Of a stretch of 64,000 bases of DNA, positions 1 through 64,000 are shown piece after piece. This stretch comes from Candidatus Omnitrophota bacterium. GTDB lineage: Bacteria; Omnitrophota; Gorgyraeia; Zapsychrales; Zapsychraceae. The translations under genes were made by a program, and so were the position numbers. The stretch lies in contig JADFXQ010000003.1 in NCBI GenBank assembly GCA_015233495.1, positions 5,860 through 69,859 on the forward strand, read 5' to 3'. Each line of letters opens with the position of its first letter. Position 1 is the stretch's first letter. The notes beneath the pieces are model-generated. The model saw only the letters and a list, made by a program, of their open reading frames with translations. It was not told where the DNA came from and made no database searches.

Positions 1-360
1 CATGGCTTGCGCCAATTTTCCCAAAGCGATTTTCCCTTCCGGAATCAACACAATACACTTCAGACCGCAGCGCGCCGCATAAGCCGCGGCAGACGCGGAC
101 GTGTTTCCGGTAGAAGCGCACATTACAGCTTTGGTTCCCGCTTCCAAAGCCTTTGATATAGCCATGGTCATACCGCGGTCTTTAAAAGAACCCGTCGGGT
201 TAAGACCCTCATATTTTAAATAAACCTCCAACCCGATCCGATCGGATAAATATTTCGAAGGGATCAGCGGCGTGTTTCCTTCATGTAAAGTGACGACCGG
301 TGTTGTCTCGGCAACCGGCAAATATTGCCGATAGCGATGGATGATCCCCTGCCATTTCAT
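1..360 (-). CDS. thrC: Threonine synthase, N-terminal part (gene runs off window start)
   Basis: Reverse translation from ATG at 360 gives [35 protein letters not shown]...FKDRGMT...[19 protein letters not shown]. The PLP lysine motif FKDRG and the STGNTS motif are typical of ThrC. The ATG overlaps the hom stop (ATGA). Confidence 0.8.
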
Positions 361-1652
361 TGTAATTTCTCCATGCGGATCGCGACCGGCTTGCTTTTAA
401 TCACGGATAATTGCCGGATCTGCGTAAGCGCGACGCGTAATGATTTTTCCGTAGTGTAATCCGTAAGCATAATGACCGGTACCGCCTGAGCTTTGTTATG
501 GGCTTTTTGCGCCACCGAATTTATGCCGATCTGATGACGCCCGAGAATACCGGTGATTTTGGATAATACGCCCGGCTGGTCCATTGCCATAAAACGGATA
601 TAAAATTTGGATTCGATCGCATCGATAGTCCGATACTTCAACGTGTTATCATCGTCGAACAAATTGCATAACAATGGTCTATCCGCGGACCGGGTCGCTA
701 AATTCACCAAATCACTGACCACCCCCGAAGCTGCGGCCATCTGACCGGCGCCTTCTCCGGAGATCAGCACTTTACCCAAAGGATCCGCGTCAAGATAAAC
801 CGCGTTGTAAACCCCATTGATCAAAGCTAACGGATGGTCCTTCGGGATCAGCGTCGGATGAACTCGCGCCTCTAAATCACCCCCGCTTTTTTTCGCGATG
901 GTCAACAATTTGATGACCAGACCCAAACTTTCGGCGTGATCAATGTCATCATACGAGATGTCGGTTATGCCCTCCGTGTAAATCTGTTTTACGGGTAAAA
1001 ATTTGCCAAACGCCAACGCCGTTAATACCGCTAATTTATGCGCGGAATCTCCGCCGCTAATATCCAAAGTCGGGTCGGCTTCCGCGAATCCATTTTTCTG
1101 GGCTAATTGCAAAGCGTCGGCAAATGACAAATGATTGCGGGTCATTTCGCTCAAAATAAAATTACACGTGCCATTAACAATCCCATAAATCGCGTTAAAA
1201 GTATTTCCCGCCAAACCTTCGGATATCGGCCGGATGACCGGGACCCCGGCTAAAACCGAAGTCTCAAAATAAATCGATCGCTGATTTTTCTGGGCACGCT
1301 CAAATAGGGCTTGGCCAAAATGCGCGATCAACGCCTTATTTGCGGTGATCACGTGTTTGCCCTGGTCGAGCGCGGCCTCAACAAATTCTTTTGCCGGATG
1401 CAAACCGCCGATTAACTCCACAACCACGTCAATATCTTCGGCCTGGATGATTTCGGAAGCATCGGTGGTTAACCGGGTTTTCATGCCGGGGATCAACGGA
1501 CGCTTGTCTTTAAACCGCAAATCGCAAATCGCCTTAACCTCAAACACGACCCCATATTTTTCCCGGAAATAAGCCCGTCGCGAACCGAGCATTTTAATTA
1601 CCCCCGATCCGACAATGCCATAACCCAATAAACCAATGTTTATTTTATTCAT
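357..1652 (-). CDS. hom: Homoserine dehydrogenase
   Basis: ORF 357..1685. Most likely start is [17 protein letters not shown] (NAD-binding Rossmann motif) at 1652, with AAGGGA 9 nt upstream. Internal NAD_binding_3/Homoserine_dh similarity and a C-terminal ACT-like region. 4-nt overlap with thrC start. Confidence 0.9.
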
Positions 1653-2013
1653 AGCGCTTTTTCCCTTCATTGAGGAAAAATTCAATCAATTGAGTCAAGA
1701 TAACCTCTGTCTCCGGCTTAAGACCCGAAAACGCCAAACGCGTCTCATAAAGCATGCCTTTGACTTTCGGGTGGGACTCGAGAACATGCCCGGTTAAATA
1801 GGTTTTATCCGCAACGTACGGCGTTTTGAGGTCTACACCCAATTGAACGCCGGGAGTCAAATCCTGGCTGGAAACAAAACAAATGCCCCCCAAACTGATA
1901 TTTTTTAACTGCGTGATCTCAAATTTACGGCTCGGGTCATCCAAAAGGCAATAGGACAAAATGAAAGTTTTTTTAACTCGCGCATATCGTCGACGATCCG
2001 TTTGATTTTCCAT
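1645..2013 (-). CDS. PilZ-domain protein (c-di-GMP receptor)
   Basis: RRxxxR motif (RRRYARV) and D/NxSxGG motif (NISLGGICF) typical of PilZ. Start chosen at MENQTD (2013) because GGGAGGG sits 5 nt upstream; the longer ORF start at 2049 is possible. Confidence 0.7.
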   Translation of the reverse strand: MENQTDRRRYARVKKTFILSYCLLDDPSRKFEITQLKNISLGGICFVSSQDLTPGVQLGVDLKTPYVADKTYLTGHVLESHPKVKGMLYETRLAFSGLKPETEVILTQLIEFFLNEGKKRYE

Positions 2014-2116
2014 GCGACCCTCCCTGATTTCATGTCTCGGGACACCCATTTAATTTAATTTTATGATTGGGCGCCTCATTGCTTTCCAAAATGTGCCCAG
2101 ACGCTGACCTTGCCTG

Positions 2117-2177
2117 TCCCCGTAAGGGGATGTCGGCCCGTTACGCCGGGCGGACACCTGCCGGCCGGCAGGTGTCC
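2117..2177 (-). other. Cluster of three GC-rich stem-loops between tRNA-Pro and the PilZ gene (tccccgtaagggga; gcccg-ttacgc-cgggc; perfect 26-nt palindrome ggacacctgccgg/ccggcaggtgtcc)
   Basis: Inverted repeats read directly from the sequence. No U-tract follows on either strand, so this is not a canonical intrinsic terminator. Possibly a processing or structured leader element. Confidence 0.4.
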
Positions 2178-2192
2178 GTTCCTAAGCATAAA

Positions 2193-2266
2193 TCGGAGCG
2201 GTGAGATTTGAACCCACGACCTCTTGAACCCCATTCAAGTGCGCTAGCCAACTGCGCTACGCTCCG
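2193..2266 (-). tRNA. tRNA-Pro (anticodon GGG)
   Basis: Reverse complement folds as a cloverleaf. Acceptor CGGAGCG/CGCTCCG, D-arm GCGC-AGTTGGCTA-GCGC, anticodon stem CTTGA/TCAAG with loop ATGGGGT (G37), T-arm GTGGG-TTCAAAT-CTCAC, discriminator A. CCA is not encoded. Confidence 0.85.
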
Positions 2267-2342
2267 CAAAATCTTCCTTACAAATAGGCAAAATGGTATG
2301 TAATTATATAAAAAAAGGGATCAAAGATCAAGAAGGATTGCT

Positions 2343-3353
2343 TTATTCCGCCTTCATTTTCCGGGTCATCAAAGCGGCTACCGCGGCAAGGGGACTTTTC
2401 TTGCGGTAGATGATCCGATACATTTCAGTGGTAATGGGCATATCAATTTTAAGTTTTTGGCTGAGGGGGTACACGGCTTTCACCGTTTCCACACCTTCGG
2501 CCACCATCTTCATGGACGATAAAATGTCTTGGATTTTCCGTCCTTGACCTAATTGTTCTCCAACGGTTCGGTTGCGGCTTTGCGGATTAAAGGCCGTAGT
2601 TATCAAATCTCCCAAACCGCTTAACCCGGAAAACGTATTGGATTTTGCGCCAAAAGCCTTACCCAGACGAATCATTTCGGGCAAGGCCCGCGTCATTAAC
2701 GCCGCTTTAGTATTGGTGCCAAATCCCAAACCATCGCAAACCCCGCATGCCAACGCCATTACATTCTTCAAACTCCCGCCCAACTCAACGCCGATAACAT
2801 CGGTATTGGTATAAACCCGAAAATATTCCGAATTGAAAACCGCTTGCACGGTTTGAGCCGCGCTGCTTTGCCTGCTGGCCGCCACCGCCGTAGAGGGAAT
2901 TTCGCGGACAACCTCACCGGCGATATTCGGCCCGGATAAAACAACAATCCGCGCCGGTCCCAATTCTTTTTCAATCAAACGCGAAATCGGCAGCAAATTT
3001 TTCGTGTCAATCCCTTTGGTAACACTGATGAAAATCTTTTTTGAAAATTCGACTTTCGTGGCGGCCATTTTGCGCAAAACAGCGTGCGCGAACCGAGAAG
3101 GAATCGCGAAAACAATCATCTGCGCAGTTGTCAACGCCATGGCAAGATCTGCTTCAATAAGAATATTTTCCGGCAATCGAATCCCCGGAAGAAAACGGCT
3201 GTTAATCCGGGTCGCCTGCATTTCCTTTAACGCGGCGGGAAACGGCCCCCACAAACGCAGCCGGCAGCCCTTTTTTGCCAAATGCACCGCAAGAGTTGTT
3301 CCCCATCCGCCATCACCAATGACCGAAATATTTTTGCTGTCCCGATTGTTCAT
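2343..3353 (-). CDS. gpsA: NAD(P)H-dependent glycerol-3-phosphate dehydrogenase
   Basis: N-terminal ISVIGDGGWGTTLAVHLAKKG Rossmann motif. Full-length (336 aa) GpsA-like sequence including the GLGDLITT region. Confidence 0.9.
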   Translation of the reverse strand: MNNRDSKNISVIGDGGWGTTLAVHLAKKGCRLRLWGPFPAALKEMQATRINSRFLPGIRLPENILIEADLAMALTTAQMIVFAIPSRFAHAVLRKMAATKVEFSKKIFISVTKGIDTKNLLPISRLIEKELGPARIVVLSGPNIAGEVVREIPSTAVAASRQSSAAQTVQAVFNSEYFRVYTNTDVIGVELGGSLKNVMALACGVCDGLGFGTNTKAALMTRALPEMIRLGKAFGAKSNTFSGLSGLGDLITTAFNPQSRNRTVGEQLGQGRKIQDILSSMKMVAEGVETVKAVYPLSQKLKIDMPITTEMYRIIYRKKSPLAAVAALMTRKMKAE

Positions 3354-3356
3354 ATA

Positions 3357-4061
3357 TCATTTCCAATAAATGATTTCCCGAAAAACCTGCCACATATAAG
3401 CCGCGCCCCATTTCCAAACTTGCAACTTGCGTTCTCCGCCTTCGCGCGCGGGTTCATCACCGGGAATTTCCGCGATTTTCAAACCCCGCTTAGCCGCGCG
3501 GATCGACAATAACGGTTCCCAGCTGATGCGCGTCTTGAATAATTTTTCTTCAAAAGCATAACTGGCTTCTTGATCCAAACCCAATTCTTTAACCAGATCC
3601 GTCCGGTAAATTCGATAAATCACCATCGCGTCGGTGTACCTTTGCCCGTGGATCAAACTGATCAGCGTCGAAAAAAGCCAATTGCCAAACGCAGTGATCG
3701 CATCGTCGTCATAACTTTTGGCGCCCGGAGCGTAACGCGACACAATCACCATATCATAACCCTCTTTAATCTTGGCGATCGCTACCGGGATCAGTTCGGG
3801 AATCGAATTTCCATCCGGGCTGAACGACAAAACATAATCGCCTTTAATATGCGGCCAGGCTTCCATATATCCCTGACGCAAACCTTTTTTTTGCTGGATA
3901 ACCACGTCATATCCCTGTTGCCGGGCGTATTCCGCGGTGCCATCGGTCGACTGCCCATCTAAAACCAAAATTTGATCTGCCCAGGAGCGGTCTACCCGCG
4001 GCATAATGGTTTTCATACCGTCGATTTCATTCAACGTTGGAATAAAAAGGGTCACTTTCAT
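3357..4061 (-). CDS. Family 2 glycosyltransferase (polyprenyl-phosphate sugar synthase-like, DPM1/GtrB type)
   Basis: ORF 3357..4106. Start taken at MKVTLFIPTLNE (AAGGAGAT RBS upstream). PTLNE, LVLDGQSTDGT and DxD-like motifs typical of small GT2 enzymes. Confidence 0.75.
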   Translation of the reverse strand: MKVTLFIPTLNEIDGMKTIMPRVDRSWADQILVLDGQSTDGTAEYARQQGYDVVIQQKKGLRQGYMEAWPHIKGDYVLSFSPDGNSIPELIPVAIAKIKEGYDMVIVSRYAPGAKSYDDDAITAFGNWLFSTLISLIHGQRYTDAMVIYRIYRTDLVKELGLDQEASYAFEEKLFKTRISWEPLLSIRAAKRGLKIAEIPGDEPAREGGERKLQVWKWGAAYMWQVFREIIYWK

Positions 4062-4344
4062 AGGGTTTCCGATCTCCTTATGATTATTTTCCGGCAGTGC
4101 CGCCATGAGACACCCTGGCTACGGCCGTTTAAGAACGTATCAAATATGATTTATCGACCATCTTTTGTCAACAGTTTATTAAAAAACCTCCTTTACACAA
4201 AATTTAAAATGTGGTATAAGTTACTTCCTTTAGAGTAGTCTTGAAATTCAAAATTCGAGATTGGATCGCAATCGAACCGGGCGCTTTTCAAATTTCGAAT
4301 CTCAAATATCGATTGCTCTATGAATTTTGCGCAGCAAAATTCCT

Positions 4345-4417
4345 GCTGGCGTAGCTCAGTTGGTAGAGCAGCTGACTTGTAATCAGCGGGTCGGGGGTTC
4401 AACTCCTCTCGCCAGCT
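4345..4417 (+). tRNA. tRNA-Thr (anticodon TGT)
   Basis: Acceptor GCTGGCG/CGCCAGC, D-arm GCTC-AGTTGGTA-GAGC, anticodon stem GCTGA/TCAGC with loop CTTGTAA, T-loop TTCAACT. Confidence 0.8.
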
Positions 4418-4655
4418 TAAAATAAATTTAGTTACCCCCGACCCAAGGGGGTATGGGGGATTCATCCCCCATGATTTTGGGGTGACAGGGAGCAAAGCGA
4501 CCGCCAGAGGGGCAGAGCCCCTATGGGGAGGAGCGCGCCAGAGCGAGCGACGACCGGTCGGGGGTTCAACTCCTCTCCCCAGCTTAAAATAAATTTAGTT
4601 ACCCCCGACCCAAGGGGGTATGGGGGATTCATCCCCCATGATTTTGGGGTGACAG
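4389..4655 (+). repeat. Tandem direct repeat. Two 100-bp copies (4389-4488 and 4556-4655, 1 mismatch) containing the 3' 29 nt of tRNA-Thr plus ~70 bp of downstream terminator hairpins, separated by a 67-bp GC-rich spacer
   Basis: Copies aligned by eye: gtcgggggttcaactcctct[c/g]ccagcttaaaataaatttagttacccccgacccaagggggtatgggggattcatcccccatgattttggggtgacag. Copy 2 is a partial (pseudo) tRNA 3' end. Confidence 0.85.
4453..4482 (+). terminator. Intrinsic terminator-like hairpin (atgggggat-tc-atcccccat) followed by gaTTTTgggg
   Basis: Perfect 9-bp inverted repeat followed by a T-tract, located downstream of tRNA-Thr. Preceded by a second hairpin acccccgacccaagggggt. Confidence 0.55.
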
Positions 4656-4666
4656 TGTTTTTTCAA
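4620..4666 (+). terminator. Second copy of the same hairpin followed by gtgTTTTTTcaa
   Basis: Identical palindrome in repeat copy 2, here followed by a longer T6 run. Confidence 0.55.
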
Positions 4667-4673
4667 ATTTCTT

Positions 4674-4756
4674 GGGTAGGTACTCAAGTGGCCAAAGAGG
4701 ACAGACTGTAAATCTGTTGCGCTTGCGCTTCGGAGGTTCGAATCCTCCCCTGCCCA
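4674..4756 (+). tRNA. tRNA-Tyr (anticodon GTA), long variable arm
   Basis: Acceptor GGGTAGG/CCTGCCC (one G-U), anticodon stem ACAGA/TCTGT with loop CTGTAAA, extended variable arm, T-arm GGAGG-TTCGAAT-CCTCC, discriminator A. Confidence 0.8.
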
Positions 4757-4770
4757 TTAAATTTAAAATA

Positions 4771-4795
4771 TGGTAACGGAAGGATTCGAACCTCC
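4771..4795 (-). other. Orphan tRNA 3'-end fragment on the opposite strand (GGAGG-TTCGAAT-CCTTC + CGTTACC + A)
   Basis: Reverse complement of tggtaacggaaggattcgaacctcc gives a T-arm with the canonical TTCGAAT loop plus a 7-nt acceptor half. No matching 5' half is present. Confidence 0.45.
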
Positions 4796-4809
4796 TTTCA
4801 AATTTTTTC

Positions 4810-4880
4810 GCGAGAGTAGTTCAGTGGCAGAACACGAGCCTTCCAAGCTTGAAACGACGGTTCGATTCCGTTCTCTCGCT
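4810..4880 (+). tRNA. tRNA-Gly (anticodon TCC)
   Basis: Acceptor GCGAGAG/CTCTCGC, D-arm GTTC-AGTGGCA-GAAC, anticodon stem CGAGC/GCTTG with loop CTTCCAA, T-arm GACGG-TTCGATT-CCGTT. Confidence 0.8.
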
Positions 4881-4935
4881 CTTTAAAATAATCGAAATCC
4901 TCTGTCTTCCCGCGCGAACCGATCCTAAGACCGCT

Positions 4936-6597
4936 ATGTTGACGCATTTAACTATTCACAATTTCGGACTGATTGATCAAGTAAATTTCGAATTTGATTC
5001 CCATCTTAATATCCTTACCGGTGAAACCGGCGCCGGCAAATCCATTATTATTGACGCTCTAAGAATTGTTTTAGGCGAAAGATTATCGGCTTCCCAAATC
5101 CGCGATGCGGCCAAGCCTTGCTTTATTGAAGCCGTGTTTGAATTAAATTTAAAACAATTTGAACCTCTCGCCGCTTTTGAAGATTTTTTGACCGAAGGAG
5201 CTTCGCTGATTATTCAACGCACCTTTGCCAGCGACGGAAAAAATAAAATTAAAATCAACGGGCTTTCCGCCACAGTCAGCCAATTGAAAGAAATCGGCGA
5301 TCATTTGATCGATTTCCACGGCCCGCACGACCATCAATTACTCTTGGCTGAAAGTCAGCATATCCGCATACTGGATCGGATGATTGATTTTAAGGAAACC
5401 CTCCCGGTTTATACCCGGCAGTTTTCCACCCACGAAAAAATCAAACAACAATTAGCCGCGCTTAAGGAACTATCCCATTCCAGCGCCCGGGAAAAAGATT
5501 TTCTCGAGCATCAGGTCAAAGAACTCAGTCAAGTCCCTCTGGAAGCATCCGTGTTTGAATCCTTGAAACAAGAACGCTCCAAAATAAATAATGTGGAACG
5601 TTTGAGTGCTTGCCTCCACGAAATATTCGGGCTGTTCGATAACGAAGAAACCAGCCCGGCAGAAATCATCCGCCAGATATTCCGGCCTTTACGGCAATTG
5701 AATGAAATCGATCCCTCCACGTCCGGGCTGGCGGGTTTGCTCGACCAGAGCCAAAACGTTCTCAGTCAGTTCAGCGATGAAATTCATAGCTACAGCGAGC
5801 ATCTGTACTTTGATCCGCAAACTGCCCAAACCATCAACGATCAATACGACATTTACGAAAATATTTTAAAAAAATACGGCCCGACCTTTGCGCAGGCGCA
5901 AAAATTATTCGCGGAAGTCCGTCAAAAATTCGACCTCTTGAATAATTTGGAGCACAATGATCAAGACTTGCAACTCCAACTGCTTGCCGCAGAAGAAACT
6001 CTAAAAAAATCTTCTCAAGAATTGACTAAAAAACGCCGCAAAGCCGCGGACCAATTGAAATCCACCATTGAAAAAGAACTCAGTGAACTCGGAATCCCGC
6101 ACGTCCGTTTTGACGTAAAAATCGAAAAAACCGAATTTCACAATCAAGGAGCAGACCGCGTAATATTTTACATCAGCCCGAACGCCGGCGAAGACCTAAA
6201 ACCTTTAGCCGACATCGTATCTTCCGGTGAAGCGGCTCGGGTCATGCTGGCCTTGAAAAAAGCGCTGATCAAAGTCGACCCCATTCCCGTGCTTATTTTC
6301 GATGAAATCGACGCCCAGATCGGCGGCAGGCTGGGCTCTATTACCGGAGCTAAATTACGCGAAATCGCCCAAGTCCGGCAAGTCATTTTAATCACCCATC
6401 TACCCCAAATCGCCGCTTTTGCTGACATCCACCTCAAAGTAGTGAAATCCGTGGAAAAGGGCCGCGCTCTCACCCGGGTAGATTCCTTAGATAAAACCGC
6501 ACGGATAAATGAACTCGCCAAAATGATGAGCGGCGAAAAACAAACCGAAATCGCGGTCAAACACGCGCAAGATCTTCTAAAACGCGCAAAAGGTTAA
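4936..6597 (+). CDS. recN: DNA repair protein RecN
   Basis: Start at MLTHLTIHNFGLI just after tRNA-Gly. Walker A LTGETGAGKS, 553 aa, SMC-like coiled-coil middle section, C-terminal signature/Walker B region (LIFDEIDAQIGG). Confidence 0.9.
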   Translation: MLTHLTIHNFGLIDQVNFEFDSHLNILTGETGAGKSIIIDALRIVLGERLSASQIRDAAKPCFIEAVFELNLKQFEPLAAFEDFLTEGASLIIQRTFASDGKNKIKINGLSATVSQLKEIGDHLIDFHGPHDHQLLLAESQHIRILDRMIDFKETLPVYTRQFSTHEKIKQQLAALKELSHSSAREKDFLEHQVKELSQVPLEASVFESLKQERSKINNVERLSACLHEIFGLFDNEETSPAEIIRQIFRPLRQLNEIDPSTSGLAGLLDQSQNVLSQFSDEIHSYSEHLYFDPQTAQTINDQYDIYENILKKYGPTFAQAQKLFAEVRQKFDLLNNLEHNDQDLQLQLLAAEETLKKSSQELTKKRRKAADQLKSTIEKELSELGIPHVRFDVKIEKTEFHNQGADRVIFYISPNAGEDLKPLADIVSSGEAARVMLALKKALIKVDPIPVLIFDEIDAQIGGRLGSITGAKLREIAQVRQVILITHLPQIAAFADIHLKVVKSVEKGRALTRVDSLDKTARINELAKMMSGEKQTEIAVKHAQDLLKRAKG

Positions 6598-6727
6598 AGA
6601 ATGGATTGATTTTTGCTTTTTGTGTGTTAAGTTAATCCATAAAGATTAAATTATTTTGTTTAAGCCAAAGCCTTGGTTTCGCAGCAGCGCAACCGACGCT
6701 TTAAAGAAAACTATTAAAGGAGCTAAC

Positions 6728-7942
6728 ATGAAAAAAATCGGGATTATCACCAGCGGCGGAGATTGCGGCGGTTTAAACGCGGTCATCAAAGGCGCGGCGC
6801 AAATGGCGCATTCCTACGGAGCGGCCTGTTACGTGATCCCCAATGGTTATGCCGGCCTTTACAATTTGCTGGAATTTGATTCCTTGGTGGAATTGACTGC
6901 AGACCGTATCGACTCGGTCAACGCCAATGCCGCTGGCTCCGAAGCCGGACATTCGCGGGTCAAGGTCAAGAACATCAAAGACGAAAAAAAATACGACCGC
7001 ATAAAACAAGGCTTGAATAAATTCGGCATTGAAGGCTTAGTCATCAGCGGCGGAGACGATTCCGGAAGCGTTATGGTCGACTTATCCGAAAACGGAATCA
7101 AATGCATCCATGCCCCCAAAACCATGGACCTCGATCTGCAAACCTATTCCGTCGGATTTGATTCAACGGTCAACCGCATCGCGACTTTTGCCGAAGATAT
7201 TAAAACCACCGGCCGAACCCATAACCGGATTATTGTCATGGAAGTGTTCGGCCGTTACGCCGGACACACCGCGTTTCGCGCCGGGATCGCCGCGGACGCG
7301 GACGCCATCCTTATACCCGAAATCCCGGTGGATTTTGACGCGCTCTACGAACATTGCAAAAAAATCTATACCCGCCGGGTAATGACCAGCGACGTGCGCG
7401 CCGGCACCTACCTCATTCTGGTAGCTGAAGGTTTACGCAACGCTAACGGCGAAGAACTATATGACGAGGCTGCCGGAATAGACGCCTTTGGCCATAAAAA
7501 ATTGGCGGGCGCCGGTATTTACGTGCAAAACGAATTGTCAAAACGGTTTAAAAACGATCCCACGATCAAGGCTTTCATGCAAGAATCAAAAATGTATGTC
7601 GAAGGGATTTATGAAAAACCGGAAGTCCGCACTGTAACCCCTGGACATTTGGTGCGTTGCGGACGGTCTTCGGTTTATGACGTGAATTTCGGCAAGGAAG
7701 CCGGCGCGGGCGCCGTGGTGCTTTTGCAAAGCGGGTTAAGCGGATTTACAGTCACCGGTTTCAGCCAAGGAAAAATCGGTTATATCCCGGCAAAAGAAGC
7801 GATTAAACAAAGACACGTGGAAGCGGAAACCGCGGCCTATTACGAAAAAATGGGCGTCTGTTTCGGCCGCAAACCGCCGCAAGTCGCGGCGCCGGGCTTT
7901 GCGCAAAAAACCGGTCAAATCGAAAGATACTTGAGCATATAG
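6728..7942 (+). CDS. 6-phosphofructokinase (PFK-A family; ATP- or PPi-dependent type not resolved)
   Basis: Start MKKIGIITSGGDCGGLNAV with AAGGAG RBS. GGDGS-type motif ISGGDDSGS and substrate-binding MGR-like region. Confidence 0.8.
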   Translation: MKKIGIITSGGDCGGLNAVIKGAAQMAHSYGAACYVIPNGYAGLYNLLEFDSLVELTADRIDSVNANAAGSEAGHSRVKVKNIKDEKKYDRIKQGLNKFGIEGLVISGGDDSGSVMVDLSENGIKCIHAPKTMDLDLQTYSVGFDSTVNRIATFAEDIKTTGRTHNRIIVMEVFGRYAGHTAFRAGIAADADAILIPEIPVDFDALYEHCKKIYTRRVMTSDVRAGTYLILVAEGLRNANGEELYDEAAGIDAFGHKKLAGAGIYVQNELSKRFKNDPTIKAFMQESKMYVEGIYEKPEVRTVTPGHLVRCGRSSVYDVNFGKEAGAGAVVLLQSGLSGFTVTGFSQGKIGYIPAKEAIKQRHVEAETAAYYEKMGVCFGRKPPQVAAPGFAQKTGQIERYLSI

Positions 7943-7953
7943 GTTATTAAATC

Positions 7954-8913
7954 ATGCAAAAAAGACTCTTTGTCGGAATTGACGTCGGCGGGACCAAAAT
8001 CGCCGCGGGTCTGGTTACTCCCGCCGGTAAAATTTTGGCCCGGGCCAAAACCGCGACGCCCCCTCGGTCAACCGCAGCCCAAGTCATCCGCTGCGTTGAT
8101 CTTCTCCTGAAAGAAATGTTCGCCTCCAGCGGTATGCAGCTTAAGAATCTCTCCGGTATCGGCATCGGCATCCCCGGAATCATGGACGCGCAAGGCAAGG
8201 TAATCCGCACGCCAAATATGCGCTTGACAGGCGCGCCGCTCGCTAAACTTTTAGCCGCAAAATTCAAAGTCAAAATTGCCTTAGGCAATGACGCCAACCT
8301 GGGCGCGCTAGGCGAAAAATGGCTGGGCGCCGCCCGGGAAGCCAAAAACATCGTCGGAATATTTGCCGGGACAGGTATTGGGGCCGGGGTCATTATCGAT
8401 AATCGTCTCTTTACCGGAAGCCATGGCGCGGGAGCCGAGTTGGGCCATATGATCATCCGCGACCAAGGCCCAAAATGCGGCTGCGGAAATCAGGGATGCT
8501 TAGAATCTTTAACCGGCCGCTGGGCGATGGAAAGAGATATCAAAAAATCGCTGGCTGCAGGAAAAACCACCCGGGTAAAAAAATTGAGTCATCGCAAAAA
8601 TCAACCCATTAAAAGCGGCATCCTCCGTGAAGCAATCGCCAAAAAAGACCCTTTAGTCTTAAAAATCATGGCCGAAGCCTCCCGTCAGTTAGGTATCGCC
8701 TGCATCTCAGTGCGGCATATTTTTGACCCGGAAATGATTGTTTTAGGCGGGGGCGTTATCGAAGCTTGCGGCCATTTCATTCTGCCGATAGTCAACAAAA
8801 CTTTCCAAAAAAATAAATTCTTTTCCGGAATCGGCCGCTGCGATATTGTCGCGTCCAAACTGGGAGACGACGCGATTATTTTAGGGGCAGTTTATTTGGT
8901 GCGTCAATCCTGA
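7954..8913 (+). CDS. ROK-family glucokinase
   Basis: N-terminal GIDVGGTKI ATP-binding motif and ROK zinc motif CGCGNQGCLE. Confidence 0.8.
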   Translation: MQKRLFVGIDVGGTKIAAGLVTPAGKILARAKTATPPRSTAAQVIRCVDLLLKEMFASSGMQLKNLSGIGIGIPGIMDAQGKVIRTPNMRLTGAPLAKLLAAKFKVKIALGNDANLGALGEKWLGAAREAKNIVGIFAGTGIGAGVIIDNRLFTGSHGAGAELGHMIIRDQGPKCGCGNQGCLESLTGRWAMERDIKKSLAAGKTTRVKKLSHRKNQPIKSGILREAIAKKDPLVLKIMAEASRQLGIACISVRHIFDPEMIVLGGGVIEACGHFILPIVNKTFQKNKFFSGIGRCDIVASKLGDDAIILGAVYLVRQS

Positions 8914-9531
8914 CGGAGCTGAAAAGCGCAAATTTTTTTGGAAAACCACTTTCAGCATATCAGACTTTTCTTTCCCTATTTTCACATCGATTTGAGCGAC
9001 TCTCTTCCCTTTTATCTCCAGGTCAATCCGCTTGGCAGTGACGCCGCAAACAATTTGTTCTACAGACGACAGGTGCGTCCGATCCAACCCGTCCGCCAAC
9101 CTTAAAAACGCGGCGAGCCTAGTGACAACGTCGCGAGACTTTGGATCCAATTCGGCAAAATATTTATGCGAAGACTTGGGTAAACTTTTGCGGTGATAAC
9201 GGGCAATTAGCCCGATGATCACGCGGTCTTTCCGGGGCAACGGCAGTTTGCGGGATCGGATGATCAACGCGCAAGACGTCTTATGATGTTTTTGCTGACC
9301 CCGCGTCCAACCGATATCATGCAAAATTGCCGCGGCGGCCAACCACTGTCGATGCTTTGTTTCTAACCGGTGCAGTGCTTTAAGCTGATCAAAAAGACTT
9401 AAAGCCAAATCCGCAACATGGCTGCAGTGTTTTTCCTCATAACGATAATCGCGGCCTAAGGCAATCGCCGCGGAGGCTAAATGATTTTCTGGATGTTTTG
9501 CCATAAATGTTGTCTTTGGCGCTTTGTCCAA
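8881..9531 (-). CDS. HD-domain protein (resembles the C-terminal HD domain of Ppx/GppA)
   Basis: HD motif AAAILHDIGW, with His-rich region RYHRKSLP. Alternative start at MAKHPEN (9504). Overlaps the convergent glucokinase end by 33 nt and the upstream CHAD ORF by 28-55 nt. Confidence 0.6.
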   Translation of the reverse strand: MDKAPKTTFMAKHPENHLASAAIALGRDYRYEEKHCSHVADLALSLFDQLKALHRLETKHRQWLAAAAILHDIGWTRGQQKHHKTSCALIIRSRKLPLPRKDRVIIGLIARYHRKSLPKSSHKYFAELDPKSRDVVTRLAAFLRLADGLDRTHLSSVEQIVCGVTAKRIDLEIKGKRVAQIDVKIGKEKSDMLKVVFQKNLRFSAPSGLTHQINCP

Positions 9532-10367
9532 ATTCGAAAAAATTTATTATAAGCCCGCGCCCGCTCGACAGCGCAACTTTTTTGAAAATGGACCCGCCAG
9601 GCTTGAAAATTACGGGTTTGGGGAATGCCGGTATTTCGGGATAAAAATTGTTGCCAAACGTCGAGCTCGTGTATATCGCCTAAAATTTCTTGGATCCCCA
9701 AAGCGGCGTCAATAAAAGGGTTCATCCGGCGGCCATAAAAGGGTTGGAATATTTCCAGAGTATAGCGCAATTTCTTAGCCGCGATTCGCGCCGCGTGCAG
9801 TTTTTGAATGTTCGACGGCTGACCCAGGTCAACGTCGTGAGCAAGCAATTGCCGCAAGCGTTTTAAAATTATTTTTTTCCGGCCGCCGGCAAACTGTCGC
9901 GCCGTCGGCGCCTTTGTTTTCAGAAGATCCGAGGTTAAAAATATGTTCAGACTATTAATATCATACACCGCGCCGGCTAACGCGCTATCGATTTGTTTTT
10001 GGGCGGTTTGCCGGCTTTTTTCGCAAAAACGGATCAGCGCGCTGATCCCGGCTTGATAACCGGAATTTTCCGGTTTGCGTTTAAGCCGCAATAAACAGCG
10101 GATTTGCACGTCCAATTCTCGGACCGGGCCAAACGCGCGGCCAATCCGGGAGAGCTGTTTGATCCATTGACCCGTTTTCCGATCCGGAAGTAATCCCCCG
10201 GCGTGAAAGGCGTGTAAAGCGGCTCTTAACCGGCGCGACGAAACCCTCGCCCGGTGCAAAGGCTCAAGATCACTGCCGCGGCCAGCCGCTGGCGCTTCTT
10301 TCAATAACACCTGAAGATGACGCGATAAAATTTTGCCGGCGTATACGCAAAAATCGCTATTTTTCAT
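9477..10367 (-). CDS. CHAD-domain protein
   Basis: Arg/His-rich helical protein with the HRARVSSRRLRAALHAF pattern typical of CHAD domains, which are found next to polyphosphate genes. Start overlaps the ppk1 stop by 4 nt. Confidence 0.65.
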   Translation of the reverse strand: MKNSDFCVYAGKILSRHLQVLLKEAPAAGRGSDLEPLHRARVSSRRLRAALHAFHAGGLLPDRKTGQWIKQLSRIGRAFGPVRELDVQIRCLLRLKRKPENSGYQAGISALIRFCEKSRQTAQKQIDSALAGAVYDINSLNIFLTSDLLKTKAPTARQFAGGRKKIILKRLRQLLAHDVDLGQPSNIQKLHAARIAAKKLRYTLEIFQPFYGRRMNPFIDAALGIQEILGDIHELDVWQQFLSRNTGIPQTRNFQAWRVHFQKSCAVERARAYNKFFRIWTKRQRQHLWQNIQKII

Positions 10368-12400
10368 TGCGCGTAATAACCAATCAGCTGCTCCTGAACA
10401 TTCAAAAGATGCTCCACTTTGTCCGGACGGATATATTCCCGGCCGGGAGTGAGCCAGCGGGATTTCCGGTTATCTTGCCAATATTCTTCCAAAACGAATT
10501 TCAAATGCTGTCGCAGTTCATCCCGGTTGACTTCAAACAAAAGCTCGACCCGGCGGTCAAAATTGCGGGTCATCCAGTCCGCAGAAGACAAAAACACCCG
10601 TGATTCGGAATTATTATTGAACATATAAATCCGGGAATGTTCTAAAAACCTGCCGACTAAGCTTTTGACTTCAATATTCTCGCTCATCCCTGCCACACCG
10701 GGGACCAAACAGCATATGCCGCGCACGATCAACTTGATTTTCACGCCCGCGTTGGAGGCCTCATATAATTTTTCAATAATGGCCGTGTCTTCCAAAGAAT
10801 TAAACTTGGCAAAAATCAGACCGTTTTTATATTTTTTATGAAAAGCGATTTCCTTATCTATCAATTCGAAAAAATACTGTCTTAAGTCATAGGGCGCGGA
10901 AACGATCCGATGCCAGCGCGACGGCAAAGAATAACCGGTAATCACATTAAAAACATCGGAAATGTCTTTGGCAAAATCTTCGTTAGCGGTGAAGTATCCC
11001 ACATCAGTGTAAAGTTCCGCGGTTTTTTCATTATAGTTTCCGGTGGAAAGATGCACATACCGCCGGATCCGGCCTTCTTCCCGACGCACGATCAAGGTCA
11101 TTTTGGAATGAATTTTCATGCCGACGATTCCGTAAATCACATGGCATCCGGCCGCCTCCAGCTCGCGGGTCCAGTCAATGTTCCTCTCCTCTTCAAAGCG
11201 GGCCTTGATTTCCACCAGAACCGTTACCTGCTTCTTGTTTTTGGCGGCTTCGATGAGCGCCTTGATGATCCCGGAATTCTCGCTCGCCCGATAAAGCGTC
11301 ATTTTCATCGCCAGCACATCTTTATCCCGGGCCGCAGACTGAATCAAATCCACGGTAGGCTGAAAAGACTGAAAAGGAAAATGCCGGATAAAATCATTTT
11401 CTTTGATTCTATCAAAAATATTCTCCGCATCCATCCGCGCCGGCGTAAAACTTTTAAAAAATAACGCCGGTTTGCTAACTTGCGGCGGCACTTCGAACAA
11501 ATATGTCAAATCTAAATCTCCATCGATAAAAGTCACCTGATTCTTAGGAAAGTCAATGCCGGCGGCGAGCATATCTAGCAGTTGAGAATGATGGTTTTTC
11601 TCAACCTGCAGATTGACCACTTTGGCCTTCGGCCGTTTTTGAATCTCATTTTCAATAACTTTCAATAGATCCGAGTGGTATTCTTCCTGAGCCGAAAGTT
11701 CGCTGTCCCGAATCACCCGGAACAAAAAACTCCCCAGAATTTGAAACCCTATAAAAAACGCCTCCATATTTTCCCGGATAATCTCGTCAATCCGGATAAA
11801 AGAAAAATCTTCCTTTTCGGAGGGCAATTTAAAAAGCCGCGGCACGGATTTCGGAATCGTGATCATCGCCAGATAGGTGGTGTCATTGCGGCCTAAAAGC
11901 ACGGCAAAGGCATTAGTTTTAGAAGCCAAAATCGGAAAAGGATGGCCCGGATCAATCGCCATGGGCGTAATGATCGGATAGAGGGTAGATTCAAAATAAT
12001 TCTTCGCGGCTCTTTTTTGCTCGGAATTCAACTGGGCGGGATTCAAAATAAAAACCTGATTCCGGGCCAACTCCTGGCGGATTGCCCCCTTCTCCAAGTC
12101 ATACAAGCAATACAGCCGCTCGATCAAAGAAGCGATGCGGGTTTGAATATCGGTAGATAAATCCGAAGGATAATATCCAAAATTGTCTTTATGATTATAC
12201 CCGGCGTCTAAAAGACGTTTCAAACCGGCGACCCGGACCATCAAAAATTCGTCCAGATTGTTCGCGCAGATGGCGATAAACTTCAGCCTTTCCAAAAGCG
12301 GATTGCTTTCATCTAAGGCCTCTTCCAGCACCCGTTCATTAAACGCCAGCCAGCTTAAATCGCGGTGAATAAATTTGATTTTAGAATCTGACTTTTCCAT
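10364..12400 (-). CDS. ppk: Polyphosphate kinase 1
   Basis: 678 aa. N-terminal RDLSWLAFNERVLEEA. Two PLD-like HKD regions (HSKMTLIVRRE and HxK later). Conserved PPK1 architecture. Confidence 0.9.
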   Translation of the reverse strand: MEKSDSKIKFIHRDLSWLAFNERVLEEALDESNPLLERLKFIAICANNLDEFLMVRVAGLKRLLDAGYNHKDNFGYYPSDLSTDIQTRIASLIERLYCLYDLEKGAIRQELARNQVFILNPAQLNSEQKRAAKNYFESTLYPIITPMAIDPGHPFPILASKTNAFAVLLGRNDTTYLAMITIPKSVPRLFKLPSEKEDFSFIRIDEIIRENMEAFFIGFQILGSFLFRVIRDSELSAQEEYHSDLLKVIENEIQKRPKAKVVNLQVEKNHHSQLLDMLAAGIDFPKNQVTFIDGDLDLTYLFEVPPQVSKPALFFKSFTPARMDAENIFDRIKENDFIRHFPFQSFQPTVDLIQSAARDKDVLAMKMTLYRASENSGIIKALIEAAKNKKQVTVLVEIKARFEEERNIDWTRELEAAGCHVIYGIVGMKIHSKMTLIVRREEGRIRRYVHLSTGNYNEKTAELYTDVGYFTANEDFAKDISDVFNVITGYSLPSRWHRIVSAPYDLRQYFFELIDKEIAFHKKYKNGLIFAKFNSLEDTAIIEKLYEASNAGVKIKLIVRGICCLVPGVAGMSENIEVKSLVGRFLEHSRIYMFNNNSESRVFLSSADWMTRNFDRRVELLFEVNRDELRQHLKFVLEEYWQDNRKSRWLTPGREYIRPDKVEHLLNVQEQLIGYYAQ

Positions 12401-12413
12401 GATAAGAATAGTT

Positions 12414-13964
12414 TTAAATTGATTGGATTTTTAAATTGATTTTTTTACCCGAAATCTCTTCAAACATTTCTTTTTTGTCGATAAATTCGAGTTTTTCCAA
12501 CACGAAATTCCCTTCGACCCGGACCTGCAAAACAATGTCCTGACCACGGGTAAATTCGACCTGCAGTTTTTTAACCTTGAGTTTGTGCGCCCGGTCGAGC
12601 GCGTTAGAAATCCGTAAAATCGAGCTCAATTTCTGCACTAAGATCTGTTTGTCTTTCGCCAGGGACTGATAAACCAAATGCGAGTCCGCCGGCAATCCCC
12701 GGCGGTGATAACGGGCAATACAGGCGATCACCTTAATTTCCTCATCCGTAAGCCTAAACAAATTGAGATTGGAAATTATATACTCGGTATGTTTGTGATG
12801 CGCCCGGTTATAAATGAACATGCCAATCGGATGCAAATATGACGCGAGCAAAAGATATAATAAATCGGATTTTTTCAAACCCAAAGTTTCTTTAAAACCG
12901 TCGAACAAGGTCTCGGACATTTCCGCGATGTGCTGAACATGCCTCAAATCGACGTTGTACTTTTCGCAGAGCCACTTGCTGACCGAAATCAACTGATTGG
13001 TTTTGTTGTATTTTTGCGAAACTTCAAAGTCCAAAACCATATAAGCCAAAACCGCCTCGGCCAAAGAGGCCTCCAGAATATGAATGTTCTTATTTTCAGT
13101 CAGGTTGGCGAAAGTGTTGAGGATCATCGCGTATCCGGCAAAAGTGTCGGCGCTTTCCGACGGAATTTTATGTTCCGCGGCGATTTGTTCGGCGTCTTGA
13201 TTGGCAATAGTTTCCAAAAGCCCTTGGGTTTCGGCCAGATTCATTTGAAAAAACTTATGCTGAAAAACCTTTTCCGGAATCAATTTGGGCAAAAAGGAGG
13301 TGTAACTTTCATCGATCAGAATAATATCGTCCACCTTGACCGAGGCAAGGTCGCGTTTTAAATACGCGAATTCGCATTCAATATTTTCCCCCACCGCGGC
13401 ATAATTTTCTTTGCGGCTGCCGTCGAGCTTGCTCATCAGCTGTTTAAGCCTCAGCATGCCTAACGGCAAGCCGATGTTCATCAGCGTGTAACCCTGGGCC
13501 ATCACCGAAATATCCAGACTGCCGGCCCCGATTTCCGCGATCAAAAGATTCTTCGTATGCAGAGGATATTTGTCTTTAAGGATATGGTAGAGATAAGCGT
13601 CAATATAATAAATAACATCGCCGGCCGTGAATACCTCGATGTTCAAACCGGTGCGCCGGGAAATTGTGTCAATAAACACATCGCGATTATCCGCCTCCCG
13701 CACCGCAGTGGTCGCAATCACTTTCACATCCGAAATATCGTATTCCTTCAATTTCTCAGCGTATTTTTCCAAAATGGCAACGGTGCGGTTAATCGTCTCC
13801 TGAGAAAAACGGCCTTTATAAAAAGTGTCTTTGCCCAAAAGCGTGACGTTTTTCAAGGATTCCAAAACCTTAATATCGGATTCCGCTTCCTCGGCAATCA
13901 GCAAACGGATGGAATGGGTCCCGATATCAATCACCGCGGCGCGGACAACTTTATTATCTTTCAT
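12414..13964 (-). CDS. ppx: Exopolyphosphatase / Ppx-GppA family phosphatase with C-terminal HD domain
   Basis: N-terminal AAVIDIGTHSIRLLIAE actin-like ATPase fold motif of Ppx/GppA. C-terminal HD region (LHPIGMFIYNRAHHKH...RYHRRGLP). Confidence 0.85.
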   Translation of the reverse strand: MKDNKVVRAAVIDIGTHSIRLLIAEEAESDIKVLESLKNVTLLGKDTFYKGRFSQETINRTVAILEKYAEKLKEYDISDVKVIATTAVREADNRDVFIDTISRRTGLNIEVFTAGDVIYYIDAYLYHILKDKYPLHTKNLLIAEIGAGSLDISVMAQGYTLMNIGLPLGMLRLKQLMSKLDGSRKENYAAVGENIECEFAYLKRDLASVKVDDIILIDESYTSFLPKLIPEKVFQHKFFQMNLAETQGLLETIANQDAEQIAAEHKIPSESADTFAGYAMILNTFANLTENKNIHILEASLAEAVLAYMVLDFEVSQKYNKTNQLISVSKWLCEKYNVDLRHVQHIAEMSETLFDGFKETLGLKKSDLLYLLLASYLHPIGMFIYNRAHHKHTEYIISNLNLFRLTDEEIKVIACIARYHRRGLPADSHLVYQSLAKDKQILVQKLSSILRISNALDRAHKLKVKKLQVEFTRGQDIVLQVRVEGNFVLEKLEFIDKKEMFEEISGKKINLKIQSI

Positions 13965-13982
13965 CGTTTCAACCCCGTAAGT

Positions 13983-14816
13983 TTAAACAATTTTAATATT
14001 TTTCAAATTTTGTTCCGGCGCGGGATAGCGCATATTTAATTGGTCTAAGGCCGCGGTCACGGCCAGCGAAACAAAAAAATTGCGCTGCTTTGGTTGATCC
14101 GACGGAACAATATACCACGGCGCCCAAGCTGTTGCGGTCGCGCTAATTGCTTTTTCATACGCTTGAACGTACGCCGGCCAGAATTTTCTTTCCTGCAAAT
14201 CCGCGGAATTGAATTTCCAATTTTTTTCCGGATTATCCAATCGGGCCCGTAAACGCCGAGCTTGCTCCTCAAAACTGATATGCAAAAAGAATTTGAGGAT
14301 AATTGCTCCTTCTTCGGTCAGCATCTTCTCGAAATGATGGATCTGGCCATAACGTTTCTCGATGAGCTTATCCGGCGCCAAATGATGAACGCGGGTCACC
14401 AGCACATCTTCATAATGACTGCGGTTAAAAATAACGATCTCTCCTTTGGCCGGAGTTTTTTGATGCACCCGCCAGAGATAATCGTGATCCGCCTCTTCCG
14501 GAGTCGGGACTTTAAAGGCCGCCACCCGCACGCCTTGCGGATTAATCCCTTGAAACACGTGTTTGATTACCCCGTCTTTGCCCGCCGTATCCATGCCTTG
14601 CAAAACAATCAAAACTTTGTGCTTATGTTCGGCGTAAAGCAAGGCCTGCAGAACCGCTAATTTTTCCTGCAGGCTCTGGATAAGCTGATCCTCATCTTTT
14701 TTCTGAATAAATTTTAAGCTGTCGTCCGGCGGAAAATCCGCGAGCCGAAACCCTTTCGGCGACCCAACCCGGTATTTATTCAAAAAAACGTTTGTTTTCT
14801 TCAAAGGATTTTTCAT
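13983..14816 (-). CDS. Polyphosphate kinase 2 (PPK2 family)
   Basis: Walker A-like GMDTAGKDGVIKHV and lid/Walker B region typical of PPK2. Start placed at MKNPLKK (14816); ORF extends to 14855. Confidence 0.8.
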   Translation of the reverse strand: MKNPLKKTNVFLNKYRVGSPKGFRLADFPPDDSLKFIQKKDEDQLIQSLQEKLAVLQALLYAEHKHKVLIVLQGMDTAGKDGVIKHVFQGINPQGVRVAAFKVPTPEEADHDYLWRVHQKTPAKGEIVIFNRSHYEDVLVTRVHHLAPDKLIEKRYGQIHHFEKMLTEEGAIILKFFLHISFEEQARRLRARLDNPEKNWKFNSADLQERKFWPAYVQAYEKAISATATAWAPWYIVPSDQPKQRNFFVSLAVTAALDQLNMRYPAPEQNLKNIKIV

Positions 14817-14876
14817 GAGTTTTTTAATTATAGACGGGGGGGGTAATTCTATCAAGGCATATTTGCGTCATGGACA

Positions 14877-16253
14877 TTAAGAAGGCGAATCTGGCGCTGA
14901 CGTCCCGGAGATATAAGCGCAATATATCAACATAATGACTGCGGCAGTCAATAATAGACGCGGCGAGGCGTCGTATAAAAACATATCCCCAGGAATAACC
15001 ACTGTAAGAACTAAAATCAAAACCATTTGGCATAATACATTTACGATAAAATAAAAATATGGCCGGCGGAGGCATTTTGAGAAATTAATTAACGATACAA
15101 ATAAAAACATCATTCCGGTGACATTAAAATATGAAATCAGTTGAATTCGGTAAGCGATATTGTCTATCCCAACCCTGCAACGCTTAGCCATATCCATCAC
15201 AGACCCGACTCGCGATAAAATATCCCGGTTGATTAAAACGTTTTCCAACCCCAAAATATTTTTTTGCGCCAGCCAGGGGCCAATGATTGCTCCGATAATC
15301 AAAAAATAAACGATCAGATCAAAAATTATCTGTCTAAACCCTTTCTGTTTTGCCGTCAATAAAATGACCAAACCATTGAACAAGGCGTAAACCATTCCTT
15401 CGTTTTTCGTCCATACTGCGAATCCGGCAAAAATCGCGGAAAGAATAAACCAGCCCTGTCCCTCCTTTTGTTCCCATTCCAATAAAAATACAAAGCTAAG
15501 CACATAATAAAACAAAAGGACCGGTTCTGAAATTGTTCCCACGGCCGTCCAAACCAAACCCGGAAGAGTCAAAATAAAAAACGCGGCAGCCAAACTCAAA
15601 ACCCGGCTGATTCTCCTGCGTAAAAAAGCGTAAACACCCGCGGCCAACCCGCAGTGAAACAAAGGATAAATGATCCGGGAACATTGGTCATTCCAGGTGT
15701 TTAACCACGTAAATATCCATGTTCCCATGAGAGGTACATGCTGGGGATAATCCCAATTCCCCCAAACATTGCGGAAATCAGCAAATTTAGCGAACGGCAC
15801 CTTTTGTTCAACAAAAAAAATCTTGGCTTTAAAACCCCAGAAAGCCCAACTGTCCCACGCCTCGGCGGCCATAGTCCACGTACGGAAAACCATATTCCCT
15901 GCCGCGATTATGATAAAGGTTACCAATAAACCTTCGATCCAGGTATACATCGAAGCTACGGGCTTATATTCACTTGGCCCATTTGCTTTCGCCGGGAATA
16001 GCCACGACCTGAAAAACAAAATAACCATCGGAACTAATAAAGAACCCCCGACAATCACCGCTGGCGAAAAATCAATCTCCAATAAAGACAGATAAAACAT
16101 CACCAAAGTCAAAATGCCAAAACCCAAACCATAGGAGACAAAAACCTTTTCCCAAAAAAACATTCGGCGTTTGAGAAAAAACGGCGACAAGGACAACCAG
16201 CCAATCAGGATGGGAATAAATACCGCGGTCAATACTCCAAAGAAAATAATCAT
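14877..16253 (-). CDS. Polytopic membrane protein, putative GT-C-type glycosyltransferase (ArnT/PMT-like)
   Basis: 458 aa, about 11-13 predicted hydrophobic helices throughout. Positioned at the distal end of the rfb/polysaccharide operon. Family assignment by architecture only. Confidence 0.4.
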   Translation of the reverse strand: MIIFFGVLTAVFIPILIGWLSLSPFFLKRRMFFWEKVFVSYGLGFGILTLVMFYLSLLEIDFSPAVIVGGSLLVPMVILFFRSWLFPAKANGPSEYKPVASMYTWIEGLLVTFIIIAAGNMVFRTWTMAAEAWDSWAFWGFKAKIFFVEQKVPFAKFADFRNVWGNWDYPQHVPLMGTWIFTWLNTWNDQCSRIIYPLFHCGLAAGVYAFLRRRISRVLSLAAAFFILTLPGLVWTAVGTISEPVLLFYYVLSFVFLLEWEQKEGQGWFILSAIFAGFAVWTKNEGMVYALFNGLVILLTAKQKGFRQIIFDLIVYFLIIGAIIGPWLAQKNILGLENVLINRDILSRVGSVMDMAKRCRVGIDNIAYRIQLISYFNVTGMMFLFVSLINFSKCLRRPYFYFIVNVLCQMVLILVLTVVIPGDMFLYDASPRLLLTAAVIMLIYCAYISGTSAPDSPS

Positions 16254-16732
16254 GACTTACCCTTTTTCCGCAGGAGAAATTCTTTATCGCAGGTTAATAA
16301 ATATTTATCCGGGCCAAAATCTTTTATCCTGGCATAACCTGCAGGCGCCCGAAAATCCGGTTGTTGATAAACTAAAATATATTTTTGCCGCAGAGTATTC
16401 TCCCCATAGTTGCGCGGATAAAGATAATACCGGCCTTTATCGCGCAAAAATTCCAACTTATTTTGTGGAGCAATCGGAAGAATGATTTGCAGTGGTTCCC
16501 CAGAAGGTAAAACCCGGTCGCAATATTTCAATATCGGGTAATAATCACGCGTGGAATCATCATAAGCCGCGGAATAAGAACGCAGACGATTCAAACCGGA
16601 ATTTAGGGCAAAGACATAATATTTATTTTCATCCTGCCAAATCCTCACCAATTGTTTGAGCCAAATCCCGCACCAAACAAAACTAAAAAAAACAAATACC
16701 GATATCCGCATTGAATGCCGCGGCAAAAACAT
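16250..16732 (-). CDS. Hypothetical membrane-anchored protein (N-terminal TM, ~130-aa extracytoplasmic domain)
   Basis: Start taken at MFLPRHSMRISVFVFFSFVW (16732), immediately after the rfbB stop. Overlaps the downstream GT-C-like gene start by 4 nt, suggesting translational coupling. Confidence 0.5.
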   Translation of the reverse strand: MFLPRHSMRISVFVFFSFVWCGIWLKQLVRIWQDENKYYVFALNSGLNRLRSYSAAYDDSTRDYYPILKYCDRVLPSGEPLQIILPIAPQNKLEFLRDKGRYYLYPRNYGENTLRQKYILVYQQPDFRAPAGYARIKDFGPDKYLLTCDKEFLLRKKGKS

Positions 16733-16733
16733 T

Positions 16734-17726
16734 TCAATATCCCCCGCGATATTGGCCGGACTGGATCCGCTGCATCCAAGGTATATTTTCCCGATACCAG
16801 CGAATCGTTTTTTTAATGCTTTCTTCAAACAACGCCCGCGGCTCCCACCCAAACTCGTTACGGATTTTTCCCGAGTCAATGGCATAGCGCCGGTCATGAC
16901 CCAGGCGGTCATCCACAAACCGGATCAAGCTTTCCGGTTTACCCAGCTCTTTTAAAATCAATTTCACAATATCGATATTCCGCCATTCATTGTTCGCGCC
17001 GATATTATAAATTTCTCCCGGCCTTCCCTGCCGCAAGACCATATCCACGGCGCGGCAATGATCTTCAACATAAATCCAGTCGCGCACATTTTGCCCGTCG
17101 CCATAAACCGGCAAAGGTTGATCGCCCAGAGCGTTGGCAATCATTAAAGGGATCAGTTTTTCCGGAAATTGATAAGGCCCATAATTATTGGAACAACGGG
17201 TGATTATGACGGGCAAGCCATAGGTGTGATGATACGCGGCGGCCAACAGATCCGCGCTTGCCTTGCTCGCGGCATAAGGACTGTTAGGCGAAAGCGGGGA
17301 TTTTTCAGTGAAAGCGCCGTTTGGACCCAGACTGCCATAAACTTCATCGGTCGACACCTGCACAAACCGTTCAACACCGCACGCCCGGGCATGGTCCAGC
17401 AAAACCTGGGTGCCAAGCGTGTTCGTGCGGATAAAAACTTCCGGACCCTCAATACTGCGGTCAACATGCGACTCGGCCGCGAAATGCACCACCGCGTTCA
17501 CGCGCCGCATTACCGCGCTGACCTGCGCTCCATTGGCGATATCCCCCCGGACAAATTCATAACGCGGATCTCCCGCGATATCTGCCAAATTATCCGGATT
17601 GCCGGCATAGGTCAAAGCATCAAAATTGATCACCCGCAGATCCGAATAGGCATTAAGCAAATACCGGATAAAATTTGACCCGATAAACCCCGCTCCGCCG
17701 GTGATAAGTACTTTCTTTCGCGGCAC
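16734..17726 (-). CDS. rfbB: dTDP-glucose 4,6-dehydratase
   Basis: VLITGGAGFIGSNF Rossmann motif and YxxxK catalytic motif (YAASKASAD). 330 aa, RmlB-like throughout. Confidence 0.95.
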   Translation of the reverse strand: MPRKKVLITGGAGFIGSNFIRYLLNAYSDLRVINFDALTYAGNPDNLADIAGDPRYEFVRGDIANGAQVSAVMRRVNAVVHFAAESHVDRSIEGPEVFIRTNTLGTQVLLDHARACGVERFVQVSTDEVYGSLGPNGAFTEKSPLSPNSPYAASKASADLLAAAYHHTYGLPVIITRCSNNYGPYQFPEKLIPLMIANALGDQPLPVYGDGQNVRDWIYVEDHCRAVDMVLRQGRPGEIYNIGANNEWRNIDIVKLILKELGKPESLIRFVDDRLGHDRRYAIDSGKIRNEFGWEPRALFEESIKKTIRWYRENIPWMQRIQSGQYRGGY

Positions 17727-17739
17727 GCGTATTTCCTTT

Positions 17740-18600
17740 TTAAAGACAGCGTTCGTGTTCGGAATTCTCCCTAACGTATTTTTCCACTCCTTCCTGCCAG
17801 GCCGGAATGATTATGCCCAATTGACTGGATATTTTTTGGTTAGACATCGCGGTAAAAAGCGGTCGCACGACCTTGGGTTGAAAATGCGCGGCCGGCACCG
17901 GGATTGCGAAGGCGTCCAAACCCGCGGCCTGGATGAAAAATTTGGCCAATTCATAACGCGAAGCGTATCCGCTGTTCGTCAGATGATACAAACCGCTCAA
18001 CCCTTTGTCCAAAGCCAATAAAGTAATCCGCGCCAAATCTTCCGCGGCAGTTGGAACCGAAACTTCATCCGAGGCAATACGCAAAATCCGGTTTTTTGCC
18101 GCCCACTGCGAAACTTTATAAAGAAAATTCTGCCGGCCTTGGCCAAAAACCCAACTGGTACGCAGCAGCAAATAATCCGCCCCGCTGGTTTGCACCAACT
18201 TTTCTCCTTCCAGTTTAGTCGAGCCATAAACGTTCAAAGGGCGGGGCGCGTCGTCTTCCGTGTACAAATCATATTTCTCCCCGTCGAAAACATAGTCGGT
18301 GCTGTAATGGACAAATTTGATGCCCCGGGCTTGACAAGCCCGCGCCATCATCTGCACCGCCCGGCTGTTGACTGTCTCGGCAATGTCTTTTTGCTGTTGG
18401 GCCTCATCTACCAAATTATACGCCGCGCAATTGATCAGCACGGTCGGCTTATGCCCCTCCAGCAAGACATTGATATCGCCTAACCGGGTGATATCGCAGG
18501 TTGCAACATCTGTCGCGACATAAGCTATGCCGCGTTCAAGCAATTCTTTCTGAAACGCCAATCCTAACTGACCATCCGCTCCGGTAATCGCGATTTTCAT
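17740..18600 (-). CDS. rfbD: dTDP-4-dehydrorhamnose reductase
   Basis: MKIAITGADGQLG N-terminus and YGSTK catalytic motif. 286 aa RmlD-like. Confidence 0.9.
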   Translation of the reverse strand: MKIAITGADGQLGLAFQKELLERGIAYVATDVATCDITRLGDINVLLEGHKPTVLINCAAYNLVDEAQQQKDIAETVNSRAVQMMARACQARGIKFVHYSTDYVFDGEKYDLYTEDDAPRPLNVYGSTKLEGEKLVQTSGADYLLLRTSWVFGQGRQNFLYKVSQWAAKNRILRIASDEVSVPTAAEDLARITLLALDKGLSGLYHLTNSGYASRYELAKFFIQAAGLDAFAIPVPAAHFQPKVVRPLFTAMSNQKISSQLGIIIPAWQEGVEKYVRENSEHERCL

Positions 18601-18623
18601 AAATAATTTTCTGGGAAAATTTA

Positions 18624-20597
18624 TTATCCCGTTTGGCTATTATTTTCCTGCAATTTAAATCCGTCAATCAGCGTCTTCGTCTTTTTGGCCAACTCACTTA
18701 AAGACGCTGCGGAAGCCGCTGCCTGTTTGGTTGACGCGGCAAACTGCTTAGTCACCGTATTGATATTCTGCATAGCCTGGACTGTCTGCTCCGAAGCCGT
18801 GCGTTGTTGTTGGGTAGCAATCGAAATTTCTTTTGCCGAACCCGCAGTCTCTTTGATCAGCTCAACCCCCTTGGCGACCCACTTCGTCGAGTCTTCAATG
18901 CCCATAATTGTCGCGTTGGTCTCCATCTGAATTTCCGTGATCAATTGCCGAATTTCTTCCGTCGATTCCGATGACCGTTCGGCCAATTTGCGGACTTCCT
19001 GAGCGACGACCGCGAACCCCCGCCCCGCCTCCCCGGCCCGAGCCGCCTCAATCGCCGCATTCAACGCCAGCAGATTCGTCTGTTCCGCAATATCGTCGAT
19101 CAATTTTGTAATATTCCCGATCGCATGCGATTTTTCACCCAGCACAACAATTTTTTTCGCTGTTGCGTCCACTTTCGTATTGATCTCTAACATTCCCGCT
19201 AAAGTCCGTTCCGCGGCCTTGGCAACATTTTCCGCGTTCTGCGCAATCTGGGTCGCGGTGGCAGCCAATTCTTTCACTGTCGTGGACGCCTGATTCACCG
19301 CCGAAGACTGTTCGGTTGATCCCGACGCCTGCTGGTGAGCGGCAGAACTGATCTGCGCCGAAGCCGTATCCAATGCGAAAGCCCCTTGTTTGACCTGTGA
19401 AATAATCCGTTCGATTTTTCCGACAAAGACATTAAACCAATTGGCCATTTCTTCCATTTCATCGCCGGAGCGAATCGCTAACCGCTTGGTCAAGTCGCCT
19501 TCCCCTTTGGCAATGTCTTTAAGCATATCCACCACCTGCCGGATCGAGGTTGTAATAATACTCACAAATAAATAAACCACCAGCGCAATCCCTCCTATGC
19601 CCAGAATCCCGAGCAAGGCGCTAAGCATCACCATGCTTTTCGTTTTAGAAAAAACCACATCTCCCGGCACCCCCACCACCAAACCCCAAGGAGTCGTGTC
19701 TTTTCCGAAAGAAATCGCGCTCACGAACATATAAAACTTTTTTTGTTGTTTGGCGGCAAACATACTAAAGGAATAGTCTTGATCCGCGCGAATGGCCGCC
19801 AGGATCCCCGCGATATGAGCAGCAGGTATATCTGGATAAATTTCTTTTAAAGGCTTCCCGACATGATTGGCATCCTGATCTCCGACTACGGTTCCGTCAT
19901 TGGCCAACAAAATCGCGAACCCGGCATCATAAGGACGAATTTTCTCGACAATAGATTGCAAACTGTCTAATGCCAAATCCACTCCCGCTACCCCGACGAA
20001 TTTGTCCGCGTTTTTGATCGGCACGACTAAGCTGGTCATTAAAACCGGTTTCCCCATAACCGGATAAAGATAAGGATTGACAACCGTTTCCTTTTGAGTT
20101 TTTTTCGCGATCAAATAATAATCGCCGGCTCCTGCTTTTTCATAATCAACCAACGGCTCAAGTTTTATTTGTCCGGTACCGCGATTCCAATAGGGGATAA
20201 AACGTCCCGTCGCATCCGTTCCTTCTGTGCCGGCAAAAGTGGAATCCCGGTTATCCAGCGCGTTCGGCTCCCAGAGCGTCCAAGCTGCCAACAAATTCTC
20301 ATTACCTTCCAATGTTTTCTTTACGGCAAGATTAAAATAAGGCCGCCGCGCAGCTTCATCAATAGATTGATAACCCGCGAAAATGCGGGCTAAGGCGCGC
20401 GACGAATCAAAGGCATTTTCAATATGAAATTTAATATCATTGCCATACTTTTGCGCCAGCTGCTCCGTTTGGATATAGGCCTCTTTTTGCAGCAGGCTGT
20501 TGGATTTCAAGGTGAGAAAGGTAATCATCAAGAAAAATAAAAGGCTCATGGATAAACAAATGACTAAATTTAATTTTGTCTTGATATCAAGTTTCAT
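18624..20597 (-). CDS. Methyl-accepting chemotaxis protein with periplasmic dCache-type sensor, HAMP and MCP signalling domain
   Basis: N-terminal TM, ~280-aa periplasmic domain, second TM, HAMP, then the highly conserved MCP signalling core ([38 protein letters not shown]). Confidence 0.9.
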
Positions 20598-20640
20598 CGC
20601 TTCTCCCTCCTTTGAACGCCGAAAATACCTTTATTAATTT

Positions 20641-21204
20641 TCATTTCCCGGAATAAACAAAATTGTTCTCCGAGTCCGCCAAGCGCGGCGCTTGCGCGTC
20701 CTTTGACGACAATATTGGCTCAGCGATCGGCCAAACCACATTCACAACCGGATCATTCCAAAAAATACTGCGCTCGCATTCAGGCGCGTATTCATCCGAA
20801 CACATATAAATGATCTGCGCCGCTTCACTAAGCACACAAAAGCCGTGGGCAAATCCCGCCGGAATAAAAAGCATACGTTTATTGTCTTGGGATAAATTCT
20901 GGCCAACCCACTTACCATACGTCGGCGACCCCTGACGGATATCAACGGCCACGTCAAATATTTCCCCCTGCGGCACAAAGATAACTTTCGCCTGCGGTTT
21001 TGGCCGGATCTGATAATGCATGCCGCGCAAGACATTCTTACGGGAAAAAGATTGATTCAGCTGAGCCAATCCCACCTCAATTCCTGCCGCTTTAAAATCC
21101 GAAATCCGATAAAGCTCGGAGAAAAAACCGCGGCTGTCCATAAACTGCTGCAGGGTGACTACAATCACCTCCGGGATCCCGGTTTTCTCAAATACGAATG
21201 CCAT
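20641..21204 (-). CDS. rfbC: dTDP-4-dehydrorhamnose 3,5-epimerase
   Basis: Cupin RmlC signature (RGMHYQ...GEIFDVAVDIR...GFAHGF). Confidence 0.9.
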   Translation of the reverse strand: MAFVFEKTGIPEVIVVTLQQFMDSRGFFSELYRISDFKAAGIEVGLAQLNQSFSRKNVLRGMHYQIRPKPQAKVIFVPQGEIFDVAVDIRQGSPTYGKWVGQNLSQDNKRMLFIPAGFAHGFCVLSEAAQIIYMCSDEYAPECERSIFWNDPVVNVVWPIAEPILSSKDAQAPRLADSENNFVYSGK

Positions 21205-21205
21205 A

Positions 21206-22069
21206 TTACTCCTCCGCCAACCTTAATAAATATTCGCCATAGGAAGTCTTGATCTCCCGGCCGAGCGTTTTGAGCTGATCTTTTCCTATATAACCCAACG
21301 CATAGGCGATTTCCTCAACGCACGCCACCTTAAGCCCTTGCCGATCTTCAACTGTTTTGATAAAAACTGCCGCATCAATCAAAGACTCACAAGTGCCGGT
21401 ATCCAACCAAGCGTAACCGCGGCCCAGACGTTCGACGTTCAGACAGCCGCGGCGCAGATATTCATTGTTGATATCCGTGATCTCAATCTCGCCCCGGGCA
21501 GAGGGTTTTACCTGCTTGGCAATATCCACTACCTGATTGTCATAAAAATATAAACCCGTTACTGCCCAATGCGAACACGGCTTTGGCGGTTTTTCGTTAA
21601 TCGCGATGGCCTTGCCGTTGGCATCAAAGGTGACCACGCCATAATGCTGAGGTTCCTTCACATAATAACCGAACACGGTCGCCCCGGACGGCCTTGCCGC
21701 CGCAGTCGAGAGCAATGCGGACATCCCGTGTCCAAAGAAAATATTGTCACCCAGAATCAAAGCCGCGTTATCTGCGCCAATAAAAGCCTCGCCTACCAAG
21801 AACGCGTCTGCTAAACCGCGCGGCTGGGCTTGTTCGGCATAGGAAATATTCAGGCCCAGCCGACTTCCATCCGAAAATAAATTTCTAAACTGCGGCAAAG
21901 CCGCTGGCGTGGAAATGATCAAAATATCCCGAATCCCGGCCAGCATCAACACTGAAAGTGGATAATAAATCATCGGCTTGTCGTAAACCGGCAACAATTG
22001 TTTTGAAACGACCTGAGTGATCGGATACAGCCGGGTAGCTAACCCGCCGGCAAGAATAATCCCTTTCAT
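21206..22069 (-). CDS. rfbA: Glucose-1-phosphate thymidylyltransferase
   Basis: [18 protein letters not shown] nucleotidyltransferase motif. 287 aa RmlA-like. Confidence 0.95.
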
Positions 22070-22079
22070 TTTTCTCCTC

Positions 22080-22991
22080 TCATCGCATCCGGCCGTTTTT
22101 AATTATATCCGCAGCCGAACATTTTCTACCCCGAATCCCGTCGAGCAACCCGCGCCGCAATGCCGCGAGTTTATTTTGCTTATCTTGCTCAAAGAAAGCC
22201 ACGATAAAAAATTTATACGCGATATAAGCAATATATACCGTCGAAAGTCCGAATTCCTTAAAAAAGTTTTCTTTAATTATCCAAATCAAATTGCGGGTGA
22301 TCAGATAGCACCGTTTCGCCACATGATTATTGGCCGTGACCTTAATCCCGGTGCCCGGAATTCGATGCGCCGTTTTGCGGCCCAATTCGTGTTCCAGCAT
22401 CGGCCGCGCATACATAAAATTTTTCCGGCCGCAACGACGCACCCTTATACAAAAATCGTGGTCGAACCAATCCAAAAAAAACTCTTCTTGAAACCGGCCG
22501 GCCTCCCGATAGGTTTCGATGGAAAAAAAGCTCCCGGAAGAAATCATCACTTTTACTTCCGCCCACTGATCATCGTATTTTTTGCCGGGGATCTCCGCTC
22601 CCAGTGTCCCGGTATTGACATCCAGATACCGGGCGTTCATGACCCCTACCCGGCATCCGGCCAGTTCGCTTTGTAAAGCAGCCGTATAAATCGCGACTAA
22701 CCCGTCAAATACGCGAGTATCATCGTCCAAAGTCAATATCCATTCATACCCCTGCCCCGCCGCCCAATCAACCCCCTGATTCAAAGCCGCCGCAATCCCC
22801 GCATTCGCCGGATTTTTTATTATATGACAACCCCGAGTGTGCAGCTGCGCTAAAATCCCGGCCGCGCTCTCATCGCCAGTATTGTCAACGACCGCCACTT
22901 TTTTAACCTGGGCCAAAACCGTATCCAAACGTTCCGGCAAAGACGGTTCCGGATAGTAAGTAACAACAACTGCGGCAACAGATGATATCAT
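22080..22991 (-). CDS. Family 2 glycosyltransferase (rhamnosyltransferase-like)
   Basis: VVVTYYPE...[10 protein letters not shown]2 N-terminal motifs and a DxD region. Confidence 0.75.
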
Positions 22992-22995
22992 GCCT

Positions 22996-24726
22996 TCAAC
23001 AACCTCTTTTATATAATTTATTAACTATTTCGCGCCATTTCCAAACGAAAAATCTAATCTGAAAAATATGCCGCCACCCGGCAGAATATAACAAGCGGTG
23101 ATTATTAAGAACGTTTTGAAAAAGATTCATTCTGCTATATTTAGCCATATCATTACGGCTTTGATTCGACGCATGCTTATAATAATTCAAAAGCGCTTCG
23201 GGAATATATTTCCCTTTACTTCCCTTCTCTACCATAGAAAGGTATAAATCCCAATCTTCATAACCTTGACCCATATTGGCCTTATACCCCCCAGCGGACT
23301 CGAAAGCTTCTCTTTTTATCAAAGCGCTGTTATGAATATAATTTTCCCAACGAAGATAAACTCTATTAAATGGCCGTGATTTAAATGTGCCATTTTTAAA
23401 TCCACAATAATTCATATCGGAATAAAAAAAATCACAAGAAGTATTTTGGTAATATGCCTCTAGATACCGTTCAATCGCATCATTTCTTAACGTATCGTCA
23501 GCATCCAAAAAAAGAATAAATTTACCGGTAGAATATCGAAAGCCGTTATTCCGAGCAGCGATAACCCCTTGATTATTTTGCGCCAATAAAGTCACCGAAT
23601 ATTTTTTAATTTCACCAATTGAATCATCTGTCGAGCCGTCATCAACAACAATAATTTCGTGTGGTCGTATCGTCTGTTCCAGCGCGCTAAGAATCGCCCG
23701 CCCAACATAATTTTTATAGTTATAATTAACAATAATCACGCTAACGGTTTCTTTTTTTAACGAAAATATTTTATGATTATAAAACCCTTTTGAAATAATA
23801 CTCCTGCGTTGATCATGCAGATCTCGCCAATGAACGATGATCCAAAGAAAAGCTCGGAATTTTGCGCGGATAATGGTTCGGAAACGCTCATTCATAAAGA
23901 AGCTCAAGCTAGATGCCCCGCAAGCGATAAGACCTTGCGCAAAAAAATCTTTTATAAGACGTTTATAATAGGGTTGATCAAAATTACGAATAGCAAAAAT
24001 AATCCGATTGCGATACATATGATAAAAATAGAAATATGAATCTGGTCCCGCACTTTTCGCAATCTGATGCCAAACACAAGCTTTTGGTTCGTAAACAATT
24101 TTATAGCCGTTTCGTATTGCCCGGGCAAACAAATCCGTTTCTTCATAATAAGCGAAAAAAACCGGCTCCAAGAATCCAATTTCATCAATAAGTTTTCTTT
24201 TTATCAATACAGCGCATCCCGATATGGAATCCGCATCAAATTGTGTTCCCTCTTGATTCATTAACGTCTCGGCGGATCCTGTCCAGGGATTAATAACTTG
24301 ATAGGAATAATACGGATTATTTTTATCAAAAGACGCGTTGTGTGAATCCCAGATATACGCCCGCCCTCCGACGACGCCAATCTTGGGATCTTCTTGCGCC
24401 CGTTTCACCAGCGCGCTCAACCATTGAGGATCAACTACAACATCGTTATTTAATAAAATAATATATTGCCCATGGCAAATTTTTAACCCTTCAATGTTTC
24501 CTCCCGTAAAACCTAAATTTTTTTCATTTTCAATGAATCTAATAGGAAAAAAATACCGGCTTTCCGTGAGGTGGTCTTTAAGAATTCCCGGCGATCCATC
24601 TCTGGAACCATTATCAATTAAAATCACTTCAAAATCTTTGTGCGCCAATAAGGAAAGGGACTGTAAACATTTTTTAGTGTCTTCGTATTTATTCCAATTC
24701 AAAATTATGATTGAACAATACGGCAT
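22996..24726 (-). CDS. Bifunctional glycosyltransferase with two tandem GT2 domains
   Basis: Two separate GT2 cores (SIIILNWNKYEDT...IDNGSRDGS and VSVIIVNYNYKNY...VVDDGSTDDS). Gene is markedly AT-rich relative to its neighbours. Confidence 0.75.
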   Translation of the reverse strand: MPYCSIIILNWNKYEDTKKCLQSLSLLAHKDFEVILIDNGSRDGSPGILKDHLTESRYFFPIRFIENEKNLGFTGGNIEGLKICHGQYIILLNNDVVVDPQWLSALVKRAQEDPKIGVVGGRAYIWDSHNASFDKNNPYYSYQVINPWTGSAETLMNQEGTQFDADSISGCAVLIKRKLIDEIGFLEPVFFAYYEETDLFARAIRNGYKIVYEPKACVWHQIAKSAGPDSYFYFYHMYRNRIIFAIRNFDQPYYKRLIKDFFAQGLIACGASSLSFFMNERFRTIIRAKFRAFLWIIVHWRDLHDQRRSIISKGFYNHKIFSLKKETVSVIIVNYNYKNYVGRAILSALEQTIRPHEIIVVDDGSTDDSIGEIKKYSVTLLAQNNQGVIAARNNGFRYSTGKFILFLDADDTLRNDAIERYLEAYYQNTSCDFFYSDMNYCGFKNGTFKSRPFNRVYLRWENYIHNSALIKREAFESAGGYKANMGQGYEDWDLYLSMVEKGSKGKYIPEALLNYYKHASNQSRNDMAKYSRMNLFQNVLNNHRLLYSAGWRHIFQIRFFVWKWREIVNKLYKRGC

Positions 24727-24768
24727 AATTTTCCCAATAACTTCTTGAAGCTCGGCATCGAATGAGTG

Positions 24769-26151
24769 TTACATAAGTCTATGCTGTATTTTTTCTAATA
24801 TTAATAATTCGCGATGTTTTAACCAATTTTCATCGTCATCCATTTTGACAGAGAATAAACACTTGGTTTGATAACCCTGTGATATCGCAAATTCTTCAAC
24901 ATCCTTTAATATTGGCAAGAATTTTCTTACAGTTTCGAAAACAACAATTTCCGGTTCAAATTTTGAAATGATGGTTTTTATTGATCCCAGCAGAGTTTTA
25001 CTCTCCAATGATTCTTTAGTGATCTCGTATCCTCCATAACCCAAAACCACCAAGATATCCACCTTGGTGAGCGCTTGGATAAAATCATCATCTTTTTTTA
25101 AATAAAAAATTGACCGCTCCGTCAGGGCCGGGAATAAATTGCGGATATCATTGCCAATATATTGCCGATAGGTGTCTGGTATATACTTAAGAAGCGGGGC
25201 GTGTCCACAATCAAGATCAACAATAATTTTTTCTTTTACTTTATCGCGTAAATACCCTGCCGCGAGCCAGACGCGATAATCCATTTTTTCATCGAATAAA
25301 TACGCCCATACATCGTTCTTTCTGCAAATCAAACGGATAAGTTGATGCTGGGTGTTATCTTCCTGAATATATATCGCTTCTTCCTCAACAACCGCAAAAT
25401 ACCTCCCGATCGTTTTTAGAAGATACTTTTTATTAAAAAAATACTGAACATTCGGATCCGGCGTATTAACTTCCTGATTGATACATATTGAATCGCTAAT
25501 ATCCGCCCAGACAACTAAAAGTAAAATTCCCGTCCGTTTCAAAACCTTGTTATATTCAGAAAAAAGTTTTTCCAAATCAATCGGATTAATATGATCAGCC
25601 GTAGATAAATCAATAACACAATCAAAAGCTCCCTTATCAAAATTGAGGCGTCTAATATCGCCGGTTTCAAAACTGCAGGGAATAGTTTTTAACTCGCCTA
25701 TTTTTAACTTGGCCTTATCTTTAACTTGTTCCTGAATTTCAATTGCGTGAATCCTGCCGGCGCGTTTAAGCGAACCAATAATCCCCCCAGCCAGCGGCAA
25801 AGCCTCGGCCTCATTAAACAGATCCGTTTTTAAAACCACTGCTTCCTGGGAACCCAGAGAATCAATCACTCTTTGACTCTCCAATAAATAGTAGAGCCGC
25901 ACTTCCTCAACGGTTTTAAATGGATATTTTATCAGCCATAAATATTTTTCCCGTCGCCAAATCAATTTGCCCAATATTTTATGCTGTTTTTGTAATAAAA
26001 CATATATGCAAAGCAAGAATTTTTTGCCAGTGCTGGCGGAAAAAAAAATTAAAATATGATTTAACAGATTCGCAATAAATTTCCTCTGGCTGGGAGTCAA
26101 AATTTTTATTAAAAATCCTTTAACAGCTCTATATAACCATTTAATCATCAA
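24769..26151 (-). CDS. Putative SAM-dependent methyltransferase-like protein (candidate polysaccharide chain modifier/terminator)
   Basis: Divergent class-I MTase-like motifs (AFDCVIDLS, LKRTGILLLVVW). Located between the GT genes and wzt, as WbdD-type terminators are in ABC-dependent O-antigen loci. AT-rich. Assignment tentative. Confidence 0.35.
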   Translation of the reverse strand: MMIKWLYRAVKGFLIKILTPSQRKFIANLLNHILIFFSASTGKKFLLCIYVLLQKQHKILGKLIWRREKYLWLIKYPFKTVEEVRLYYLLESQRVIDSLGSQEAVVLKTDLFNEAEALPLAGGIIGSLKRAGRIHAIEIQEQVKDKAKLKIGELKTIPCSFETGDIRRLNFDKGAFDCVIDLSTADHINPIDLEKLFSEYNKVLKRTGILLLVVWADISDSICINQEVNTPDPNVQYFFNKKYLLKTIGRYFAVVEEEAIYIQEDNTQHQLIRLICRKNDVWAYLFDEKMDYRVWLAAGYLRDKVKEKIIVDLDCGHAPLLKYIPDTYRQYIGNDIRNLFPALTERSIFYLKKDDDFIQALTKVDILVVLGYGGYEITKESLESKTLLGSIKTIISKFEPEIVVFETVRKFLPILKDVEEFAISQGYQTKCLFSVKMDDDENWLKHRELLILEKIQHRLM

Positions 26152-26175
26152 ATATGCTCCGCACTCACCATCTAA

Positions 26176-26907
26176 TTATTGGGCCAAATACGAACAAAAG
26201 ATATTCTCCATATCTTCCCCCGCTTGCTCAACCTTCCCATGCCCCATCAGAATCACCTTTGTACACAATTGCTTTAAGATCGGGAGGTCGTGGCTGACCG
26301 TCAACAAAGTCCGGCCTTCTTTGGAAAATTCCAGGAGTTTGGCGCGGGATTGTTTTTGAAACTCGTCGTCTCCTACCGCGATTACCTCGTCCAACAGCAG
26401 AATATCAGCGTCGGCATGCGCGGCCACCGCGAAAGCCAATCTCAAATACATACCGTTGGAATAATATTTTATCGGGGTGTCGATGAACTGGCCGATTCCG
26501 GAAAAATCCACAATGCGGTCGAATTTCTGTTTGATCTCGCTGGTCGTCATACCGATAATAACTCCATTTAGGAAAACATTCTCCCTTCCGGTAAGTTCAG
26601 GATGAAAACCGCTGCCGATCTCAATGATCGAACCCACCCGGCCGCGCAACCTCGCCTCACCGGCAGTCGGCGCGATAATCCGGGCCAGAATCCTGAGCAA
26701 CGTGGTTTTCCCTGAGCCATTCGCGCCGATAATCGCGACGCGCTCGCCGCAAGCAACCTTAAATGTCACCTCGCGCAAAGCCCAAAACGAATCGTCTTGC
26801 CGGGCGCCGGGACGTATGCCCCGCAGCCGGTCCATAAACCGCGAGCGCCGGGAACGATCCGCGAGATGAAAACATTTGCTCAATTGATCAATTTCAATCG
26901 CGTTCAT
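26176..26907 (-). CDS. wzt: Polysaccharide ABC transporter ATP-binding protein (Wzt/TagH-like, no C-terminal carbohydrate-binding domain)
   Basis: Walker A GANGSGKTTLL, ABC signature YSNGMYLRLAFA, Walker B ILLLDE. 243 aa. Confidence 0.85.
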   Translation of the reverse strand: MNAIEIDQLSKCFHLADRSRRSRFMDRLRGIRPGARQDDSFWALREVTFKVACGERVAIIGANGSGKTTLLRILARIIAPTAGEARLRGRVGSIIEIGSGFHPELTGRENVFLNGVIIGMTTSEIKQKFDRIVDFSGIGQFIDTPIKYYSNGMYLRLAFAVAAHADADILLLDEVIAVGDDEFQKQSRAKLLEFSKEGRTLLTVSHDLPILKQLCTKVILMGHGKVEQAGEDMENIFCSYLAQ

Positions 26908-27734
26908 AAAATATCCGCCATGTTCTGATCCTGCTTGTAAAAAAAACAGATACCTGCCGTAAAAATGATGGTCGTCAGGATTAAAGAAATCAGATAAGCA
27001 TCCCAGTGCACCGGGACCTTGCCCGCTAAAAGCGACCAGCGAAACACTTCGATCAATCCGACCATAGGATTAAGATAAAAAACATACCGGATTTCATCCG
27101 GGATCAAACTGGTGCTATATCCAATCGGAGAAACAAAAAAACCGATCTGTATCATAAACGGCACAATAAAAATAACGTCCCGCCAATAAACCGCCAAAAC
27201 GGATAAAAAATAAACCACTCCCAAAGTCAGAATACCCGTATGTAAAATCAAAAAAGGAACCAATAAAATGTGCGCATCCATCCCGACGCCGAAAAATAAA
27301 GCCAAAAAAATAAATGCCAGCCCCGTCAACAAAGCGTCGCTGAGATGGATCAAAATTGATGTGGTCGGAATAAGCAGGCGGGGAAAATATGTGCGGCGCA
27401 GCATCGCGGCATTATCGATTAAAGACGAAGCGCCAACCGCCAGCGTATTGGCAAAAAGCATCCAGGGCAAAAGCGCCGAAAGAACCAGCAATGAATAGGG
27501 CAAGCCGTCGGAAGGAAGCTTCGCAACTTTCCCAAACACAATCACAAACACCACCATGGTTAAAAGCGGACGCAAAACACTCCATCCCAGCCCCAAAGCC
27601 GCGTGTTTATACCTGACCAAGAGATCTCTCCAAGCCAACATGAAAAGAATTTCCCGCCCGGCGCAAGCATCTTTTAAATAAGAACCAAAATGCTTTTTAG
27701 AATTGATGATTGTTTCCGAAACCTTGTTTTGCAT
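26904..27734 (-). CDS. wzm: Polysaccharide ABC transporter permease (ABC-2 type, Wzm-like)
   Basis: Six hydrophobic helices, ABC-2 family pattern. 4-nt overlap with the wzt start. Confidence 0.8.
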   Translation of the reverse strand: MQNKVSETIINSKKHFGSYLKDACAGREILFMLAWRDLLVRYKHAALGLGWSVLRPLLTMVVFVIVFGKVAKLPSDGLPYSLLVLSALLPWMLFANTLAVGASSLIDNAAMLRRTYFPRLLIPTTSILIHLSDALLTGLAFIFLALFFGVGMDAHILLVPFLILHTGILTLGVVYFLSVLAVYWRDVIFIVPFMIQIGFFVSPIGYSTSLIPDEIRYVFYLNPMVGLIEVFRWSLLAGKVPVHWDAYLISLILTTIIFTAGICFFYKQDQNMADIL

Positions 27735-27861
27735 AGGTCGAATAAAAAAAACTCTTTCAATGAATTAGTCGTCTGAAATTTTCTTAATCAGCAGCGGAAT
27801 GCTGATTGCCCCGTTCATATAGCAATCCCAAACCCTAAAAATGATTCGAATATTATAAACG

Positions 27862-28605
27862 CTATTTCCGGATCGTCCAAAAATCCCGCGCCAGGGTTTC
27901 GAGATATTCGAAGGGTATGGTGAAATATCCTTCCCTTCCCCAGGCCGCTCCCCAGGAATTGCGGACCAAGAACCTTTTGGCTTTTTGGTCATAGCCGACC
28001 GCCATCACTGCGTGGCCGCCCAGCAAACGCTCAGTCTTTTTCGGCATCAGGGCTGTCCCGGTACGCGCCACAGCCGGGGAAGCGAAACTTTCATAAACCG
28101 CCATGCCAAAAACAAAAGGAAAACCGTCCGCCAAACAAGCAAACATATCGTCCAGCGAACTTAACCGGTGATAAGAAACGATCTTATGTTGTAAAGCCTG
28201 CCGATAGCACGCGGCAGTGGGTTTGTCGGCAAATTTATCAACCGCATACGGCCAAATTTCTTCATGACAAACGCCTTGTTTTGCCAAAGTCTGAATGCCG
28301 TCGCGCAGCATCGCGCCCGAATCAACCGCCGCGGTTTTATGCAACACTCTTTCATTATAATAAATGAACAGCCGGCTGACATCCGCGTACATTTGATCCG
28401 CGGCATAATCTAAATATTCAATGTTTCCCGCCAAGGCCTGAGCCGTGCAGCTGCCTAATTTACCTTGATCTTCGACGGGAGAACAGCCGAAACGCAAATC
28501 AACCGCCGGCGGCAAACGCAACCGCGGCCGTATCGCTTTATATAAAAAATCCCGACTGTCCGGCACATCCGGCAGCCAACCGTAACGACGTTCAATCATC
28601 CGCAT
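27862..28605 (-). CDS. Papain-like cysteine protease (peptidase family C1A), no signal peptide or prodomain
   Basis: Catalytic triad context matches papain: QGKLGSC (Gln-6-Cys spacing), GGHAVMAVGYD (His) and NSWGAAWGREGYF (Asn). N-terminus MRMIERRYGWLPDVPDSRDF carries an LPxxxD-R-like motif. Strong GGGAGAAAGGGGGAG RBS. Confidence 0.8.
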   Translation of the reverse strand: MRMIERRYGWLPDVPDSRDFLYKAIRPRLRLPPAVDLRFGCSPVEDQGKLGSCTAQALAGNIEYLDYAADQMYADVSRLFIYYNERVLHKTAAVDSGAMLRDGIQTLAKQGVCHEEIWPYAVDKFADKPTAACYRQALQHKIVSYHRLSSLDDMFACLADGFPFVFGMAVYESFASPAVARTGTALMPKKTERLLGGHAVMAVGYDQKAKRFLVRNSWGAAWGREGYFTIPFEYLETLARDFWTIRK

Positions 28606-28657
28606 TTTTCTCCCCCTTTCTCCCGTCTTAAGAACAAAAATTTTATTTGCCTCTTTT

Positions 28658-28861
28658 GAATTCCGAATGGGTAAGTAAGGCTAATAATTGTTTTCTTCTG
28701 ACACAATAAGGGTTTTTTGGCCAAAAGTCTGCAAGGTTTTACGGCGAGCTTTCCGCGTTTAAAAATCGCGATAGAAAGCTTGCCGTAAACCGAAGCAGAC
28801 GGCCAAAATAACCCGTGGCAGCAGAAAACAATTATTAGCCTTACTTACCCATTCGAAATTC
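28658..28861. mobile_element. MITE-like long imperfect palindrome. 38-bp terminal inverted repeats (1 mismatch) flanking a 128-bp core that is itself palindromic, flanked by 8-bp direct repeat TTTTATTT (28641-28648 / 28871-28878)
   Basis: Left arm gaattccgaatgggtaagtaaggctaataattgttttc (28658-28695). Right arm is its reverse complement gaaaacaattattagccttacttacccattcgaaattc (28824-28861). Nested inverted repeats ttttacggcgagctttc / gaaagcttgccgtaaa around a cgcg...cgcg centre. Confidence 0.55.
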
Positions 28862-28872
28862 AAAGGAACCTT

Positions 28873-29769
28873 TTATTTTAAGCCATAAACGATCCAACCG
28901 CAGACGCCAACCCAGCAAATTACATTCAATAACAAGGGCCTGTCCGTAACTAATATTTCACCCGGATCACCGCCGCGGTTATGGATGTGAACGAGATAAA
29001 GATAACGAAATATGCCATAGATCACAAACACAACCGTATAGGGCATAAAATGTCCTCCCGGCCGGGCCGCCACCTCTGGTGAAATTGTGTATAAGCCGTA
29101 AAAGACAATCGCCAAGGTCGAACAAATCAATAAAATCTGGTCTAAAAAATACAAGGAATACTCCGCGAGAACGCCGCGGTGTTGACCGGCCTGGTCTTTT
29201 AAAAGTCCCAGTTCATCCCGGCGTTTGGCGAATCCTAAAAACAGCGCCAAAAGAAAAACGCAAAACTGCAGCCATAAAGACGGATAAACTTCCGCCGCGA
29301 ACGCGCCCAGCCAAACCCGGATTTGAAAACCAAAAGCCACGAAAAAGGCGTCGAGAATCACTACGCGCTTGATTAAAAAATTGTAAAAAAAATACAAAAG
29401 GCAATAAATGCCGATCGGGATCAGCGTGCCTGGATCCGCCAAAAAACAAATGCCGCTGCCGCTCAACGCGAGTAAACCCGCCAAGCTAAAAATCAAAGCA
29501 GCTGAAACGTCGTGCCGAGCGATAACCCGCTGGGCTTTTAACGGATGCTTTTTGTCCTGTTCCCGGTCGAGAAAATCATTAAGAACATAACCGCCGCTGC
29601 ACAGCAGACTGAAACCCGCGAAAGCAATGACACAATTTAAAAATCCGCCGCCGTGAAATAACTGCCCGGAAAACAACAAAGGAAAAAAAATAAACGCGTT
29701 TTTCACCCATTGTTTGACCCGCAGCAGGTCGTAAATGAGAATAATTTTTTGCAGCATTTGCCCCTCCAT
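28873..29769 (-). CDS. UbiA-family decaprenyl-phosphate phosphoribosyltransferase homolog (DPPR synthase, Rv3806c-like)
   Basis: RVKQWVKN near the N-terminus, Asp-rich NDFLDREQDKKHPLKAQR motif and C-terminal FRYLYLV...GGDPGEILVTDRPLL region. These parallel mycobacterial UbiA/DPPR synthase (RPRQWVKN, NDVRDVEADREHPTKR, ILRYAVDVDGGLAGEPEDIALRDRVL). Confidence 0.75.
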   Translation of the reverse strand: MEGQMLQKIILIYDLLRVKQWVKNAFIFFPLLFSGQLFHGGGFLNCVIAFAGFSLLCSGGYVLNDFLDREQDKKHPLKAQRVIARHDVSAALIFSLAGLLALSGSGICFLADPGTLIPIGIYCLLYFFYNFLIKRVVILDAFFVAFGFQIRVWLGAFAAEVYPSLWLQFCVFLLALFLGFAKRRDELGLLKDQAGQHRGVLAEYSLYFLDQILLICSTLAIVFYGLYTISPEVAARPGGHFMPYTVVFVIYGIFRYLYLVHIHNRGGDPGEILVTDRPLLLNVICWVGVCGWIVYGLK

Positions 29770-31745
29770 TATGGGATATGGATCCGCCCCAAAACGATCA
29801 TTTTTCCCCGAACCGGTTTCCCATTACGATCCAGTCCTTTTAACACCACGGGAGCGGTTTCATTGTCCTGATAAATGCTCGCCACAATATTATAGCTTCC
29901 CGGGGACATTTCCGGAGGAATAAACAACCAAATTTTTTCTTTGATCCGCTCGCCTTTTTGCCAAAGATTCGTGGCGTAAACGCCATAACCAATAATTTTT
30001 TTTTGATTAAAAATAACCGTGCCGTTTTGGGAAAAACCCAAAGACATCCGATAAACAGAATCCGTGGATTTTTGAGCGTCCCAAACCAATTCCAAACATC
30101 TTCCGGCCGGATCTGCCTTGAAATTTACTCCGGATAAAGAAAAAATCTCCCGCACCCAAACCCTCGACTGATTCGTCCTGTATCCGGGGACCGGAAGAAC
30201 TTCCACCAATTTTGTCCCCGAGCCGTCCTTTCGGAATAACACCAGATTGTCCGCTGCTGCCTCAACCCGCCAATCTGCCATTTCAAAAAACCGCGTCATG
30301 CGCCGGGCAACCGAGCGTCGCGCCGCGGCATCCGCTTTTGCCAATTCTTCCCTCAGCCAAACGCAATTAAAATCAATCAACGCCCATCGCGACCCGGTAA
30401 CCACATCTTGGGGCGTTTGTCCGGAAAATGCGTTCCCTCCCATCCAAATCGTGTGAAAACTGTAAAGATTTTTCCGTAAAGAAAGCTCAGCCAAAAAATC
30501 AAAAGAAGCGGTTACGCCTGCATCGCGCGGAATCTTTTTCACCAATTGCCAACGTACCGGATCAAAATGATCCTCCCAACGCGTCCGCGCTGCAAAGCGG
30601 TCCGAATGGAACCATAGCGACGCGTTCAAAAAACTCATCAACAGAATCAGGCCGATGATCAGCCGGTAAAACCAGTCCTGTACGCGCGGCCGGATTGCGG
30701 CTAATCCATAAACCGCGGCGCAAAAGATATAAACTCCGGAGGTGGCCGCGTAATGATAAAATATGGAACGCATTCTGGGTTCCCCGCTCAATAAATGTTG
30801 TAAAAAAATCGGCAGACCTAAAAATAATTTATCCGGACTTAAAAAAGATAAAAACAACAACGGAGAATCCAATTCTAAGAAGTAATTAAAAAACGCGGCT
30901 GAAAACAACCGCGTCAGATGCGCGCGGATAATCGCGCCATAGGCCCATCCAAAATGATGGTTAGACCCGAGGGCCGGGATCTGATAAAAAGAGGTATAAG
31001 CATTGGCTGTCATAAATCCCAGGTTGTGCCGTAAATAGGGGACAAAGAAAAACATGCTGAACGCAAAAATCCCGCCGCCGATCAACAAAGGCAAGCCAAC
31101 CCATAAAATCTTACTTTCCCTTGTCTGAAACAAGGCGTAGAGTCCAAAACAAGCGATTAACAATGCGATATTTTCCTTAACCAAGGCCGCGAATAAAATG
31201 GATACCGTAAAAAGAAACAGCTTGCGCCGGACAAAAAAATAATAAATCGCCGAAAACAAAAACGGCAAAGCGAGATTTTCAAAATGGAATTCATACAACA
31301 GCATGAAAATGTTGGGCGGATAAAAACAATAAACCAGCATGAGGCCGAACGCGACCGCCGGACCTAATTGACCGCGGGCGATGCGATACAGAATCCCCGC
31401 CGCGGTAAAAAGCGCGAAAATTTTCAGATGGATCAAAGTCAAGGCGTGGGGAAAAATCCAGTAAAGCGGCGTCAAAAGAATCGCGATATACTCGGCGTGA
31501 TTGGTCAAAAAACTCGTGCCAAAAACTGTGGACACGGTTGTCCCGTGCATCAGATTCCACATCACATGATTGTACATGGCCAAATCCCAGTCATAATACC
31601 CAAAAAACGCGTATTTATACTGGAGGACTATCGACCAAAATCCGCACAAAATCAAAACGGTGGCAAACGCCAGCCGGTCAAAAAACGCATCGGATATGCT
31701 CCATTTATTCATAAAAATAATATTCTCCCCCGTATGCCATGGCAC
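29769..31745 (-). CDS. DUF2079-family polytopic membrane protein (putative GT-C-like glycosyltransferase)
   Basis: 658 aa. ~12 TM helices in the N-terminal two thirds and a soluble C-terminal domain. Conserved early motif YYDWDLAMYNHVMWN matching the DUF2079 pattern. Shares one nucleotide with the UbiA start (translational coupling). Confidence 0.6.
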   Translation of the reverse strand: MPWHTGENIIFMNKWSISDAFFDRLAFATVLILCGFWSIVLQYKYAFFGYYDWDLAMYNHVMWNLMHGTTVSTVFGTSFLTNHAEYIAILLTPLYWIFPHALTLIHLKIFALFTAAGILYRIARGQLGPAVAFGLMLVYCFYPPNIFMLLYEFHFENLALPFLFSAIYYFFVRRKLFLFTVSILFAALVKENIALLIACFGLYALFQTRESKILWVGLPLLIGGGIFAFSMFFFVPYLRHNLGFMTANAYTSFYQIPALGSNHHFGWAYGAIIRAHLTRLFSAAFFNYFLELDSPLLFLSFLSPDKLFLGLPIFLQHLLSGEPRMRSIFYHYAATSGVYIFCAAVYGLAAIRPRVQDWFYRLIIGLILLMSFLNASLWFHSDRFAARTRWEDHFDPVRWQLVKKIPRDAGVTASFDFLAELSLRKNLYSFHTIWMGGNAFSGQTPQDVVTGSRWALIDFNCVWLREELAKADAAARRSVARRMTRFFEMADWRVEAAADNLVLFRKDGSGTKLVEVLPVPGYRTNQSRVWVREIFSLSGVNFKADPAGRCLELVWDAQKSTDSVYRMSLGFSQNGTVIFNQKKIIGYGVYATNLWQKGERIKEKIWLFIPPEMSPGSYNIVASIYQDNETAPVVLKGLDRNGKPVRGKMIVLGRIHIP

Positions 31746-31809
31746 AAATCACTTAAATCTTTTCTTTAACGACCTCATCCAAACTCTGTCTGTCGTTAGC
31801 GGACGGCGG

Positions 31810-33015
31810 CTATCGAAATAATCCCTGCAAGGCCTCTTCCAATTTTTTATTTAACTGGCCAAAAACATGATTCCGTTCGACACTGCGGCGGCCTTCCGCG
31901 GCAATACGGGCGGCATCTTGCGGATTCATGATTAAAAAATATATTTGACCGACAAGCGTTTTGACATCTTTGGGCGAATAAAGCAAACCGTTTTCCCGGT
32001 CGCGGATCAAGAGGCGTCCTCCCGGCGAATCCGGGACCAGCGCCGGAATTCCCGCGGCCTGGGCCTCTAAAATAGTAATCCCCGAGGTTACCGGTTTTGC
32101 CGGAGCGATGAACAGATCCGCGGCAGCAAGATATTCCACGACGTCTTCCCGGCTTTTTTCTCCGGCGAAATGAACTGCCGCCGCCAGCCCTAAAGCCTTA
32201 GTTAAAATTTCCCAATCTTCCCGTAATTCTCCATCGCCAATAATCTCGCAATGAAATTCCACCCTTTGATGTTGCCTGCGCAATTGCGCCAAAGCGCGCA
32301 GCACCGGGCCAAAATCAACCTCTTTCGCCAAACGGCTGATCATGACAATATTCAGCGTCGTGCGCCCAGTCACAACCTTGGGACGGCGATCTTTCATAAA
32401 AAGGGGAAGTTTGACGCCGCAGGGCAAGGGCTTGATTTTCTGCGGATCTGCTTCCCAACGCAATAATGTCCACAAAGCCCGCTCGGTGTCCGTCAACAAC
32501 AAGTCTTGCCGCTGGGCCAGGGCACGCGCCTGGCCCGGCGAAACTAAGCGCCGGGTGATTTCGTCTTCATAAATCAAAGTCACAATTTTTTGAACGAAAA
32601 AACAATCCTGGACGAATGCTCCGATTCTTCCCATCTGCGCCGTGTGACAATAAAGCACATCGATATTTTTGCGCGGAAATCCTATGGCCGCGTAAAACAA
32701 GTTGCCGGCCAACGCGTCCTTCCCGTAGCGAAACACATTTAACGCTTTAAAAAAACGATGAATTTCATCCAGATTAAGATAAAGCAGCCACAACGATTTG
32801 AGTGCCCGAATGAGCCAATTACGCGGCACATTGAAACTGCTGACCCGATGATGCAATCCGGATTTTCTCACGTCGGCGTGAGTCGTTTTCCAGAGGCCCG
32901 GACGGAAGCTTACCACATCGACTTCATGGCCACGCTCAATCAAACTGAGCGCTTGGTCTAAGACGCGCGTGTCGGATAAAGAAGGGAATTGCCGGACTAA
33001 AAACACAATACGCAT
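31810..33015 (-). CDS. Family 4 (GT-B) glycosyltransferase
   Basis: C-terminal EX7E-like region (EKSREDVVEYLAAADLFIAPA...GITILEAQAAGIPALV) typical of GT4. Confidence 0.8.
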   Translation of the reverse strand: MRIVFLVRQFPSLSDTRVLDQALSLIERGHEVDVVSFRPGLWKTTHADVRKSGLHHRVSSFNVPRNWLIRALKSLWLLYLNLDEIHRFFKALNVFRYGKDALAGNLFYAAIGFPRKNIDVLYCHTAQMGRIGAFVQDCFFVQKIVTLIYEDEITRRLVSPGQARALAQRQDLLLTDTERALWTLLRWEADPQKIKPLPCGVKLPLFMKDRRPKVVTGRTTLNIVMISRLAKEVDFGPVLRALAQLRRQHQRVEFHCEIIGDGELREDWEILTKALGLAAAVHFAGEKSREDVVEYLAAADLFIAPAKPVTSGITILEAQAAGIPALVPDSPGGRLLIRDRENGLLYSPKDVKTLVGQIYFLIMNPQDAARIAAEGRRSVERNHVFGQLNKKLEEALQGLFR

Positions 33016-33145
33016 AATGTTTCAATATAGCATAAAGCGCTTTTCAGAAATATCACTTTATAAAAAATGAGTTTTTTTTGAAGAATCCCGCCTTTTGATA
33101 TAAAATGTGTTTTAATCCTTAACCATTAAAATTCCGAAAAGGCTT

Positions 33146-35836
33146 ATGTCCCATCCTATTGTCGCATTTTTGCGCCGGTTTTCCTTTCCGATCCGTTTAC
33201 TGTTTTTGCTGGGTCTGGGATTTCTGGTTTACCGCGAGACATTTCGAGGCCAGTTCGTATTTGACGATATTGAATTTATCGTGACCAACCCGTTCATCAA
33301 AAATTTCAGCGCGATCCAAGGCTTTTGGGAGATGTCTTTCCCAAAAACGCGCATCATCACGGTTTATTCCTATGCCCTGAATTATTATCTAAACAAACTC
33401 GATCCATTCGGATATCATCTCTTTAACTATATTGTTCATATTGTCGCGACATTAGCCGTTTGGCGGTTGGCCTTCTTATTAGTTTCCATCCTCCAAACCC
33501 CTCAACCTGTCCCAACACCGATACCCGCGAGTCAAACTTCCAATAACAAACCGCGTCTGAATAATTTAAATAAAGGAAAAACAGCCGCCGCCAAAACAAA
33601 AGCCCAATCTACAACCCAAGCAACCGCCCAAACAACAGCGCCTTTCCGATCTTTCTCTCTATTATCCCTGATCCCCTTTTTCGTCACACTGATCTTTCTT
33701 GTCCATCCGGGTCAAACCGAAGCGGTCACTTATATTACCCAGCGCTTTGAATCCCTGGCCACCATGTTTTATCTTCTCACCCTCTGCTGCTACGTCCAAG
33801 GCCGGATGCCCGCGGTCCAGTTAATCAAACGGATTTTCTTGTTCTCAGGAGCGGCATTTTTTTCGATATGCGCCATTACATCAAAAGAAATCTCCATCAC
33901 CTTGCCGTTGACTATCGTCGCGATTGAGTTGATCTTTTTTAAAGATCTCCGTCGTGTCCGTTTATCTTTATTGCTGATTTTGTTCCTAATCAGCTGTGTT
34001 TTTCTGTTTTTATTCAGCCATATCATCAAGGCCAGCCTGTGGTCACTGTGGACGCACACATTTAATTCTGAATCGCACGACGGAGATATCTTGACCCCGT
34101 ATACCTATATCCTGACCCAAATGCGCGTATTCCTGACGTTTTTCCGGCTTCTCATTTTCCCGGTCAACCAAAATTTGGAATACGATTATCCCATGTCCAA
34201 TTCGCTGCTTGACCCGCCATTAACATTGGTGGGTCTCCTCTTCATCATCGCCTTAGCCGTCATCAGTTGGCTCGCGCGCAAAAAATATCCTCTCATCAGT
34301 TTTGGAATCGCTTGGATACTGATCACGTTTTCCGCCAATCTAGTGCCGCGGGCCAATGTCATTTTTGAGCACAAACTTTATCTTATGTGTTTCGGATTTG
34401 CTCTGGCAGGAATATCCTTGTTGAATGAACTCATCAAAAACCGGAAAATTTTGATTACTTTGCTGATCGGCATTATTTTAATTTTTTCTCTGACCACTTT
34501 TCATCGCAACAAGGTTTGGCTCACGGAGCGAGCCCTGTGGGAAGACGAAGTCAAAAAATCGCCAAACAAAGCCCGAGTTCACGCTAACATGGGAAAAGTC
34601 TATACTGATTTAAAAATTATTGACAAGGCCCTGTTTGAACTGGGACGCGCAATTGAACTTAAAGCCGACGATTTTAAATCCTACAGCAACCGGGGCGCGG
34701 CCTATTATTCGATCGGCGATTTTGATCACGCCTTAGAAAATTATAATAAAGCGATCGAAATCAAACCCGGTTATTTCGGAGTATACGTCAATCGGGCCTT
34801 AATTTATTTTGAAATGCGCCAATTTGACATGGCCCTGGCAAACTTGAACACCGCCATTCTCCTTGACCCGAAATTTCAGTATGGCTACATTCACCGCGGC
34901 CGTTTGCTTAACGAACTCGGTCGTTATCAAGAGGCGCTGCGCGATTTTGATCAAGCTCTCAAAATCGCCCCCGGCGATGTCGAGGCGCTGGTCGGCCGCG
35001 CGGTCAATTATTTTTTCCTCGGTCAAACTGAAAAAGCGATTCAAGATTTTAACCTGGCCCAGCAATTCAAACCGCAAGAACCTTTGGTCTTTATCAACCG
35101 CGGTTTTTGTTATTTCAAGATCGGCCAGCCCGATAAGGCGATTGCCGATTTCAACGCTGCCATCCAAATTCAACCGGGCAATGGCGAAGCCTACAACAAA
35201 CGAGGCATGGCCTATCACGCCAAAGGCGCCTTCGATAAAGCCTTTGCTGATTTCAACCAAGCGATCGCTCTCGACCCGCACAATGTCACAGCGCTAAATA
35301 ACCGGGCATCGATTTATTTTCAGCGCGGCCAGACGGATGCGGCGCTCGCTGACTGCGACCAAGCGATTGCCCTGAACCCGCATATGGCCATGGTTTATAA
35401 TAATCGGGGCATCATTTATCTGGGCAAAAAAATGGTAGAGCAAGCCAAAGCGGATTTTGATAAATCTTTGGAGTTAGACCCAAACTATATTGAATCTTAT
35501 CTAAAACGCGGCTTTATCTACGCTTCGCAAAACAATTACACCCAGGCCTTAGCAGATTTCTCGTCGATCATTGCCCGCGAACCTACTCATTTTGCCGCGC
35601 TTTATAACCGCGGGGTGATCGAGGCCATAGCGGGCAATCAAACCGCGGCGATCGTTGATTTCACTCAGTCGTTAAAATCGAATCCCAACTATGCGATGGC
35701 CTTCTGGGGGCGAGCTAACTCTTACGCGGCGATTGGCAAATTCTCCGAGGCTTTAGCCGACGCGCAAGCCGCGCAATCGCTTGGCCAAGAAGTCCCCGCC
35801 GAATTTATCGCGAATATGAAAAGCAAGATCAAGTAA
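33146..35836 (+). CDS. TMTC-like protein: N-terminal DUF1736/PMT-like polytopic membrane domain fused to ~12 TPR repeats
   Basis: N-terminal FRGQFVFDDIEFIVTNPFIKN motif (TMTC/DUF1736 DD motif), then ~9 TM helices, a Q/T/A-rich linker and a long array of 34-aa TPR repeats (ADDFKSYSNRGAAYYSIGDFDHALENYNKAIEIKP ...). Confidence 0.7.
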   Translation: MSHPIVAFLRRFSFPIRLLFLLGLGFLVYRETFRGQFVFDDIEFIVTNPFIKNFSAIQGFWEMSFPKTRIITVYSYALNYYLNKLDPFGYHLFNYIVHIVATLAVWRLAFLLVSILQTPQPVPTPIPASQTSNNKPRLNNLNKGKTAAAKTKAQSTTQATAQTTAPFRSFSLLSLIPFFVTLIFLVHPGQTEAVTYITQRFESLATMFYLLTLCCYVQGRMPAVQLIKRIFLFSGAAFFSICAITSKEISITLPLTIVAIELIFFKDLRRVRLSLLLILFLISCVFLFLFSHIIKASLWSLWTHTFNSESHDGDILTPYTYILTQMRVFLTFFRLLIFPVNQNLEYDYPMSNSLLDPPLTLVGLLFIIALAVISWLARKKYPLISFGIAWILITFSANLVPRANVIFEHKLYLMCFGFALAGISLLNELIKNRKILITLLIGIILIFSLTTFHRNKVWLTERALWEDEVKKSPNKARVHANMGKVYTDLKIIDKALFELGRAIELKADDFKSYSNRGAAYYSIGDFDHALENYNKAIEIKPGYFGVYVNRALIYFEMRQFDMALANLNTAILLDPKFQYGYIHRGRLLNELGRYQEALRDFDQALKIAPGDVEALVGRAVNYFFLGQTEKAIQDFNLAQQFKPQEPLVFINRGFCYFKIGQPDKAIADFNAAIQIQPGNGEAYNKRGMAYHAKGAFDKAFADFNQAIALDPHNVTALNNRASIYFQRGQTDAALADCDQAIALNPHMAMVYNNRGIIYLGKKMVEQAKADFDKSLELDPNYIESYLKRGFIYASQNNYTQALADFSSIIAREPTHFAALYNRGVIEAIAGNQTAAIVDFTQSLKSNPNYAMAFWGRANSYAAIGKFSEALADAQAAQSLGQEVPAEFIANMKSKIK

Positions 35837-36398
35837 TTCCGATTTCCCGGTTTTGAGAATAAACGCAGCCGCAATATTTTTGACGATAAAAATTTTCGCG
35901 TTTGGCAGTTTCCGCCATGCGCAGCGATCCGCTGCCTTTTCGCCAGTTCATATCCCAAAACGTTAATCCCGAATATAAAGCCGCAGACGCGCGTCCGGCC
36001 GCGTTGACTTGCTCAATATCTTTCCAACGGGAAATGCCTACGGTCGTGGCAAATAAGTAAAAACCATTCTTGACCGCAGCCGCGGCCGCGGCCGACAAAC
36101 GCAGGGAAAAACAAACTGCGCAGCGTTGACCTCGCTCCGGTTCTTTCTCCAGCCCCTGAACCGCGCTGGACCATTGCTCATGATCATAATCGCCGTCGAT
36201 CCAGGGAATACCGCGTGATTCCAAAAAACGCGCCACTTCGTTTTTGCGCCGCAGATATTCTTCCAAAGGAAAAATATTTGGATTATAAAAAAACACCCGG
36301 ATTTCCCAAGCGTTTTCGATCAACCCCTCGATAATCCCTGCGGAACAAGGCGCGCAGCAAATATGCAAAAATAATTTTTTAGCCATACTCTTGTTCAA
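35829..36398 (-). CDS. queH: Epoxyqueuosine reductase QueH
   Basis: LHICCAPCS N-terminal Cys motif and C-terminal KYCGCVYS characteristic of QueH (DUF208). Confidence 0.85.
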   Translation of the reverse strand: MNKSMAKKLFLHICCAPCSAGIIEGLIENAWEIRVFFYNPNIFPLEEYLRRKNEVARFLESRGIPWIDGDYDHEQWSSAVQGLEKEPERGQRCAVCFSLRLSAAAAAAVKNGFYLFATTVGISRWKDIEQVNAAGRASAALYSGLTFWDMNWRKGSGSLRMAETAKRENFYRQKYCGCVYSQNREIGIT

Positions 36399-36408
36399 CT
36401 ATCCGCCT

Positions 36409-37266
36409 TCAACCTTCAGCCGCCTTAAACGCTTGCGGCAAATGATCAATGATATCCGAAGCGATCAGGCTGATCCTGCCCTTTTCCTCAGCCGCTAAAT
36501 CACCCGCCAAACCATGAATATACGCTCCGGTCTTGGCGGCTAAAAAACCATCCAGACCTTGCGCTAAAAAAGCCGCGATAATTCCGGTTAAAACGTCTCC
36601 GCTTCCCGCAGTGGCCATTCCGGGGTTGCCAGTGTCATTGACATAAATTTTCCCCGCAGGATCGGCGACGACTGTGGCGGGTCCTTTGAGCAGGACAACA
36701 CACTGAAAACCAGAAGCGAAATCCGCGGCAGTTCTTTCCCGGGAAGCTTCAATTTCGCTTTTCTTAAGACCGGTTAAACGCGCCATTTCCCCAAGGTGGG
36801 GCGTGAGCACTTTAATCCCGGAATTCGCGGTTAAGCAACGCGGATTAACCGCAACTGCGTTGAGACCGTCAGCGTCAATCACCATCGGGAGCGATATTTT
36901 GCCAACGCAGGTTAAGATGAAATTGCGGGTAGCCGCGTCTGCCGACATACCTGGCCCAATGGCCACAGATTGAAACCGACCGATACCAGGCAAAATTTGC
37001 TTAAAGGCCCGGAGGCTGAATGTCCGCTGAATGGTCTGGGTCAGCGGCCAGGTCATGGTCGCATTATTGATTTTTTTCTGAGCGGTTAAATTGAGACTGG
37101 CGGGAACGCCAAGAGTGACCATCCCCGCGCCGGCGCGCAAAGCGGATAAAGCGGTTAACGCGGCCGCGCCAAGCATGCGGCCGCTTCCGGCCAAAATCAG
37201 GGCATGACCAAAATCCTGCTTATGGACACGGGGATTCTTGCGTAATAATCGCGTTGGCAACCGCAT
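36409..37266 (-). CDS. nnrD: ADP-dependent (S)-NAD(P)H-hydrate dehydratase (YjeF C-terminal domain)
   Basis: HKQDFGHALILAGS and GSGDVLTGIIAAFLAQG motifs of the carbohydrate kinase-like Nnr dehydratase domain. Confidence 0.85.
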   Translation of the reverse strand: MRLPTRLLRKNPRVHKQDFGHALILAGSGRMLGAAALTALSALRAGAGMVTLGVPASLNLTAQKKINNATMTWPLTQTIQRTFSLRAFKQILPGIGRFQSVAIGPGMSADAATRNFILTCVGKISLPMVIDADGLNAVAVNPRCLTANSGIKVLTPHLGEMARLTGLKKSEIEASRERTAADFASGFQCVVLLKGPATVVADPAGKIYVNDTGNPGMATAGSGDVLTGIIAAFLAQGLDGFLAAKTGAYIHGLAGDLAAEEKGRISLIASDIIDHLPQAFKAAEG

Positions 37267-37585
37267 AATTGCGCGTGTGGGATAATGAGACGTGAATTTG
37301 ATATTTAAATTGATCTTTTAAAAACACGCAGCACGGACGTCCATGCGCGTCATTGACGATTTCAAGGTCTTTCCAACCGACCCGCGGATCGTCGCCAATG
37401 GCCTTATAAACCGCTTCTTTCGCGGCAAACCGCGCCGCGAAATGCTGGGCCGGAAATTTGTGCTGCCGGGCATAAGCGATTTCCTTGGCCGTAAAAACAT
37501 GGGACAAAAAACCGTCCCCCCAGCGGTCAATGGCCTCTTTAACGCGTTGCACTTCAATGATGTCAACCCCGGTTCCGATGATCAT
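37220..37585 (-). CDS. acpS: Holo-[acyl-carrier-protein] synthase
   Basis: MIIGTGVDIIEVQRV N-terminus, 121 aa. Canonical AcpS. Confidence 0.9.
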   Translation of the reverse strand: MIIGTGVDIIEVQRVKEAIDRWGDGFLSHVFTAKEIAYARQHKFPAQHFAARFAAKEAVYKAIGDDPRVGWKDLEIVNDAHGRPCCVFLKDQFKYQIHVSLSHTRNYAVANAIITQESPCP

Positions 37586-38298
37586 AACGCAACCAGCTCT
37601 TTCATTTCCCGGACGGCCTGGCCTAACCCGACGAACAACGCTCGGGCCATGATGGCATGCCCGATGTTCAATTCCGCTATACCGGGAATTCGCGCGATCG
37701 GACGCGTGTTATCATATTTTAAGCCATGCCCCGCGTTAACGATCAGGCCTAATCGGCGACCATACGCGGTAGCCTCTTGAATCTTGCGCAATTGCCGCGC
37801 CCGAGATTGATCTGTCCGCGCCCGGTCATAAGCCCCGGTATGAATCTCAATCATGGCTGCGCCGGATTCCCGGGATTTTAATATCTGTTTTTTATCGGGA
37901 GGGATAAAAAGACTCACGGCGATTTTCTTTTTATTTAAAACTTCGACCGCGCGCCGCACTGCGTCGAATTGATGAATAACATCTAACCCGCCTTCGGTCG
38001 TAATCTCCTGCCGCCGCTCGGGAACCAGGGTCGCTTGGTCCGGCTTAAGCCGGCTGGCAATCCGCACAATTTCCGCGTCCAAAGACATCTCCAAATTGAA
38101 CCGTCCGTGAACCGTGCGCCGCAAGGCCCAGACATCTTTATCCTGAATATGCCGTCGGTCCTCCCGCAAATGCGCCACAATGCTGTCCGCGCCCGCCTGC
38201 AAGCAAATCACCGCGGCTTTTACCGGATCGGGATCAAATTCACGGCGCGCCTGACGCAAAGTCGCCACATGATCAATATTTACTCCCAAAAGAGGCAT
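37582..38298 (-). CDS. pdxJ: Pyridoxine 5'-phosphate synthase
   Basis: MPLLGVNIDHVATLRQAR N-terminus. TIM-barrel PdxJ throughout. Confidence 0.9.
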   Translation of the reverse strand: MPLLGVNIDHVATLRQARREFDPDPVKAAVICLQAGADSIVAHLREDRRHIQDKDVWALRRTVHGRFNLEMSLDAEIVRIASRLKPDQATLVPERRQEITTEGGLDVIHQFDAVRRAVEVLNKKKIAVSLFIPPDKKQILKSRESGAAMIEIHTGAYDRARTDQSRARQLRKIQEATAYGRRLGLIVNAGHGLKYDNTRPIARIPGIAELNIGHAIMARALFVGLGQAVREMKELVAL

Positions 38299-38431
38299 AA
38301 GTATCCCCTCAAAATAACCGCGCTAAAACGCCCGCGTCAACGGACCAACTCGCCGCTGATATAAATCCAGGTTAAGACCGCTAAAATCAACGCGATCAAT
38401 TTTAAAGAAAAATTTGTGGTCAGCCAATTCT

Positions 38432-39205
38432 TCATTGTTTCTCGACCGCGTTATGGTTGAAAAGGATGTCCTGCAATAAATTAATCAAACGTTCTTTATT
38501 AACCACGGGAATAAATCGCCCTTCCATCGCAATAGAAATTTCACCCGTTTCTTCCGAGACCATGAGAACGATGGCATCGGTGTGCTCCGTGATGCCCAGA
38601 GCCGCCCGATGGCGCGTGCCAATAATTTTGCTCAAATGCGGATTTTCGGTTAAAGGAAACAAACAGGCAATCGCGGCAATCCTATCCCGACGGATAATCG
38701 CGCCGCCGTCATGCGCCGGAGCAACCGGCAAAAAAACACTTTGGATCAATTCGGAAGAAATCCGCGCGTCTAAAGCGATGCCGCTGCTGATATACGTTTC
38801 TAATTTCACAGTGCGCTCAATAGCCAGCAAACAACCGACTTTTTGTTTTGCCAAACGAAACAAGGCGTCGGAAAGCTCGGCAATAATCAGGTTACGGTCT
38901 TTTTCTTCCAAGCCTAAAGAAAAAAAACTCCGTTCTCCCAGGCGGGCCAACCCCTGCCGCAGTTCCTGTTGAAACAAAACAATCATCCCAATGATCGACA
39001 AGGCAAAAAGTTTAGTCAACAACCAATTCAGCGTGTCTAAACCCAAAATCTGGCAAAATAAAAATAAAACCAGCAAATAGGCCATGCCTTTTAAAACCTG
39101 AAAGGCGCGGGTCCCGATAAAAAAGGCCAGCATCCGGTAATAAATGATCCAGAGGATCAATATCTCAATCGCCGGTTTAGTGAATTTCCAGTAAAAATAT
39201 TCCAT
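38432..39205 (-). CDS. cdaA: Diadenylate cyclase (membrane-anchored CdaA/DacA type)
   Basis: Three N-terminal TM helices then DAC domain with DGAIIRRDRIAA and RHRAALGITEHTDAIVLMVSEETGEISIA. Confidence 0.85.
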   Translation of the reverse strand: MEYFYWKFTKPAIEILILWIIYYRMLAFFIGTRAFQVLKGMAYLLVLFLFCQILGLDTLNWLLTKLFALSIIGMIVLFQQELRQGLARLGERSFFSLGLEEKDRNLIIAELSDALFRLAKQKVGCLLAIERTVKLETYISSGIALDARISSELIQSVFLPVAPAHDGGAIIRRDRIAAIACLFPLTENPHLSKIIGTRHRAALGITEHTDAIVLMVSEETGEISIAMEGRFIPVVNKERLINLLQDILFNHNAVEKQ

Positions 39206-39220
39206 AGTAAAAAAATTAAA

Positions 39221-40114
39221 TTAAACTGCCTTTTCCAATAAAACGCTGTCCATCACTCTTACCGCTTCCACTATGGGCCGGACATCGTGAACCCGGACTA
39301 TATGCGCCCCGCGGCTCACCGCCGCGCAGACCGCGGCGATTGTGCCGGATAACCGGTTTTCTACCGCGGCGTTAAGAATTTCTCCGATAAAAAATTTCCG
39401 CGATGGTCCGATCAAGACCGGTTGACCGATTTGATGAAAAGAATCCAGACGGTTAATGATTTCCAAGTTATGCGCCGTGGTCTTGCCAAAACCGATCCCC
39501 GGATCAATTATGATTTTATCGCGGCGGATCCCGGCGTCCAAACAAATATTGACCGCGCGGCGCAGGGCGTCATAAATTTCCTGGACCGCGTTGCCATAGT
39601 GAATATTTTTTTGCATGGTCCGGGGTTTGCCGCGCATATGCATCAAAACAACGGCCGCGCAATAATTGCGTACCGCGCGCAATAATGACTGCTCCGGTTT
39701 TTCCCCCAAAGAACAACCCTGAATCGTATTAATGATTGTCGCGCCGGCATCCAAAGCCGCCCGAGCCACGGAAACCTTGTAAGTGTCGACGGAAATCGGC
39801 ACCCGCAGTTTTCCGGCGATTGCTTTAACTACCGGGATCACCCGCCGGACTTCTTCGGCAGCGGAAACCGCGGCCGCTTGCGGCCGTGTTGACTCTCCGC
39901 CGATATCAATGATGTCCGCGCCTGCTTCCGCCATCCGGCAAGCCCGCTCGGCAGCGGCCCGCACATCTCCCGGCTTTTTTATCCGCAGCCCGTCGTTGCT
40001 AAACGAATCCGGCGTGACATTCAGGATCCCCATAACCGAGGTGCGCGCCCCCAAATGGTAGCGGCGGCCGCCAACCGTAATTTCGTAAACAGGACGCATA
40101 GGTTTTAATGACAA
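39221..40114 (-). CDS. folP: Dihydropteroate synthase
   Basis: GILNVTPDSFSNDG pterin-binding motif and DIIDIGGESTRP. 297 aa. Confidence 0.9.
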   Translation of the reverse strand: MSLKPMRPVYEITVGGRRYHLGARTSVMGILNVTPDSFSNDGLRIKKPGDVRAAAERACRMAEAGADIIDIGGESTRPQAAAVSAAEEVRRVIPVVKAIAGKLRVPISVDTYKVSVARAALDAGATIINTIQGCSLGEKPEQSLLRAVRNYCAAVVLMHMRGKPRTMQKNIHYGNAVQEIYDALRRAVNICLDAGIRRDKIIIDPGIGFGKTTAHNLEIINRLDSFHQIGQPVLIGPSRKFFIGEILNAAVENRLSGTIAAVCAAVSRGAHIVRVHDVRPIVEAVRVMDSVLLEKAV

Positions 40115-40117
40115 ATA

Positions 40118-42025
40118 TTACGCGGCACTCACCGTTTTCTCTGCGAATAAAGCCTTGGCTTCTTCGATATCCAATACTTCTTTCTCAATCAGCCGCTGCG
40201 CGATGATTTCCAATTTATCCTTATGGTCAAGCAACAATTTTTTCGCCCGATCATACGCTTCTTGGACTAAACGCCGCACTTCGAGATCAATCTGCCGCGC
40301 GGTTTCATCGCTGTAATCCTTACGCTGCATCAAATCGCGGCCGAGAAAACCCGGGCCTTCTTGTTCTTCATAAGCCAAAGGTCCCAAAGCATCGGTCATG
40401 CCATAGCGGCAAACCATTTGCCGAGCGATAGCCGTCACTTTTTGCAAATCATTAGAAACGCCTGTCGTCGTGTCTTTCGCAAAAATCTCTTCCGCCACCA
40501 TGCCGCCTAAAGATACCACCATCCGGCCTTTCAATTCTTTTCGGTTCATATAGTGCTTATCCTCAGTCGGCGGAGTTAAGGTATAGCCGCCGGCCATCCC
40601 GCGGGGGATAATCGAAACTTTCGTGAAGGTATTGACTTCTTCGATTAGGTACGACAAAAGCGCGTGTCCCGCTTCATGATAAGCGGTTTCTTCTTTTTCC
40701 TTTTTCGAAATGGCCCGGCTCTTTTTTTCCGGCCCCATGGTAACGCGCTCTACGGCCGCGTAAAATTCCGCCATCGTAACCGTGTCTTTATTCCGACGCG
40801 CGGCCAACAAAGCCGCTTCATTACACACGTTTGCCAGATCCGCTCCGGAAAAATAAACGGTTTGCTGGGCAATTTTTCGCAAATCCACGTCCGGGGATAA
40901 TTTGATGCCCAAAGAATGCACTTTTAAAATTCCTTCCCGGCCATTGATATCCGGCAAAGCGACTACGATCTGCCGGTCGAACCGCCCGGGCCTTAATAAC
41001 GCCGGGTCTAACGTGTCCGGCCGGTTGGTCGCCGCGATACAAATCACCCCGCCTTGCGTGTTGAACCCGTCCATTTCCACCAAAAGAGCATTGAGCGTCT
41101 GTTCGCGTTCATCATTGCCGCCGCCGATCCCGGCAAAACGCTGCCGGCCGACTGCGTCGATTTCATCAATAAAAATGATCGCCCCTTTCCCCGAAGTCAA
41201 AGATGCTTTGCGGCCCTGTTCGAACAGATCCCGCACTCGGGAAGCTCCAACCCCGACAAACATCTCGACAAAATCCGAACCGCTCAGCGAAAAAAACGGC
41301 ACTCCCGCTTCCCCGGCAACGGCGCGGGCTAAAAGGGTTTTGCCTGTGCCCGGAGGTCCGATCAACAAAACGCCTTTCGGAATTTTCCCGCCCAATCGTT
41401 GAAATTTTTTCGGCTCTTTTAAAAACTCAATGACTTCCTGCAATTCTTCCTTAGCCTCATCAACCCCGGCCACATTGGCAAAGGTCACTTCGCTTTTTTC
41501 ATTGTTCGACATCCGAGCCCGCGATTTTCCGAAAGACCAAATCCGGTTGCCCACTTGATTGCCGCGGAAAGACAAATACCAAAATAAAAAAAACAACAAG
41601 ACGATCGGACCGAAATTCATAAAAATCTGGCCCCAAAAAACCTGCGGCGGCACAACGGAAAAATTCGGAACATTTTCCCGGATCGCGTTTAAGAGCCCGT
41701 CGTCCTTCTGGGGAATATTCAACCGAAACGCTGTCCCGTCTTTCATCGTCCCTTTCAAGACATTCTCGGCGCTTTCGATCAATTGCAAATCTTTGATCTT
41801 GCCGGTTCGCGGGTTATCCTTAACTAAGGAATAAAATTCGCTGTAAGAAATTTTTTTGACTGATTCTTTCACCATATTGTCCGAATGGCTCAAAAGCATC
41901 AAAAAAATAAACCCCAAGACTACCCATACCACCCAATTATTATCCGGGGGCACCGGCCCTCTACGCTGTTGCCGCGGCGCTGCGGGCCGCTTGGGAATAT
42001 TGGTGGGCGGAAAAGACTGATTCAT
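40118..42025 (-). CDS. ftsH: ATP-dependent zinc metalloprotease FtsH
   Basis: AAA+ Walker A GPPGTGKT, second region of homology, and HEAGHAL zinc site. 635 aa. Confidence 0.95.
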
Positions 42026-42152
42026 ATTGCCAGATCCATTTTTAAAAGATTTAAAAAAACCGCTTTCACGATGCCTTAACGATTATAAACGAAACCGTCT
42101 TTTATTCAATCGAAATATCCAATTGACCTCGTCGCTTAATCAAGCCCGGTTC

Positions 42153-43151
42153 TTAGGCTGATGCTAATAACTTGAAAATTACCTGCGTATCGTTCATCTT
42201 AACCCGCAAACCCTGGGGCAAATCAATTTCCTCAACGCAGCGGCGCTGCGTCAGCATGGCCGCAATATTTTGTATATGCGCAAAAGTGATTTGGCGCGTA
42301 TCCCCCTTGAGCTTTTTGATCAATTGCCTAAGAACCGTCCGCTGGATGGCGGGATGCTGCCGGCTTAAAACCCCGCGGTCAACCGCGATCGTCGCGCGCC
42401 GGGGATTCAAAGTCGCCAACCGCGCGATCAATCGCCGCGCCGTCTGTTCGATAAAATCATAATCTGTGGCCGCGGCAGCTGCGTGATTCGCTAATATTTC
42501 GACGATCCGGGGATTATACTGCTTTCGCAGTAACGGCATCAGTTCGTGGCGGATTTGATTGCGGGTAAAATCCAGTTGCTTGTTCGTCGGATCAAGCCGA
42601 AAAGTCAATGATCCCGCAGCCAAAAAATCGAGAATTTGCGCGCGGCTGACTGGCAGCAGCGGACGGATAAATGCCACTTCTTCAATGATCCGACGCGGCC
42701 AGATCGCGCCCATTCCTTCTAACCCCGAACCGCGCAACAATCGCATTAAAACCGTCTCCGCCAGGTCGTCTTGATGCTGTCCCAAAGCCACCGCATCCGC
42801 TTTTATTTTTTTTGCCAGAGCGGTTAAAAAAGCTATCCGTTCGATCCGGGAGTTTTGCTCCAGCGACCCTTTGGCAATTCGAGGCTTTTCCCAAAAGCCA
42901 ACCTGCAACGGAACCCCCCATTGCTGTGCCAGCTTTTTGACAAACGCGGCGTCCGCAGCCTCGCCGCGGCGCAGCTGATGATTGAAATGCGCGAAATGCA
43001 GCCGGATTCCCAGTTCCTGGCGCAAGGCGCGCAAAACCGCGCCTAACGCGACCGAATCCGGCCCGCCGGAAATGCCGACGATGATCAAATCCCCTTTTCG
43101 GACCAATCGTTCTTGACGAATAAATTGAAGAATCTGATTCGGGAAGTTCAT
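42153..43151 (-). CDS. tilS: tRNA(Ile)-lysidine synthetase
   Basis: PP-loop SGGPDS motif (IVGISGGPDSVAL). 332 aa. Confidence 0.85.
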   Translation of the reverse strand: MNFPNQILQFIRQERLVRKGDLIIVGISGGPDSVALGAVLRALRQELGIRLHFAHFNHQLRRGEAADAAFVKKLAQQWGVPLQVGFWEKPRIAKGSLEQNSRIERIAFLTALAKKIKADAVALGQHQDDLAETVLMRLLRGSGLEGMGAIWPRRIIEEVAFIRPLLPVSRAQILDFLAAGSLTFRLDPTNKQLDFTRNQIRHELMPLLRKQYNPRIVEILANHAAAAATDYDFIEQTARRLIARLATLNPRRATIAVDRGVLSRQHPAIQRTVLRQLIKKLKGDTRQITFAHIQNIAAMLTQRRCVEEIDLPQGLRVKMNDTQVIFKLLASA

Positions 43152-43205
43152 CCTGTTATGCCCGGGAAAAAATCAACTTGATAAATTTTATATTGCCAGG
43201 CTCCG

Positions 43206-43745
43206 TTAATCAGCCATGTAACCGCGCTGTTCCCGACGAGCTTCCTGATAGGCTTGACGCAACTGATCCGCGTAACGCATATGGGCGGGTTCAATATGCA
43301 GCTGGGCATAGCCCTGACGCAAAATTTCCGCGTTGATAAATAAATTATCTTCCTCCCGGAACACATACGCCACCGTATGCTGACGTTCATTGGTCTTTTC
43401 GCTGTCAAACTCCAGTTTGACTTTTTTCCCGACGACCAAACGGCGGATAAAATCCCGGGCTTGATCTTCCCAACTGATTTCGAAACTGGCCGGTTCCGCG
43501 GGCACCAGGAAACCATTTTCATCGCGCTTGACGCTATTACGCGAACGTGAAGTTTCTCCCACCGTCAAACCGATCAAGTCGACAACTTGGTCATCCTCCA
43601 AAAGGATCGTGTTCGGCCCCAAGACGTCTTTAACCACCTGATAAACGGATACGGTGTTGCCATTGAGAAAAGCGTCTAACCGGGATTGACCGAAAGCCGC
43701 GGCAGAGCTAAAAAAAACGAGACAAAAGAAAAATATTTTTTTCAT
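43206..43745 (-). CDS. Secreted thermonuclease (staphylococcal nuclease/SNase-like)
   Basis: Signal peptide MKKIFFFCLVFFSSAAAFGQ. SNc-like core (VKLEFDSEKTNERQHTVAYVF...NAEILRQGYA). Confidence 0.65.
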   Translation of the reverse strand: MKKIFFFCLVFFSSAAAFGQSRLDAFLNGNTVSVYQVVKDVLGPNTILLEDDQVVDLIGLTVGETSRSRNSVKRDENGFLVPAEPASFEISWEDQARDFIRRLVVGKKVKLEFDSEKTNERQHTVAYVFREEDNLFINAEILRQGYAQLHIEPAHMRYADQLRQAYQEARREQRGYMAD

Positions 43746-43789
43746 GTTAAGACCGTGATTTTATTCCGAACGCAGTTTATTTTTCGATC

Positions 43790-43990
43790 CTATCCGGAAC
43801 GGGCAACCGTTTTTATAAAATTAACAATTGAGCGATCATAACCCTTCTCTATCCCAGGGGGGAAATAACAGGCCGGCAGGGCGGCTTTCTTGCGGTGATA
43901 AGCCACGCATTGACAGCAGACGCCTTTTTTGGCGCAGGACGCGAAGGTGCAATTGCAATTTTTCAGATTTTCTTCTTTAAGACACTCCAC
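43790..43990 (-). CDS. Small cysteine-rich protein (66 aa; CNC...C...CCQC...C pattern; resembles a DUF6485-type family, name uncertain)
   Basis: Eight Cys in 45 residues in an NCNCTFASCAKKGVCCQCVAYH...PAC arrangement, suggesting a metal-binding knuckle. Overlaps the upstream membrane-protein gene by 14 nt. Confidence 0.5.
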   Translation of the reverse strand: MECLKEENLKNCNCTFASCAKKGVCCQCVAYHRKKAALPACYFPPGIEKGYDRSIVNFIKTVARSG

Positions 43991-44624
43991 TGGGAACAGC
44001 TCCTTCCTCGCGCTTCATTAATTGACGATACACGTGCGCCGAAGCGATGCCCACAGTGGGAATGGCGATCAATAAACCTACAAACAGGCACAATATACCC
44101 AACATCAGAATTCCGCAATACACGGCCCCAAATAGCAACAAGTTGAATGTCGAACCGCGAGTAATCGCAAAACTTTTATTCAAAGCCGCAATAATTCCTA
44201 AATCTTTATCCACGATCAAATAACCAAAAAATTGCAGACGGATAGCGAAAATAATTCCCGGGACAATCAGTAAAAGCAGGCCAAAGACCACCACCAAGCC
44301 GCATAAAAGTCCCGCCACAAATAATTTCCAAGCTAAACGCCAATGTTGAAATAATGTCGCATACTTTAATTTTATAAAATCACAAAATCCCAGGTAGATC
44401 TTCGTTAAACCGGCAGCGATAAGCGAACTTAAAACCACGGCCAAGAGATAAAAAAATAGAAAGGCGAACAATTGTTTTTTATCAAAATAACTCGACAATA
44501 ACTGCGGAACAAGCGGAACCAGCCACGCCAGCAGGATCATCCAAATAAAATATGCCTTATTGGCTTTTACCGAATCCCAACCGAACCGGATCGCTTCCTC
44601 CATCGAAAACCGTGGCTCGCGCAT
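43977..44624 (-). CDS. Hypothetical polytopic membrane protein (DUF975-like N-terminal FGW motif)
   Basis: EEAIRFGWDSVKANK followed by 5-6 TM helices. Confidence 0.5.
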   Translation of the reverse strand: MREPRFSMEEAIRFGWDSVKANKAYFIWMILLAWLVPLVPQLLSSYFDKKQLFAFLFFYLLAVVLSSLIAAGLTKIYLGFCDFIKLKYATLFQHWRLAWKLFVAGLLCGLVVVFGLLLLIVPGIIFAIRLQFFGYLIVDKDLGIIAALNKSFAITRGSTFNLLLFGAVYCGILMLGILCLFVGLLIAIPTVGIASAHVYRQLMKREEGAVPSGVS

Positions 44625-44639
44625 ATCCCGCTCCTCCTG

Positions 44640-44765
44640 TTATTTACTCGTCGCTTTATAAATCGCGTAACCGGCGGCCGCGCTTAAAGCCGTCCCGATA
44701 ACGGCGCATCCGGAAAATGAAACCAAGGTCAAGGCGAGTGCCGCAAGATAAATGAATTTTTTCAA
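44640..44765 (-). CDS. Unannotated sORF: 41-aa putative lipoprotein with glycine-zipper-like tail (TTG start)
   Basis: Reverse strand reads TTG-AAA-AAA... giving (M)KKFIYLAALALTLVSFSGCAVIGTALSAAAGYAIYKATSK, stop TAA at 44640-44642. Lipobox FSGC and AAGGA 8 nt upstream of TTG. Below the 60-aa cutoff of the ORF track. Confidence 0.35.
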   Translation of the reverse strand: MKKFIYLAALALTLVSFSGCAVIGTALSAAAGYAIYKATSK

Positions 44766-44792
44766 CCTGACGTCCTTTGTGTGGGGCGGAGC

Positions 44793-45239
44793 TTAAGACT
44801 TGCCTTGCATCACATCCATGACCCGCTGGCTAACGCCTTGTTTTTTAAGATAGTCCAAATCCTCCGCGGTGAGGGCGAATTGGGATTTGGTGGTTTTGAG
44901 CTTAGCGATAATATCGTCGCTCGATAAGCCTTGTTTGGCGAGATCAACGACATTCTGGATCGAAAGCGCTGCCGCAGTCGTAGTGGCCGGCGCGGCGGTT
45001 GCGGCTTGCGGCTTATCGATCTGCGAACCCACAATCGCGCCTCCGGCTGCGCCTACAGCGCCGCCGATCAAAGCCCCAGCCACGTCGTTGCCGCCCTGAT
45101 GCCCGATGACCCCGCCGGCAACCGCGCCCAACAGACCGCCAATTCCGGCGCCTTCCCCGATCCGCGTTTTATTTTCAGCGCAACCCGTGAGCCATGCCAG
45201 TGTCACTACGGCTAAACCCAGACAAATAATTTTTTTCAT
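44793..45239 (-). CDS. Lipoprotein with glycine-zipper (GxxxG repeat) region
   Basis: Signal peptide + lipobox LTGC, then GGLLGAVAGGVIGHQGGNDVAGALIGGAVGAAGGAIVG glycine zipper. Thr/Ala-rich linker and C-terminal ~50-aa domain. Confidence 0.65.
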   Translation of the reverse strand: MKKIICLGLAVVTLAWLTGCAENKTRIGEGAGIGGLLGAVAGGVIGHQGGNDVAGALIGGAVGAAGGAIVGSQIDKPQAATAAPATTTAAALSIQNVVDLAKQGLSSDDIIAKLKTTKSQFALTAEDLDYLKKQGVSQRVMDVMQGKS

Positions 45240-45324
45240 GCCGCGACTCCTGTTTGAGTAATTCCGGTTTATCTCTTTACTAAAATTTTATTAGGAATAT
45301 CTGTCCCGGCAATAGAAATTTTAA

Positions 45325-46095
45325 TTACTTTTCCCGGCAGGATTTTGGCTCGCCGCGTTTACGGCCAAAAATTTTACGGGCTGCCTGATACTCCGCCGCG
45401 AAACCCCATTTTTTAACCAACGCGTTCGCTTCCCGTTCAGCGTCACAAGAGACATTTCCCTTTAAAATATGTTCCAACACCCGATGGGCCAATTCATGCG
45501 CTATAACCCCTTCAATCGGCGCCGTCGACTTCGCCAGGTCATCTAAGGCCGTGCTCAATTTGATCAGAGTGAATCCGTTTTCAAAAGCCGGCGCGTATTC
45601 CGGGGAGGCGATAATTTCAGAAGAATTCCCGAACCGGGCAGTGCCGCCGGCGTAATATTCGGTGAAAACAACCGGACGGCGGCGGTCCGTGACGGTCACA
45701 AAATCGGCAAACGGGATCCGTTCCAAGACATTTTGAATCGCCATATAGACCTTCCCGGACGGGCCGCAAAATTCGTCTAAATATTCCCGCACTGCTTCTT
45801 TGCGGCTATTGGTCAGCCACTCTTGGACTTTTCCGTTTTGGATGTGAAAACTCAATAGACCGGCAAAATCTTCTTTTAAAGGATCATTGAAGGTCAACCA
45901 TTCATCCTCGCCGCGCTTTAAAAAAGTCCGCGCCTTATTGTGAGGATAAAGTTTAAAAAAATCATCCCGCGGCATACCAACGTAAACACCGTGAATTTGA
46001 ACCGGGTATCGCCCAGACGGTTCGGCAGACAGAACCAGAGGATTCAAGATTAAAAAAAATAGAATAATTATTGCTGGGATTTGGAGTTGACGCAT
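45325..46095 (-). CDS. Secreted putative zinc metalloprotease (HExxH)
   Basis: Signal peptide, then HELAH (IAHELAHRVLEH) zinc-binding motif near the C-terminus. Confidence 0.5.
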   Translation of the reverse strand: MRQLQIPAIIILFFLILNPLVLSAEPSGRYPVQIHGVYVGMPRDDFFKLYPHNKARTFLKRGEDEWLTFNDPLKEDFAGLLSFHIQNGKVQEWLTNSRKEAVREYLDEFCGPSGKVYMAIQNVLERIPFADFVTVTDRRRPVVFTEYYAGGTARFGNSSEIIASPEYAPAFENGFTLIKLSTALDDLAKSTAPIEGVIAHELAHRVLEHILKGNVSCDAEREANALVKKWGFAAEYQAARKIFGRKRGEPKSCREK

Positions 46096-46195
46096 ATGAC
46101 TCCTTATGAAAGCTGAAAGGAGAGAGGTGAGCGGTGAACGTTATTGCCGATTTGCGGCAATAACTTTATTTTTTTTCGCCTTTTGGCGAAAAAAA

Positions 46196-46269
46196 TAGCG
46201 GGGGGCGGAATTGAACCGCCGACACTGCGGGTATGAGCCGCATGCTCTAACCATCTGAGCTACCCCGCC
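46196..46269 (-). tRNA. tRNA with CAT anticodon (elongator tRNA-Met, or tRNA-Ile2 if lysidinylated)
   Basis: Acceptor GGCGGGG/CCCCGCT (G1-U72), D-arm GCTC-AGATGGTTA-GAGC, anticodon stem TGCGG/CCGCA with loop CTCATAC, T-arm GGCGG-TTCAATT-CCGCC. Lacks the initiator 3xGC anticodon stem. Confidence 0.75.
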
Positions 46270-46311
46270 ATCAAGGCTGATTCGCGAAAAACGAAGCCAG
46301 ATTGTACCGGA

Positions 46312-46614
46312 TTATCGCAAAAAAATCAAATATAAAAGCCAAACCGCGATCCCCGCGGCGATAAGATAAAAATCATTGAAATAAAAAAAATCGCGCATCC
46401 GTTCCGCGGAGGTATACACATACTCCACCGTTTCTTTCGCGATCACGCCGGCATTGCGCAGGGATAACACATCCGCCCGCTTCAATCGCAAAAATTTATT
46501 GGCAATGCGATACGCCTGCAAGTGACGCTGTTCGATCAGGTCCATCACTTTTTTTTCCGAGATTTCCAGCAGTTGTGCCGTTTCCCGAACCGATATATAT
46601 TGCGAGTTTGTCAT
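46312..46614 (-). CDS. Membrane-anchored helix-turn-helix protein (excisionase/MerR-type HTH_17 N-terminus, C-terminal TM helix)
   Basis: ISVRETAQLLEISEKKVMDLIEQRHLQAYRIANK resembles excisionase-family HTH. C-terminal LIAAGIAVWLLYLIFL hydrophobic anchor. Confidence 0.55.
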   Translation of the reverse strand: MTNSQYISVRETAQLLEISEKKVMDLIEQRHLQAYRIANKFLRLKRADVLSLRNAGVIAKETVEYVYTSAERMRDFFYFNDFYLIAAGIAVWLLYLIFLR

Positions 46615-46656
46615 TCGTCAGTCTTCCCGCTGGTTTAATTGCCCGGCGTTACTGTC

Positions 46657-47208
46657 TTATCTCACCTGCCCGGTCGAAGCCCAAGAATCAATTTGGTCAC
46701 GGTCAAATTTCCATTCTTCCCCTTTGCGCACCGCGGGAATTTTTCCGGCTTTCGCCAATTCATCAATCTCCCGCGGATCAATTTCCAAATAACGCGCCAC
46801 ATCGCTCAATGTTAACAGATTATCCTCTCCCGGGCCATTGCTTTCGGCGCGCATCTGCATCATCCGGCAGTTGCCGTCAAAAACCGCCCCTTCGACGATA
46901 TTCAACTTCGGCGTTTCCACGTCGCCCTTGAGAATCGCGGTCGGCATAAGAACCAACATCCGTTTTGCCGCAATATTGCCATTTACCCGGCCGGCAATGA
47001 TTATATTCTCGCCTTTAATATGCGCTTCCACCTTCGCCATACCCCCGATAGTCAAAGTCCCGCAGACTTCCAAACTCCCTTGAAACGTCCCGTTGATTTT
47101 TAAATTCACGGGATCCTTAAAAACCAAAGACCCTTGCATTTCCGCGTTGATCTGGATGCTCTTATCTTCTTCGGGTTTAGGTAATTGTTTTTTCATTCCC
47201 AGCGCCAT
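46657..47208 (-). CDS. Bactofilin-domain protein with C-terminal excisionase-type HTH DNA-binding domain
   Basis: Central beta-helical bactofilin repeats (NGTFQGSLEVCGTLTIGGMAKVEAHIKGENIIIAGRVNGNIAAKRMLVLMPTAILKGDVETPKLNIVEGAVFDGN). C-terminal LLTLSDVARYLEIDPREIDELAKAGKIPAVRKGEEWKF resembles HTH_17. Confidence 0.65.
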   Translation of the reverse strand: MALGMKKQLPKPEEDKSIQINAEMQGSLVFKDPVNLKINGTFQGSLEVCGTLTIGGMAKVEAHIKGENIIIAGRVNGNIAAKRMLVLMPTAILKGDVETPKLNIVEGAVFDGNCRMMQMRAESNGPGEDNLLTLSDVARYLEIDPREIDELAKAGKIPAVRKGEEWKFDRDQIDSWASTGQVR

Positions 47209-47221
47209 AGATTTTTCTCCT

Positions 47222-48196
47222 TTAATTGTTTGCCGAATATAACCGATGCGCTAATCCCGCGATCATAGCAGCATTATCCATGCAAAACGGCAAAGCGGGA
47301 AAATAAATTTTGATACCTCGCTGCTGCGCTTCGCGGGTGAGCGCCGCGCGCAACGCGCTGTTCGCCGCGACCCCGCCCCCCACGATAATGGTTTGAAATC
47401 CTGTCTGGCCGCAAGCCAAGATCGTTTTTTCAACTAAGGACCGCACAACGCAATCCTGAAACGCCGCGGCCACCGATCCGACTGAAAAACCGGCGTCGCG
47501 CTCTTTTTGACGTTTATAATAAAGCACCGCGGTTTTCACGCCGCTGAAACTAAAATCTAAAGAACCCGGTAGTTTCGCCGCGGTAAAGGTTATTCCCGGC
47601 TGGGGAAATTCCCGGGCTAAACGATCAATCACGGGACCGCCCGGATATCCCAAATTCAATAAACGCGCGACTTTATCAAAAGCCTCTCCTGCCGCATCGT
47701 CACGCGTCTGACCAATAATTCGGAATTTTTTAAAACGCTCCACCGCGAATAAGCTGGAATGACCTCCGGAAACAACCAGCCCCACCGCCGGCAAGCGCGG
47801 CATATCTTCCTTGCGGCCTTGCTCTTTAGCGATTAAAAAAGCGGCGTATAAATGCGCCTCAATATGATTCACCCTAATCAAGGGTTTGCCAAGAGCGAAA
47901 CTGAGCGCGTTCGCAAAGGAAATTCCCACTAAAAGCGAACCGATTAAACCCGGCTCCCGCGTCACGGCGATCGCGTCGATTTGGGACAAATTTAACCCCG
48001 CCGCGTCCAACGCCAGGGCAACAACCGCCTGGATCGATTCCAATTGCCGCCGGGAAGCGATTTCCGGGATAATCCCGCCGTATTTTTCATGTTCCGCCAA
48101 ACTGGACGCGACAGTATGGGATAAAACTTCCACCCCATTCTCGACAACCGCGGCCGCGGTCTCATCACACGACGTCTCAATCCCCAATATCCGCAT
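47222..48196 (-). CDS. tsaD: tRNA N6-adenosine threonylcarbamoyltransferase
   Basis: MRILGIETSCDETAAAVV N-terminus, Kae1/YgjD family HxxH metal site. Confidence 0.9.
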   Translation of the reverse strand: MRILGIETSCDETAAAVVENGVEVLSHTVASSLAEHEKYGGIIPEIASRRQLESIQAVVALALDAAGLNLSQIDAIAVTREPGLIGSLLVGISFANALSFALGKPLIRVNHIEAHLYAAFLIAKEQGRKEDMPRLPAVGLVVSGGHSSLFAVERFKKFRIIGQTRDDAAGEAFDKVARLLNLGYPGGPVIDRLAREFPQPGITFTAAKLPGSLDFSFSGVKTAVLYYKRQKERDAGFSVGSVAAAFQDCVVRSLVEKTILACGQTGFQTIIVGGGVAANSALRAALTREAQQRGIKIYFPALPFCMDNAAMIAGLAHRLYSANN

Positions 48197-48221
48197 AACC
48201 GTCTGAGCCTTTTTGGTTCTT

Positions 48222-49556
48222 TTACTTCCCCATCTTCTCGTAAACCCGTACCCCTTTGAGAACGTTCATTCCGGCGATCACTTGATTGTCGGAAAGCAGG
48301 GCCTCGCGCGCTTCTTTATCTTGTTTCGCTTTATCGGTTTTTTGAGTTGCCTGAGGATTTTTTTCCGCTTCTAATTTTTTGACATCGTCGAAAACCTTCT
48401 CGATCTTTTTCTTTTTATCGACCCGCTCTTTGCCTTTGAGGTCAGCGTCATCCTCATCCTCTTTCGCCGCGTATTTCACTTCCACGTCCGGTTTGATCCC
48501 GATTTCATGAATCGAAATCCCCGAAGGCGTGTAATATTTGCTCGTAGTCAAACGCAGTCCCGAACCATCCGGCATTGGAATCACCGATTGCACGGATCCC
48601 TTACCGAAAGATTTTTCACCTACGAGAATCGCCCTTTTGTTGTCTTTTACCGCCCCGGCGAAAATCTCGCTGCCCGACGCGCTGCCCTCATTGATCAACA
48701 CCACCATCGGCCAGGCGATCAGGTGATCGTCATTGTTGGAATAGGTGATCGAATTCTGCGAAGTCCGGCGTCCTTTAGTCGAGACAATGATCTGGCCTTT
48801 CGGCAAAAAATCCTCCGTGATCTCAATAGCGATATTCAATAAACCGCCGGGATTATTGCGCAAATCCACGATCAAACTGTCCGCGCCCAAGGCTTTGAGC
48901 TGCTCCAAGCCTTCGCGGAAGGCTTTCGCGGAACCTTCGCGGAATTCGGTCAGCCGGATATAACCAATTTTATCTTCGAGAATTTGGACGTTTTTCACAT
49001 CCTGGTATTCAATGATCCCGCGGGTGATCTTCAATTCGAAAATACGGTATTCACTTTCGCGCAATATCGTCAAATGAACATCCGTGCCGGGAGTGCCGCG
49101 CAACTTTTTCACTGCGTCGCTCAAAGAGAGATCGCGGGTGAGTTCTTTTTCAATTTTAACGATACGATCCCCGGCTTTAACCCCCGCTTTCCAGGCCGGC
49201 GAATCTTCAATCGGAGATACCACTGTCAATAACCCATCCCGCACGGAAATTTCAATTCCCAAGCCGCCGAATTTCCCTTCGGTTTCGGTCTTCAATTCCG
49301 TGTATTCTTCGGGCGGCAAAAATTGGCTGTGCGGATCCAAACCCGCCAGCATCCCTTTCAGCGCGTTGTAGATCAGATCTTTAGCCGGAATTTTATCAAC
49401 ATATTCCGTCTGCACCGTAGTCAACGCGTAACTGAACAATTCAATCTTGGAATAGAGATCGTCCTTAGTCTGCTTGTCCATTTGCGAGACCGCCAACCGA
49501 GTGACGGAAAGCAAAATTGCGGCCCCAACCAGAATCTTTAACCATGGTTTCTTCAT
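48222..49556 (-). CDS. ctpA: Carboxy-terminal processing protease (S41 family) with PDZ domain
   Basis: Signal peptide/TM, PDZ region (GDRIVKIEKE) and S41 catalytic region (GSASGSEIFAGAVKDNKRAILVGEKSFGKGSVQ). Confidence 0.85.
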   Translation of the reverse strand: MKKPWLKILVGAAILLSVTRLAVSQMDKQTKDDLYSKIELFSYALTTVQTEYVDKIPAKDLIYNALKGMLAGLDPHSQFLPPEEYTELKTETEGKFGGLGIEISVRDGLLTVVSPIEDSPAWKAGVKAGDRIVKIEKELTRDLSLSDAVKKLRGTPGTDVHLTILRESEYRIFELKITRGIIEYQDVKNVQILEDKIGYIRLTEFREGSAKAFREGLEQLKALGADSLIVDLRNNPGGLLNIAIEITEDFLPKGQIIVSTKGRRTSQNSITYSNNDDHLIAWPMVVLINEGSASGSEIFAGAVKDNKRAILVGEKSFGKGSVQSVIPMPDGSGLRLTTSKYYTPSGISIHEIGIKPDVEVKYAAKEDEDDADLKGKERVDKKKKIEKVFDDVKKLEAEKNPQATQKTDKAKQDKEAREALLSDNQVIAGMNVLKGVRVYEKMGK

Positions 49557-49571
49557 TGTTTTCTCCTTGAG

Positions 49572-51026
49572 TTAAAACGGTTTCCCGTCTGCGCCCGCTT
49601 GCAAATTTTTCTCAATCAACTCCTTGATCTTCTTCGGATTTGCTTTCCCGCCGCTTTTTTGCATGGCTTGACCGACGAGAAAACCTATCGCTGACAATTT
49701 ACCTTCGCGGATTTGCGCCACCGTGGCCGGGTTATCCGCGAGCGCCTGCTGCGCGATTTTTAAAAGTTCCTCGTCATTTGAGACCTGCCCCCAACCCTGC
49801 TCGGCGATAATCGCGGAGCAATTTTTCCCCGAATCCAGCATAATTTTTAAAACGTCTTTCGCTTTCAATTGACTGACCGCGCCTTCCTCGATTTTGCGGA
49901 TCAGGTCGACTAAATCTTCCGGTTGCAGAGTGCTCGCGGCCACCGTTATTTTTCGCTCATTCATTTCCTTCAACACGTCCCCGTTCAGCCAATTGCAAAT
50001 TTTTTTCGCCTCGGGATAAAGCGCGGCGCATTGTTCAAAAAATCCCGCCGTCAATCGATCTTGCGCTAAGACGCCCGCGTCATAAACCGAGATGCCATAA
50101 GTTTGCGTGAATCGTTCCATTTTCGCTTGCGGCAATTCGGGAAGGGTTTGCCGCATCTCTTCCACTACTTCTTCCGGGACCGTCACGAGAGGCAAATCCG
50201 GTTCGGGAAAATAACGATAATCATGCGCCTCTTCTTTACTGCGCATCGAAAAAGTCATCGCTTTATTTTCATCCCACAACCGGGTCTCCTGTACCACCCT
50301 CTGCCCGCCGAGAATGACGGCGCGCTGTCGATTGACTTCATAATCGATGGCCGCTTTCACCGCCTTAAACGAATTCATATTCTTTAGCTCGGTTTTTGTC
50401 CCGAGTTTTGCGTCGCCTGGAGCGCGAATCGAAACATTCGCGTCGCAGCGCAAACTCCCTTTTTCCATATCGCAGTCGGAAACATCCAGATACGATAAAG
50501 TTAATTTCAAAATCCGCAAATATTCATAAGCCTCTTGCGAAGAACGCAAATCCGGTTCGGTGACAATTTCCAATAAAGGCGTGCCGGCGCGGTTATAATC
50601 CGCCAAGGAACAATTCCGGGCATCGTCGTGGATCAATTTGCCCGCGTCCTCTTCCAAATGCGCCCGGTTGATCCGGATCTTTTTCGCCGCGCCGCCATCC
50701 CCGGGAATGATCAACTCGCCTTGCCGGCAAACCGGTTGATCGAATTGCGAAATTTGATACGCCTTGGTCAAATCCGGATAAAAATAATTTTTCCGGTCAA
50801 ATTTAAACTGCGGATTGATTTCGCAGTTCAACGCCAGACCAGTTTTCAGCGCATATTCCAACGCTTTTGCATTGAACACCGGCAAGGAACCAGGAAGCCC
50901 CAGACAGACGGGACAGGTCCGGGTGTTCGGGCTTTCGCCAAATTGATTCGCGCAGCCGCAAAAAATTTTGGTGTTGGTCCGCAACTGCAAATGGACTTCT
51001 AAACCGATAACCGTTTCAAATATCAT
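49572..51026 (-). CDS. gatB: Asp-tRNA(Asn)/Glu-tRNA(Gln) amidotransferase subunit B
   Basis: MIFETVIGLEVHLQLRTNTKIFCGCANQFG N-terminus. 484 aa with C-terminal YqeY-like domain. Confidence 0.95.
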   Translation of the reverse strand: MIFETVIGLEVHLQLRTNTKIFCGCANQFGESPNTRTCPVCLGLPGSLPVFNAKALEYALKTGLALNCEINPQFKFDRKNYFYPDLTKAYQISQFDQPVCRQGELIIPGDGGAAKKIRINRAHLEEDAGKLIHDDARNCSLADYNRAGTPLLEIVTEPDLRSSQEAYEYLRILKLTLSYLDVSDCDMEKGSLRCDANVSIRAPGDAKLGTKTELKNMNSFKAVKAAIDYEVNRQRAVILGGQRVVQETRLWDENKAMTFSMRSKEEAHDYRYFPEPDLPLVTVPEEVVEEMRQTLPELPQAKMERFTQTYGISVYDAGVLAQDRLTAGFFEQCAALYPEAKKICNWLNGDVLKEMNERKITVAASTLQPEDLVDLIRKIEEGAVSQLKAKDVLKIMLDSGKNCSAIIAEQGWGQVSNDEELLKIAQQALADNPATVAQIREGKLSAIGFLVGQAMQKSGGKANPKKIKELIEKNLQAGADGKPF

Positions 51027-51083
51027 CTGGTATTCCTTTAAACCAAAACCCTGCGCCGCCGACAGCCTCTTCGGGCTGCCTCC

Positions 51084-52516
<1,433 letters not shown>

Positions 52517-52520
<4 letters not shown>

Positions 52521-52810
52521 TCGATCACCTTCGGCACTTTAAAAGCTCCTTGGGATTTTTCCACCGCGATACTCAAGGCTTCTTCTTGCGTTAAGGAAGG
52601 CCGCGCATCGTCTGGCCTCAGGACATTCTTAAGCGGTAAAACATGATTAGTCGGTTCCACCGCGCTAACGTCTAATTGATTGAGCTTTTCAATATAACGC
52701 AGAATATCTTCCAAATTTTTCCGCAGCCGGTCGACTTCTTCCTCGCGCAAATGAATCCGCGATAAGGCTGCCACATAACGCACATCTTGGTCAGTAATCA
52801 TAAGACGCAA
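52517..52810 (-). CDS. gatC: Glu-tRNA(Gln) amidotransferase subunit C
   Basis: 97 aa. [28 protein letters not shown] typical GatC. 4-nt overlap with gatA. Confidence 0.85.
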
Positions 52811-52870
52811 TTCTGTATAAATAAACGATTAAGAATTTTATGCGAAATAATGAGGATAATCCTAACATTA

Positions 52871-53284
52871 TTACGGAGGATTGACAAGGGCTTGTGTATT
52901 TTGTTCCCCCAAACCTTTGCGAAAATAATCCGGCAGCTGGGTAGGTTTAAATTCCGGGGTGAGACAAACTAAAGCGATTTGCGCTTCCACCAAAATCTGG
53001 CCGGTTTCTTTATTGCGGACGGTCTGATCAAAGATCAATTGCGCGGCGGTCATTTTGGTTAAAACCGCGTCGCAGGTTATGCTGTCCCCATAGCGGGCCG
53101 GAGCTTTATACTTGACCAAACATTGCCGCACCGCGTATAAAAAATTGCGTTCTTTCAATTGCCGGTCGAGCAATCCGTGTTGCTGCAAATATTCGGTGCG
53201 CGCCTCTTCCATGTATTTCAAATAATTGGCGTAATATACAACCCCGCCCGAATCCGTATCATGATAATAAATGCGGCGTTCCAT
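52871..53284 (-). CDS. Acyl-CoA thioesterase (YbgC/4HBT hot-dog fold)
   Basis: YYHDTDSGGVVYYANYLKYMEEART motif of 4HBT-family thioesterases. 137 aa. Confidence 0.8.
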   Translation of the reverse strand: MERRIYYHDTDSGGVVYYANYLKYMEEARTEYLQQHGLLDRQLKERNFLYAVRQCLVKYKAPARYGDSITCDAVLTKMTAAQLIFDQTVRNKETGQILVEAQIALVCLTPEFKPTQLPDYFRKGLGEQNTQALVNPP

Positions 53285-53982
53285 TATTTAAATACCGCGT
53301 CCGGTGTCGGGGTTGGTTCGGCGGCGGGTTTGGCAGCGCTGTCCGTTGCCGGCGGCGCCGGGGATTTTTCCGCTTTTTTATCCGCGGGTTTAGCCGTTTC
53401 TTTGACCGGTTTAGACTGTAAACTGGTATCCGCGGTTACTGAATCGCTGTCCAGAAGCTTATCCAATTTATCCGCTTTCCAAGCCGAAACCACAAAATAA
53501 TTTTCAAACGTCAAACGCAATTCTCCCCAATAATACACGGAAATTTCCCCATCATCACTCGCGGGGAAAGCCTCCGTGGGGTTCTTGTAATCTTTAATGA
53601 TATCGTCAATCAGGCTCAGCCATTCTCCCGTGACTTGCTGGCTTTCCAAATCTTTGCGCAGTTTATTGATATCTTTGCTGTATCCCGGCTGATGGGAAAA
53701 GTCATACTGCCAGGAACGAAAATACCGCTGTTTCGAAAATTCAATCCGAAAATCGCCGTAATTATAGGTAATTTTCTTTTCCTGTTCCAAAACATCCGCC
53801 GCATCGCCATAGTACGAACTGATTTGTTTCAAACGGGTTTCCCCGACTTTAATTTTACCGTCTAATAAATCCTTTTTCAGAAAATTAATCTCTTCTTTTG
53901 ACGCTAACCGCCCTTTCGCGGCCCACCCCGAAACCGCGCCCGTCAACGTTAAAAGCAGAACCAAACATAATGTTCGTCTCAT
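53284..53982 (-). CDS. Hypothetical secreted protein with Pro/Ala/Lys-rich C-terminal tail
   Basis: Signal peptide MRRTLCLVLLLTLTGAVSGWA. No recognisable catalytic motif. Low-complexity tail KPADKKAEKSPAPPATDSAAKPAAEPTPTPD. Confidence 0.5.
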   Translation of the reverse strand: MRRTLCLVLLLTLTGAVSGWAAKGRLASKEEINFLKKDLLDGKIKVGETRLKQISSYYGDAADVLEQEKKITYNYGDFRIEFSKQRYFRSWQYDFSHQPGYSKDINKLRKDLESQQVTGEWLSLIDDIIKDYKNPTEAFPASDDGEISVYYWGELRLTFENYFVVSAWKADKLDKLLDSDSVTADTSLQSKPVKETAKPADKKAEKSPAPPATDSAAKPAAEPTPTPDAVFK

Positions 53983-54068
53983 GGGTCACCTTCTCCGTTT
54001 GAATTTTATAAATTTAATAACTTGATTATAACACAGAGTCGTAAAACAAAAATTTGAAAAACATATTT

Positions 54069-55790
54069 TTATAGTTCCAACGCGGCGCGCGCCGGACCTA
54101 TCCATTCTTCCATCCGCTTTTGCGAAAAATCAAATTCCAAGCCGGCGGTCTTAAACAATTCCGGCAAAGGCTTTGCTCCGCCTAGACGCAAGGCCCTCTG
54201 ATAATCTGCTACTGCCCGCCGGTGATCTTTTTGGTAATTCTCCCACACTTGCAGAGCGCCCAATTGGGCAATGCCGTATTCGATATAATAAAACGGCACT
54301 TCAAAAATATGCAATTGTTTGTGCCATAAAGCGGATTTTGCCGGCTTAAGACCCGTCCAATCAACCAGCTCCCCGCCGAACCGGTCATAAATCTCCACCC
54401 AAATTTGATCCCGCTCTGCGTGAGAATGTCCGGGATGACTATAAATCCAATGCTGGAAAGCGTCAATAACCGCCACCCAGACTAAGGTGTAGACTACATC
54501 CTCCAGATGATCCGTCACCGAACGCCGCTTCTCGTCTGACGAATAAAATACCCCCAGAAATTCTCCGCCTAAAAGCTCCATCGCCATTGAAGCCACCTCA
54601 GAGAATTCCATCGGCGCCCGCCGATAAGACACCAACGGTTCTGCGACGCATGCCAAAGCGTGAAACGCGTGTCCGCCTTCATGCAAAAGCGTGCGCACAT
54701 CGGTGTCCACGCCGACCGAGTTCATAAAAATAAACGGCTGGCGCGCTTCTTGCAGCGTGCTTTGATATCCTCCGGGAGCTTTGCCTTTGCGGCTGAGCAA
54801 GTCTAACAATCCTTTTTCTGCCATCGCCGAAAACTGGCGGCCGAACAAAGGATCGATTTTCTGAAATATTTTTTCGCACCCCAAAATTAATTCTTCCGAA
54901 CTAGTAAAAGGTTTTAAAGCCGGCCGGCCGAGCGGATCCGCGCTCAAATCCCAGGGCCGCAATTGCGCGAGACCCATCTGTAGTTTCCGCCGCTGGAGAA
55001 TTTCTTTCCATAAGGGCAAAATGACGTTTGCCACCGCCGCGTGAAACTGCGCGCAATCCGCGGGCGAATAATCAAAACGGTGATAATGCCGAAATTGATA
55101 TTCAATAAAATCCCGGCAACCGGCGTTAGCCGCTGCTGTCTGTCGTAAAGCCAGCATCCGGTCGAATAAATCATCCAATCTCCGACGCTCGGCTAAACGG
55201 CGCTCGGTTAGCGCCCGCCAGGCTTTTTCCCGCAATAAACGGTCGGGTTCTAATAAATATTTGGAAACTTCTGGCAAGGTCTGTTCTCGGCCTTCGAACG
55301 GGACGGTCATGGCCGCGCTGATCGTCTGATATTCCTGGGTCAGCAAATCAATTTTAGTAAATAACGGAATATTTTTATCCCGGAACAAGGCCCGGTCTTC
55401 CCGGGTTCCCCTTAAATACACCGCATAGCGTTGTTCCTCCAAAGGAAATTTTTGCCACAATTCCAAAAAGCGCTGATCCAACTGGTCATTGATTTTATCG
55501 TGAACCGGCGCGACAGTTTCGATGAACTTTGTGTACGCCGCGGCTTTGGCCGGATCATCCGTCTGGCAGGTCATGGCAATATTCAAAAGGGATTCGGTCT
55601 GGTCTAAACCAGCCGCGTATTCCGAGCAATCCAAAATCCACTGTTCGAATTCGGAAGAGGAATCAACCCGACGATAAATCAGCAAGCGGCCATATTGTTC
55701 CACCACGATAGAACAACTTAAGTCTGCGTCCGGCGATAAAAATTGACGGGGCTGAAAAGCCGAAATATGGTTAAAAATTTTTGTCGTCAT
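54069..55790 (-). CDS. pepF: M3-family oligoendopeptidase (PepF-like)
   Basis: HEGGHAFH zinc motif (HExxH) with downstream Glu. 573 aa, as for oligoendopeptidase F. Confidence 0.8.
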   Translation of the reverse strand: MTTKIFNHISAFQPRQFLSPDADLSCSIVVEQYGRLLIYRRVDSSSEFEQWILDCSEYAAGLDQTESLLNIAMTCQTDDPAKAAAYTKFIETVAPVHDKINDQLDQRFLELWQKFPLEEQRYAVYLRGTREDRALFRDKNIPLFTKIDLLTQEYQTISAAMTVPFEGREQTLPEVSKYLLEPDRLLREKAWRALTERRLAERRRLDDLFDRMLALRQTAAANAGCRDFIEYQFRHYHRFDYSPADCAQFHAAVANVILPLWKEILQRRKLQMGLAQLRPWDLSADPLGRPALKPFTSSEELILGCEKIFQKIDPLFGRQFSAMAEKGLLDLLSRKGKAPGGYQSTLQEARQPFIFMNSVGVDTDVRTLLHEGGHAFHALACVAEPLVSYRRAPMEFSEVASMAMELLGGEFLGVFYSSDEKRRSVTDHLEDVVYTLVWVAVIDAFQHWIYSHPGHSHAERDQIWVEIYDRFGGELVDWTGLKPAKSALWHKQLHIFEVPFYYIEYGIAQLGALQVWENYQKDHRRAVADYQRALRLGGAKPLPELFKTAGLEFDFSQKRMEEWIGPARAALEL

Positions 55791-55796
55791 CTTTAC

Positions 55797-55825
55797 TTGA
55801 CAAAACTACAGAATACGAGTATATT
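55797..55825 (+). promoter_or_regulatory. Near-consensus sigma70-type promoter for rpmB (TTGACA-17 bp-TATATT)
   Basis: TTGACA at 55797-55802, 17-bp spacer, TATATT at 55820-55825, ~40 bp upstream of the rpmB ATG. Confidence 0.55.
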
Positions 55826-55865
55826 TTTGAATCAAATTTGAATTCCTTTTGAACTGGAGAAAATC

Positions 55866-56093
55866 ATGGCACAAATCTGCGAAATCTGCGGGAAGGGCGC
55901 GCTTCCCGGCAATAAATATAAAAGACGCGGTATGGTGAAAAGCAAAGGCGGCGCCGGTTCCAAGGTCGTCGGTAAAACTCTGCGCCGGTTCCTGCCTAAT
56001 TTGCAATCAGTGAAGATCACCCAAAAAGGCACTGTGCGCCGGACCAAAGTCTGCGCCAGCTGCATTCAGGCCGGCAAAATCACCAAAGCCTAA
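55866..56093 (+). CDS. rpmB: 50S ribosomal protein L28
   Basis: 75 aa, basic. N-terminal MAQICEICGKG..., central RRFLPNLQ motif and a second Cys pair (CASC) forming a zinc-ribbon variant of L28. Confidence 0.8.
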   Translation: MAQICEICGKGALPGNKYKRRGMVKSKGGAGSKVVGKTLRRFLPNLQSVKITQKGTVRRTKVCASCIQAGKITKA

Positions 56094-56117
56094 AAAGCTT
56101 CCGGATCATTTTTTAAA

Positions 56118-56153
56118 ATAGCCAAGCTTAATAAACTTGGCTATTTTATTTTA
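56118..56153 (+). terminator. Intrinsic terminator after rpmB (atagccaag-cttaataaa-cttggctat + TTTATTTTA)
   Basis: Perfect 9-bp stem followed by a T-rich tract. Also flanked upstream by TTTTTTAAAA, so it may act bidirectionally for the convergent recJ. Confidence 0.6.
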
Positions 56154-57833
56154 GGCAAAACGTATGTCTTTAATTACCAATTGCACCGACGGCGGCTTGT
56201 TCCAGTCGTCAATCGCCGCTTCGTAAGCCAAATCAAACTGCGGCTGCGCGGCCAACAATGACGCGTATTTTCCCATCCCGAAACCAACCGCGGACAACGA
56301 TACCTGTCCATCGGTAACCCAAAATTTTAAAGTGTCCTTCGCTAACACCCGCGGCGCGCCTTTTAAACGCAATTGCGTTGAACAAAATACCGGCGAAGGA
56401 TTTCCTTCGCCAAATGGTTCCATGGTCTCAACCATCTTGACTAAATCCATATTGATCCGCGATAATTCAACTTGGCCGTCAATGTCTAAGGTGGGCGTCA
56501 TTTTATTCCGGATTAATACATCCGCAGCCACCTGGTTGATCAGGTCCCGAAACGGGTCAATATTTTCGGCGCGTATGGTTAACCCGGCCGCGCCTTCATG
56601 CCCGCCAAACGCGTCTAAACACGCCGCGCAGGATTGTAACGCCTTCTGCAGATGAAATCCGTCAACTGACCGCCCGGAAGCTGTGCCTATGCCGTCTTTA
56701 AGCGAGATGACAATCGCCGGGCGATAATACTTTTCCGAAATTTTTGACGCGACAATGCCTAAAATTCCTTTATGCCATCCCTCTTTGCTTAAAACAATCA
56801 CTTTATCTTCTTGAAAACGACCGCTCTCTTCCACAATGGCAATCGCCTCCTGCACAATGGCGCGTTGCGTTTTTTGCCGTTCCTGATTATGCGCTTCCAA
56901 TTCTCGCGCCAAGGCGAATGCCGTGTCCGGTGTTTCGCTTAAAAACAAATCCAAAGAGGAATGGGCGGAATCCATGCGTCCGGCGGCGTTGATCCGCGGG
57001 CCTAACACAAAACCAATATGATACGGCGTTAGTTTTTTTGTGTTGAGCTTAGCCAGTTCCATCAGAGCGGCTAAGCCATAATTAGCAGTGCGCGCCATAC
57101 GGCCCAACCCGTGTTTAACAATGATCCGATTCTCGCCTTTTAAAGGGACCACATCCGCGACTGTGCCTAGCGTGGTCAAATCCATGATTTCCGCGTCGCG
57201 CTTCCCAGTTAATGCTTCCGCGACTTTCGCGGCTAAACCTACCGCGGCTAAATCGCGAAACGGATATCCGCTGTTAGAAATTTTAGGATCAATAATTGCG
57301 AAGGCATTGGGAAGCTGGCGGCTGTCCGGTTCATGGTGATCAATAATGATTACCTCCATTCCCAAACTGTTAAAATACTCCACTGCGGCAAAAGCCGTAA
57401 CCCCGCAATCCACCGCAATCATTAAAGTTATTTTATTTTCTCGGGCAAATTCACCGATCCCGCAGCTCAACCCATAGCCGTCGTCAACCCGATGCGGTAT
57501 ATGGTTGATAACCTCAAGCCCCATACCCGTTAAAACCTTGTACAAAACCGCACAAGACGTTACCCCGTCGACATCATAATCGCCAAAAATCAAAACCCGT
57601 TCGTTGGTTTGCCGGGCCTCATGGATCCGGGCCACGATCTTTTTCATATCTTTAAAAAGAAACGGGTCATGCAGGTCAATTAAATCCGGGAAGAGAAAAT
57701 CTCGGGCTTGTTCCGGGTCGTCCAGACCACGGTTCACGAGCAGGGCCGCCACTAAAGGCGCAATCCCCAAAACGCGGCTTAAATGATCAATGAGTGCCTG
57801 GGCAGGTTCAGCGACGCGCCAAAATTTTTCCAT
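56151..57833 (-). CDS. recJ: Single-stranded-DNA-specific exonuclease RecJ
   Basis: DHH motifs (LIFGDYDVDGVTS; IIIDHHE) and DHHA1 domain. 560 aa. Confidence 0.9.
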   Translation of the reverse strand: MEKFWRVAEPAQALIDHLSRVLGIAPLVAALLVNRGLDDPEQARDFLFPDLIDLHDPFLFKDMKKIVARIHEARQTNERVLIFGDYDVDGVTSCAVLYKVLTGMGLEVINHIPHRVDDGYGLSCGIGEFARENKITLMIAVDCGVTAFAAVEYFNSLGMEVIIIDHHEPDSRQLPNAFAIIDPKISNSGYPFRDLAAVGLAAKVAEALTGKRDAEIMDLTTLGTVADVVPLKGENRIIVKHGLGRMARTANYGLAALMELAKLNTKKLTPYHIGFVLGPRINAAGRMDSAHSSLDLFLSETPDTAFALARELEAHNQERQKTQRAIVQEAIAIVEESGRFQEDKVIVLSKEGWHKGILGIVASKISEKYYRPAIVISLKDGIGTASGRSVDGFHLQKALQSCAACLDAFGGHEGAAGLTIRAENIDPFRDLINQVAADVLIRNKMTPTLDIDGQVELSRINMDLVKMVETMEPFGEGNPSPVFCSTQLRLKGAPRVLAKDTLKFWVTDGQVSLSAVGFGMGKYASLLAAQPQFDLAYEAAIDDWNKPPSVQLVIKDIRFA

Positions 57834-58007
57834 AAAAAACCGCCAGCCAAAAAAGTCAATTTAACAGTCCCGCCCTAATGACCGCACCCAAGATTATTTA
57901 TTTAATGTGTCCTGACAATACATGATATTTTCATTTACATTCGTTTCAGAAATTAATAAGTTATTTTCTTTCTTATCAAATACAGCGCGCAAACTCGTTG
58001 CTCCGCC

Positions 58008-58847
58008 TTACTTCTGCGCTTGCAGCCTGCCCTGGATAATTTCAAGGATCGCCGGATTTTTACTACTCTTGGCAAGCTCTAGAATTGAAGCCGCCTCTTC
58101 CTTGTAGGCATGAAAGTCAGACGCTCTGAAATCCATAGGATTACCGGAAGGCGCAGAAACATAAGCGTCTCGATACACCACTTCGGCCTTCACATCAGCA
58201 CCTTTTTCAACAAGATAGCGGACCATATCAACGTTTTTTATCGTAATGGCATAGGAAAGAGCAGAATGACCCTCCGCGCTCACCGCATCACCGCCAGTAA
58301 GCGTAGAACTTGAACTGCCCGAACCAGAATTGTAGGTGAACGTCATTGACTTTTTGGCCGTGCGCCTGGCATTAACGTCAGCGCCTGCCTCAACCAAGGC
58401 CCGTACGACTTCCAAATGACCGTTCTCAGCTGCGGCCAGCAACGCCGTTCGATCCCCTTCACTGCTCACCTTTCCATTCACCTTCGCGCCTTTTTCAAGC
58501 AAGATGCGAACAACATCCACATACCCATTAAGAGCCGCAACATCCAACAGGGCCTGCCAAGAACTATCATTAACATTCACACCTGCGCCTTTATCAAACA
58601 GGGTACGCACAACATCGGCATTGCCTTTAATAACAGCTATCGTCAGCGCAGTCTGGCCATAACTATTCTTCGCGTTCACATCCGCGCCCTTATCGATCAA
58701 CGCAATTACCTTGTTAGGTTCGCGCTGTTCACTAGCCCTCATAAGCGCTGTCATGCCTGTCGGCCCCGAGGTGGCGCACCCGCAACAAGCCATTGTCAAT
58801 ACCAAAATACCCATCATTTCTTTTTTGTAACTCATTTCATCCTCCAT
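58008..58847 (-). CDS. Ankyrin-repeat protein with N-terminal signal/lipoprotein-like leader
   Basis: At least five 33-aa ankyrin repeats (G-TALM-A/GADVNAKN-YGQTALTIAV-KGN-DVV--L---GA-VN). Hydrophobic leader MMGILVLTMACCGC. Start may be at an internal Met (58835 or 58814). Confidence 0.7.
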   Translation of the reverse strand: MEDEMSYKKEMMGILVLTMACCGCATSGPTGMTALMRASEQREPNKVIALIDKGADVNAKNSYGQTALTIAVIKGNADVVRTLFDKGAGVNVNDSSWQALLDVAALNGYVDVVRILLEKGAKVNGKVSSEGDRTALLAAAENGHLEVVRALVEAGADVNARRTAKKSMTFTYNSGSGSSSSTLTGGDAVSAEGHSALSYAITIKNVDMVRYLVEKGADVKAEVVYRDAYVSAPSGNPMDFRASDFHAYKEEAASILELAKSSKNPAILEIIQGRLQAQK

Positions 58848-58860
58848 CTGTTAACCGGCA

Positions 58861-59646
58861 TTATTCAATAACCTTCATCCCCTTTAGGCATTTTTCCGCC
58901 GCCCTTCTCGCACTCTTTCTAAAGTCCGCGATAAACAGCTCCAGGTCCCCCTCTTTGTTCAATAAATGGACATTCCCCGATGTAAACGCCGAACCTGAGG
59001 CCAGGACATTCCCTGATACAGGATCAACTAATTTTATGTATGCCGTAAGATATAAGTCGTTCTTGTCGGACAACGAGCTTCCAACGGAGACCTCAAGAGC
59101 GATGAACTGTTCATTCGGCAGATCCGTGACAACGGGATCCTTGCCAGCGACACCACTCAGCCAGTCTTCATGCGCCATCTTCGTCCGCGGATCAAATGTT
59201 ATTGAAAAAGGACGCGGAAACTTGTCGATCCAGGATTCCGTACCCGGGACGATCTCTGATCCGCGATGAAGCATGATCGCATTAACATTGCGGGAAGAAT
59301 GTTTCAAAAGATCAACCGCCTCTTCCGCAATGATCTGTTCCGCAACGAATTTGGCAGCCGCAGCGTTCAACTTTTCACAATAAACTTCAAGCTCAGGCTT
59401 TTCCAATGCCAATTTATTCGCAATATGATTCCCTATAATACCTCCAAAGAAGAAAGCAGCTTTGTGGGTGCTGGCAATCCCGGTCGCCGTTCCCTTAAAC
59501 GGGACAACAATGATCGATTTATTTTCCAAATTAGATGCTTTCTTAAGCTCATTTACTTGAAAAAGACTGTCCGGCATATGAAATGCACAGCCGGAACAAA
59601 ATAACATAATCAAACATAGCATTGTCTGCCTTGATCTAAACTTCAT
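58861..59646 (-). CDS. Hypothetical lipoprotein (261 aa)
   Basis: Signal peptide with lipobox LFCSGC. No recognisable catalytic motifs. Confidence 0.5.
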   Translation of the reverse strand: MKFRSRQTMLCLIMLFCSGCAFHMPDSLFQVNELKKASNLENKSIIVVPFKGTATGIASTHKAAFFFGGIIGNHIANKLALEKPELEVYCEKLNAAAAKFVAEQIIAEEAVDLLKHSSRNVNAIMLHRGSEIVPGTESWIDKFPRPFSITFDPRTKMAHEDWLSGVAGKDPVVTDLPNEQFIALEVSVGSSLSDKNDLYLTAYIKLVDPVSGNVLASGSAFTSGNVHLLNKEGDLELFIADFRKSARRAAEKCLKGMKVIE

Positions 59647-59934
59647 GTTTTCTCCTTATTCCTTCGCCCGCACATCTCCCTCGGCTACAGAACACCCGTC
59701 GAGATTCCCGAGCTCAAAGAAATTACAACCATTCAAGGCAAATGGATTAGAATCCTTTCCATGGCCTCTTAAATTTATTGTCAAAGAACACAAAATAATT
59801 CCCGCCGTCCGTATCACACTGCCTACCGCCGGCAAATGGCAAACTTCCCATACTTGCAACCCTATTTACCGTTAATTTTTCATAGAACTTTTGACACTAT
59901 CCGCGGCAAACTTCAAATTTGCTGCAGATTCAAT

Positions 59935-61626
59935 TTACATTTTATCCGGCACTGTGACACCCATCAAGCGCAGACCATTGGCTAAAATAATTTTAACCGC
60001 ATTGACCAGCCCCAATCGTTCGGCGGATAGATCCGCGTCTTCGACCAGCACGCGGTGCATATCGTAAAATTTATGAAAACTGCCTGCCAGTTGGTGCAAA
60101 TATTCCGCTAAAGTATAGGGGTCATTTTGCTCCCGGCAGATCGTCAACGCCTCGGTAAAATCACTAATCTTTTTGATCAAGGCCAATTCTTCCGGCGCGG
60201 TTAGATGTTGAAACTTACCCGTCCGGGGCGTTATCCTGGTTTCCGCAGCCTTATTATTGATGCTATTGATCCGCGCGTGGGCATATTGGATATAAAAAAC
60301 CGGATTTTCCGCGGTTTCCTTTTTTGCCAAGTCCAGATCAAATTCCAAATGCATTTGAATATGCCGCATCAAAAAGAAAAACCGGGCCGCGTCGACCCCG
60401 ACTTCCTCCATGACTTCCCGCAGACTGATATACTCTCCACGCCGGGTGGACATGGAAACAATCTTCCCGGCACGGATCACGGTGGCTAATTGGACAATCA
60501 GCACCTGCACCGCGTCCGCGTTTTTTCCTAAGGCCTGCGCCGCAGCTTTGATCCGCGGAATATATCCATGATGGTCCGGCCCCCAAATATTGATCAATCG
60601 ATCAAAACCCCGCTCGAATTTATTTTTGTGATACACAATGTCGGGAGATAAATAAGTAAATTGGCCGTCGCTTTTACGCACCACCCGGTCTTTATCGTCG
60701 CCAAACAAGGTGGACTTGAACCATAACGCGCCCTCGTGTTCATACGCTAAACCCCGGTTTTGAAATTCCGCTAATACCACCTCAATCTTATCGCGCGTCG
60801 CGATTTGTGATTCATATGACCATACGTCAAAATAGGCGCGGAAGTCTTTGAGTTCCGTTTGGTTCACCTGGATCAAATAATCCGCGCTGAATTTCTTGAT
60901 CCGTTGCGGTCTGTCAGCTAAAGCCTGGAGGTCGGCCAATTTTTGAATTTGATTTTGATCCAAAAATATCTGGGCCATATCCTTGATATATTCGCCCTGA
61001 TAACAATCTTCGGGAAAATCAACCGACTCTCCCAAAATTTTCCGGGCCCGCAGCTCAACTGACCGGCCCAAAGTCGTAATCTGGTTGCCTCCGTCATTCA
61101 TGTAATATTCTTTGGTCAAATCATATCCCAAAAACCGCAAAATATTGCCTAAAACGTCGCCGACCACTGCCTGGCGGGCGTGTGCCACGCTTAACGGTCC
61201 GGTCGGGTTAGCGCTGACAAATTCCATCATCACTTTTATCCCTTTTCCCGCTTGGGACCTGCCGAAATCACTCCCTTGAGCAAAAACCTCATCCAAAACC
61301 GAACCTACCGCATACGGCGTCAGAAAAAAATTGATAAATCCCGGACCTTTTACTTCCAGCCGAACGACGCGGCAGTTTAACCGCGAGACGGCTAATCCCT
61401 TTTGAATTAAAGCCAAAAACTCTGCCGCAATTACCAGCGGGGGTTTGCGCAAAACTTTAGCCGAACGCAGAGCGATATTACAGGCAATATCACCGTTGGC
61501 TTTCTCCGCGGGTTCTTCCAGCTCAATAGCCGGCAGAGGAATATCCTGAAAAAGCGGCGCAATCGCGCCGCGGATCAATTCAACAAGCTCATCGTGAAAT
61601 AAAACCGCCATAAAATTTTGTCTCAT
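59935..61626 (-). CDS. argS: Arginine--tRNA ligase
   Basis: Class I HIGH motif (SANPTGPLSVAHAR) and KMSK-like (VSMSTRRG). 563 aa with DALR anticodon-binding C-terminus. Confidence 0.9.
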   Translation of the reverse strand: MRQNFMAVLFHDELVELIRGAIAPLFQDIPLPAIELEEPAEKANGDIACNIALRSAKVLRKPPLVIAAEFLALIQKGLAVSRLNCRVVRLEVKGPGFINFFLTPYAVGSVLDEVFAQGSDFGRSQAGKGIKVMMEFVSANPTGPLSVAHARQAVVGDVLGNILRFLGYDLTKEYYMNDGGNQITTLGRSVELRARKILGESVDFPEDCYQGEYIKDMAQIFLDQNQIQKLADLQALADRPQRIKKFSADYLIQVNQTELKDFRAYFDVWSYESQIATRDKIEVVLAEFQNRGLAYEHEGALWFKSTLFGDDKDRVVRKSDGQFTYLSPDIVYHKNKFERGFDRLINIWGPDHHGYIPRIKAAAQALGKNADAVQVLIVQLATVIRAGKIVSMSTRRGEYISLREVMEEVGVDAARFFFLMRHIQMHLEFDLDLAKKETAENPVFYIQYAHARINSINNKAAETRITPRTGKFQHLTAPEELALIKKISDFTEALTICREQNDPYTLAEYLHQLAGSFHKFYDMHRVLVEDADLSAERLGLVNAVKIILANGLRLMGVTVPDKM

Positions 61627-61631
61627 TTAAA

Positions 61632-61699
61632 AAGGCAAGCAAGAAATCCGCCGGTCTTATAGATATATCCCCTAAAACCGTTAGATTTTTGCTTGCCTT
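61632..61699 (-). promoter_or_regulatory. Long-loop hairpin (11-bp arms aaggcaagcaa / ttgcttgcctt, 46-nt loop) followed on the minus strand by UUUU. Candidate rsfS terminator or argS leader attenuator
   Basis: Perfect 11-bp inverted repeat located exactly in the 87-bp rsfS-argS intergenic gap. Confidence 0.4.
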
Positions 61700-61713
61700 A
61701 ATTATCTCTGATC

Positions 61714-62073
61714 TTATTGCACCCAATCAACGCGAGGCGCGTCCTGCCATAGATATTCCAACGCATAAAAATCCCGAATATCTTTGCGAAAAATATGCGT
61801 CACAACGTCGCCGGCGTCATAGACAATCCAATCGGATTTTTTCAATCCTTGCTTTGCGGCAATACCGACGCCCAATTCCCGCAAACCTTCGTCGATATTC
61901 TCCGCGATAGCCCGGACATGCCGATCCGACGTCCCGGAGCAAATGACGAAATAATCACAAAAATTTGTAATACTTCGCATATCGAGAACCACAATGTCCT
62001 CGGCTTTGATGTCATCGGATAAACGCGCGATCAGCTGATAAAGTTTGGGCGATTTTTCGGCCTCTTTAGCCAT
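61714..62073 (-). CDS. rsfS: Ribosomal silencing factor RsfS (Iojap)
   Basis: IARLSDDIKAEDIVVLDMRSITNFCDYFVICSGTSDRHVRAIAENI matches the RsfS/Iojap core. 119 aa. Confidence 0.85.
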   Translation of the reverse strand: MAKEAEKSPKLYQLIARLSDDIKAEDIVVLDMRSITNFCDYFVICSGTSDRHVRAIAENIDEGLRELGVGIAAKQGLKKSDWIVYDAGDVVTHIFRKDIRDFYALEYLWQDAPRVDWVQ

Positions 62074-62136
62074 TCACAACTTTACTTTAAATTGATTGTC
62101 CTGATTAAAAAAAATGACTGGTTCAATTCTTCAATC

Positions 62137-62307
62137 TTACTTCTTCAATTTCGCGGCCTGATCTTTGCTCAACACGCGCCAGCATTCATGGTTGCCCGCC
62201 GGCGACTTGACCACTGCGAAGAAACGGCCGTTTTTTTCCCGAACCGAAAAATCCTTCGAGGTGAACTTTGTTTTGGTCTTGACATCGTAAAATGACAATT
62301 CTTCCAT
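62137..62307 (-). CDS. Small hypothetical protein (56 aa)
   Basis: Start chosen at MEELSFYD because a strong AAGGAGG sits 5 nt upstream; the ORF track extends it to 62373. Lys-rich. No recognisable family. Confidence 0.45.
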   Translation of the reverse strand: MEELSFYDVKTKTKFTSKDFSVREKNGRFFAVVKSPAGNHECWRVLSKDQAAKLKK

Positions 62308-62477
62308 AAACCCTCCTTCGCAGTTAGCGAACACCCGCGCCATTCCAATAAGCGCGGGGTGTTGTTGTGACAAACAACTGTCAGTTGTTGTTCAAGTTTA
62401 GCCAATCACCCTGGGGTTGTCAATCGAAAAAACAGAACAGTCTTCCGAAGAAGCTGCCTCCGCGGATTCCCGCGCGG

Positions 62478-63746
62478 TTAGGCCGTGATCAGCTCTTTTA
62501 AAGCCTTATCTACCGCGGCATCCACTGGGCCGACTACGGCTAAATGATTCCGGGATGGATGCAAGATCTCCCGGGCAATGCGTTGGGTATCCGCGAGCGT
62601 GACTTTTTCAAAATCCCGCACGACCTGTTTAAGAGTTTTCAATTGGTTTTTGGAAACAATTGATTCCCCCAACCAAAGCATATGCTCCATAGTGTCTTCC
62701 AAAGTGATCCGCGATTGGCCGATCACATAATCTTTCGCCCGGCGCAATTCATTGGCGGAAACACCGGACTTCCGGATGTTGGCGATTTCCTTGAGGATCA
62801 GGGTGACTGCGGGCACGACTTTTTGATGGTCAACGCCGGCGCGAATAATGAACGCGCCGGTATCCAACAGGCATTTAGCGGACGCGCCGATGGAATAGGC
62901 CAGGCCGCGTTTTTCTCTTAATTCCGAGAACAGCCGGCTGGACATATTCCCGCCTAATATAATGCCTAACAAAATCAGGCCATAGCGGTCCGGATGCCAA
63001 TCATCATAACCGAGCATCCCTAAAGCCAAATGAGTTTGTTCCGTAGTTTTACGGCGAATCTGGCAAACGGGTCGCGCTTCCGGCCGGGAAAACTTAATAT
63101 ACTCGGCCAACACTCCGGCCGGGACATGGCCCAATTTCTTGCTGGCAATGCGTTCCACCAATGCCGGATCGATTTGACCGCATACCGAGATCACCGCGTT
63201 GCGGCCAGAATAATGCTCGCGATGAAAATTTTTTAATACTGCCGGTTGCAGCCCGGCAACACTCTTAAGAGTGCCAGCGATATTCTTTCCTAAAGGATGG
63301 TTGGGCCAAAGCATTTCATCCAAAGTATCCATAACCAAATGCTGGGGCAAATCCTTATACATCTTTATTTCTTCTAAAATGACCGCTTTTTCATTGCTAA
63401 AATCTTTAGTTTTTAACGTTGGGAAAAATGCCATATCCGCGAGCACATCAAACGTTTCGGCGAAAAACTGCGAAGGAATTTTCGCGTAAAAACAGGTGTG
63501 CTCCTCGCTGGTAAAGGCGTTGAGCGCGCCGCCGATCCCTTCGATGCGTTCTTTGATTTCCGTGCCGGAATACGTGCAACTCCCTTTAAACGCCGCGTGT
63601 TCCAAGAAATGCGCGGCGCCTTTGATCGCGTCGCTTTCATAACGGCCGCCCACCCCGAACCAGAATCCCAGCGCCACGCTCGAACGGCTTTGCATGGGAT
63701 GCGTGACTAAACGCAGTCCATTATCGAAAACAACGCGTTTAATCAT
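62478..63746 (-). CDS. M16-family zinc peptidase (insulinase-like)
   Basis: Inverted zinc motif HFLEH (HxxEH) near the N-terminus followed by the conserved Glu region. 422 aa. Confidence 0.85.
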   Translation of the reverse strand: MIKRVVFDNGLRLVTHPMQSRSSVALGFWFGVGGRYESDAIKGAAHFLEHAAFKGSCTYSGTEIKERIEGIGGALNAFTSEEHTCFYAKIPSQFFAETFDVLADMAFFPTLKTKDFSNEKAVILEEIKMYKDLPQHLVMDTLDEMLWPNHPLGKNIAGTLKSVAGLQPAVLKNFHREHYSGRNAVISVCGQIDPALVERIASKKLGHVPAGVLAEYIKFSRPEARPVCQIRRKTTEQTHLALGMLGYDDWHPDRYGLILLGIILGGNMSSRLFSELREKRGLAYSIGASAKCLLDTGAFIIRAGVDHQKVVPAVTLILKEIANIRKSGVSANELRRAKDYVIGQSRITLEDTMEHMLWLGESIVSKNQLKTLKQVVRDFEKVTLADTQRIAREILHPSRNHLAVVGPVDAAVDKALKELITA

Positions 63747-64000
63747 GAGTGGGACTCCTTAACGGCTTAAGCAAAGTCGCGACAAAATCGCGGACCGATT
63801 GAATTTGATTGTTTTGTCCCGTAGTCTGGGCCACCCGGTTGACAATCGCGCTGCCGACAATCACCCCGTCGGCAATGGTAGCGATCCGGCGAACTTGATC
63901 CGGTTGAGAAATGCCAAAACCGACGCAAATCGGTTTTGCGGTAAGCCTTTTCGCCTGCCTGACTTTGGCGAGAAGATCCGCGGGAATGCCCGCCCGGGCC
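63739..64000 (-). CDS. trpA: Tryptophan synthase alpha chain, C-terminal part (gene runs off window end)
   Basis: Reverse translation gives ...PICVGFGISQPDQVRRIATIADGVIVGSAIVNRV..., the conserved C-terminal TrpA region. Stop overlaps the M16 peptidase start by 8 nt (ATGATTAA). Confidence 0.75.
   Translation of the reverse strand, partial: ARAGIPADLLAKVRQAKRLTAKPICVGFGISQPDQVRRIATIADGVIVGSAIVNRVAQTTGQNNQIQSVRDFVATLLKPLRSPTHD

Follow-up and report, generated by a model that had tools for sequence, protein, structure and literature searches.

A conserved DUF2079-UbiA gene pair in Omnitrophota points to probable extracytoplasmic ribofuranosylation involving a putative further GT-C family

INTRODUCTION

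Why would a Candidatus Omnitrophota bacterium carry a homologue of M. tuberculosis Rv3806c in a glycan-biosynthesis locus, directly beside the gene for a large membrane protein of the DUF2079 family? The question arises from a 64-kb stretch of DNA from a Candidatus Omnitrophota MAG, here referred to as the window. A first-pass annotation of the window proposed that a UbiA-type enzyme provides a lipid-linked pentofuranose to GT-C enzymes on the periplasmic face and considered such a module uncharacterized outside Actinobacteria. The latter view does not hold, as “three-component” systems consisting of a polyprenyl-phosphate 5-phosphoribosyltransferase (PPPRS), a flippase, and a GT-C enzyme have been characterized biochemically in Citrobacter youngae and called widespread (Kelly et al. 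PNAS 2024, PMC11127046). In the C. youngae O1 and O2 systems, these components are ORF15 (PPPRS-PRP), ORF14 (MATE flippase), and ORF12 (GT-C, GT136); ORF12-type enzymes take Ribf or Xylf donors, and the 5-phosphate is removed before the donor is used, as it is in mycobacteria (PMC11127046). A PPPRS has also been proposed as the source of the Araf donor for pilin glycosylation in P. aeruginosa (PMC11127046). The general mechanism is already published and predicted to be widespread, and the new element described here is the GT-C partner, DUF2079.

RESULTS

The four ORFs on which the first-pass annotation was built are all present, and Pfam and NCBIfam profile searches place the PPPRS gene inside a glycan-biosynthesis locus with the following features:

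33146-35836, plus strand: 896-residue protein with a predicted GT-C-fold membrane domain and a long periplasmic TPR array, divergent (Pfam TPR array; structure model)
31810-33015, minus strand: GT4 cytoplasmic glycosyltransferase, opening the minus-strand run (Pfam Glycos_transf_1, E = 5e-29)
29769-31745, minus strand: DUF2079 polytopic membrane protein, GT-C fold (Pfam DUF2079, E = 5e-39; structure model)
28873-29769, minus strand: UbiA-superfamily PPPRS/DPPRS-type protein (Pfam UbiA, 81 bits; NCBIfam NF008977, 225.1 bits; Rv3806c alignment)
27862-28605, minus strand: papain-like (C1) cysteine peptidase, between UbiA and wzm (Pfam Peptidase_C1, E = 1.6e-15)
26904-27734, minus strand: Wzm, ABC transporter part (Pfam ABC2_membrane; best NCBIfam match Wzm type)
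26176-26907, minus strand: Wzt, ABC transporter part (Pfam ABC_tran; best NCBIfam match Wzt type)
24769-26151, minus strand: methyltransferase, low G+C (profile searches)
22996-24726, minus strand: two-domain GT2 (profile searches)
22080-22991, minus strand: GT2 rhamnosyltransferase (profile searches)
21206-22069, minus strand: RmlA, dTDP-L-rhamnose gene (profile search)
20641-21204, minus strand: RmlC, dTDP-L-rhamnose gene (profile search)
17740-18600, minus strand: RmlD, dTDP-L-rhamnose gene (profile search)
16734-17726, minus strand: RmlB, dTDP-L-rhamnose gene (profile search)
14877-16253, minus strand: third GT-C-like membrane protein (weak Pfam PMT_2 match, 29.2 bits against a cutoff of 26.1, E = 1.3e-6)

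The downstream genes that had been reported earlier, namely, Wzm/Wzt, GT2s, the rfb genes, and a further GT-C-like protein, are thus all found on one strand, together with the methyltransferase. Wzm and Wzt (26176-27734) are predicted to form an ABC transporter for a polyprenyl-linked glycan, with a Wzt that has no C-terminal carbohydrate-binding domain, and the methyltransferase and the two GT2s (22080-26151) are candidate enzymes for backbone synthesis and termination. The run of Rml genes (16734-22069, minus strand) is split by a chemoreceptor gene (18624-20597), and the PMT_2-like protein has eight hydrophobic segments.

The UbiA protein, 298 residues long as called in the window, aligns end to end with Rv3806c (residues 14 to 293 with chain residues 19 to 298; 28% identity over 276 aligned positions), and the Rv3806c structures 8J8J and 8J8K were its sole matches in a PDB search (E = 8e-23). 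Three NCBIfam DPPRS models scored 225, 157, and 118 bits, compared with no more than 35 bits for the MenA/UbiA/CyoE/GGGP-type models. NF008977 (DPPRS) was the best match by a wide margin, yet its 225.1 bits fall below the equivalog cutoff of 234. The NCBI name of the identical protein goes no further than “UbiA prenyltransferase family protein,” and several homologues with 55 to 59% identity carry the DPPRS label. All three motifs quoted in the first-pass annotation occur in the translation and align with Rv3806c (window/Rv3806c: RVKQWVKN/RPRQWVKN; NDFLDREQDKKHP/NDVRDVEADREHP; FRYLYL..GGDPGEIL/LRYAVDVDGGLAGEPEDIAL), and 11 of the 13 Rv3806c residues checked are identical. In Rv3806c, residues R22, K28, Y70, N73, D77, K87, R90, Y138, and K143 contact pyrophosphate, the 5-phosphate, or Mg (PMC10994848); all nine are kept in the window protein (R17, K23, Y61, N64, D68, K78, R81, Y129, and K134) and in 38 to 40 of 40 sampled Omnitrophota homologues. 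Q135, a ribose-O3 contact in Rv3806c, is replaced by Y in the window protein and by H in most relatives, while Y157 is replaced by F, a residue that Chondrinema, Lactococcus, and Haloterrigena have at this position as well. Judged from its sequence, the UbiA protein belongs with the DPPR-synthase-type phosphoribosyltransferases and not with the quinone or heme prenyltransferases, in agreement with the initial assignment.

Structure prediction confidently models the DUF2079 protein as a GT-C glycosyltransferase, which bears out its earlier description as GT-C-like. The model comprises a transmembrane (TM) domain (residues ~17 to 390), a periplasmic α/β domain (~395 to 510), and a C-terminal β-sandwich (~514 to 657) resembling the O-antigen-binding domain of Wzt. 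As is typical of GT-C enzymes, the multi-TM fold has a periplasmic loop after TM1 with conserved acidic residues, and D52 and D54, at the start of this first loop, are nearly invariant. The DUF2079 profile retrieved about 26,750 cluster representatives (50% identity), 16,482 of them at E ≤ 1e-10, and no paper mentioning DUF2079 was found in the searched literature. The same profile matched no ORF (E > 0.8) in five other PPPRS loci (ORF15-type Burkholderia and four more), and an hhalign comparison of DUF2079 with DUF6044 gave a probability of 0.45%.

In 20 of 28 informative species-level Omnitrophota genome loci, UbiA lies directly downstream of DUF2079 on the same strand; the other eight have DUF2079 without UbiA. 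Given this conserved linkage and the DPPRS assignment, neither of the two outcomes that would speak against the original proposal, namely, a lack of DUF2079-UbiA linkage in other genomes and a UbiA protein grouping with MenA/UbiA, was observed. The pair occupies a fixed site (FtsH-FolP-DacA-PdxJ-AcpS-Nnr-QueH-pair-variable glycan genes), that is, after queH and bordering the variable glycan locus. It is accompanied by a GT9 gene in 14 of 36 related loci and, in 11 of the 36, by a MOP/MATE-like gene two genes downstream, which could be an ordinary Wzx. Several related loci contain tandem DUF2079 copies. A distant DUF2079 relative adjoins a GT2 gene and not UbiA; because of this and the eight loci without UbiA, the DUF2079 family is not tied to a ribose-lipid donor. 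Elsewhere, PPPRS genes have a GT-C gene as neighbor in Bacteroidota and haloarchaea; in Lactococcus and in a phage-like contig, the neighboring gene encodes DUF6044 or a hypothetical protein.

If the first UbiA ATG is used, the sequence TAATG gives a 1-nucleotide overlap between DUF2079 and UbiA. A second ATG lies four codons past the first; since a GGAGG Shine-Dalgarno sequence is located between the two and NCBI models the identical protein with 294 residues, the actual start is probably this second ATG, at 29757, leaving a 9-nucleotide gap. The overlap previously invoked for translational coupling therefore exists in the called genes and is replaced by this gap at the likely start, whereas the close packing stands with either start. 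In related loci, the two genes overlap by 4 nucleotides or are separated by 11 to 26 nucleotides, and this short spacing indicates cotranslation.

The divergently transcribed TPR protein has, in its structure model, a GT-C membrane domain (residues 1 to ~470) with an invariant FVFDD motif, followed by the TPR array. Its GT-C nature is a prediction of this model: residues 1 to 485 gave no Pfam match at a threshold as loose as E ≤ 10, and DUF1736 (PF08409) is absent from the precomputed Pfam lists of all 120 homologues. Of the TMTC-like DUF1736-plus-TPR architecture originally assigned to it, the TPR array and the GT-C fold are retained and DUF1736 is not. The protein belongs to a large bacterial family mostly annotated just as “TPR repeat protein.” It shares with eukaryotic TMTC1-4 (GT105) a GT-C domain followed by a lumenal or periplasmic TPR array and an acidic DD after TM1, but it differs in having no DUF1736 Pfam match, and a protein acceptor is not indicated. 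Neither this protein nor the GT4 or PMT_2-like protein was found adjoining the pair or UbiA in 36 related loci; GT4 gave only weak matches, distant from the pair, in 2 of the 36. The TPR protein probably lies outside the conserved module, and the idea that it belongs there or points to protein acceptors finds no support in these loci or in its Pfam matches.

Profile searches and tblastn of the 64-kb window turned up no 5′-phosphatase (HAD/PRP or PAP2), and no flippase gene (SMR, GtrA, MATE, or EamA) or small multi-TM ORF was found at the window locus, so that two of the three defined pentofuranosylation components are unaccounted for locally. Among related loci, a HAD-like gene follows UbiA only in L001 and L014 (Pfam E = 0.008 in L014), and the only PRP-like HAD genes lie within or close to L001/L002 and L033. 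The phosphatase may be encoded elsewhere in the genome. No DprE1/DprE2-like gene was detected by Pfam among window ORFs of at least 150 residues (nearly all ORFs), and tblastn with Chondrinema DprE1/E2-like queries (E ≤ 1e-3) gave no match in the window or in those related Omnitrophota loci that were searched, consistent with the first-pass annotation. Two rhamnose-pathway enzymes, RmlB and RmlD, account for the SDR matches in the window. An SDR gene lies directly upstream of DUF2079 in two related Omnitrophota loci (L012 and L016); in addition, the Chondrinema PPPRS loci contain an FAD oxidoreductase and SDR pair, and the phage-like cassette contains an SDR epimerase. Since neither the window nor the related loci tested yielded an epimerase pair, it is reasonable to take ribose as the default sugar, as was done earlier.

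DISCUSSION

The family of the UbiA protein, the conservation of its substrate-binding residues, the GT-C fold of DUF2079, and the conserved pairing of the two genes are shown here. What we infer is that UbiA and DUF2079 stand in a donor-acceptor relation, that the sugar is ribose and not one of its epimers, and which glycan acts as the acceptor. We consider it probable, though well short of certain, that the pair is the Omnitrophota version of three-component extracytoplasmic pentofuranosylation, using another GT-C family, and that the glycan to which it attaches ribofuranose is of the LPS type or a rhamnan. The PPPRS would transfer ribose-5-phosphate from PRPP to a polyprenyl phosphate carrier at the cytoplasmic face, after which proteins encoded away from the pair would dephosphorylate the lipid-linked ribose and flip it across the membrane. 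At the periplasmic face, the neighboring DUF2079 protein would use the resulting polyprenyl-phospho-ribofuranose as its donor, and its C-terminal β-sandwich may hold the polysaccharide acceptor, most likely an LPS-type glycan (O-antigen-like rhamnan or core) from the neighboring variable locus.

The closest parallel is the C. youngae system. In both cases, a UbiA-type PPPRS is encoded beside a GT-C protein of ~650 residues with a C-terminal β-rich, CBM-like domain (residues 503 to 652 in ORF12 and ~514 to 657 in DUF2079), within a glycan locus that also encodes Wzm/Wzt and a methyltransferase and whose backbone contains rhamnose, and neither locus has DprE1/E2, so that ribofuranose is the default sugar. 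The two GT-C proteins are described differently, with EpsG-like/alkaline-phosphatase-like CDD matches reported for ORF12 and Pfam DUF2079 found here. Furthermore, a HAD phosphoribose phosphatase is neither fused to the window PPPRS nor encoded next to it, no MATE/SMR flippase was found in the window, and the Omnitrophota pair is located at a phylum-wide conserved chromosomal site, whereas the Citrobacter system is a serotype-specific add-on. The mycobacterial DPA pathway (Rv3806c, Rv3807c, DprE1/DprE2, and Emb/Aft) has a homologous first enzyme, whose gene also adjoins a GT-C gene, aftB (Rv3805c), and uses a lipid-linked pentofuranose through extracytoplasmic GT-C enzymes, as proposed for Omnitrophota. 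It differs in that the Omnitrophota window yielded neither DprE1/DprE2 nor a PAP2 phosphatase, and by sequence, DUF2079 lies outside both the Emb and the Aft families. The Omnitrophota locus is LPS-like (Wzm/Wzt here and GT9 in related loci), a diderm envelope being an assumption, and its likely product is a side-chain decoration, in contrast to the mycobacterial arabinan polymer. In P. aeruginosa, the GT-C enzyme of type IV pilin D-arabinofuranosylation is TfpW. There, as here, a PPPRS homologue is proposed to provide a periplasmic GT-C enzyme with a lipid-linked pentofuranose (PMC11127046), but that system has epimerases (DprE1/E2 homologues) and a pilin acceptor, whereas no epimerase and no link to a protein acceptor were found here.

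With three GT-C-fold proteins in the window, the pairing could be syntenic and not functional, in which case UbiA would serve the TPR protein or the PMT_2-like protein, possibly in protein glycosylation, and DUF2079 would use another lipid-linked sugar or act as a polymerase or ligase. The eight loci with DUF2079 and no UbiA and the distant copy beside GT2 would fit such a scheme, as would the TPR fusion architecture, which is like that of eukaryotic TMTC protein O-mannosyltransferases. We nonetheless regard it as unlikely, since DUF2079 is directly upstream of UbiA in 20 loci, while none of the other candidate partners was ever found beside UbiA in 36, the spacing indicates cotranslation, and the TPR protein is without the DUF1736 signature. 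It is also rather improbable that the same module delivers arabinofuranose or xylofuranose made with DprE1/DprE2-like or SDR epimerases encoded elsewhere, as in mycobacteria, P. aeruginosa, and C. youngae O2. The window is just 64 kb of a MAG, ORF12-type GT-C enzymes accept Ribf or Xylf donors (PMC11127046), and SDR genes adjoin PPPRS genes in Chondrinema and the phage-like cassette and DUF2079 in L012 and L016; against this stand the empty DprE1/DprE2 searches and the assignment of the window SDR matches to RmlB and RmlD. The sporadic occurrence of HAD-like and PRP-like genes, with no phosphatase conserved beside the pair, might suggest that DUF2079 uses polyprenyl-phospho-ribose-5-phosphate directly and adds phosphoribosyl groups to a glycan, and the tandem copies might suggest that DUF2079 paralogues polymerize a pentofuranan. 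We believe both to be very improbable, as to our knowledge there is no precedent for the flipping or use of a 5-phosphorylated lipid donor. Moreover, phosphatases can lie far from the locus, and in both mycobacteria and Citrobacter the 5-phosphate is taken off before use (PMC11127046). Lastly, the notion that UbiA is an ordinary aromatic or heme prenyltransferase (MenA, UbiA, or CyoE type) outside glycan synthesis, prompted by the label “4-hydroxybenzoate polyprenyltransferase” on some homologues in some database sources, is effectively refuted by the NCBIfam scores, the PDB search (no other UbiA-family structure at E ≤ 0.01), the conserved phosphoribose-specific residues K28 and Y70, and the glycan locus context.

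Returning to ribofuranosylation by the pair, a broader and more tentative proposal is that DUF2079 is an unrecognized family of polyprenyl-phospho-pentofuranose-dependent GT-C transferases meriting a new CAZy family, with a conserved envelope function in many Omnitrophota, namely, the addition of ribofuranose to the LPS core or O-antigen; since no phosphatase is linked to the pair, the transferred group might even be ribose-5-phosphate.

In summary, the Omnitrophota pair overturns no established view, but it provides a concrete, testable donor hypothesis for DUF2079, a large membrane protein family absent from the searchable literature, and would bring a putative further GT-C family, along with the mostly uncultured phylum Omnitrophota, into the lipid-linked pentofuranose pathway. 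If true, it would add an enzyme to the glycoengineering toolbox and reveal what Omnitrophota display on their surface, a glycan that bears on the dealings of these small, apparently host-associated cells with partners and phages.

RESULTS

Gene content of the locus

The window belongs to a metagenome-assembled genome (MAG) of Candidatus Omnitrophota (Omnitrophica), and its UbiA and DUF2079 proteins are 100% identical to MAG proteins at NCBI. All open reading frames (ORFs) of the first-pass annotation were present where it had placed them. The glycan genes form a minus-strand run that reads from high to low coordinates.

Table. Genes of the glycan locus and its flank, in order of reading
Upstream of the glycan locus: QueH, Nnr, PdxJ, DacA, FolP, FtsH and TilS, housekeeping genes
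33146-35836 (+): TPR protein (896 aa), divergent from GT4; long TPR array in the C-terminal half
31810-33015 (-): GT4, first of the run
29769-31745 (-): DUF2079 protein (Pfam PF09852, E = 5e-39)
28873-29769 (-): UbiA protein, after DUF2079
(-): papain-like peptidase, between UbiA and Wzm
(-): Wzm and Wzt
(-): methyltransferase (460 aa), in a low-G+C patch
(-): two-domain GT2, then a GT2 rhamnosyltransferase
(-): RmlA, RmlC, chemoreceptor gene, RmlD and RmlB, in this order
14877-16253 (-): PMT_2-type membrane protein (weak match), last of the run

The dTDP-rhamnose genes are split between rmlC and rmlD by a gene for a methyl-accepting chemotaxis protein (dCache-HAMP-MCPsignal; 18624-20597, minus strand). 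At 24000-26000, the G+C content is 0.375, compared with about 0.47 to 0.50 around it; this dip lies over the gene for the 460-aa methyltransferase and points to horizontal acquisition of part of the glycan locus. In a 222-aa ORF without a Pfam match (16250-16918, minus strand), the 5' end runs into the RmlB ORF and the 3' end extends 4 nt into the PMT_2-like GT-C gene. Its real start is probably an internal Met, which would leave one N-terminal TM segment and a periplasmic domain of ~150 aa, and its product may act together with the PMT_2-like GT-C protein. Directly downstream of the glycan locus lies a polyphosphate gene cluster (8881-14855, minus strand) encoding an HD/Ppx domain III protein, a CHAD protein, PPK1 (678 aa), Ppx/GppA (516 aa), and PPK2 (290 aa). 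Distant from the main locus, a small GT2 (249 aa; 3357-4106, minus strand) adjoins gpsA and could be a polyprenyl-phosphate sugar synthase feeding another of the GT-C proteins. An ankyrin-repeat protein (279 aa; 58008-58847, minus strand) is unusual in free-living bacteria and fits the proposed host-associated lifestyle of Omnitrophota. The numbers of promoters and terminators found in a scan were close to the shuffle expectation.

By sequence, the UbiA protein is of the PPPRS type

The UbiA protein aligns end to end with Rv3806c, the polyprenyl-phosphate 5-phosphoribosyltransferase (PPPRS, or DPPRS) of Mycobacterium tuberculosis (PDB 8J8J, E = 8e-23, residues 14 to 293 against 19 to 298 of the chain), and the short motif matches noticed in the first-pass annotation are real and belong to this alignment. 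No further UbiA-family structure was found in the PDB at an E value of ≤0.01. The three top-ranking NCBIfam models were all DPPR synthase models (225, 157, and 118 bits), the best lying slightly below its equivalog cutoff (225.1 versus 234 bits), and models for quinone, haem, and GGGP-type prenyltransferases scored ≤35 bits. In Rv3806c, pyrophosphate is bound by R22, K87, R90, K143, and Y138, ribose 5-phosphate by K28, Y70, and Y157, and Mg2+ by N73 and D77, with Q135 touching O3 of the ribose (PMC10994848). When these 11 positions with published roles, together with D74 and D81, were examined in a MAFFT alignment, 11 of the 13 were identical in the window protein, and the same 11 were identical in 38 to 40 of 40 sampled Omnitrophota homologues. 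The two that differ are Y157, which is F in all nonmycobacterial sequences examined, and Q135, which is Y in the window protein and H in most relatives. On the NCBIfam scores, the PDB match to Rv3806c alone, and the residue conservation, identification as a quinone or haem prenyltransferase was rejected. As the first-pass annotation had proposed, the protein resembles DPPR synthases and not MenA/UbiA enzymes, and all sequence tests available place it among the PPPRS-type phosphoribosyltransferases.

The DUF2079 protein has features of a GT-C enzyme

GT-C enzymes carry catalytic acidic residues directly after TM1. The polytopic DUF2079 protein, which is modelled as a GT-C protein, has a YYDWD motif (D52 and D54) at this position that is nearly invariant across the family, as is an E152-F153 motif; E191 and Y332 are invariant. 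Its comparison list comprises ALG12, ALG9, PglB, and STT3B, as well as AftB (12.8), ArnT (12.4), AftA (11.2), AftD (10.2), and PimE (8.8). A PDB sequence search with the protein gave no meaningful match, NCBIfam holds no DUF2079 model, and a literature search for DUF2079 and PF09852 returned no paper mentioning the family. The family is large, with its profile matching 26,754 representatives of 50%-identity clusters at an E value of ≤1e-3 and 16,482 at ≤1e-10.

DUF2079 and UbiA genes form a conserved pair

A scan of a genome collection yielded 36 species-level loci, labeled Candidatus Omnitrophota/Omnitrophica (20 loci), "uncultured Planctomycetales" (15 loci), and "uncultured bacterium" (1 locus). 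The scan used DUF2079 peptide patterns drawn from 12 close sequences and is therefore biased towards Omnitrophota. Among the 16 loci without an Omnitrophota label, all 11 in which the upstream flank is still visible share the Omnitrophota synteny. Downstream sequence was sufficient in 28 loci, and in 20 of these UbiA directly follows DUF2079 on the same strand, which bears out the conserved linkage expected in the first-pass annotation; several loci have two tandem DUF2079 genes ahead of UbiA. The pair occupies a fixed position, FtsH-FolP-DacA-PdxJ-AcpS-Nnr-QueH-(GT9)-DUF2079(x1-2)-UbiA, past which the glycan genes are highly variable (Wzx or Wzm/Wzt, GT2, GT4, and aminosugar and deoxysugar pathways). 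Together with the pair, 14 of the 36 loci have a GT9 (heptosyltransferase-family) gene and 11 a MOP/MATE-like flippase gene.

The two genes had been described as overlapping by 1 nt, and the TAATG that this requires is present at the junction. Four codons downstream of the first ATG of UbiA (298 aa), however, is a second ATG, at which the NCBI model (294 aa) begins, and the stretch between the two contains a GGAGG Shine-Dalgarno sequence. The genes are tightly packed, although an overlap is unlikely; in related loci, they overlap by 4 nt or are 11 to 26 nt apart.

In the window, the GT4 and TPR genes fill the slot between QueH and DUF2079, and neither was found beside the pair in any of the 36 related loci. 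Both were rejected as members of the conserved module, including the TPR protein, for which a role in it had been proposed. The latter had also been called TMTC-like with a DUF1736 domain. Its N-terminal domain matched no Pfam DUF1736 or PMT family even at an E value of ≤10 and nothing meaningful in a PDB sequence search; the GT-C fold predicted for it comes from modelling only.

Other partners of DUF2079 and of PPPRS

DUF2079 occurs without UbiA in 8 informative loci. In 5 of these, the DUF2079 protein, either full length or short (~500 aa), is encoded beside one or two polytopic proteins of ~800 aa.

Table. Genes in related loci (L001 to L036, scan loci; L049, phage-like contig)
Polytopic proteins of ~800 aa: L029, 5353-7791 (-); L032, 5749-8001; L033, 10820-15620; L035, 5563-7968; L036, 9483-11888
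HAD genes: L001, 19187-19374; L002, 15662-15849; L033, 15650-16225
L049 cassette, 898-5419, in a row: UbiA-type PPPRS; HAD phosphatase; SMR/EamA transporter; SDR epimerase; DUF6044 protein (565 aa, Pfam E = 2e-103)

The ~800-aa proteins have at least 10 hydrophobic segments and a large periplasmic C-terminal region, with a final TM segment in most members. The one member scanned against Pfam (L029) gave no match, and no relation of these proteins to UbiA or DUF2079 was detectable. A distant DUF2079 gene adjoins genes for a GT2, a YdjC protein, and a methyltransferase. A six-frame HMM search with the DUF2079 profile found no member in the PPPRS loci of Chondrinema, Lactococcus, Haloterrigena, the phage-like contig, and Burkholderia (E > 0.8), and GT39, DUF2723, and DUF6044 genes were annotated or detected in three of these five. 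PPPRS can thus be partnered by several GT-C families, DUF2079 among them, and DUF2079 subfamilies in turn probably pair with several donor synthases, including PPPRS.

The phage-like contig (MT837543.1, "Bacteriophage sp.," human faeces) carries a compact five-gene cassette, which is possibly on a mobile element and suggests DUF6044 as another GT-C-like partner. The Lactococcus plasmid encodes DPPRS, HAD, and GtrA after a hypothetical protein of 533 aa; Chondrinema has DPPRS, an FAD oxidoreductase, and an SDR, along with GT39 genes; and the Burkholderia multivorans locus contains a HAD-UbiA fusion, with no GT-C gene identified among its GC-rich and overlapping ORFs. A few Omnitrophota loci have HAD genes 36 to 39% identical to the phosphoribose-phosphatase-like HAD of the phage cassette. 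In L001 and L002, a glycan cluster begins with DUF2079x2-UbiA and has this gene at its far end; in L033, no UbiA gene was found within 8 kb of it.

DISCUSSION

The view that such a module is uncharacterized outside actinobacterial cell wall synthesis has been overtaken by the work of Kelly, Duong, Nothof, Lowary, and Whitfield on Citrobacter youngae O1/O2 (PNAS 2024, PMC11127046). There, a UbiA-type PPPRS fused to a HAD phosphoribose phosphatase converts PRPP to polyprenyl-P-ribofuranose, a MATE protein is predicted to act as the flippase, and ORF12 (locus MH325883.1), a 652-aa GT-C protein that founded CAZy GT136 and carries a CBM at 503 to 652, adds alpha-Ribf in the periplasm to an ABC-transporter-dependent rhamnose/mannose O-antigen. 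Xylf or Araf arises through auxiliary epimerases, the GT-C genes of such systems are mostly annotated as hypothetical, and a pilin arabinofuranosylation pathway of Pseudomonas aeruginosa is also cited (PMC11127046). The PPPRS loci that we sampled on the phage-like contig and in Lactococcus and Chondrinema agree with this account.

For the Omnitrophota pair, we consider a similar route moderately likely as a whole. Judging from homology and residue conservation, UbiA would convert PRPP to polyprenyl-P-ribose-5-P at the cytoplasmic face. A phosphatase and a flippase would then provide periplasmic polyprenyl-P-Ribf; no candidate for either was found in the window, and a search of the locus for small SMR/GtrA-like multi-TM ORFs found none. 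Finally, DUF2079 may transfer ribofuranose onto a surface glycan held by its Wzt-CBD-like domain, as suggested by its fold, by the conserved pairing, and by the example of ORF12. In view of the association with GT9, the most plausible acceptor is the LPS core or the glycan made by the neighbouring variable locus. Ribose is taken as the default sugar, since neither the window nor the related Omnitrophota loci tested yielded a DprE1/E2-like gene; epimerases encoded elsewhere in the genome could change this.

In summary, the first-pass annotation was largely correct in its observation and right about the mechanism, and wrong about novelty and the TPR protein. What is new here is the GT-C family (the uncharacterized DUF2079), the phylum, and the constant site of the pair on the chromosome, as well as the fact that phosphatase, flippase, and epimerase genes are not linked to it. 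After 2024, this will not surprise specialists; it gives a large DUF family a good lead as to function.

Follow-up and report, generated by a model that had tools for sequence, protein, structure and literature searches.

An Omnitrophota-conserved gene pair encodes a bactofilin fused to an acidic winged helix and a tail-anchored winged-helix protein, candidate partners in a membrane scaffold

Bactofilins assemble into filaments independently of nucleotides and are scaffolds that recruit clients through unstructured tails, and RacA tethers DNA to a scaffold at the cell pole. [quoted passage not shown] In B. subtilis, BacR (YhbD), a helix-turn-helix (HTH) protein whose gene shares an operon with those of bactofilins, is bound near its HTH by BacE and BacF, which hold it at the membrane, compete with DNA and abolish DNA binding (PMC13649987). 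In Myxococcus xanthus, the BacNOP scaffold is joined to the DNA-handling proteins ParB and ParA via the adaptor PadC (PMC5703909), and a preliminary description of the locus studied here took this system as its reference model. BldC, Xis and RacA (PMC5859096; PDB 6ama, 4j2n, 5i44) share a β-α-α-β-β-α winged-helix (wHTH) fold of ~50 residues with an electropositive face, and BldC makes head-to-tail wHTH-wHTH contacts. CbpM (PDB 3ucs), a MerR-like HTH that binds the J-domain of CbpA, is a precedent for the same fold as a protein-binding module.

In the 64-kb window (the whole stretch of DNA analysed), ORF calling places two neighbouring genes on the minus strand: ORF1 (46657–47208), a bactofilin-wHTH fusion of 183 aa, and directly downstream ORF2 (46312–46614), a tail-anchored wHTH protein of 100 aa. 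ORF1 and ORF2 share one reading frame. Pfam and TIGR profiles together with AlphaFold2 (AF2) models confirm the domains named in the preliminary description, a bactofilin core with a C-terminal HTH in one protein and an HTH in its same-strand neighbour, and they also bear out the neighbour as a single-pass membrane protein. The ORF1 family comprises 906 homologs, the top 120 of which all carry both domains, and the ORF2 family comprises 645 homologs of ~100 aa. Both the close two-domain ORF1 family and the ORF2 family carry Omnitrophota labels only; only 36 of 1.84e9 representatives score at E ≤ 1e-30. An ORF2 ortholog lies 0–120 bp downstream of ORF1 in 80/80 Omnitrophota species loci, the two genes overlap by 4 bp (ATGA) in 22 species, and the pair is adjacent in 75/80 metagenome contigs, which speaks for the earlier suggestion that the two genes belong to one system. 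Our literature search on bactofilins with helix-turn-helix domains, Omnitrophota and domain fusions, with most subscription journals outside its coverage, returned no description of this architecture; the pair is conserved in Omnitrophota and undescribed in the literature searched.

The pair sits in a phylum-conserved housekeeping block with the order gatB-ctp-tsaD-pair-tRNA(CAT). In the window, gatA, gatB, ctp (S41 and PDZ) and tsaD lie upstream (47222–52520, minus strand), outside the system, and a tRNA with a CAT anticodon, called as tRNA-Met (46195–46270, minus strand), forms the conserved downstream boundary. We found tsaD near the pair in 75/80 loci, ctp in 65/80 and gatB in 56/80, the remainder being cut off by contig or flank ends, and a same-strand tRNA(CAT) 3' of ORF2 in 47/60 loci. 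In contrast to the BacNOP-PadC system, the conserved block holds no ParB-like or ParA gene, parAB genes are not adjacent to the pair in the 64-kb window, and the HTHs are excisionase/MerR-like rather than ParB-type.

ORF1 is a bactofilin by profile match, predicted β-helix fold and interface phenylalanine. Residues 18–114 match Pfam Bactofilin (PF04519) with 81.8 bits (cut-off 27.9), and the AF2 model shows a β-helix at residues 17–116 (46861–47160, minus strand) with pLDDT >90. By Foldseek, this predicted core superposes on BacA (2n3d) with TM 0.87 and rmsd 1.8 Å, and phmmer aligns ORF1 with BacA 2n3d and TtBac 6ria at E 2e-6. F110 aligns with BacA F130 and TtBac F105, phenylalanines of the C-terminal polymerisation interface, and is invariant in 25/25 aligned ORF1 homologs; the fold and this conserved interface residue lead us to infer that ORF1 polymerises. 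At the N-terminus (residues 1–8; 47185–47208, minus strand), ORF1 proteins share the motif M-[A/G]-[L/F]-[R/G]-x-[R/K]-[K/R], with a hydrophobic residue at position 3 in 111/114 and two to three basic residues at positions 4–8. This may be a weak membrane-targeting peptide; unlike BacA, ORF1 lacks Phe2, which is present in only 1/114 N-termini. Since the MTS is not universal among bactofilins, this N-terminus leaves the membership of ORF1 in the family unaffected.

The C-terminal segment of ORF1 is an HTH. Residues 131–178 (46675–46818, minus strand) match HTH_17 (PF12728) with 42.4 bits (cut-off 27), and the protein matches TIGR01764 'excise' with 34.1 bits (cut-off 28.8); the peptide quoted in the preliminary description corresponds to residues 131–168. 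In the AF2 model, assigned by DSSP, this segment is a β-α-α-β-β-α winged helix that follows a flexible linker (residues 117–130; 46819–46860, minus strand), which is disordered at 120–128 (pLDDT <50) and differs in length among aligned homologs. Foldseek matches the HTHs of both ORF1 and ORF2 to BldC, Xis, RdfS and RacA (TM 0.76–0.87 and rmsd 1.1–1.4 Å to BldC; for ORF1, TM ~0.8 and rmsd 1.3 Å). CbpM is also among the matches of the ORF1 HTH, although only the fold is related: CbpM has another partner and no polymer or membrane link. Automatic annotation currently gives these proteins the name 'excisionase family DNA binding protein'.

When we calculated the charge of the ORF1 HTH, we found a median net charge of –5 across 79 orthologs and again –5 in a replicate set (n=51). 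In contrast, reference HTH_17 domains have a median of +2 (range –2 to +6; n=13), a small and partly non-independent set made up of PDB-aligned BldC and Xis and the tandem-HTH_17 proteins P0151 and P0196, with 11/13 domains coming from the two tandem-repeat proteins. We also searched for control HTH_17 domains within the phylum, and an HMM of both HTHs run against 5,869 stop-to-stop ORFs from the window and 80 loci returned only the 160 orthologs. At eight side-chain DNA-contact positions taken from the BldC-DNA structure (PMC5859096), 4% of the residues in ORF1 orthologs are basic and 29% acidic. The site of the base-reading Arg30 of BldC is Glu/Asp in 52/79 orthologs and Arg in none; at the Arg-Arg wing, ORF1 has D/E/N followed by S/T/N, and Arg47 is replaced by Asp/Glu. 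By charge and by these eight positions, the electropositive DNA-contacting recognition helix and wing are absent from the ORF1 HTH, and the alignment shows that the surface of its recognition helix varies among homologs. The close HTH_17 relative P0151 retains a basic surface at the corresponding positions, and the distant bactofilin-HTH fusion P0179 retains an acidic one (net –7). Judged from these residues, the ORF1 HTH has probably lost DNA binding, which counts against the original idea of a bactofilin with a working DNA-binding domain.

The HTH of ORF2 differs in charge and in conservation. Residues 6–51 match HTH_17 with 31.6 bits (cut-off 27), and ORF2 matches TIGR01764 with 30.8 bits (cut-off 28.8). 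The AF2 model shows a winged helix at residues 6–55 (46450–46599, minus strand) with the recognition helix SEKKVMDLIE, a juxtamembrane helix at 69–79 (46378–46410, minus strand) with the conserved aromatic motif DFFYFNDFY, and a C-terminal tail-anchor transmembrane (TM) helix at 81–98 (46321–46374, minus strand), with pLDDT >90 (92–95 for the TM helix). A segment with Kyte-Doolittle hydropathy ≥1.6 lies 0–6 residues from the C-terminus in 77/78 orthologs. The domain has a net charge of +3 and is nearly invariant across orthologs, surface residues included; its top Foldseek match is RacA. Of the basic face of the BldC, Xis and RacA type, ORF2 retains only a conserved Lys-Lys where the recognition helix starts; an invariant Asp occupies the Arg30 site and a Glu the Lys33 site, which makes its contact surface mixed. 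Weak similarity of ORF2 to MamR and to the cytoplasmic domain of SctV/InvA/EscV was far below cut-offs, and we set it aside as generic helical or HTH likeness.

To relate the two HTH domains to one another, we analysed covariation between the paired proteins. ORF1 E147/E149 occurs with ORF2 K/R40, and ORF1 A/T/S147 with Q40, in 126/127 pairs; the MCC for ORF1-ORF2 covariation is 1.0, compared to 0.63 for the best tsaD control, and the pattern repeats in 51 independent pairs. The top four clade-discriminating columns all fall within the two HTH domains and not in tsaD or the β-helix. The covarying ORF1 sites are equivalent to BldC T27/T29, and the ORF2 site is a wing residue equivalent to BldC R48. 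On a tree built without the HTHs, 42/44 E/K pairs are monophyletic, with 4–5 Fitch changes, and the covariation is statistically close to a single event, mostly in one clade. Because it arises mainly in one clade, we downgraded the covariation from proof of contact to suggestive evidence: the charge-complementary pattern hints that the ORF1 recognition helix touches the wing of ORF2. Simple electrostatic matching across species predicted a negative correlation between the overall net charges of the two HTHs and is not supported, as we found a positive one (rho = +0.43).

Drawing on the observed architecture, pairing, charge asymmetry, loss of contact residues and covariation, we infer a direct ORF1-ORF2 contact and a cellular role. 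Our tentative proposal, to which we give somewhat less than an even chance, is that the two proteins together build an Omnitrophota-specific membrane scaffold by docking HTH-to-HTH. The bactofilin β-helix would drive polymerisation of ORF1, and every subunit of the filament would present an acidic, DNA-incompetent winged helix on a flexible linker of ~12 residues. The docking site for these acidic domains would be the winged helix of ORF2, which is basic and nearly invariant; ORF2 itself is a predicted tail-anchored inner-membrane protein with its HTH on the cytoplasmic side. The heterotypic wHTH-wHTH contact would run from the ORF1 recognition helix to the ORF2 wing, and it may re-use the head-to-tail geometry of BldC, with acidic side chains standing in for DNA phosphates. 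Recruitment would be mutual: ORF2 would help to keep the filament at the membrane, and the filament would cluster ORF2. ORF2 may nevertheless be dispensable as an anchor because ORF1 has an MTS-like N-terminus of its own. The arrangement would resemble BacA-PbpC in joining a membrane-associated bactofilin polymer to the cytoplasmic region of a bitopic membrane protein (here the binding is a proposal), in the mutual reinforcement of membrane association (here also proposed), and in the conserved polymerisation phenylalanine. In contrast to BacA-PbpC, where a client peptide binds the β-helix, ORF1 has a folded winged helix at its C-terminus, and ORF2 has no enzymatic domain.

If the free ORF2 HTH binds DNA, the bactofilin would act as a competitor or sequestering factor, as BacE/BacF do for BacR. 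This leads to an alternative that we consider unlikely, in which ORF2 binds DNA as a regulator or nucleoid anchor tethered to the membrane, the bactofilin's acidic HTH occupies the DNA-binding face of ORF2 as a DNA mimic, and filament assembly or disassembly gates access to DNA. The BacE/BacF precedent favours such a switch, as do the acidic ORF1 helix opposite a basic ORF2 domain, the covariation of would-be DNA-facing ORF1 residues with an ORF2 wing residue, and the invariance of the ORF2 HTH on all faces, which fits two ligands. However, the canonical base-reading Arg is missing from ORF2, the analysis identified no conserved operator, and the switch rests on the same putative ORF1-ORF2 contact as our docking proposal. 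It would also need DNA to be brought to the membrane, because a tail-anchored ORF2 cannot leave it. The resemblance to BacR is functional and organisational only: neither ORF1 nor ORF2 has a Pfam match to DUF4004, the domain of BacR, which is soluble, does not belong to HTH_17, and is neither fused to a bactofilin nor anchored by a TM helix. In the pair studied here, the bactofilin itself contains one HTH, apparently DNA-incompetent, and the second HTH is tethered to the membrane. At a similarly low level of confidence, this can be framed as polymer-gated nucleoid-membrane coupling, in which ORF2 would bind DNA at the inner membrane and the acidified HTH of the filament, a built-in DNA mimic, would toggle ORF2 between DNA-bound and filament-bound states. 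If true, this minimal device would link the assembly of the cytoskeleton to chromosome anchoring or segregation (or to transcription) with no need for adaptors of the ParB or PadC type.

The preliminary description proposed that the pair anchors DNA to the envelope, and of this the paired system with a membrane-tethered HTH stands, while the evidence speaks against DNA binding by the fused HTH and the suggested mobile element falls away. A tether in which both HTHs bind DNA, and the polymer and ORF2 together keep a region of the chromosome at the inner membrane in the manner of RacA-DivIVA or BacNOP-PadC-ParB, is in our judgement quite improbable. Both domains score above the HTH_17 and excisionase-family thresholds and superpose on DNA-bound BldC and RacA, ORF2 is basic and keeps its Lys-Lys, and a polymer array of weak binders could act by avidity. 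ParA-type ATPases also recur near, or fused to, this bactofilin subtype in other lineages; we set aside one such bactofilin-ParA fusion, P0263, as uninformative about function, since its neighbour on a single 2.5-kb contig is a protein with Mrr-nuclease and PilZ domains and not ParB. Against the tether stand the charge and lost basic contacts of the ORF1 HTH, its variable recognition-helix surface, which is a poor fit to a conserved DNA site, the acidic residues of ORF2 at the Arg30 and Lys33 sites, and the lack of adjacent parAB genes in the window. It stays a minority possibility because ORF2 alone may bind DNA.

Just as improbable, in our view, is that the two HTHs do not touch, with the ORF1 HTH recruiting another client or regulating bundling in cis and an unrelated ORF2 lying adjacent by operon inheritance. 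In a distant fusion subfamily (P0179/P0281), an acidic HTH occurs with no ORF2 partner, beside Volactin and a ParA-like ATPase, and because ORF2 is absent there, that HTH must have another or additional ligand. The gatB-ctp-tsaD block is likewise syntenic without a functional link, and the covariation comes largely from one clade. Independence is nonetheless difficult to square with pairing in 100% of loci with room for it, the frequent 4-bp overlaps, the restriction of two families of similar size (906 vs 645) to one phylum, and the location of the strongest clade-discriminating substitutions. Finally, the reading of the pair as an excisionase or recombination directionality factor of a mobile element integrated by the tRNA gene, for which the 'excise' and HTH_17 matches and the directly downstream tRNA might speak, has next to no chance and is effectively refuted by synteny, as the identical block with housekeeping genes on one side is present in 80/80 species, no integrase was found near the pair (one integrase-like ORF downstream in 7 loci had no Pfam match), and the HTH of ORF1 is joined to a cytoskeletal domain, that of ORF2 to a TM anchor.

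If the docking proposal is right, this bactofilin would wire the cytoskeleton to the membrane in a new way, by a folded C-terminal domain strictly paired throughout a phylum with a tail-anchored partner of its own. The ORF1 HTH would likewise be a clear example of an excisionase/MerR-type winged helix turned from DNA binding to protein binding, possibly as a DNA mimic. The Omnitrophota are uncultured, ultra-small nanobacteria whose cell biology is essentially unexplored. As a universally conserved cytoskeletal module suited to expression in other hosts, the pair is therefore among the few practical routes into Omnitrophota cell biology.

ORF1 (window 46657–47208, minus strand) encodes a 183 aa protein and ORF2 (46312–46614, minus strand) a 100 aa protein, with 42 nt between them in the window. 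ORF1 matches Bactofilin (Pfam) at aa 18–114 (81.8 bits, cut-off 27.9), HTH_17 at aa 131–178 (42.4 bits, cut-off 27) and the NCBIfam family TIGR01764, 'excisionase family DNA-binding' (34.1 bits, cut-off 28.8). ORF2 matches HTH_17 at aa 6–51 (31.6 bits) and TIGR01764 (30.8 bits) and ends in a hydrophobic helix. When we predicted both structures with AlphaFold2 from family alignments, we found that ORF1 is modelled as a beta-helix (17–116, pLDDT >90), a disordered linker (120–128) and a beta-alpha-alpha-beta-beta-alpha winged helix (131–178, pLDDT ~80–85). ORF2 is modelled as a winged helix (6–55) followed by a loop, a juxtamembrane helix (69–79) and a terminal transmembrane helix (81–98, pLDDT 92–95). 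In Foldseek comparisons, the ORF1 core superposes on Caulobacter BacA (2n3d; TM 0.87, rmsd 1.8 Å) and also matches Thermus bactofilin; both HTHs match DNA-bound BldC (TM ~0.8, rmsd 1.1–1.4 Å), Pukovnik Xis, RdfS and RacA, and the ORF1 HTH alone additionally matches CbpM, a protein-binding, MerR-like protein. Both HTHs are members of the HTH_17/MerR-like winged helices in sequence and fold. The preliminary description of a bactofilin core with an excisionase-type HTH is borne out by the agreement of Pfam, NCBIfam, AlphaFold2 and Foldseek, as is its adjacent downstream same-strand gene for a related HTH with a membrane helix, by the HTH_17 match and the modelled C-terminal helix. ORF2 aa 3–66 also resembles, below threshold, the magnetosome protein MamR (23.8 bits, cut-off 100), and a cytoplasmic-domain segment of the type III secretion gate proteins SctV/InvA/EscV (NCBIfam, weak and sub-threshold, E 3e-4; PDB 2x49 and 7k08, E ~0.7–0.9); all this is probably generic HTH-like similarity.

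ORF1 has every testable defining feature of bactofilins. In a sequence alignment, ORF1 F110, which is invariant within the family, aligns with TtBac F105 and with BacA F130, a polymerisation-interface residue at which a Phe to Arg change abolishes assembly (PMC12448750). The ORF1 N-terminus has a conserved motif, M-[A/G]-[L/F]-[R/G]-x-[R/K]-[K/R], followed by an acidic stretch; position 3 is hydrophobic in 111/114 homologs and there are 2–3 basic residues at positions 4–8. [quoted passage not shown]

The exact ORF1 and ORF2 proteins are present in NCBI under a 'Candidatus Omnitrophica' MAG. In a 5.8-billion-protein collection, we found 906 ORF1 homologs, the best 120 of which share 54–64% identity, are 168–189 aa long and all have both domains, and 645 ORF2 homologs, almost all ~100 aa; source names, where given, are Omnitrophota/Omnitrophica throughout. 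We also searched all 1.84 billion representatives at 50% identity exhaustively with an HMMER profile; there were 23,964 matches in total, which are bactofilins and HTHs generally, and only 36 representatives reached E≤1e-30, ~20 of them full-length two-domain proteins. The ORF1 family is compact. When we scanned one genome per GTDB species, the ORF1 gene was present in 140 species, and the best 80 loci, used for synteny, are all from Omnitrophota MAGs. Some of these loci come from generic TPA bins titled 'uncultured Planctomycetales bacterium' (L008, L010, L011, L013 and ~30 more); such bins carry the pair and its synteny, and the taxonomy in their title is probably too coarse or mistaken.

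Conservation of the pair, a check called for at the outset, proved complete in these genomes: an ORF2 ortholog (54–75% identity) lies directly 3' of ORF1 in 80/80 loci, and in an independent metagenome set ORF2 is directly downstream on 75/80 contigs, the remaining contigs ending too early. Across the 80 loci the median gap is 7 bp, with a 4 bp ATGA overlap in 22. ORF2 orthologs are 99–101 aa long at nearly all loci, and in 77/78 the tail-anchor helix lies 0–6 residues from the C-terminus. Conserved 5' of the pair are tsaD (75/80 loci), ctp (65/80) and gatB (56/80), loci missing one of these being truncated by contig or flank ends, and a same-strand tRNA with anticodon CAT lies 3' in 47/60 loci scanned (window 46195–46270, minus strand; tRNA-Met according to ARAGORN). 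The window order is gatA-gatB-ctp(S41+PDZ)-tsaD-ORF1-ORF2-tRNA(CAT), a vertically inherited housekeeping neighbourhood and not a mobile element. An MgtC-family membrane protein gene lies between tsaD, a t6A tRNA-modification gene, and ORF1 in 39 genome loci (e.g. L001:3476–3985); the window is without this insertion, tsaD and ORF1 being 13 bp apart (47209–47221). In 31 loci a TilS-like PP-loop ATPase gene (PF01171) follows the tRNA, which could therefore be a lysidine-modified tRNA-Ile2 instead of tRNA-Met. The gene at window 45325–46095 (minus strand) encodes a protein of 256 aa that has a signal-like hydrophobic segment in its N-terminal part and a HELAH motif, and for which we found no Pfam match at E≤1e-5 and no homolog among the 80 related loci; the stretch from the tRNA to an SNase-like gene (43206–43745) appears lineage-specific.

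The preliminary description held that the bactofilin carries its own DNA-binding domain, and the surface of the ORF1 HTH argues against this. Net charge across the 50-residue domain has a median of –5 in ORF1 orthologs (range –6 to –1, n=79) and +3 in ORF2 orthologs (0 to +6, n=78), and 51 metagenome pairs, non-redundant, give the same two medians. Reference HTH_17 domains have a median of +2 (–2 to +6, n=13); these are BldC (+6), Pukovnik Xis (+4) and 11 repeats from two metagenomic tandem-HTH_17 proteins, P0196 (479 aa, 8 repeats) and P0151 (231 aa, 3 repeats). In BldC–DNA structures, bases are read by Lys26 and Arg30, phosphates are held by Thr27, Thr29, Lys33 and Trp31, and His46, Arg47 and Arg48 form a minor-groove wing (PMC5859096). 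We mapped these contacts in the HMMER alignment register, with an invariant aromatic residue anchoring the wing. Of the residues that ORF1 orthologs have at the eight side-chain contact positions, 4% are basic and 29% acidic; BldC is basic at 6/8. The Arg30 position holds Glu in 47 orthologs, Asp in 5 and Arg in none, 69/79 have Asp, Glu or Asn at the Arg47 position, and the Lys26 position is mostly Pro. The solvent face of the recognition helix differs among species, which fits poorly with recognition of a conserved DNA site. Judged by charge and contact residues, the ORF1 HTH lacks the electropositive surface expected of functional DNA binding. The repeats of P0151, which are closely related to the ORF1 HTH, still have a basic recognition helix and wing (Ser-Ile-Tyr-Lys and Lys-Lys-Ser-Gly-Arg at the equivalent positions), which makes acidification a feature specific to the fusion with bactofilin; in P0179, a distant bactofilin–HTH fusion, the HTH has a net charge of –7. 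The ORF2 HTH hardly varies within the phylum, even at exposed residues. It retains Lys-Lys at the Lys26/Thr27 positions (73/78 and 72/78), while Asp occupies the Arg30 position in 75/78 and Glu the Lys33 position; it could bind DNA non-canonically.

We calculated APC-corrected normalised mutual information in 68 species having ORF1, ORF2 and tsaD. The top inter-protein pairs join ORF1 147 and 149 (recognition helix) to ORF2 40 (wing), with scores of 0.525 and 0.427; the tsaD control reaches at most 0.356 among 15,120 pairs. The rule is charge-complementary: ORF1 Glu147/Glu149 occurs with ORF2 Lys/Arg40, and the alternative state is Ala/Thr/Ser147 and Leu/Ile/Val149 with Gln40. Glu147 is present in 22/22 K/R40 species (MCC 1.0; best tsaD column 0.63), the four most discriminating columns of the three proteins all lie inside the two HTH domains, and the rule held in every one of 51 further, non-redundant pairs (20/20 and 31/31). 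On a tree built from non-HTH parts of the pair only, one clade holds 42/44 E/K pairs, with 2 singletons elsewhere and 1 intermediate, so that the covariation is mostly one concerted event; Fitch counts give 4–5 changes for the switch (bootstraps 3 to 13). The covariation is suggestive, not proof, of contact between the HTHs. In BldC terms, ORF1 147/149 are the phosphate-contacting Thr27/Thr29 and ORF2 40 is wing Arg48, elements that approach the same backbone stretch in the head-to-tail BldC array; by analogy, the ORF1 acidic side chains could take the place of DNA phosphates.

Our tentative reading, with slightly less than even conviction, is one of mutual recruitment between the filament and its membrane partner through docking of the two HTHs. 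ORF1 would polymerise via its beta-helix, its basic-hydrophobic N-terminus may hold it on the membrane, and the polymer would display its winged helices, acidic and DNA-incompetent, as an array on flexible linkers; tail-anchored ORF2 would offer its own basic winged helix as their docking site. Each of these steps has a precedent. In CbpM, a MerR-like fold serves as a protein-binding module. PbpC, a bitopic client, attaches to polymers of BacA and can stand in for the MTS of that bactofilin (PMC12448750), and B. subtilis bactofilins bind the BacR HTH region, draw BacR to the membrane and displace DNA (PMC13649987). An extension of this docking model, a BacR-like switch with the bactofilin HTH as a DNA mimic, requires DNA binding by ORF2 and seems rather unlikely. 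We doubt more strongly the DNA–envelope tether first proposed: the winged-helix fold and the likeness of ORF2 to RacA speak for it, but the ORF1 HTH is acidic, has lost its contacts and has a variable helix face. Similarly doubtful are independent functions of ORF1 and ORF2, for which it speaks that the distant fusions P0179/P0281 keep an acidic HTH without ORF2 and that their subfamily adjoins Volactin and a ParA-type ATPase. An excisionase role, along with the suggested mobile-element link, is exceedingly improbable and was rejected on context, given conserved housekeeping synteny in 80 loci and no integrase found at the pair loci.

At the P0281 locus (L081:1–4850, JGI 3300009777 Ga0105164_10002154), genes for Volactin (actin family), an unknown protein and a ParA/MinD ATPase with a CBM48/AMPK glycogen-binding module are followed by two unknown genes, the P0281 bactofilin–HTH_17 fusion (N-terminus MKFFPQKKR, canonical-looking) and an MscS-like gene, in what looks like a cytoskeletal or positioning cluster. 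In P0263 (L162:184–1590, metagenome contig ERZ27245787 k141_131406), a bactofilin domain of the same subtype, sharing 35% identity with the ORF1 core, is joined directly to a ParA/MinD-type ATPase (AAA_31, 174.6 bits), and the next gene encodes Mrr-nuclease and PilZ domains; this fusion may merit separate study.

The closest systems in organisation are BacA–PbpC and BacR–BacEF. Unlike either of these, the present bactofilin has an HTH fused to it and, as its dedicated partner, a wHTH protein with a tail anchor, and the module is fixed across a phylum. A full-text literature search found no description of a bactofilin–HTH fusion or of any Omnitrophota bactofilin, and database names are automatic only ('polymer-forming cytoskeletal protein', 'excisionase family DNA binding protein'). 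The pair makes a clean module, well suited to experiment and strongly conserved, in a phylum whose cell biology is unknown, and its repurposed HTH is instructive.
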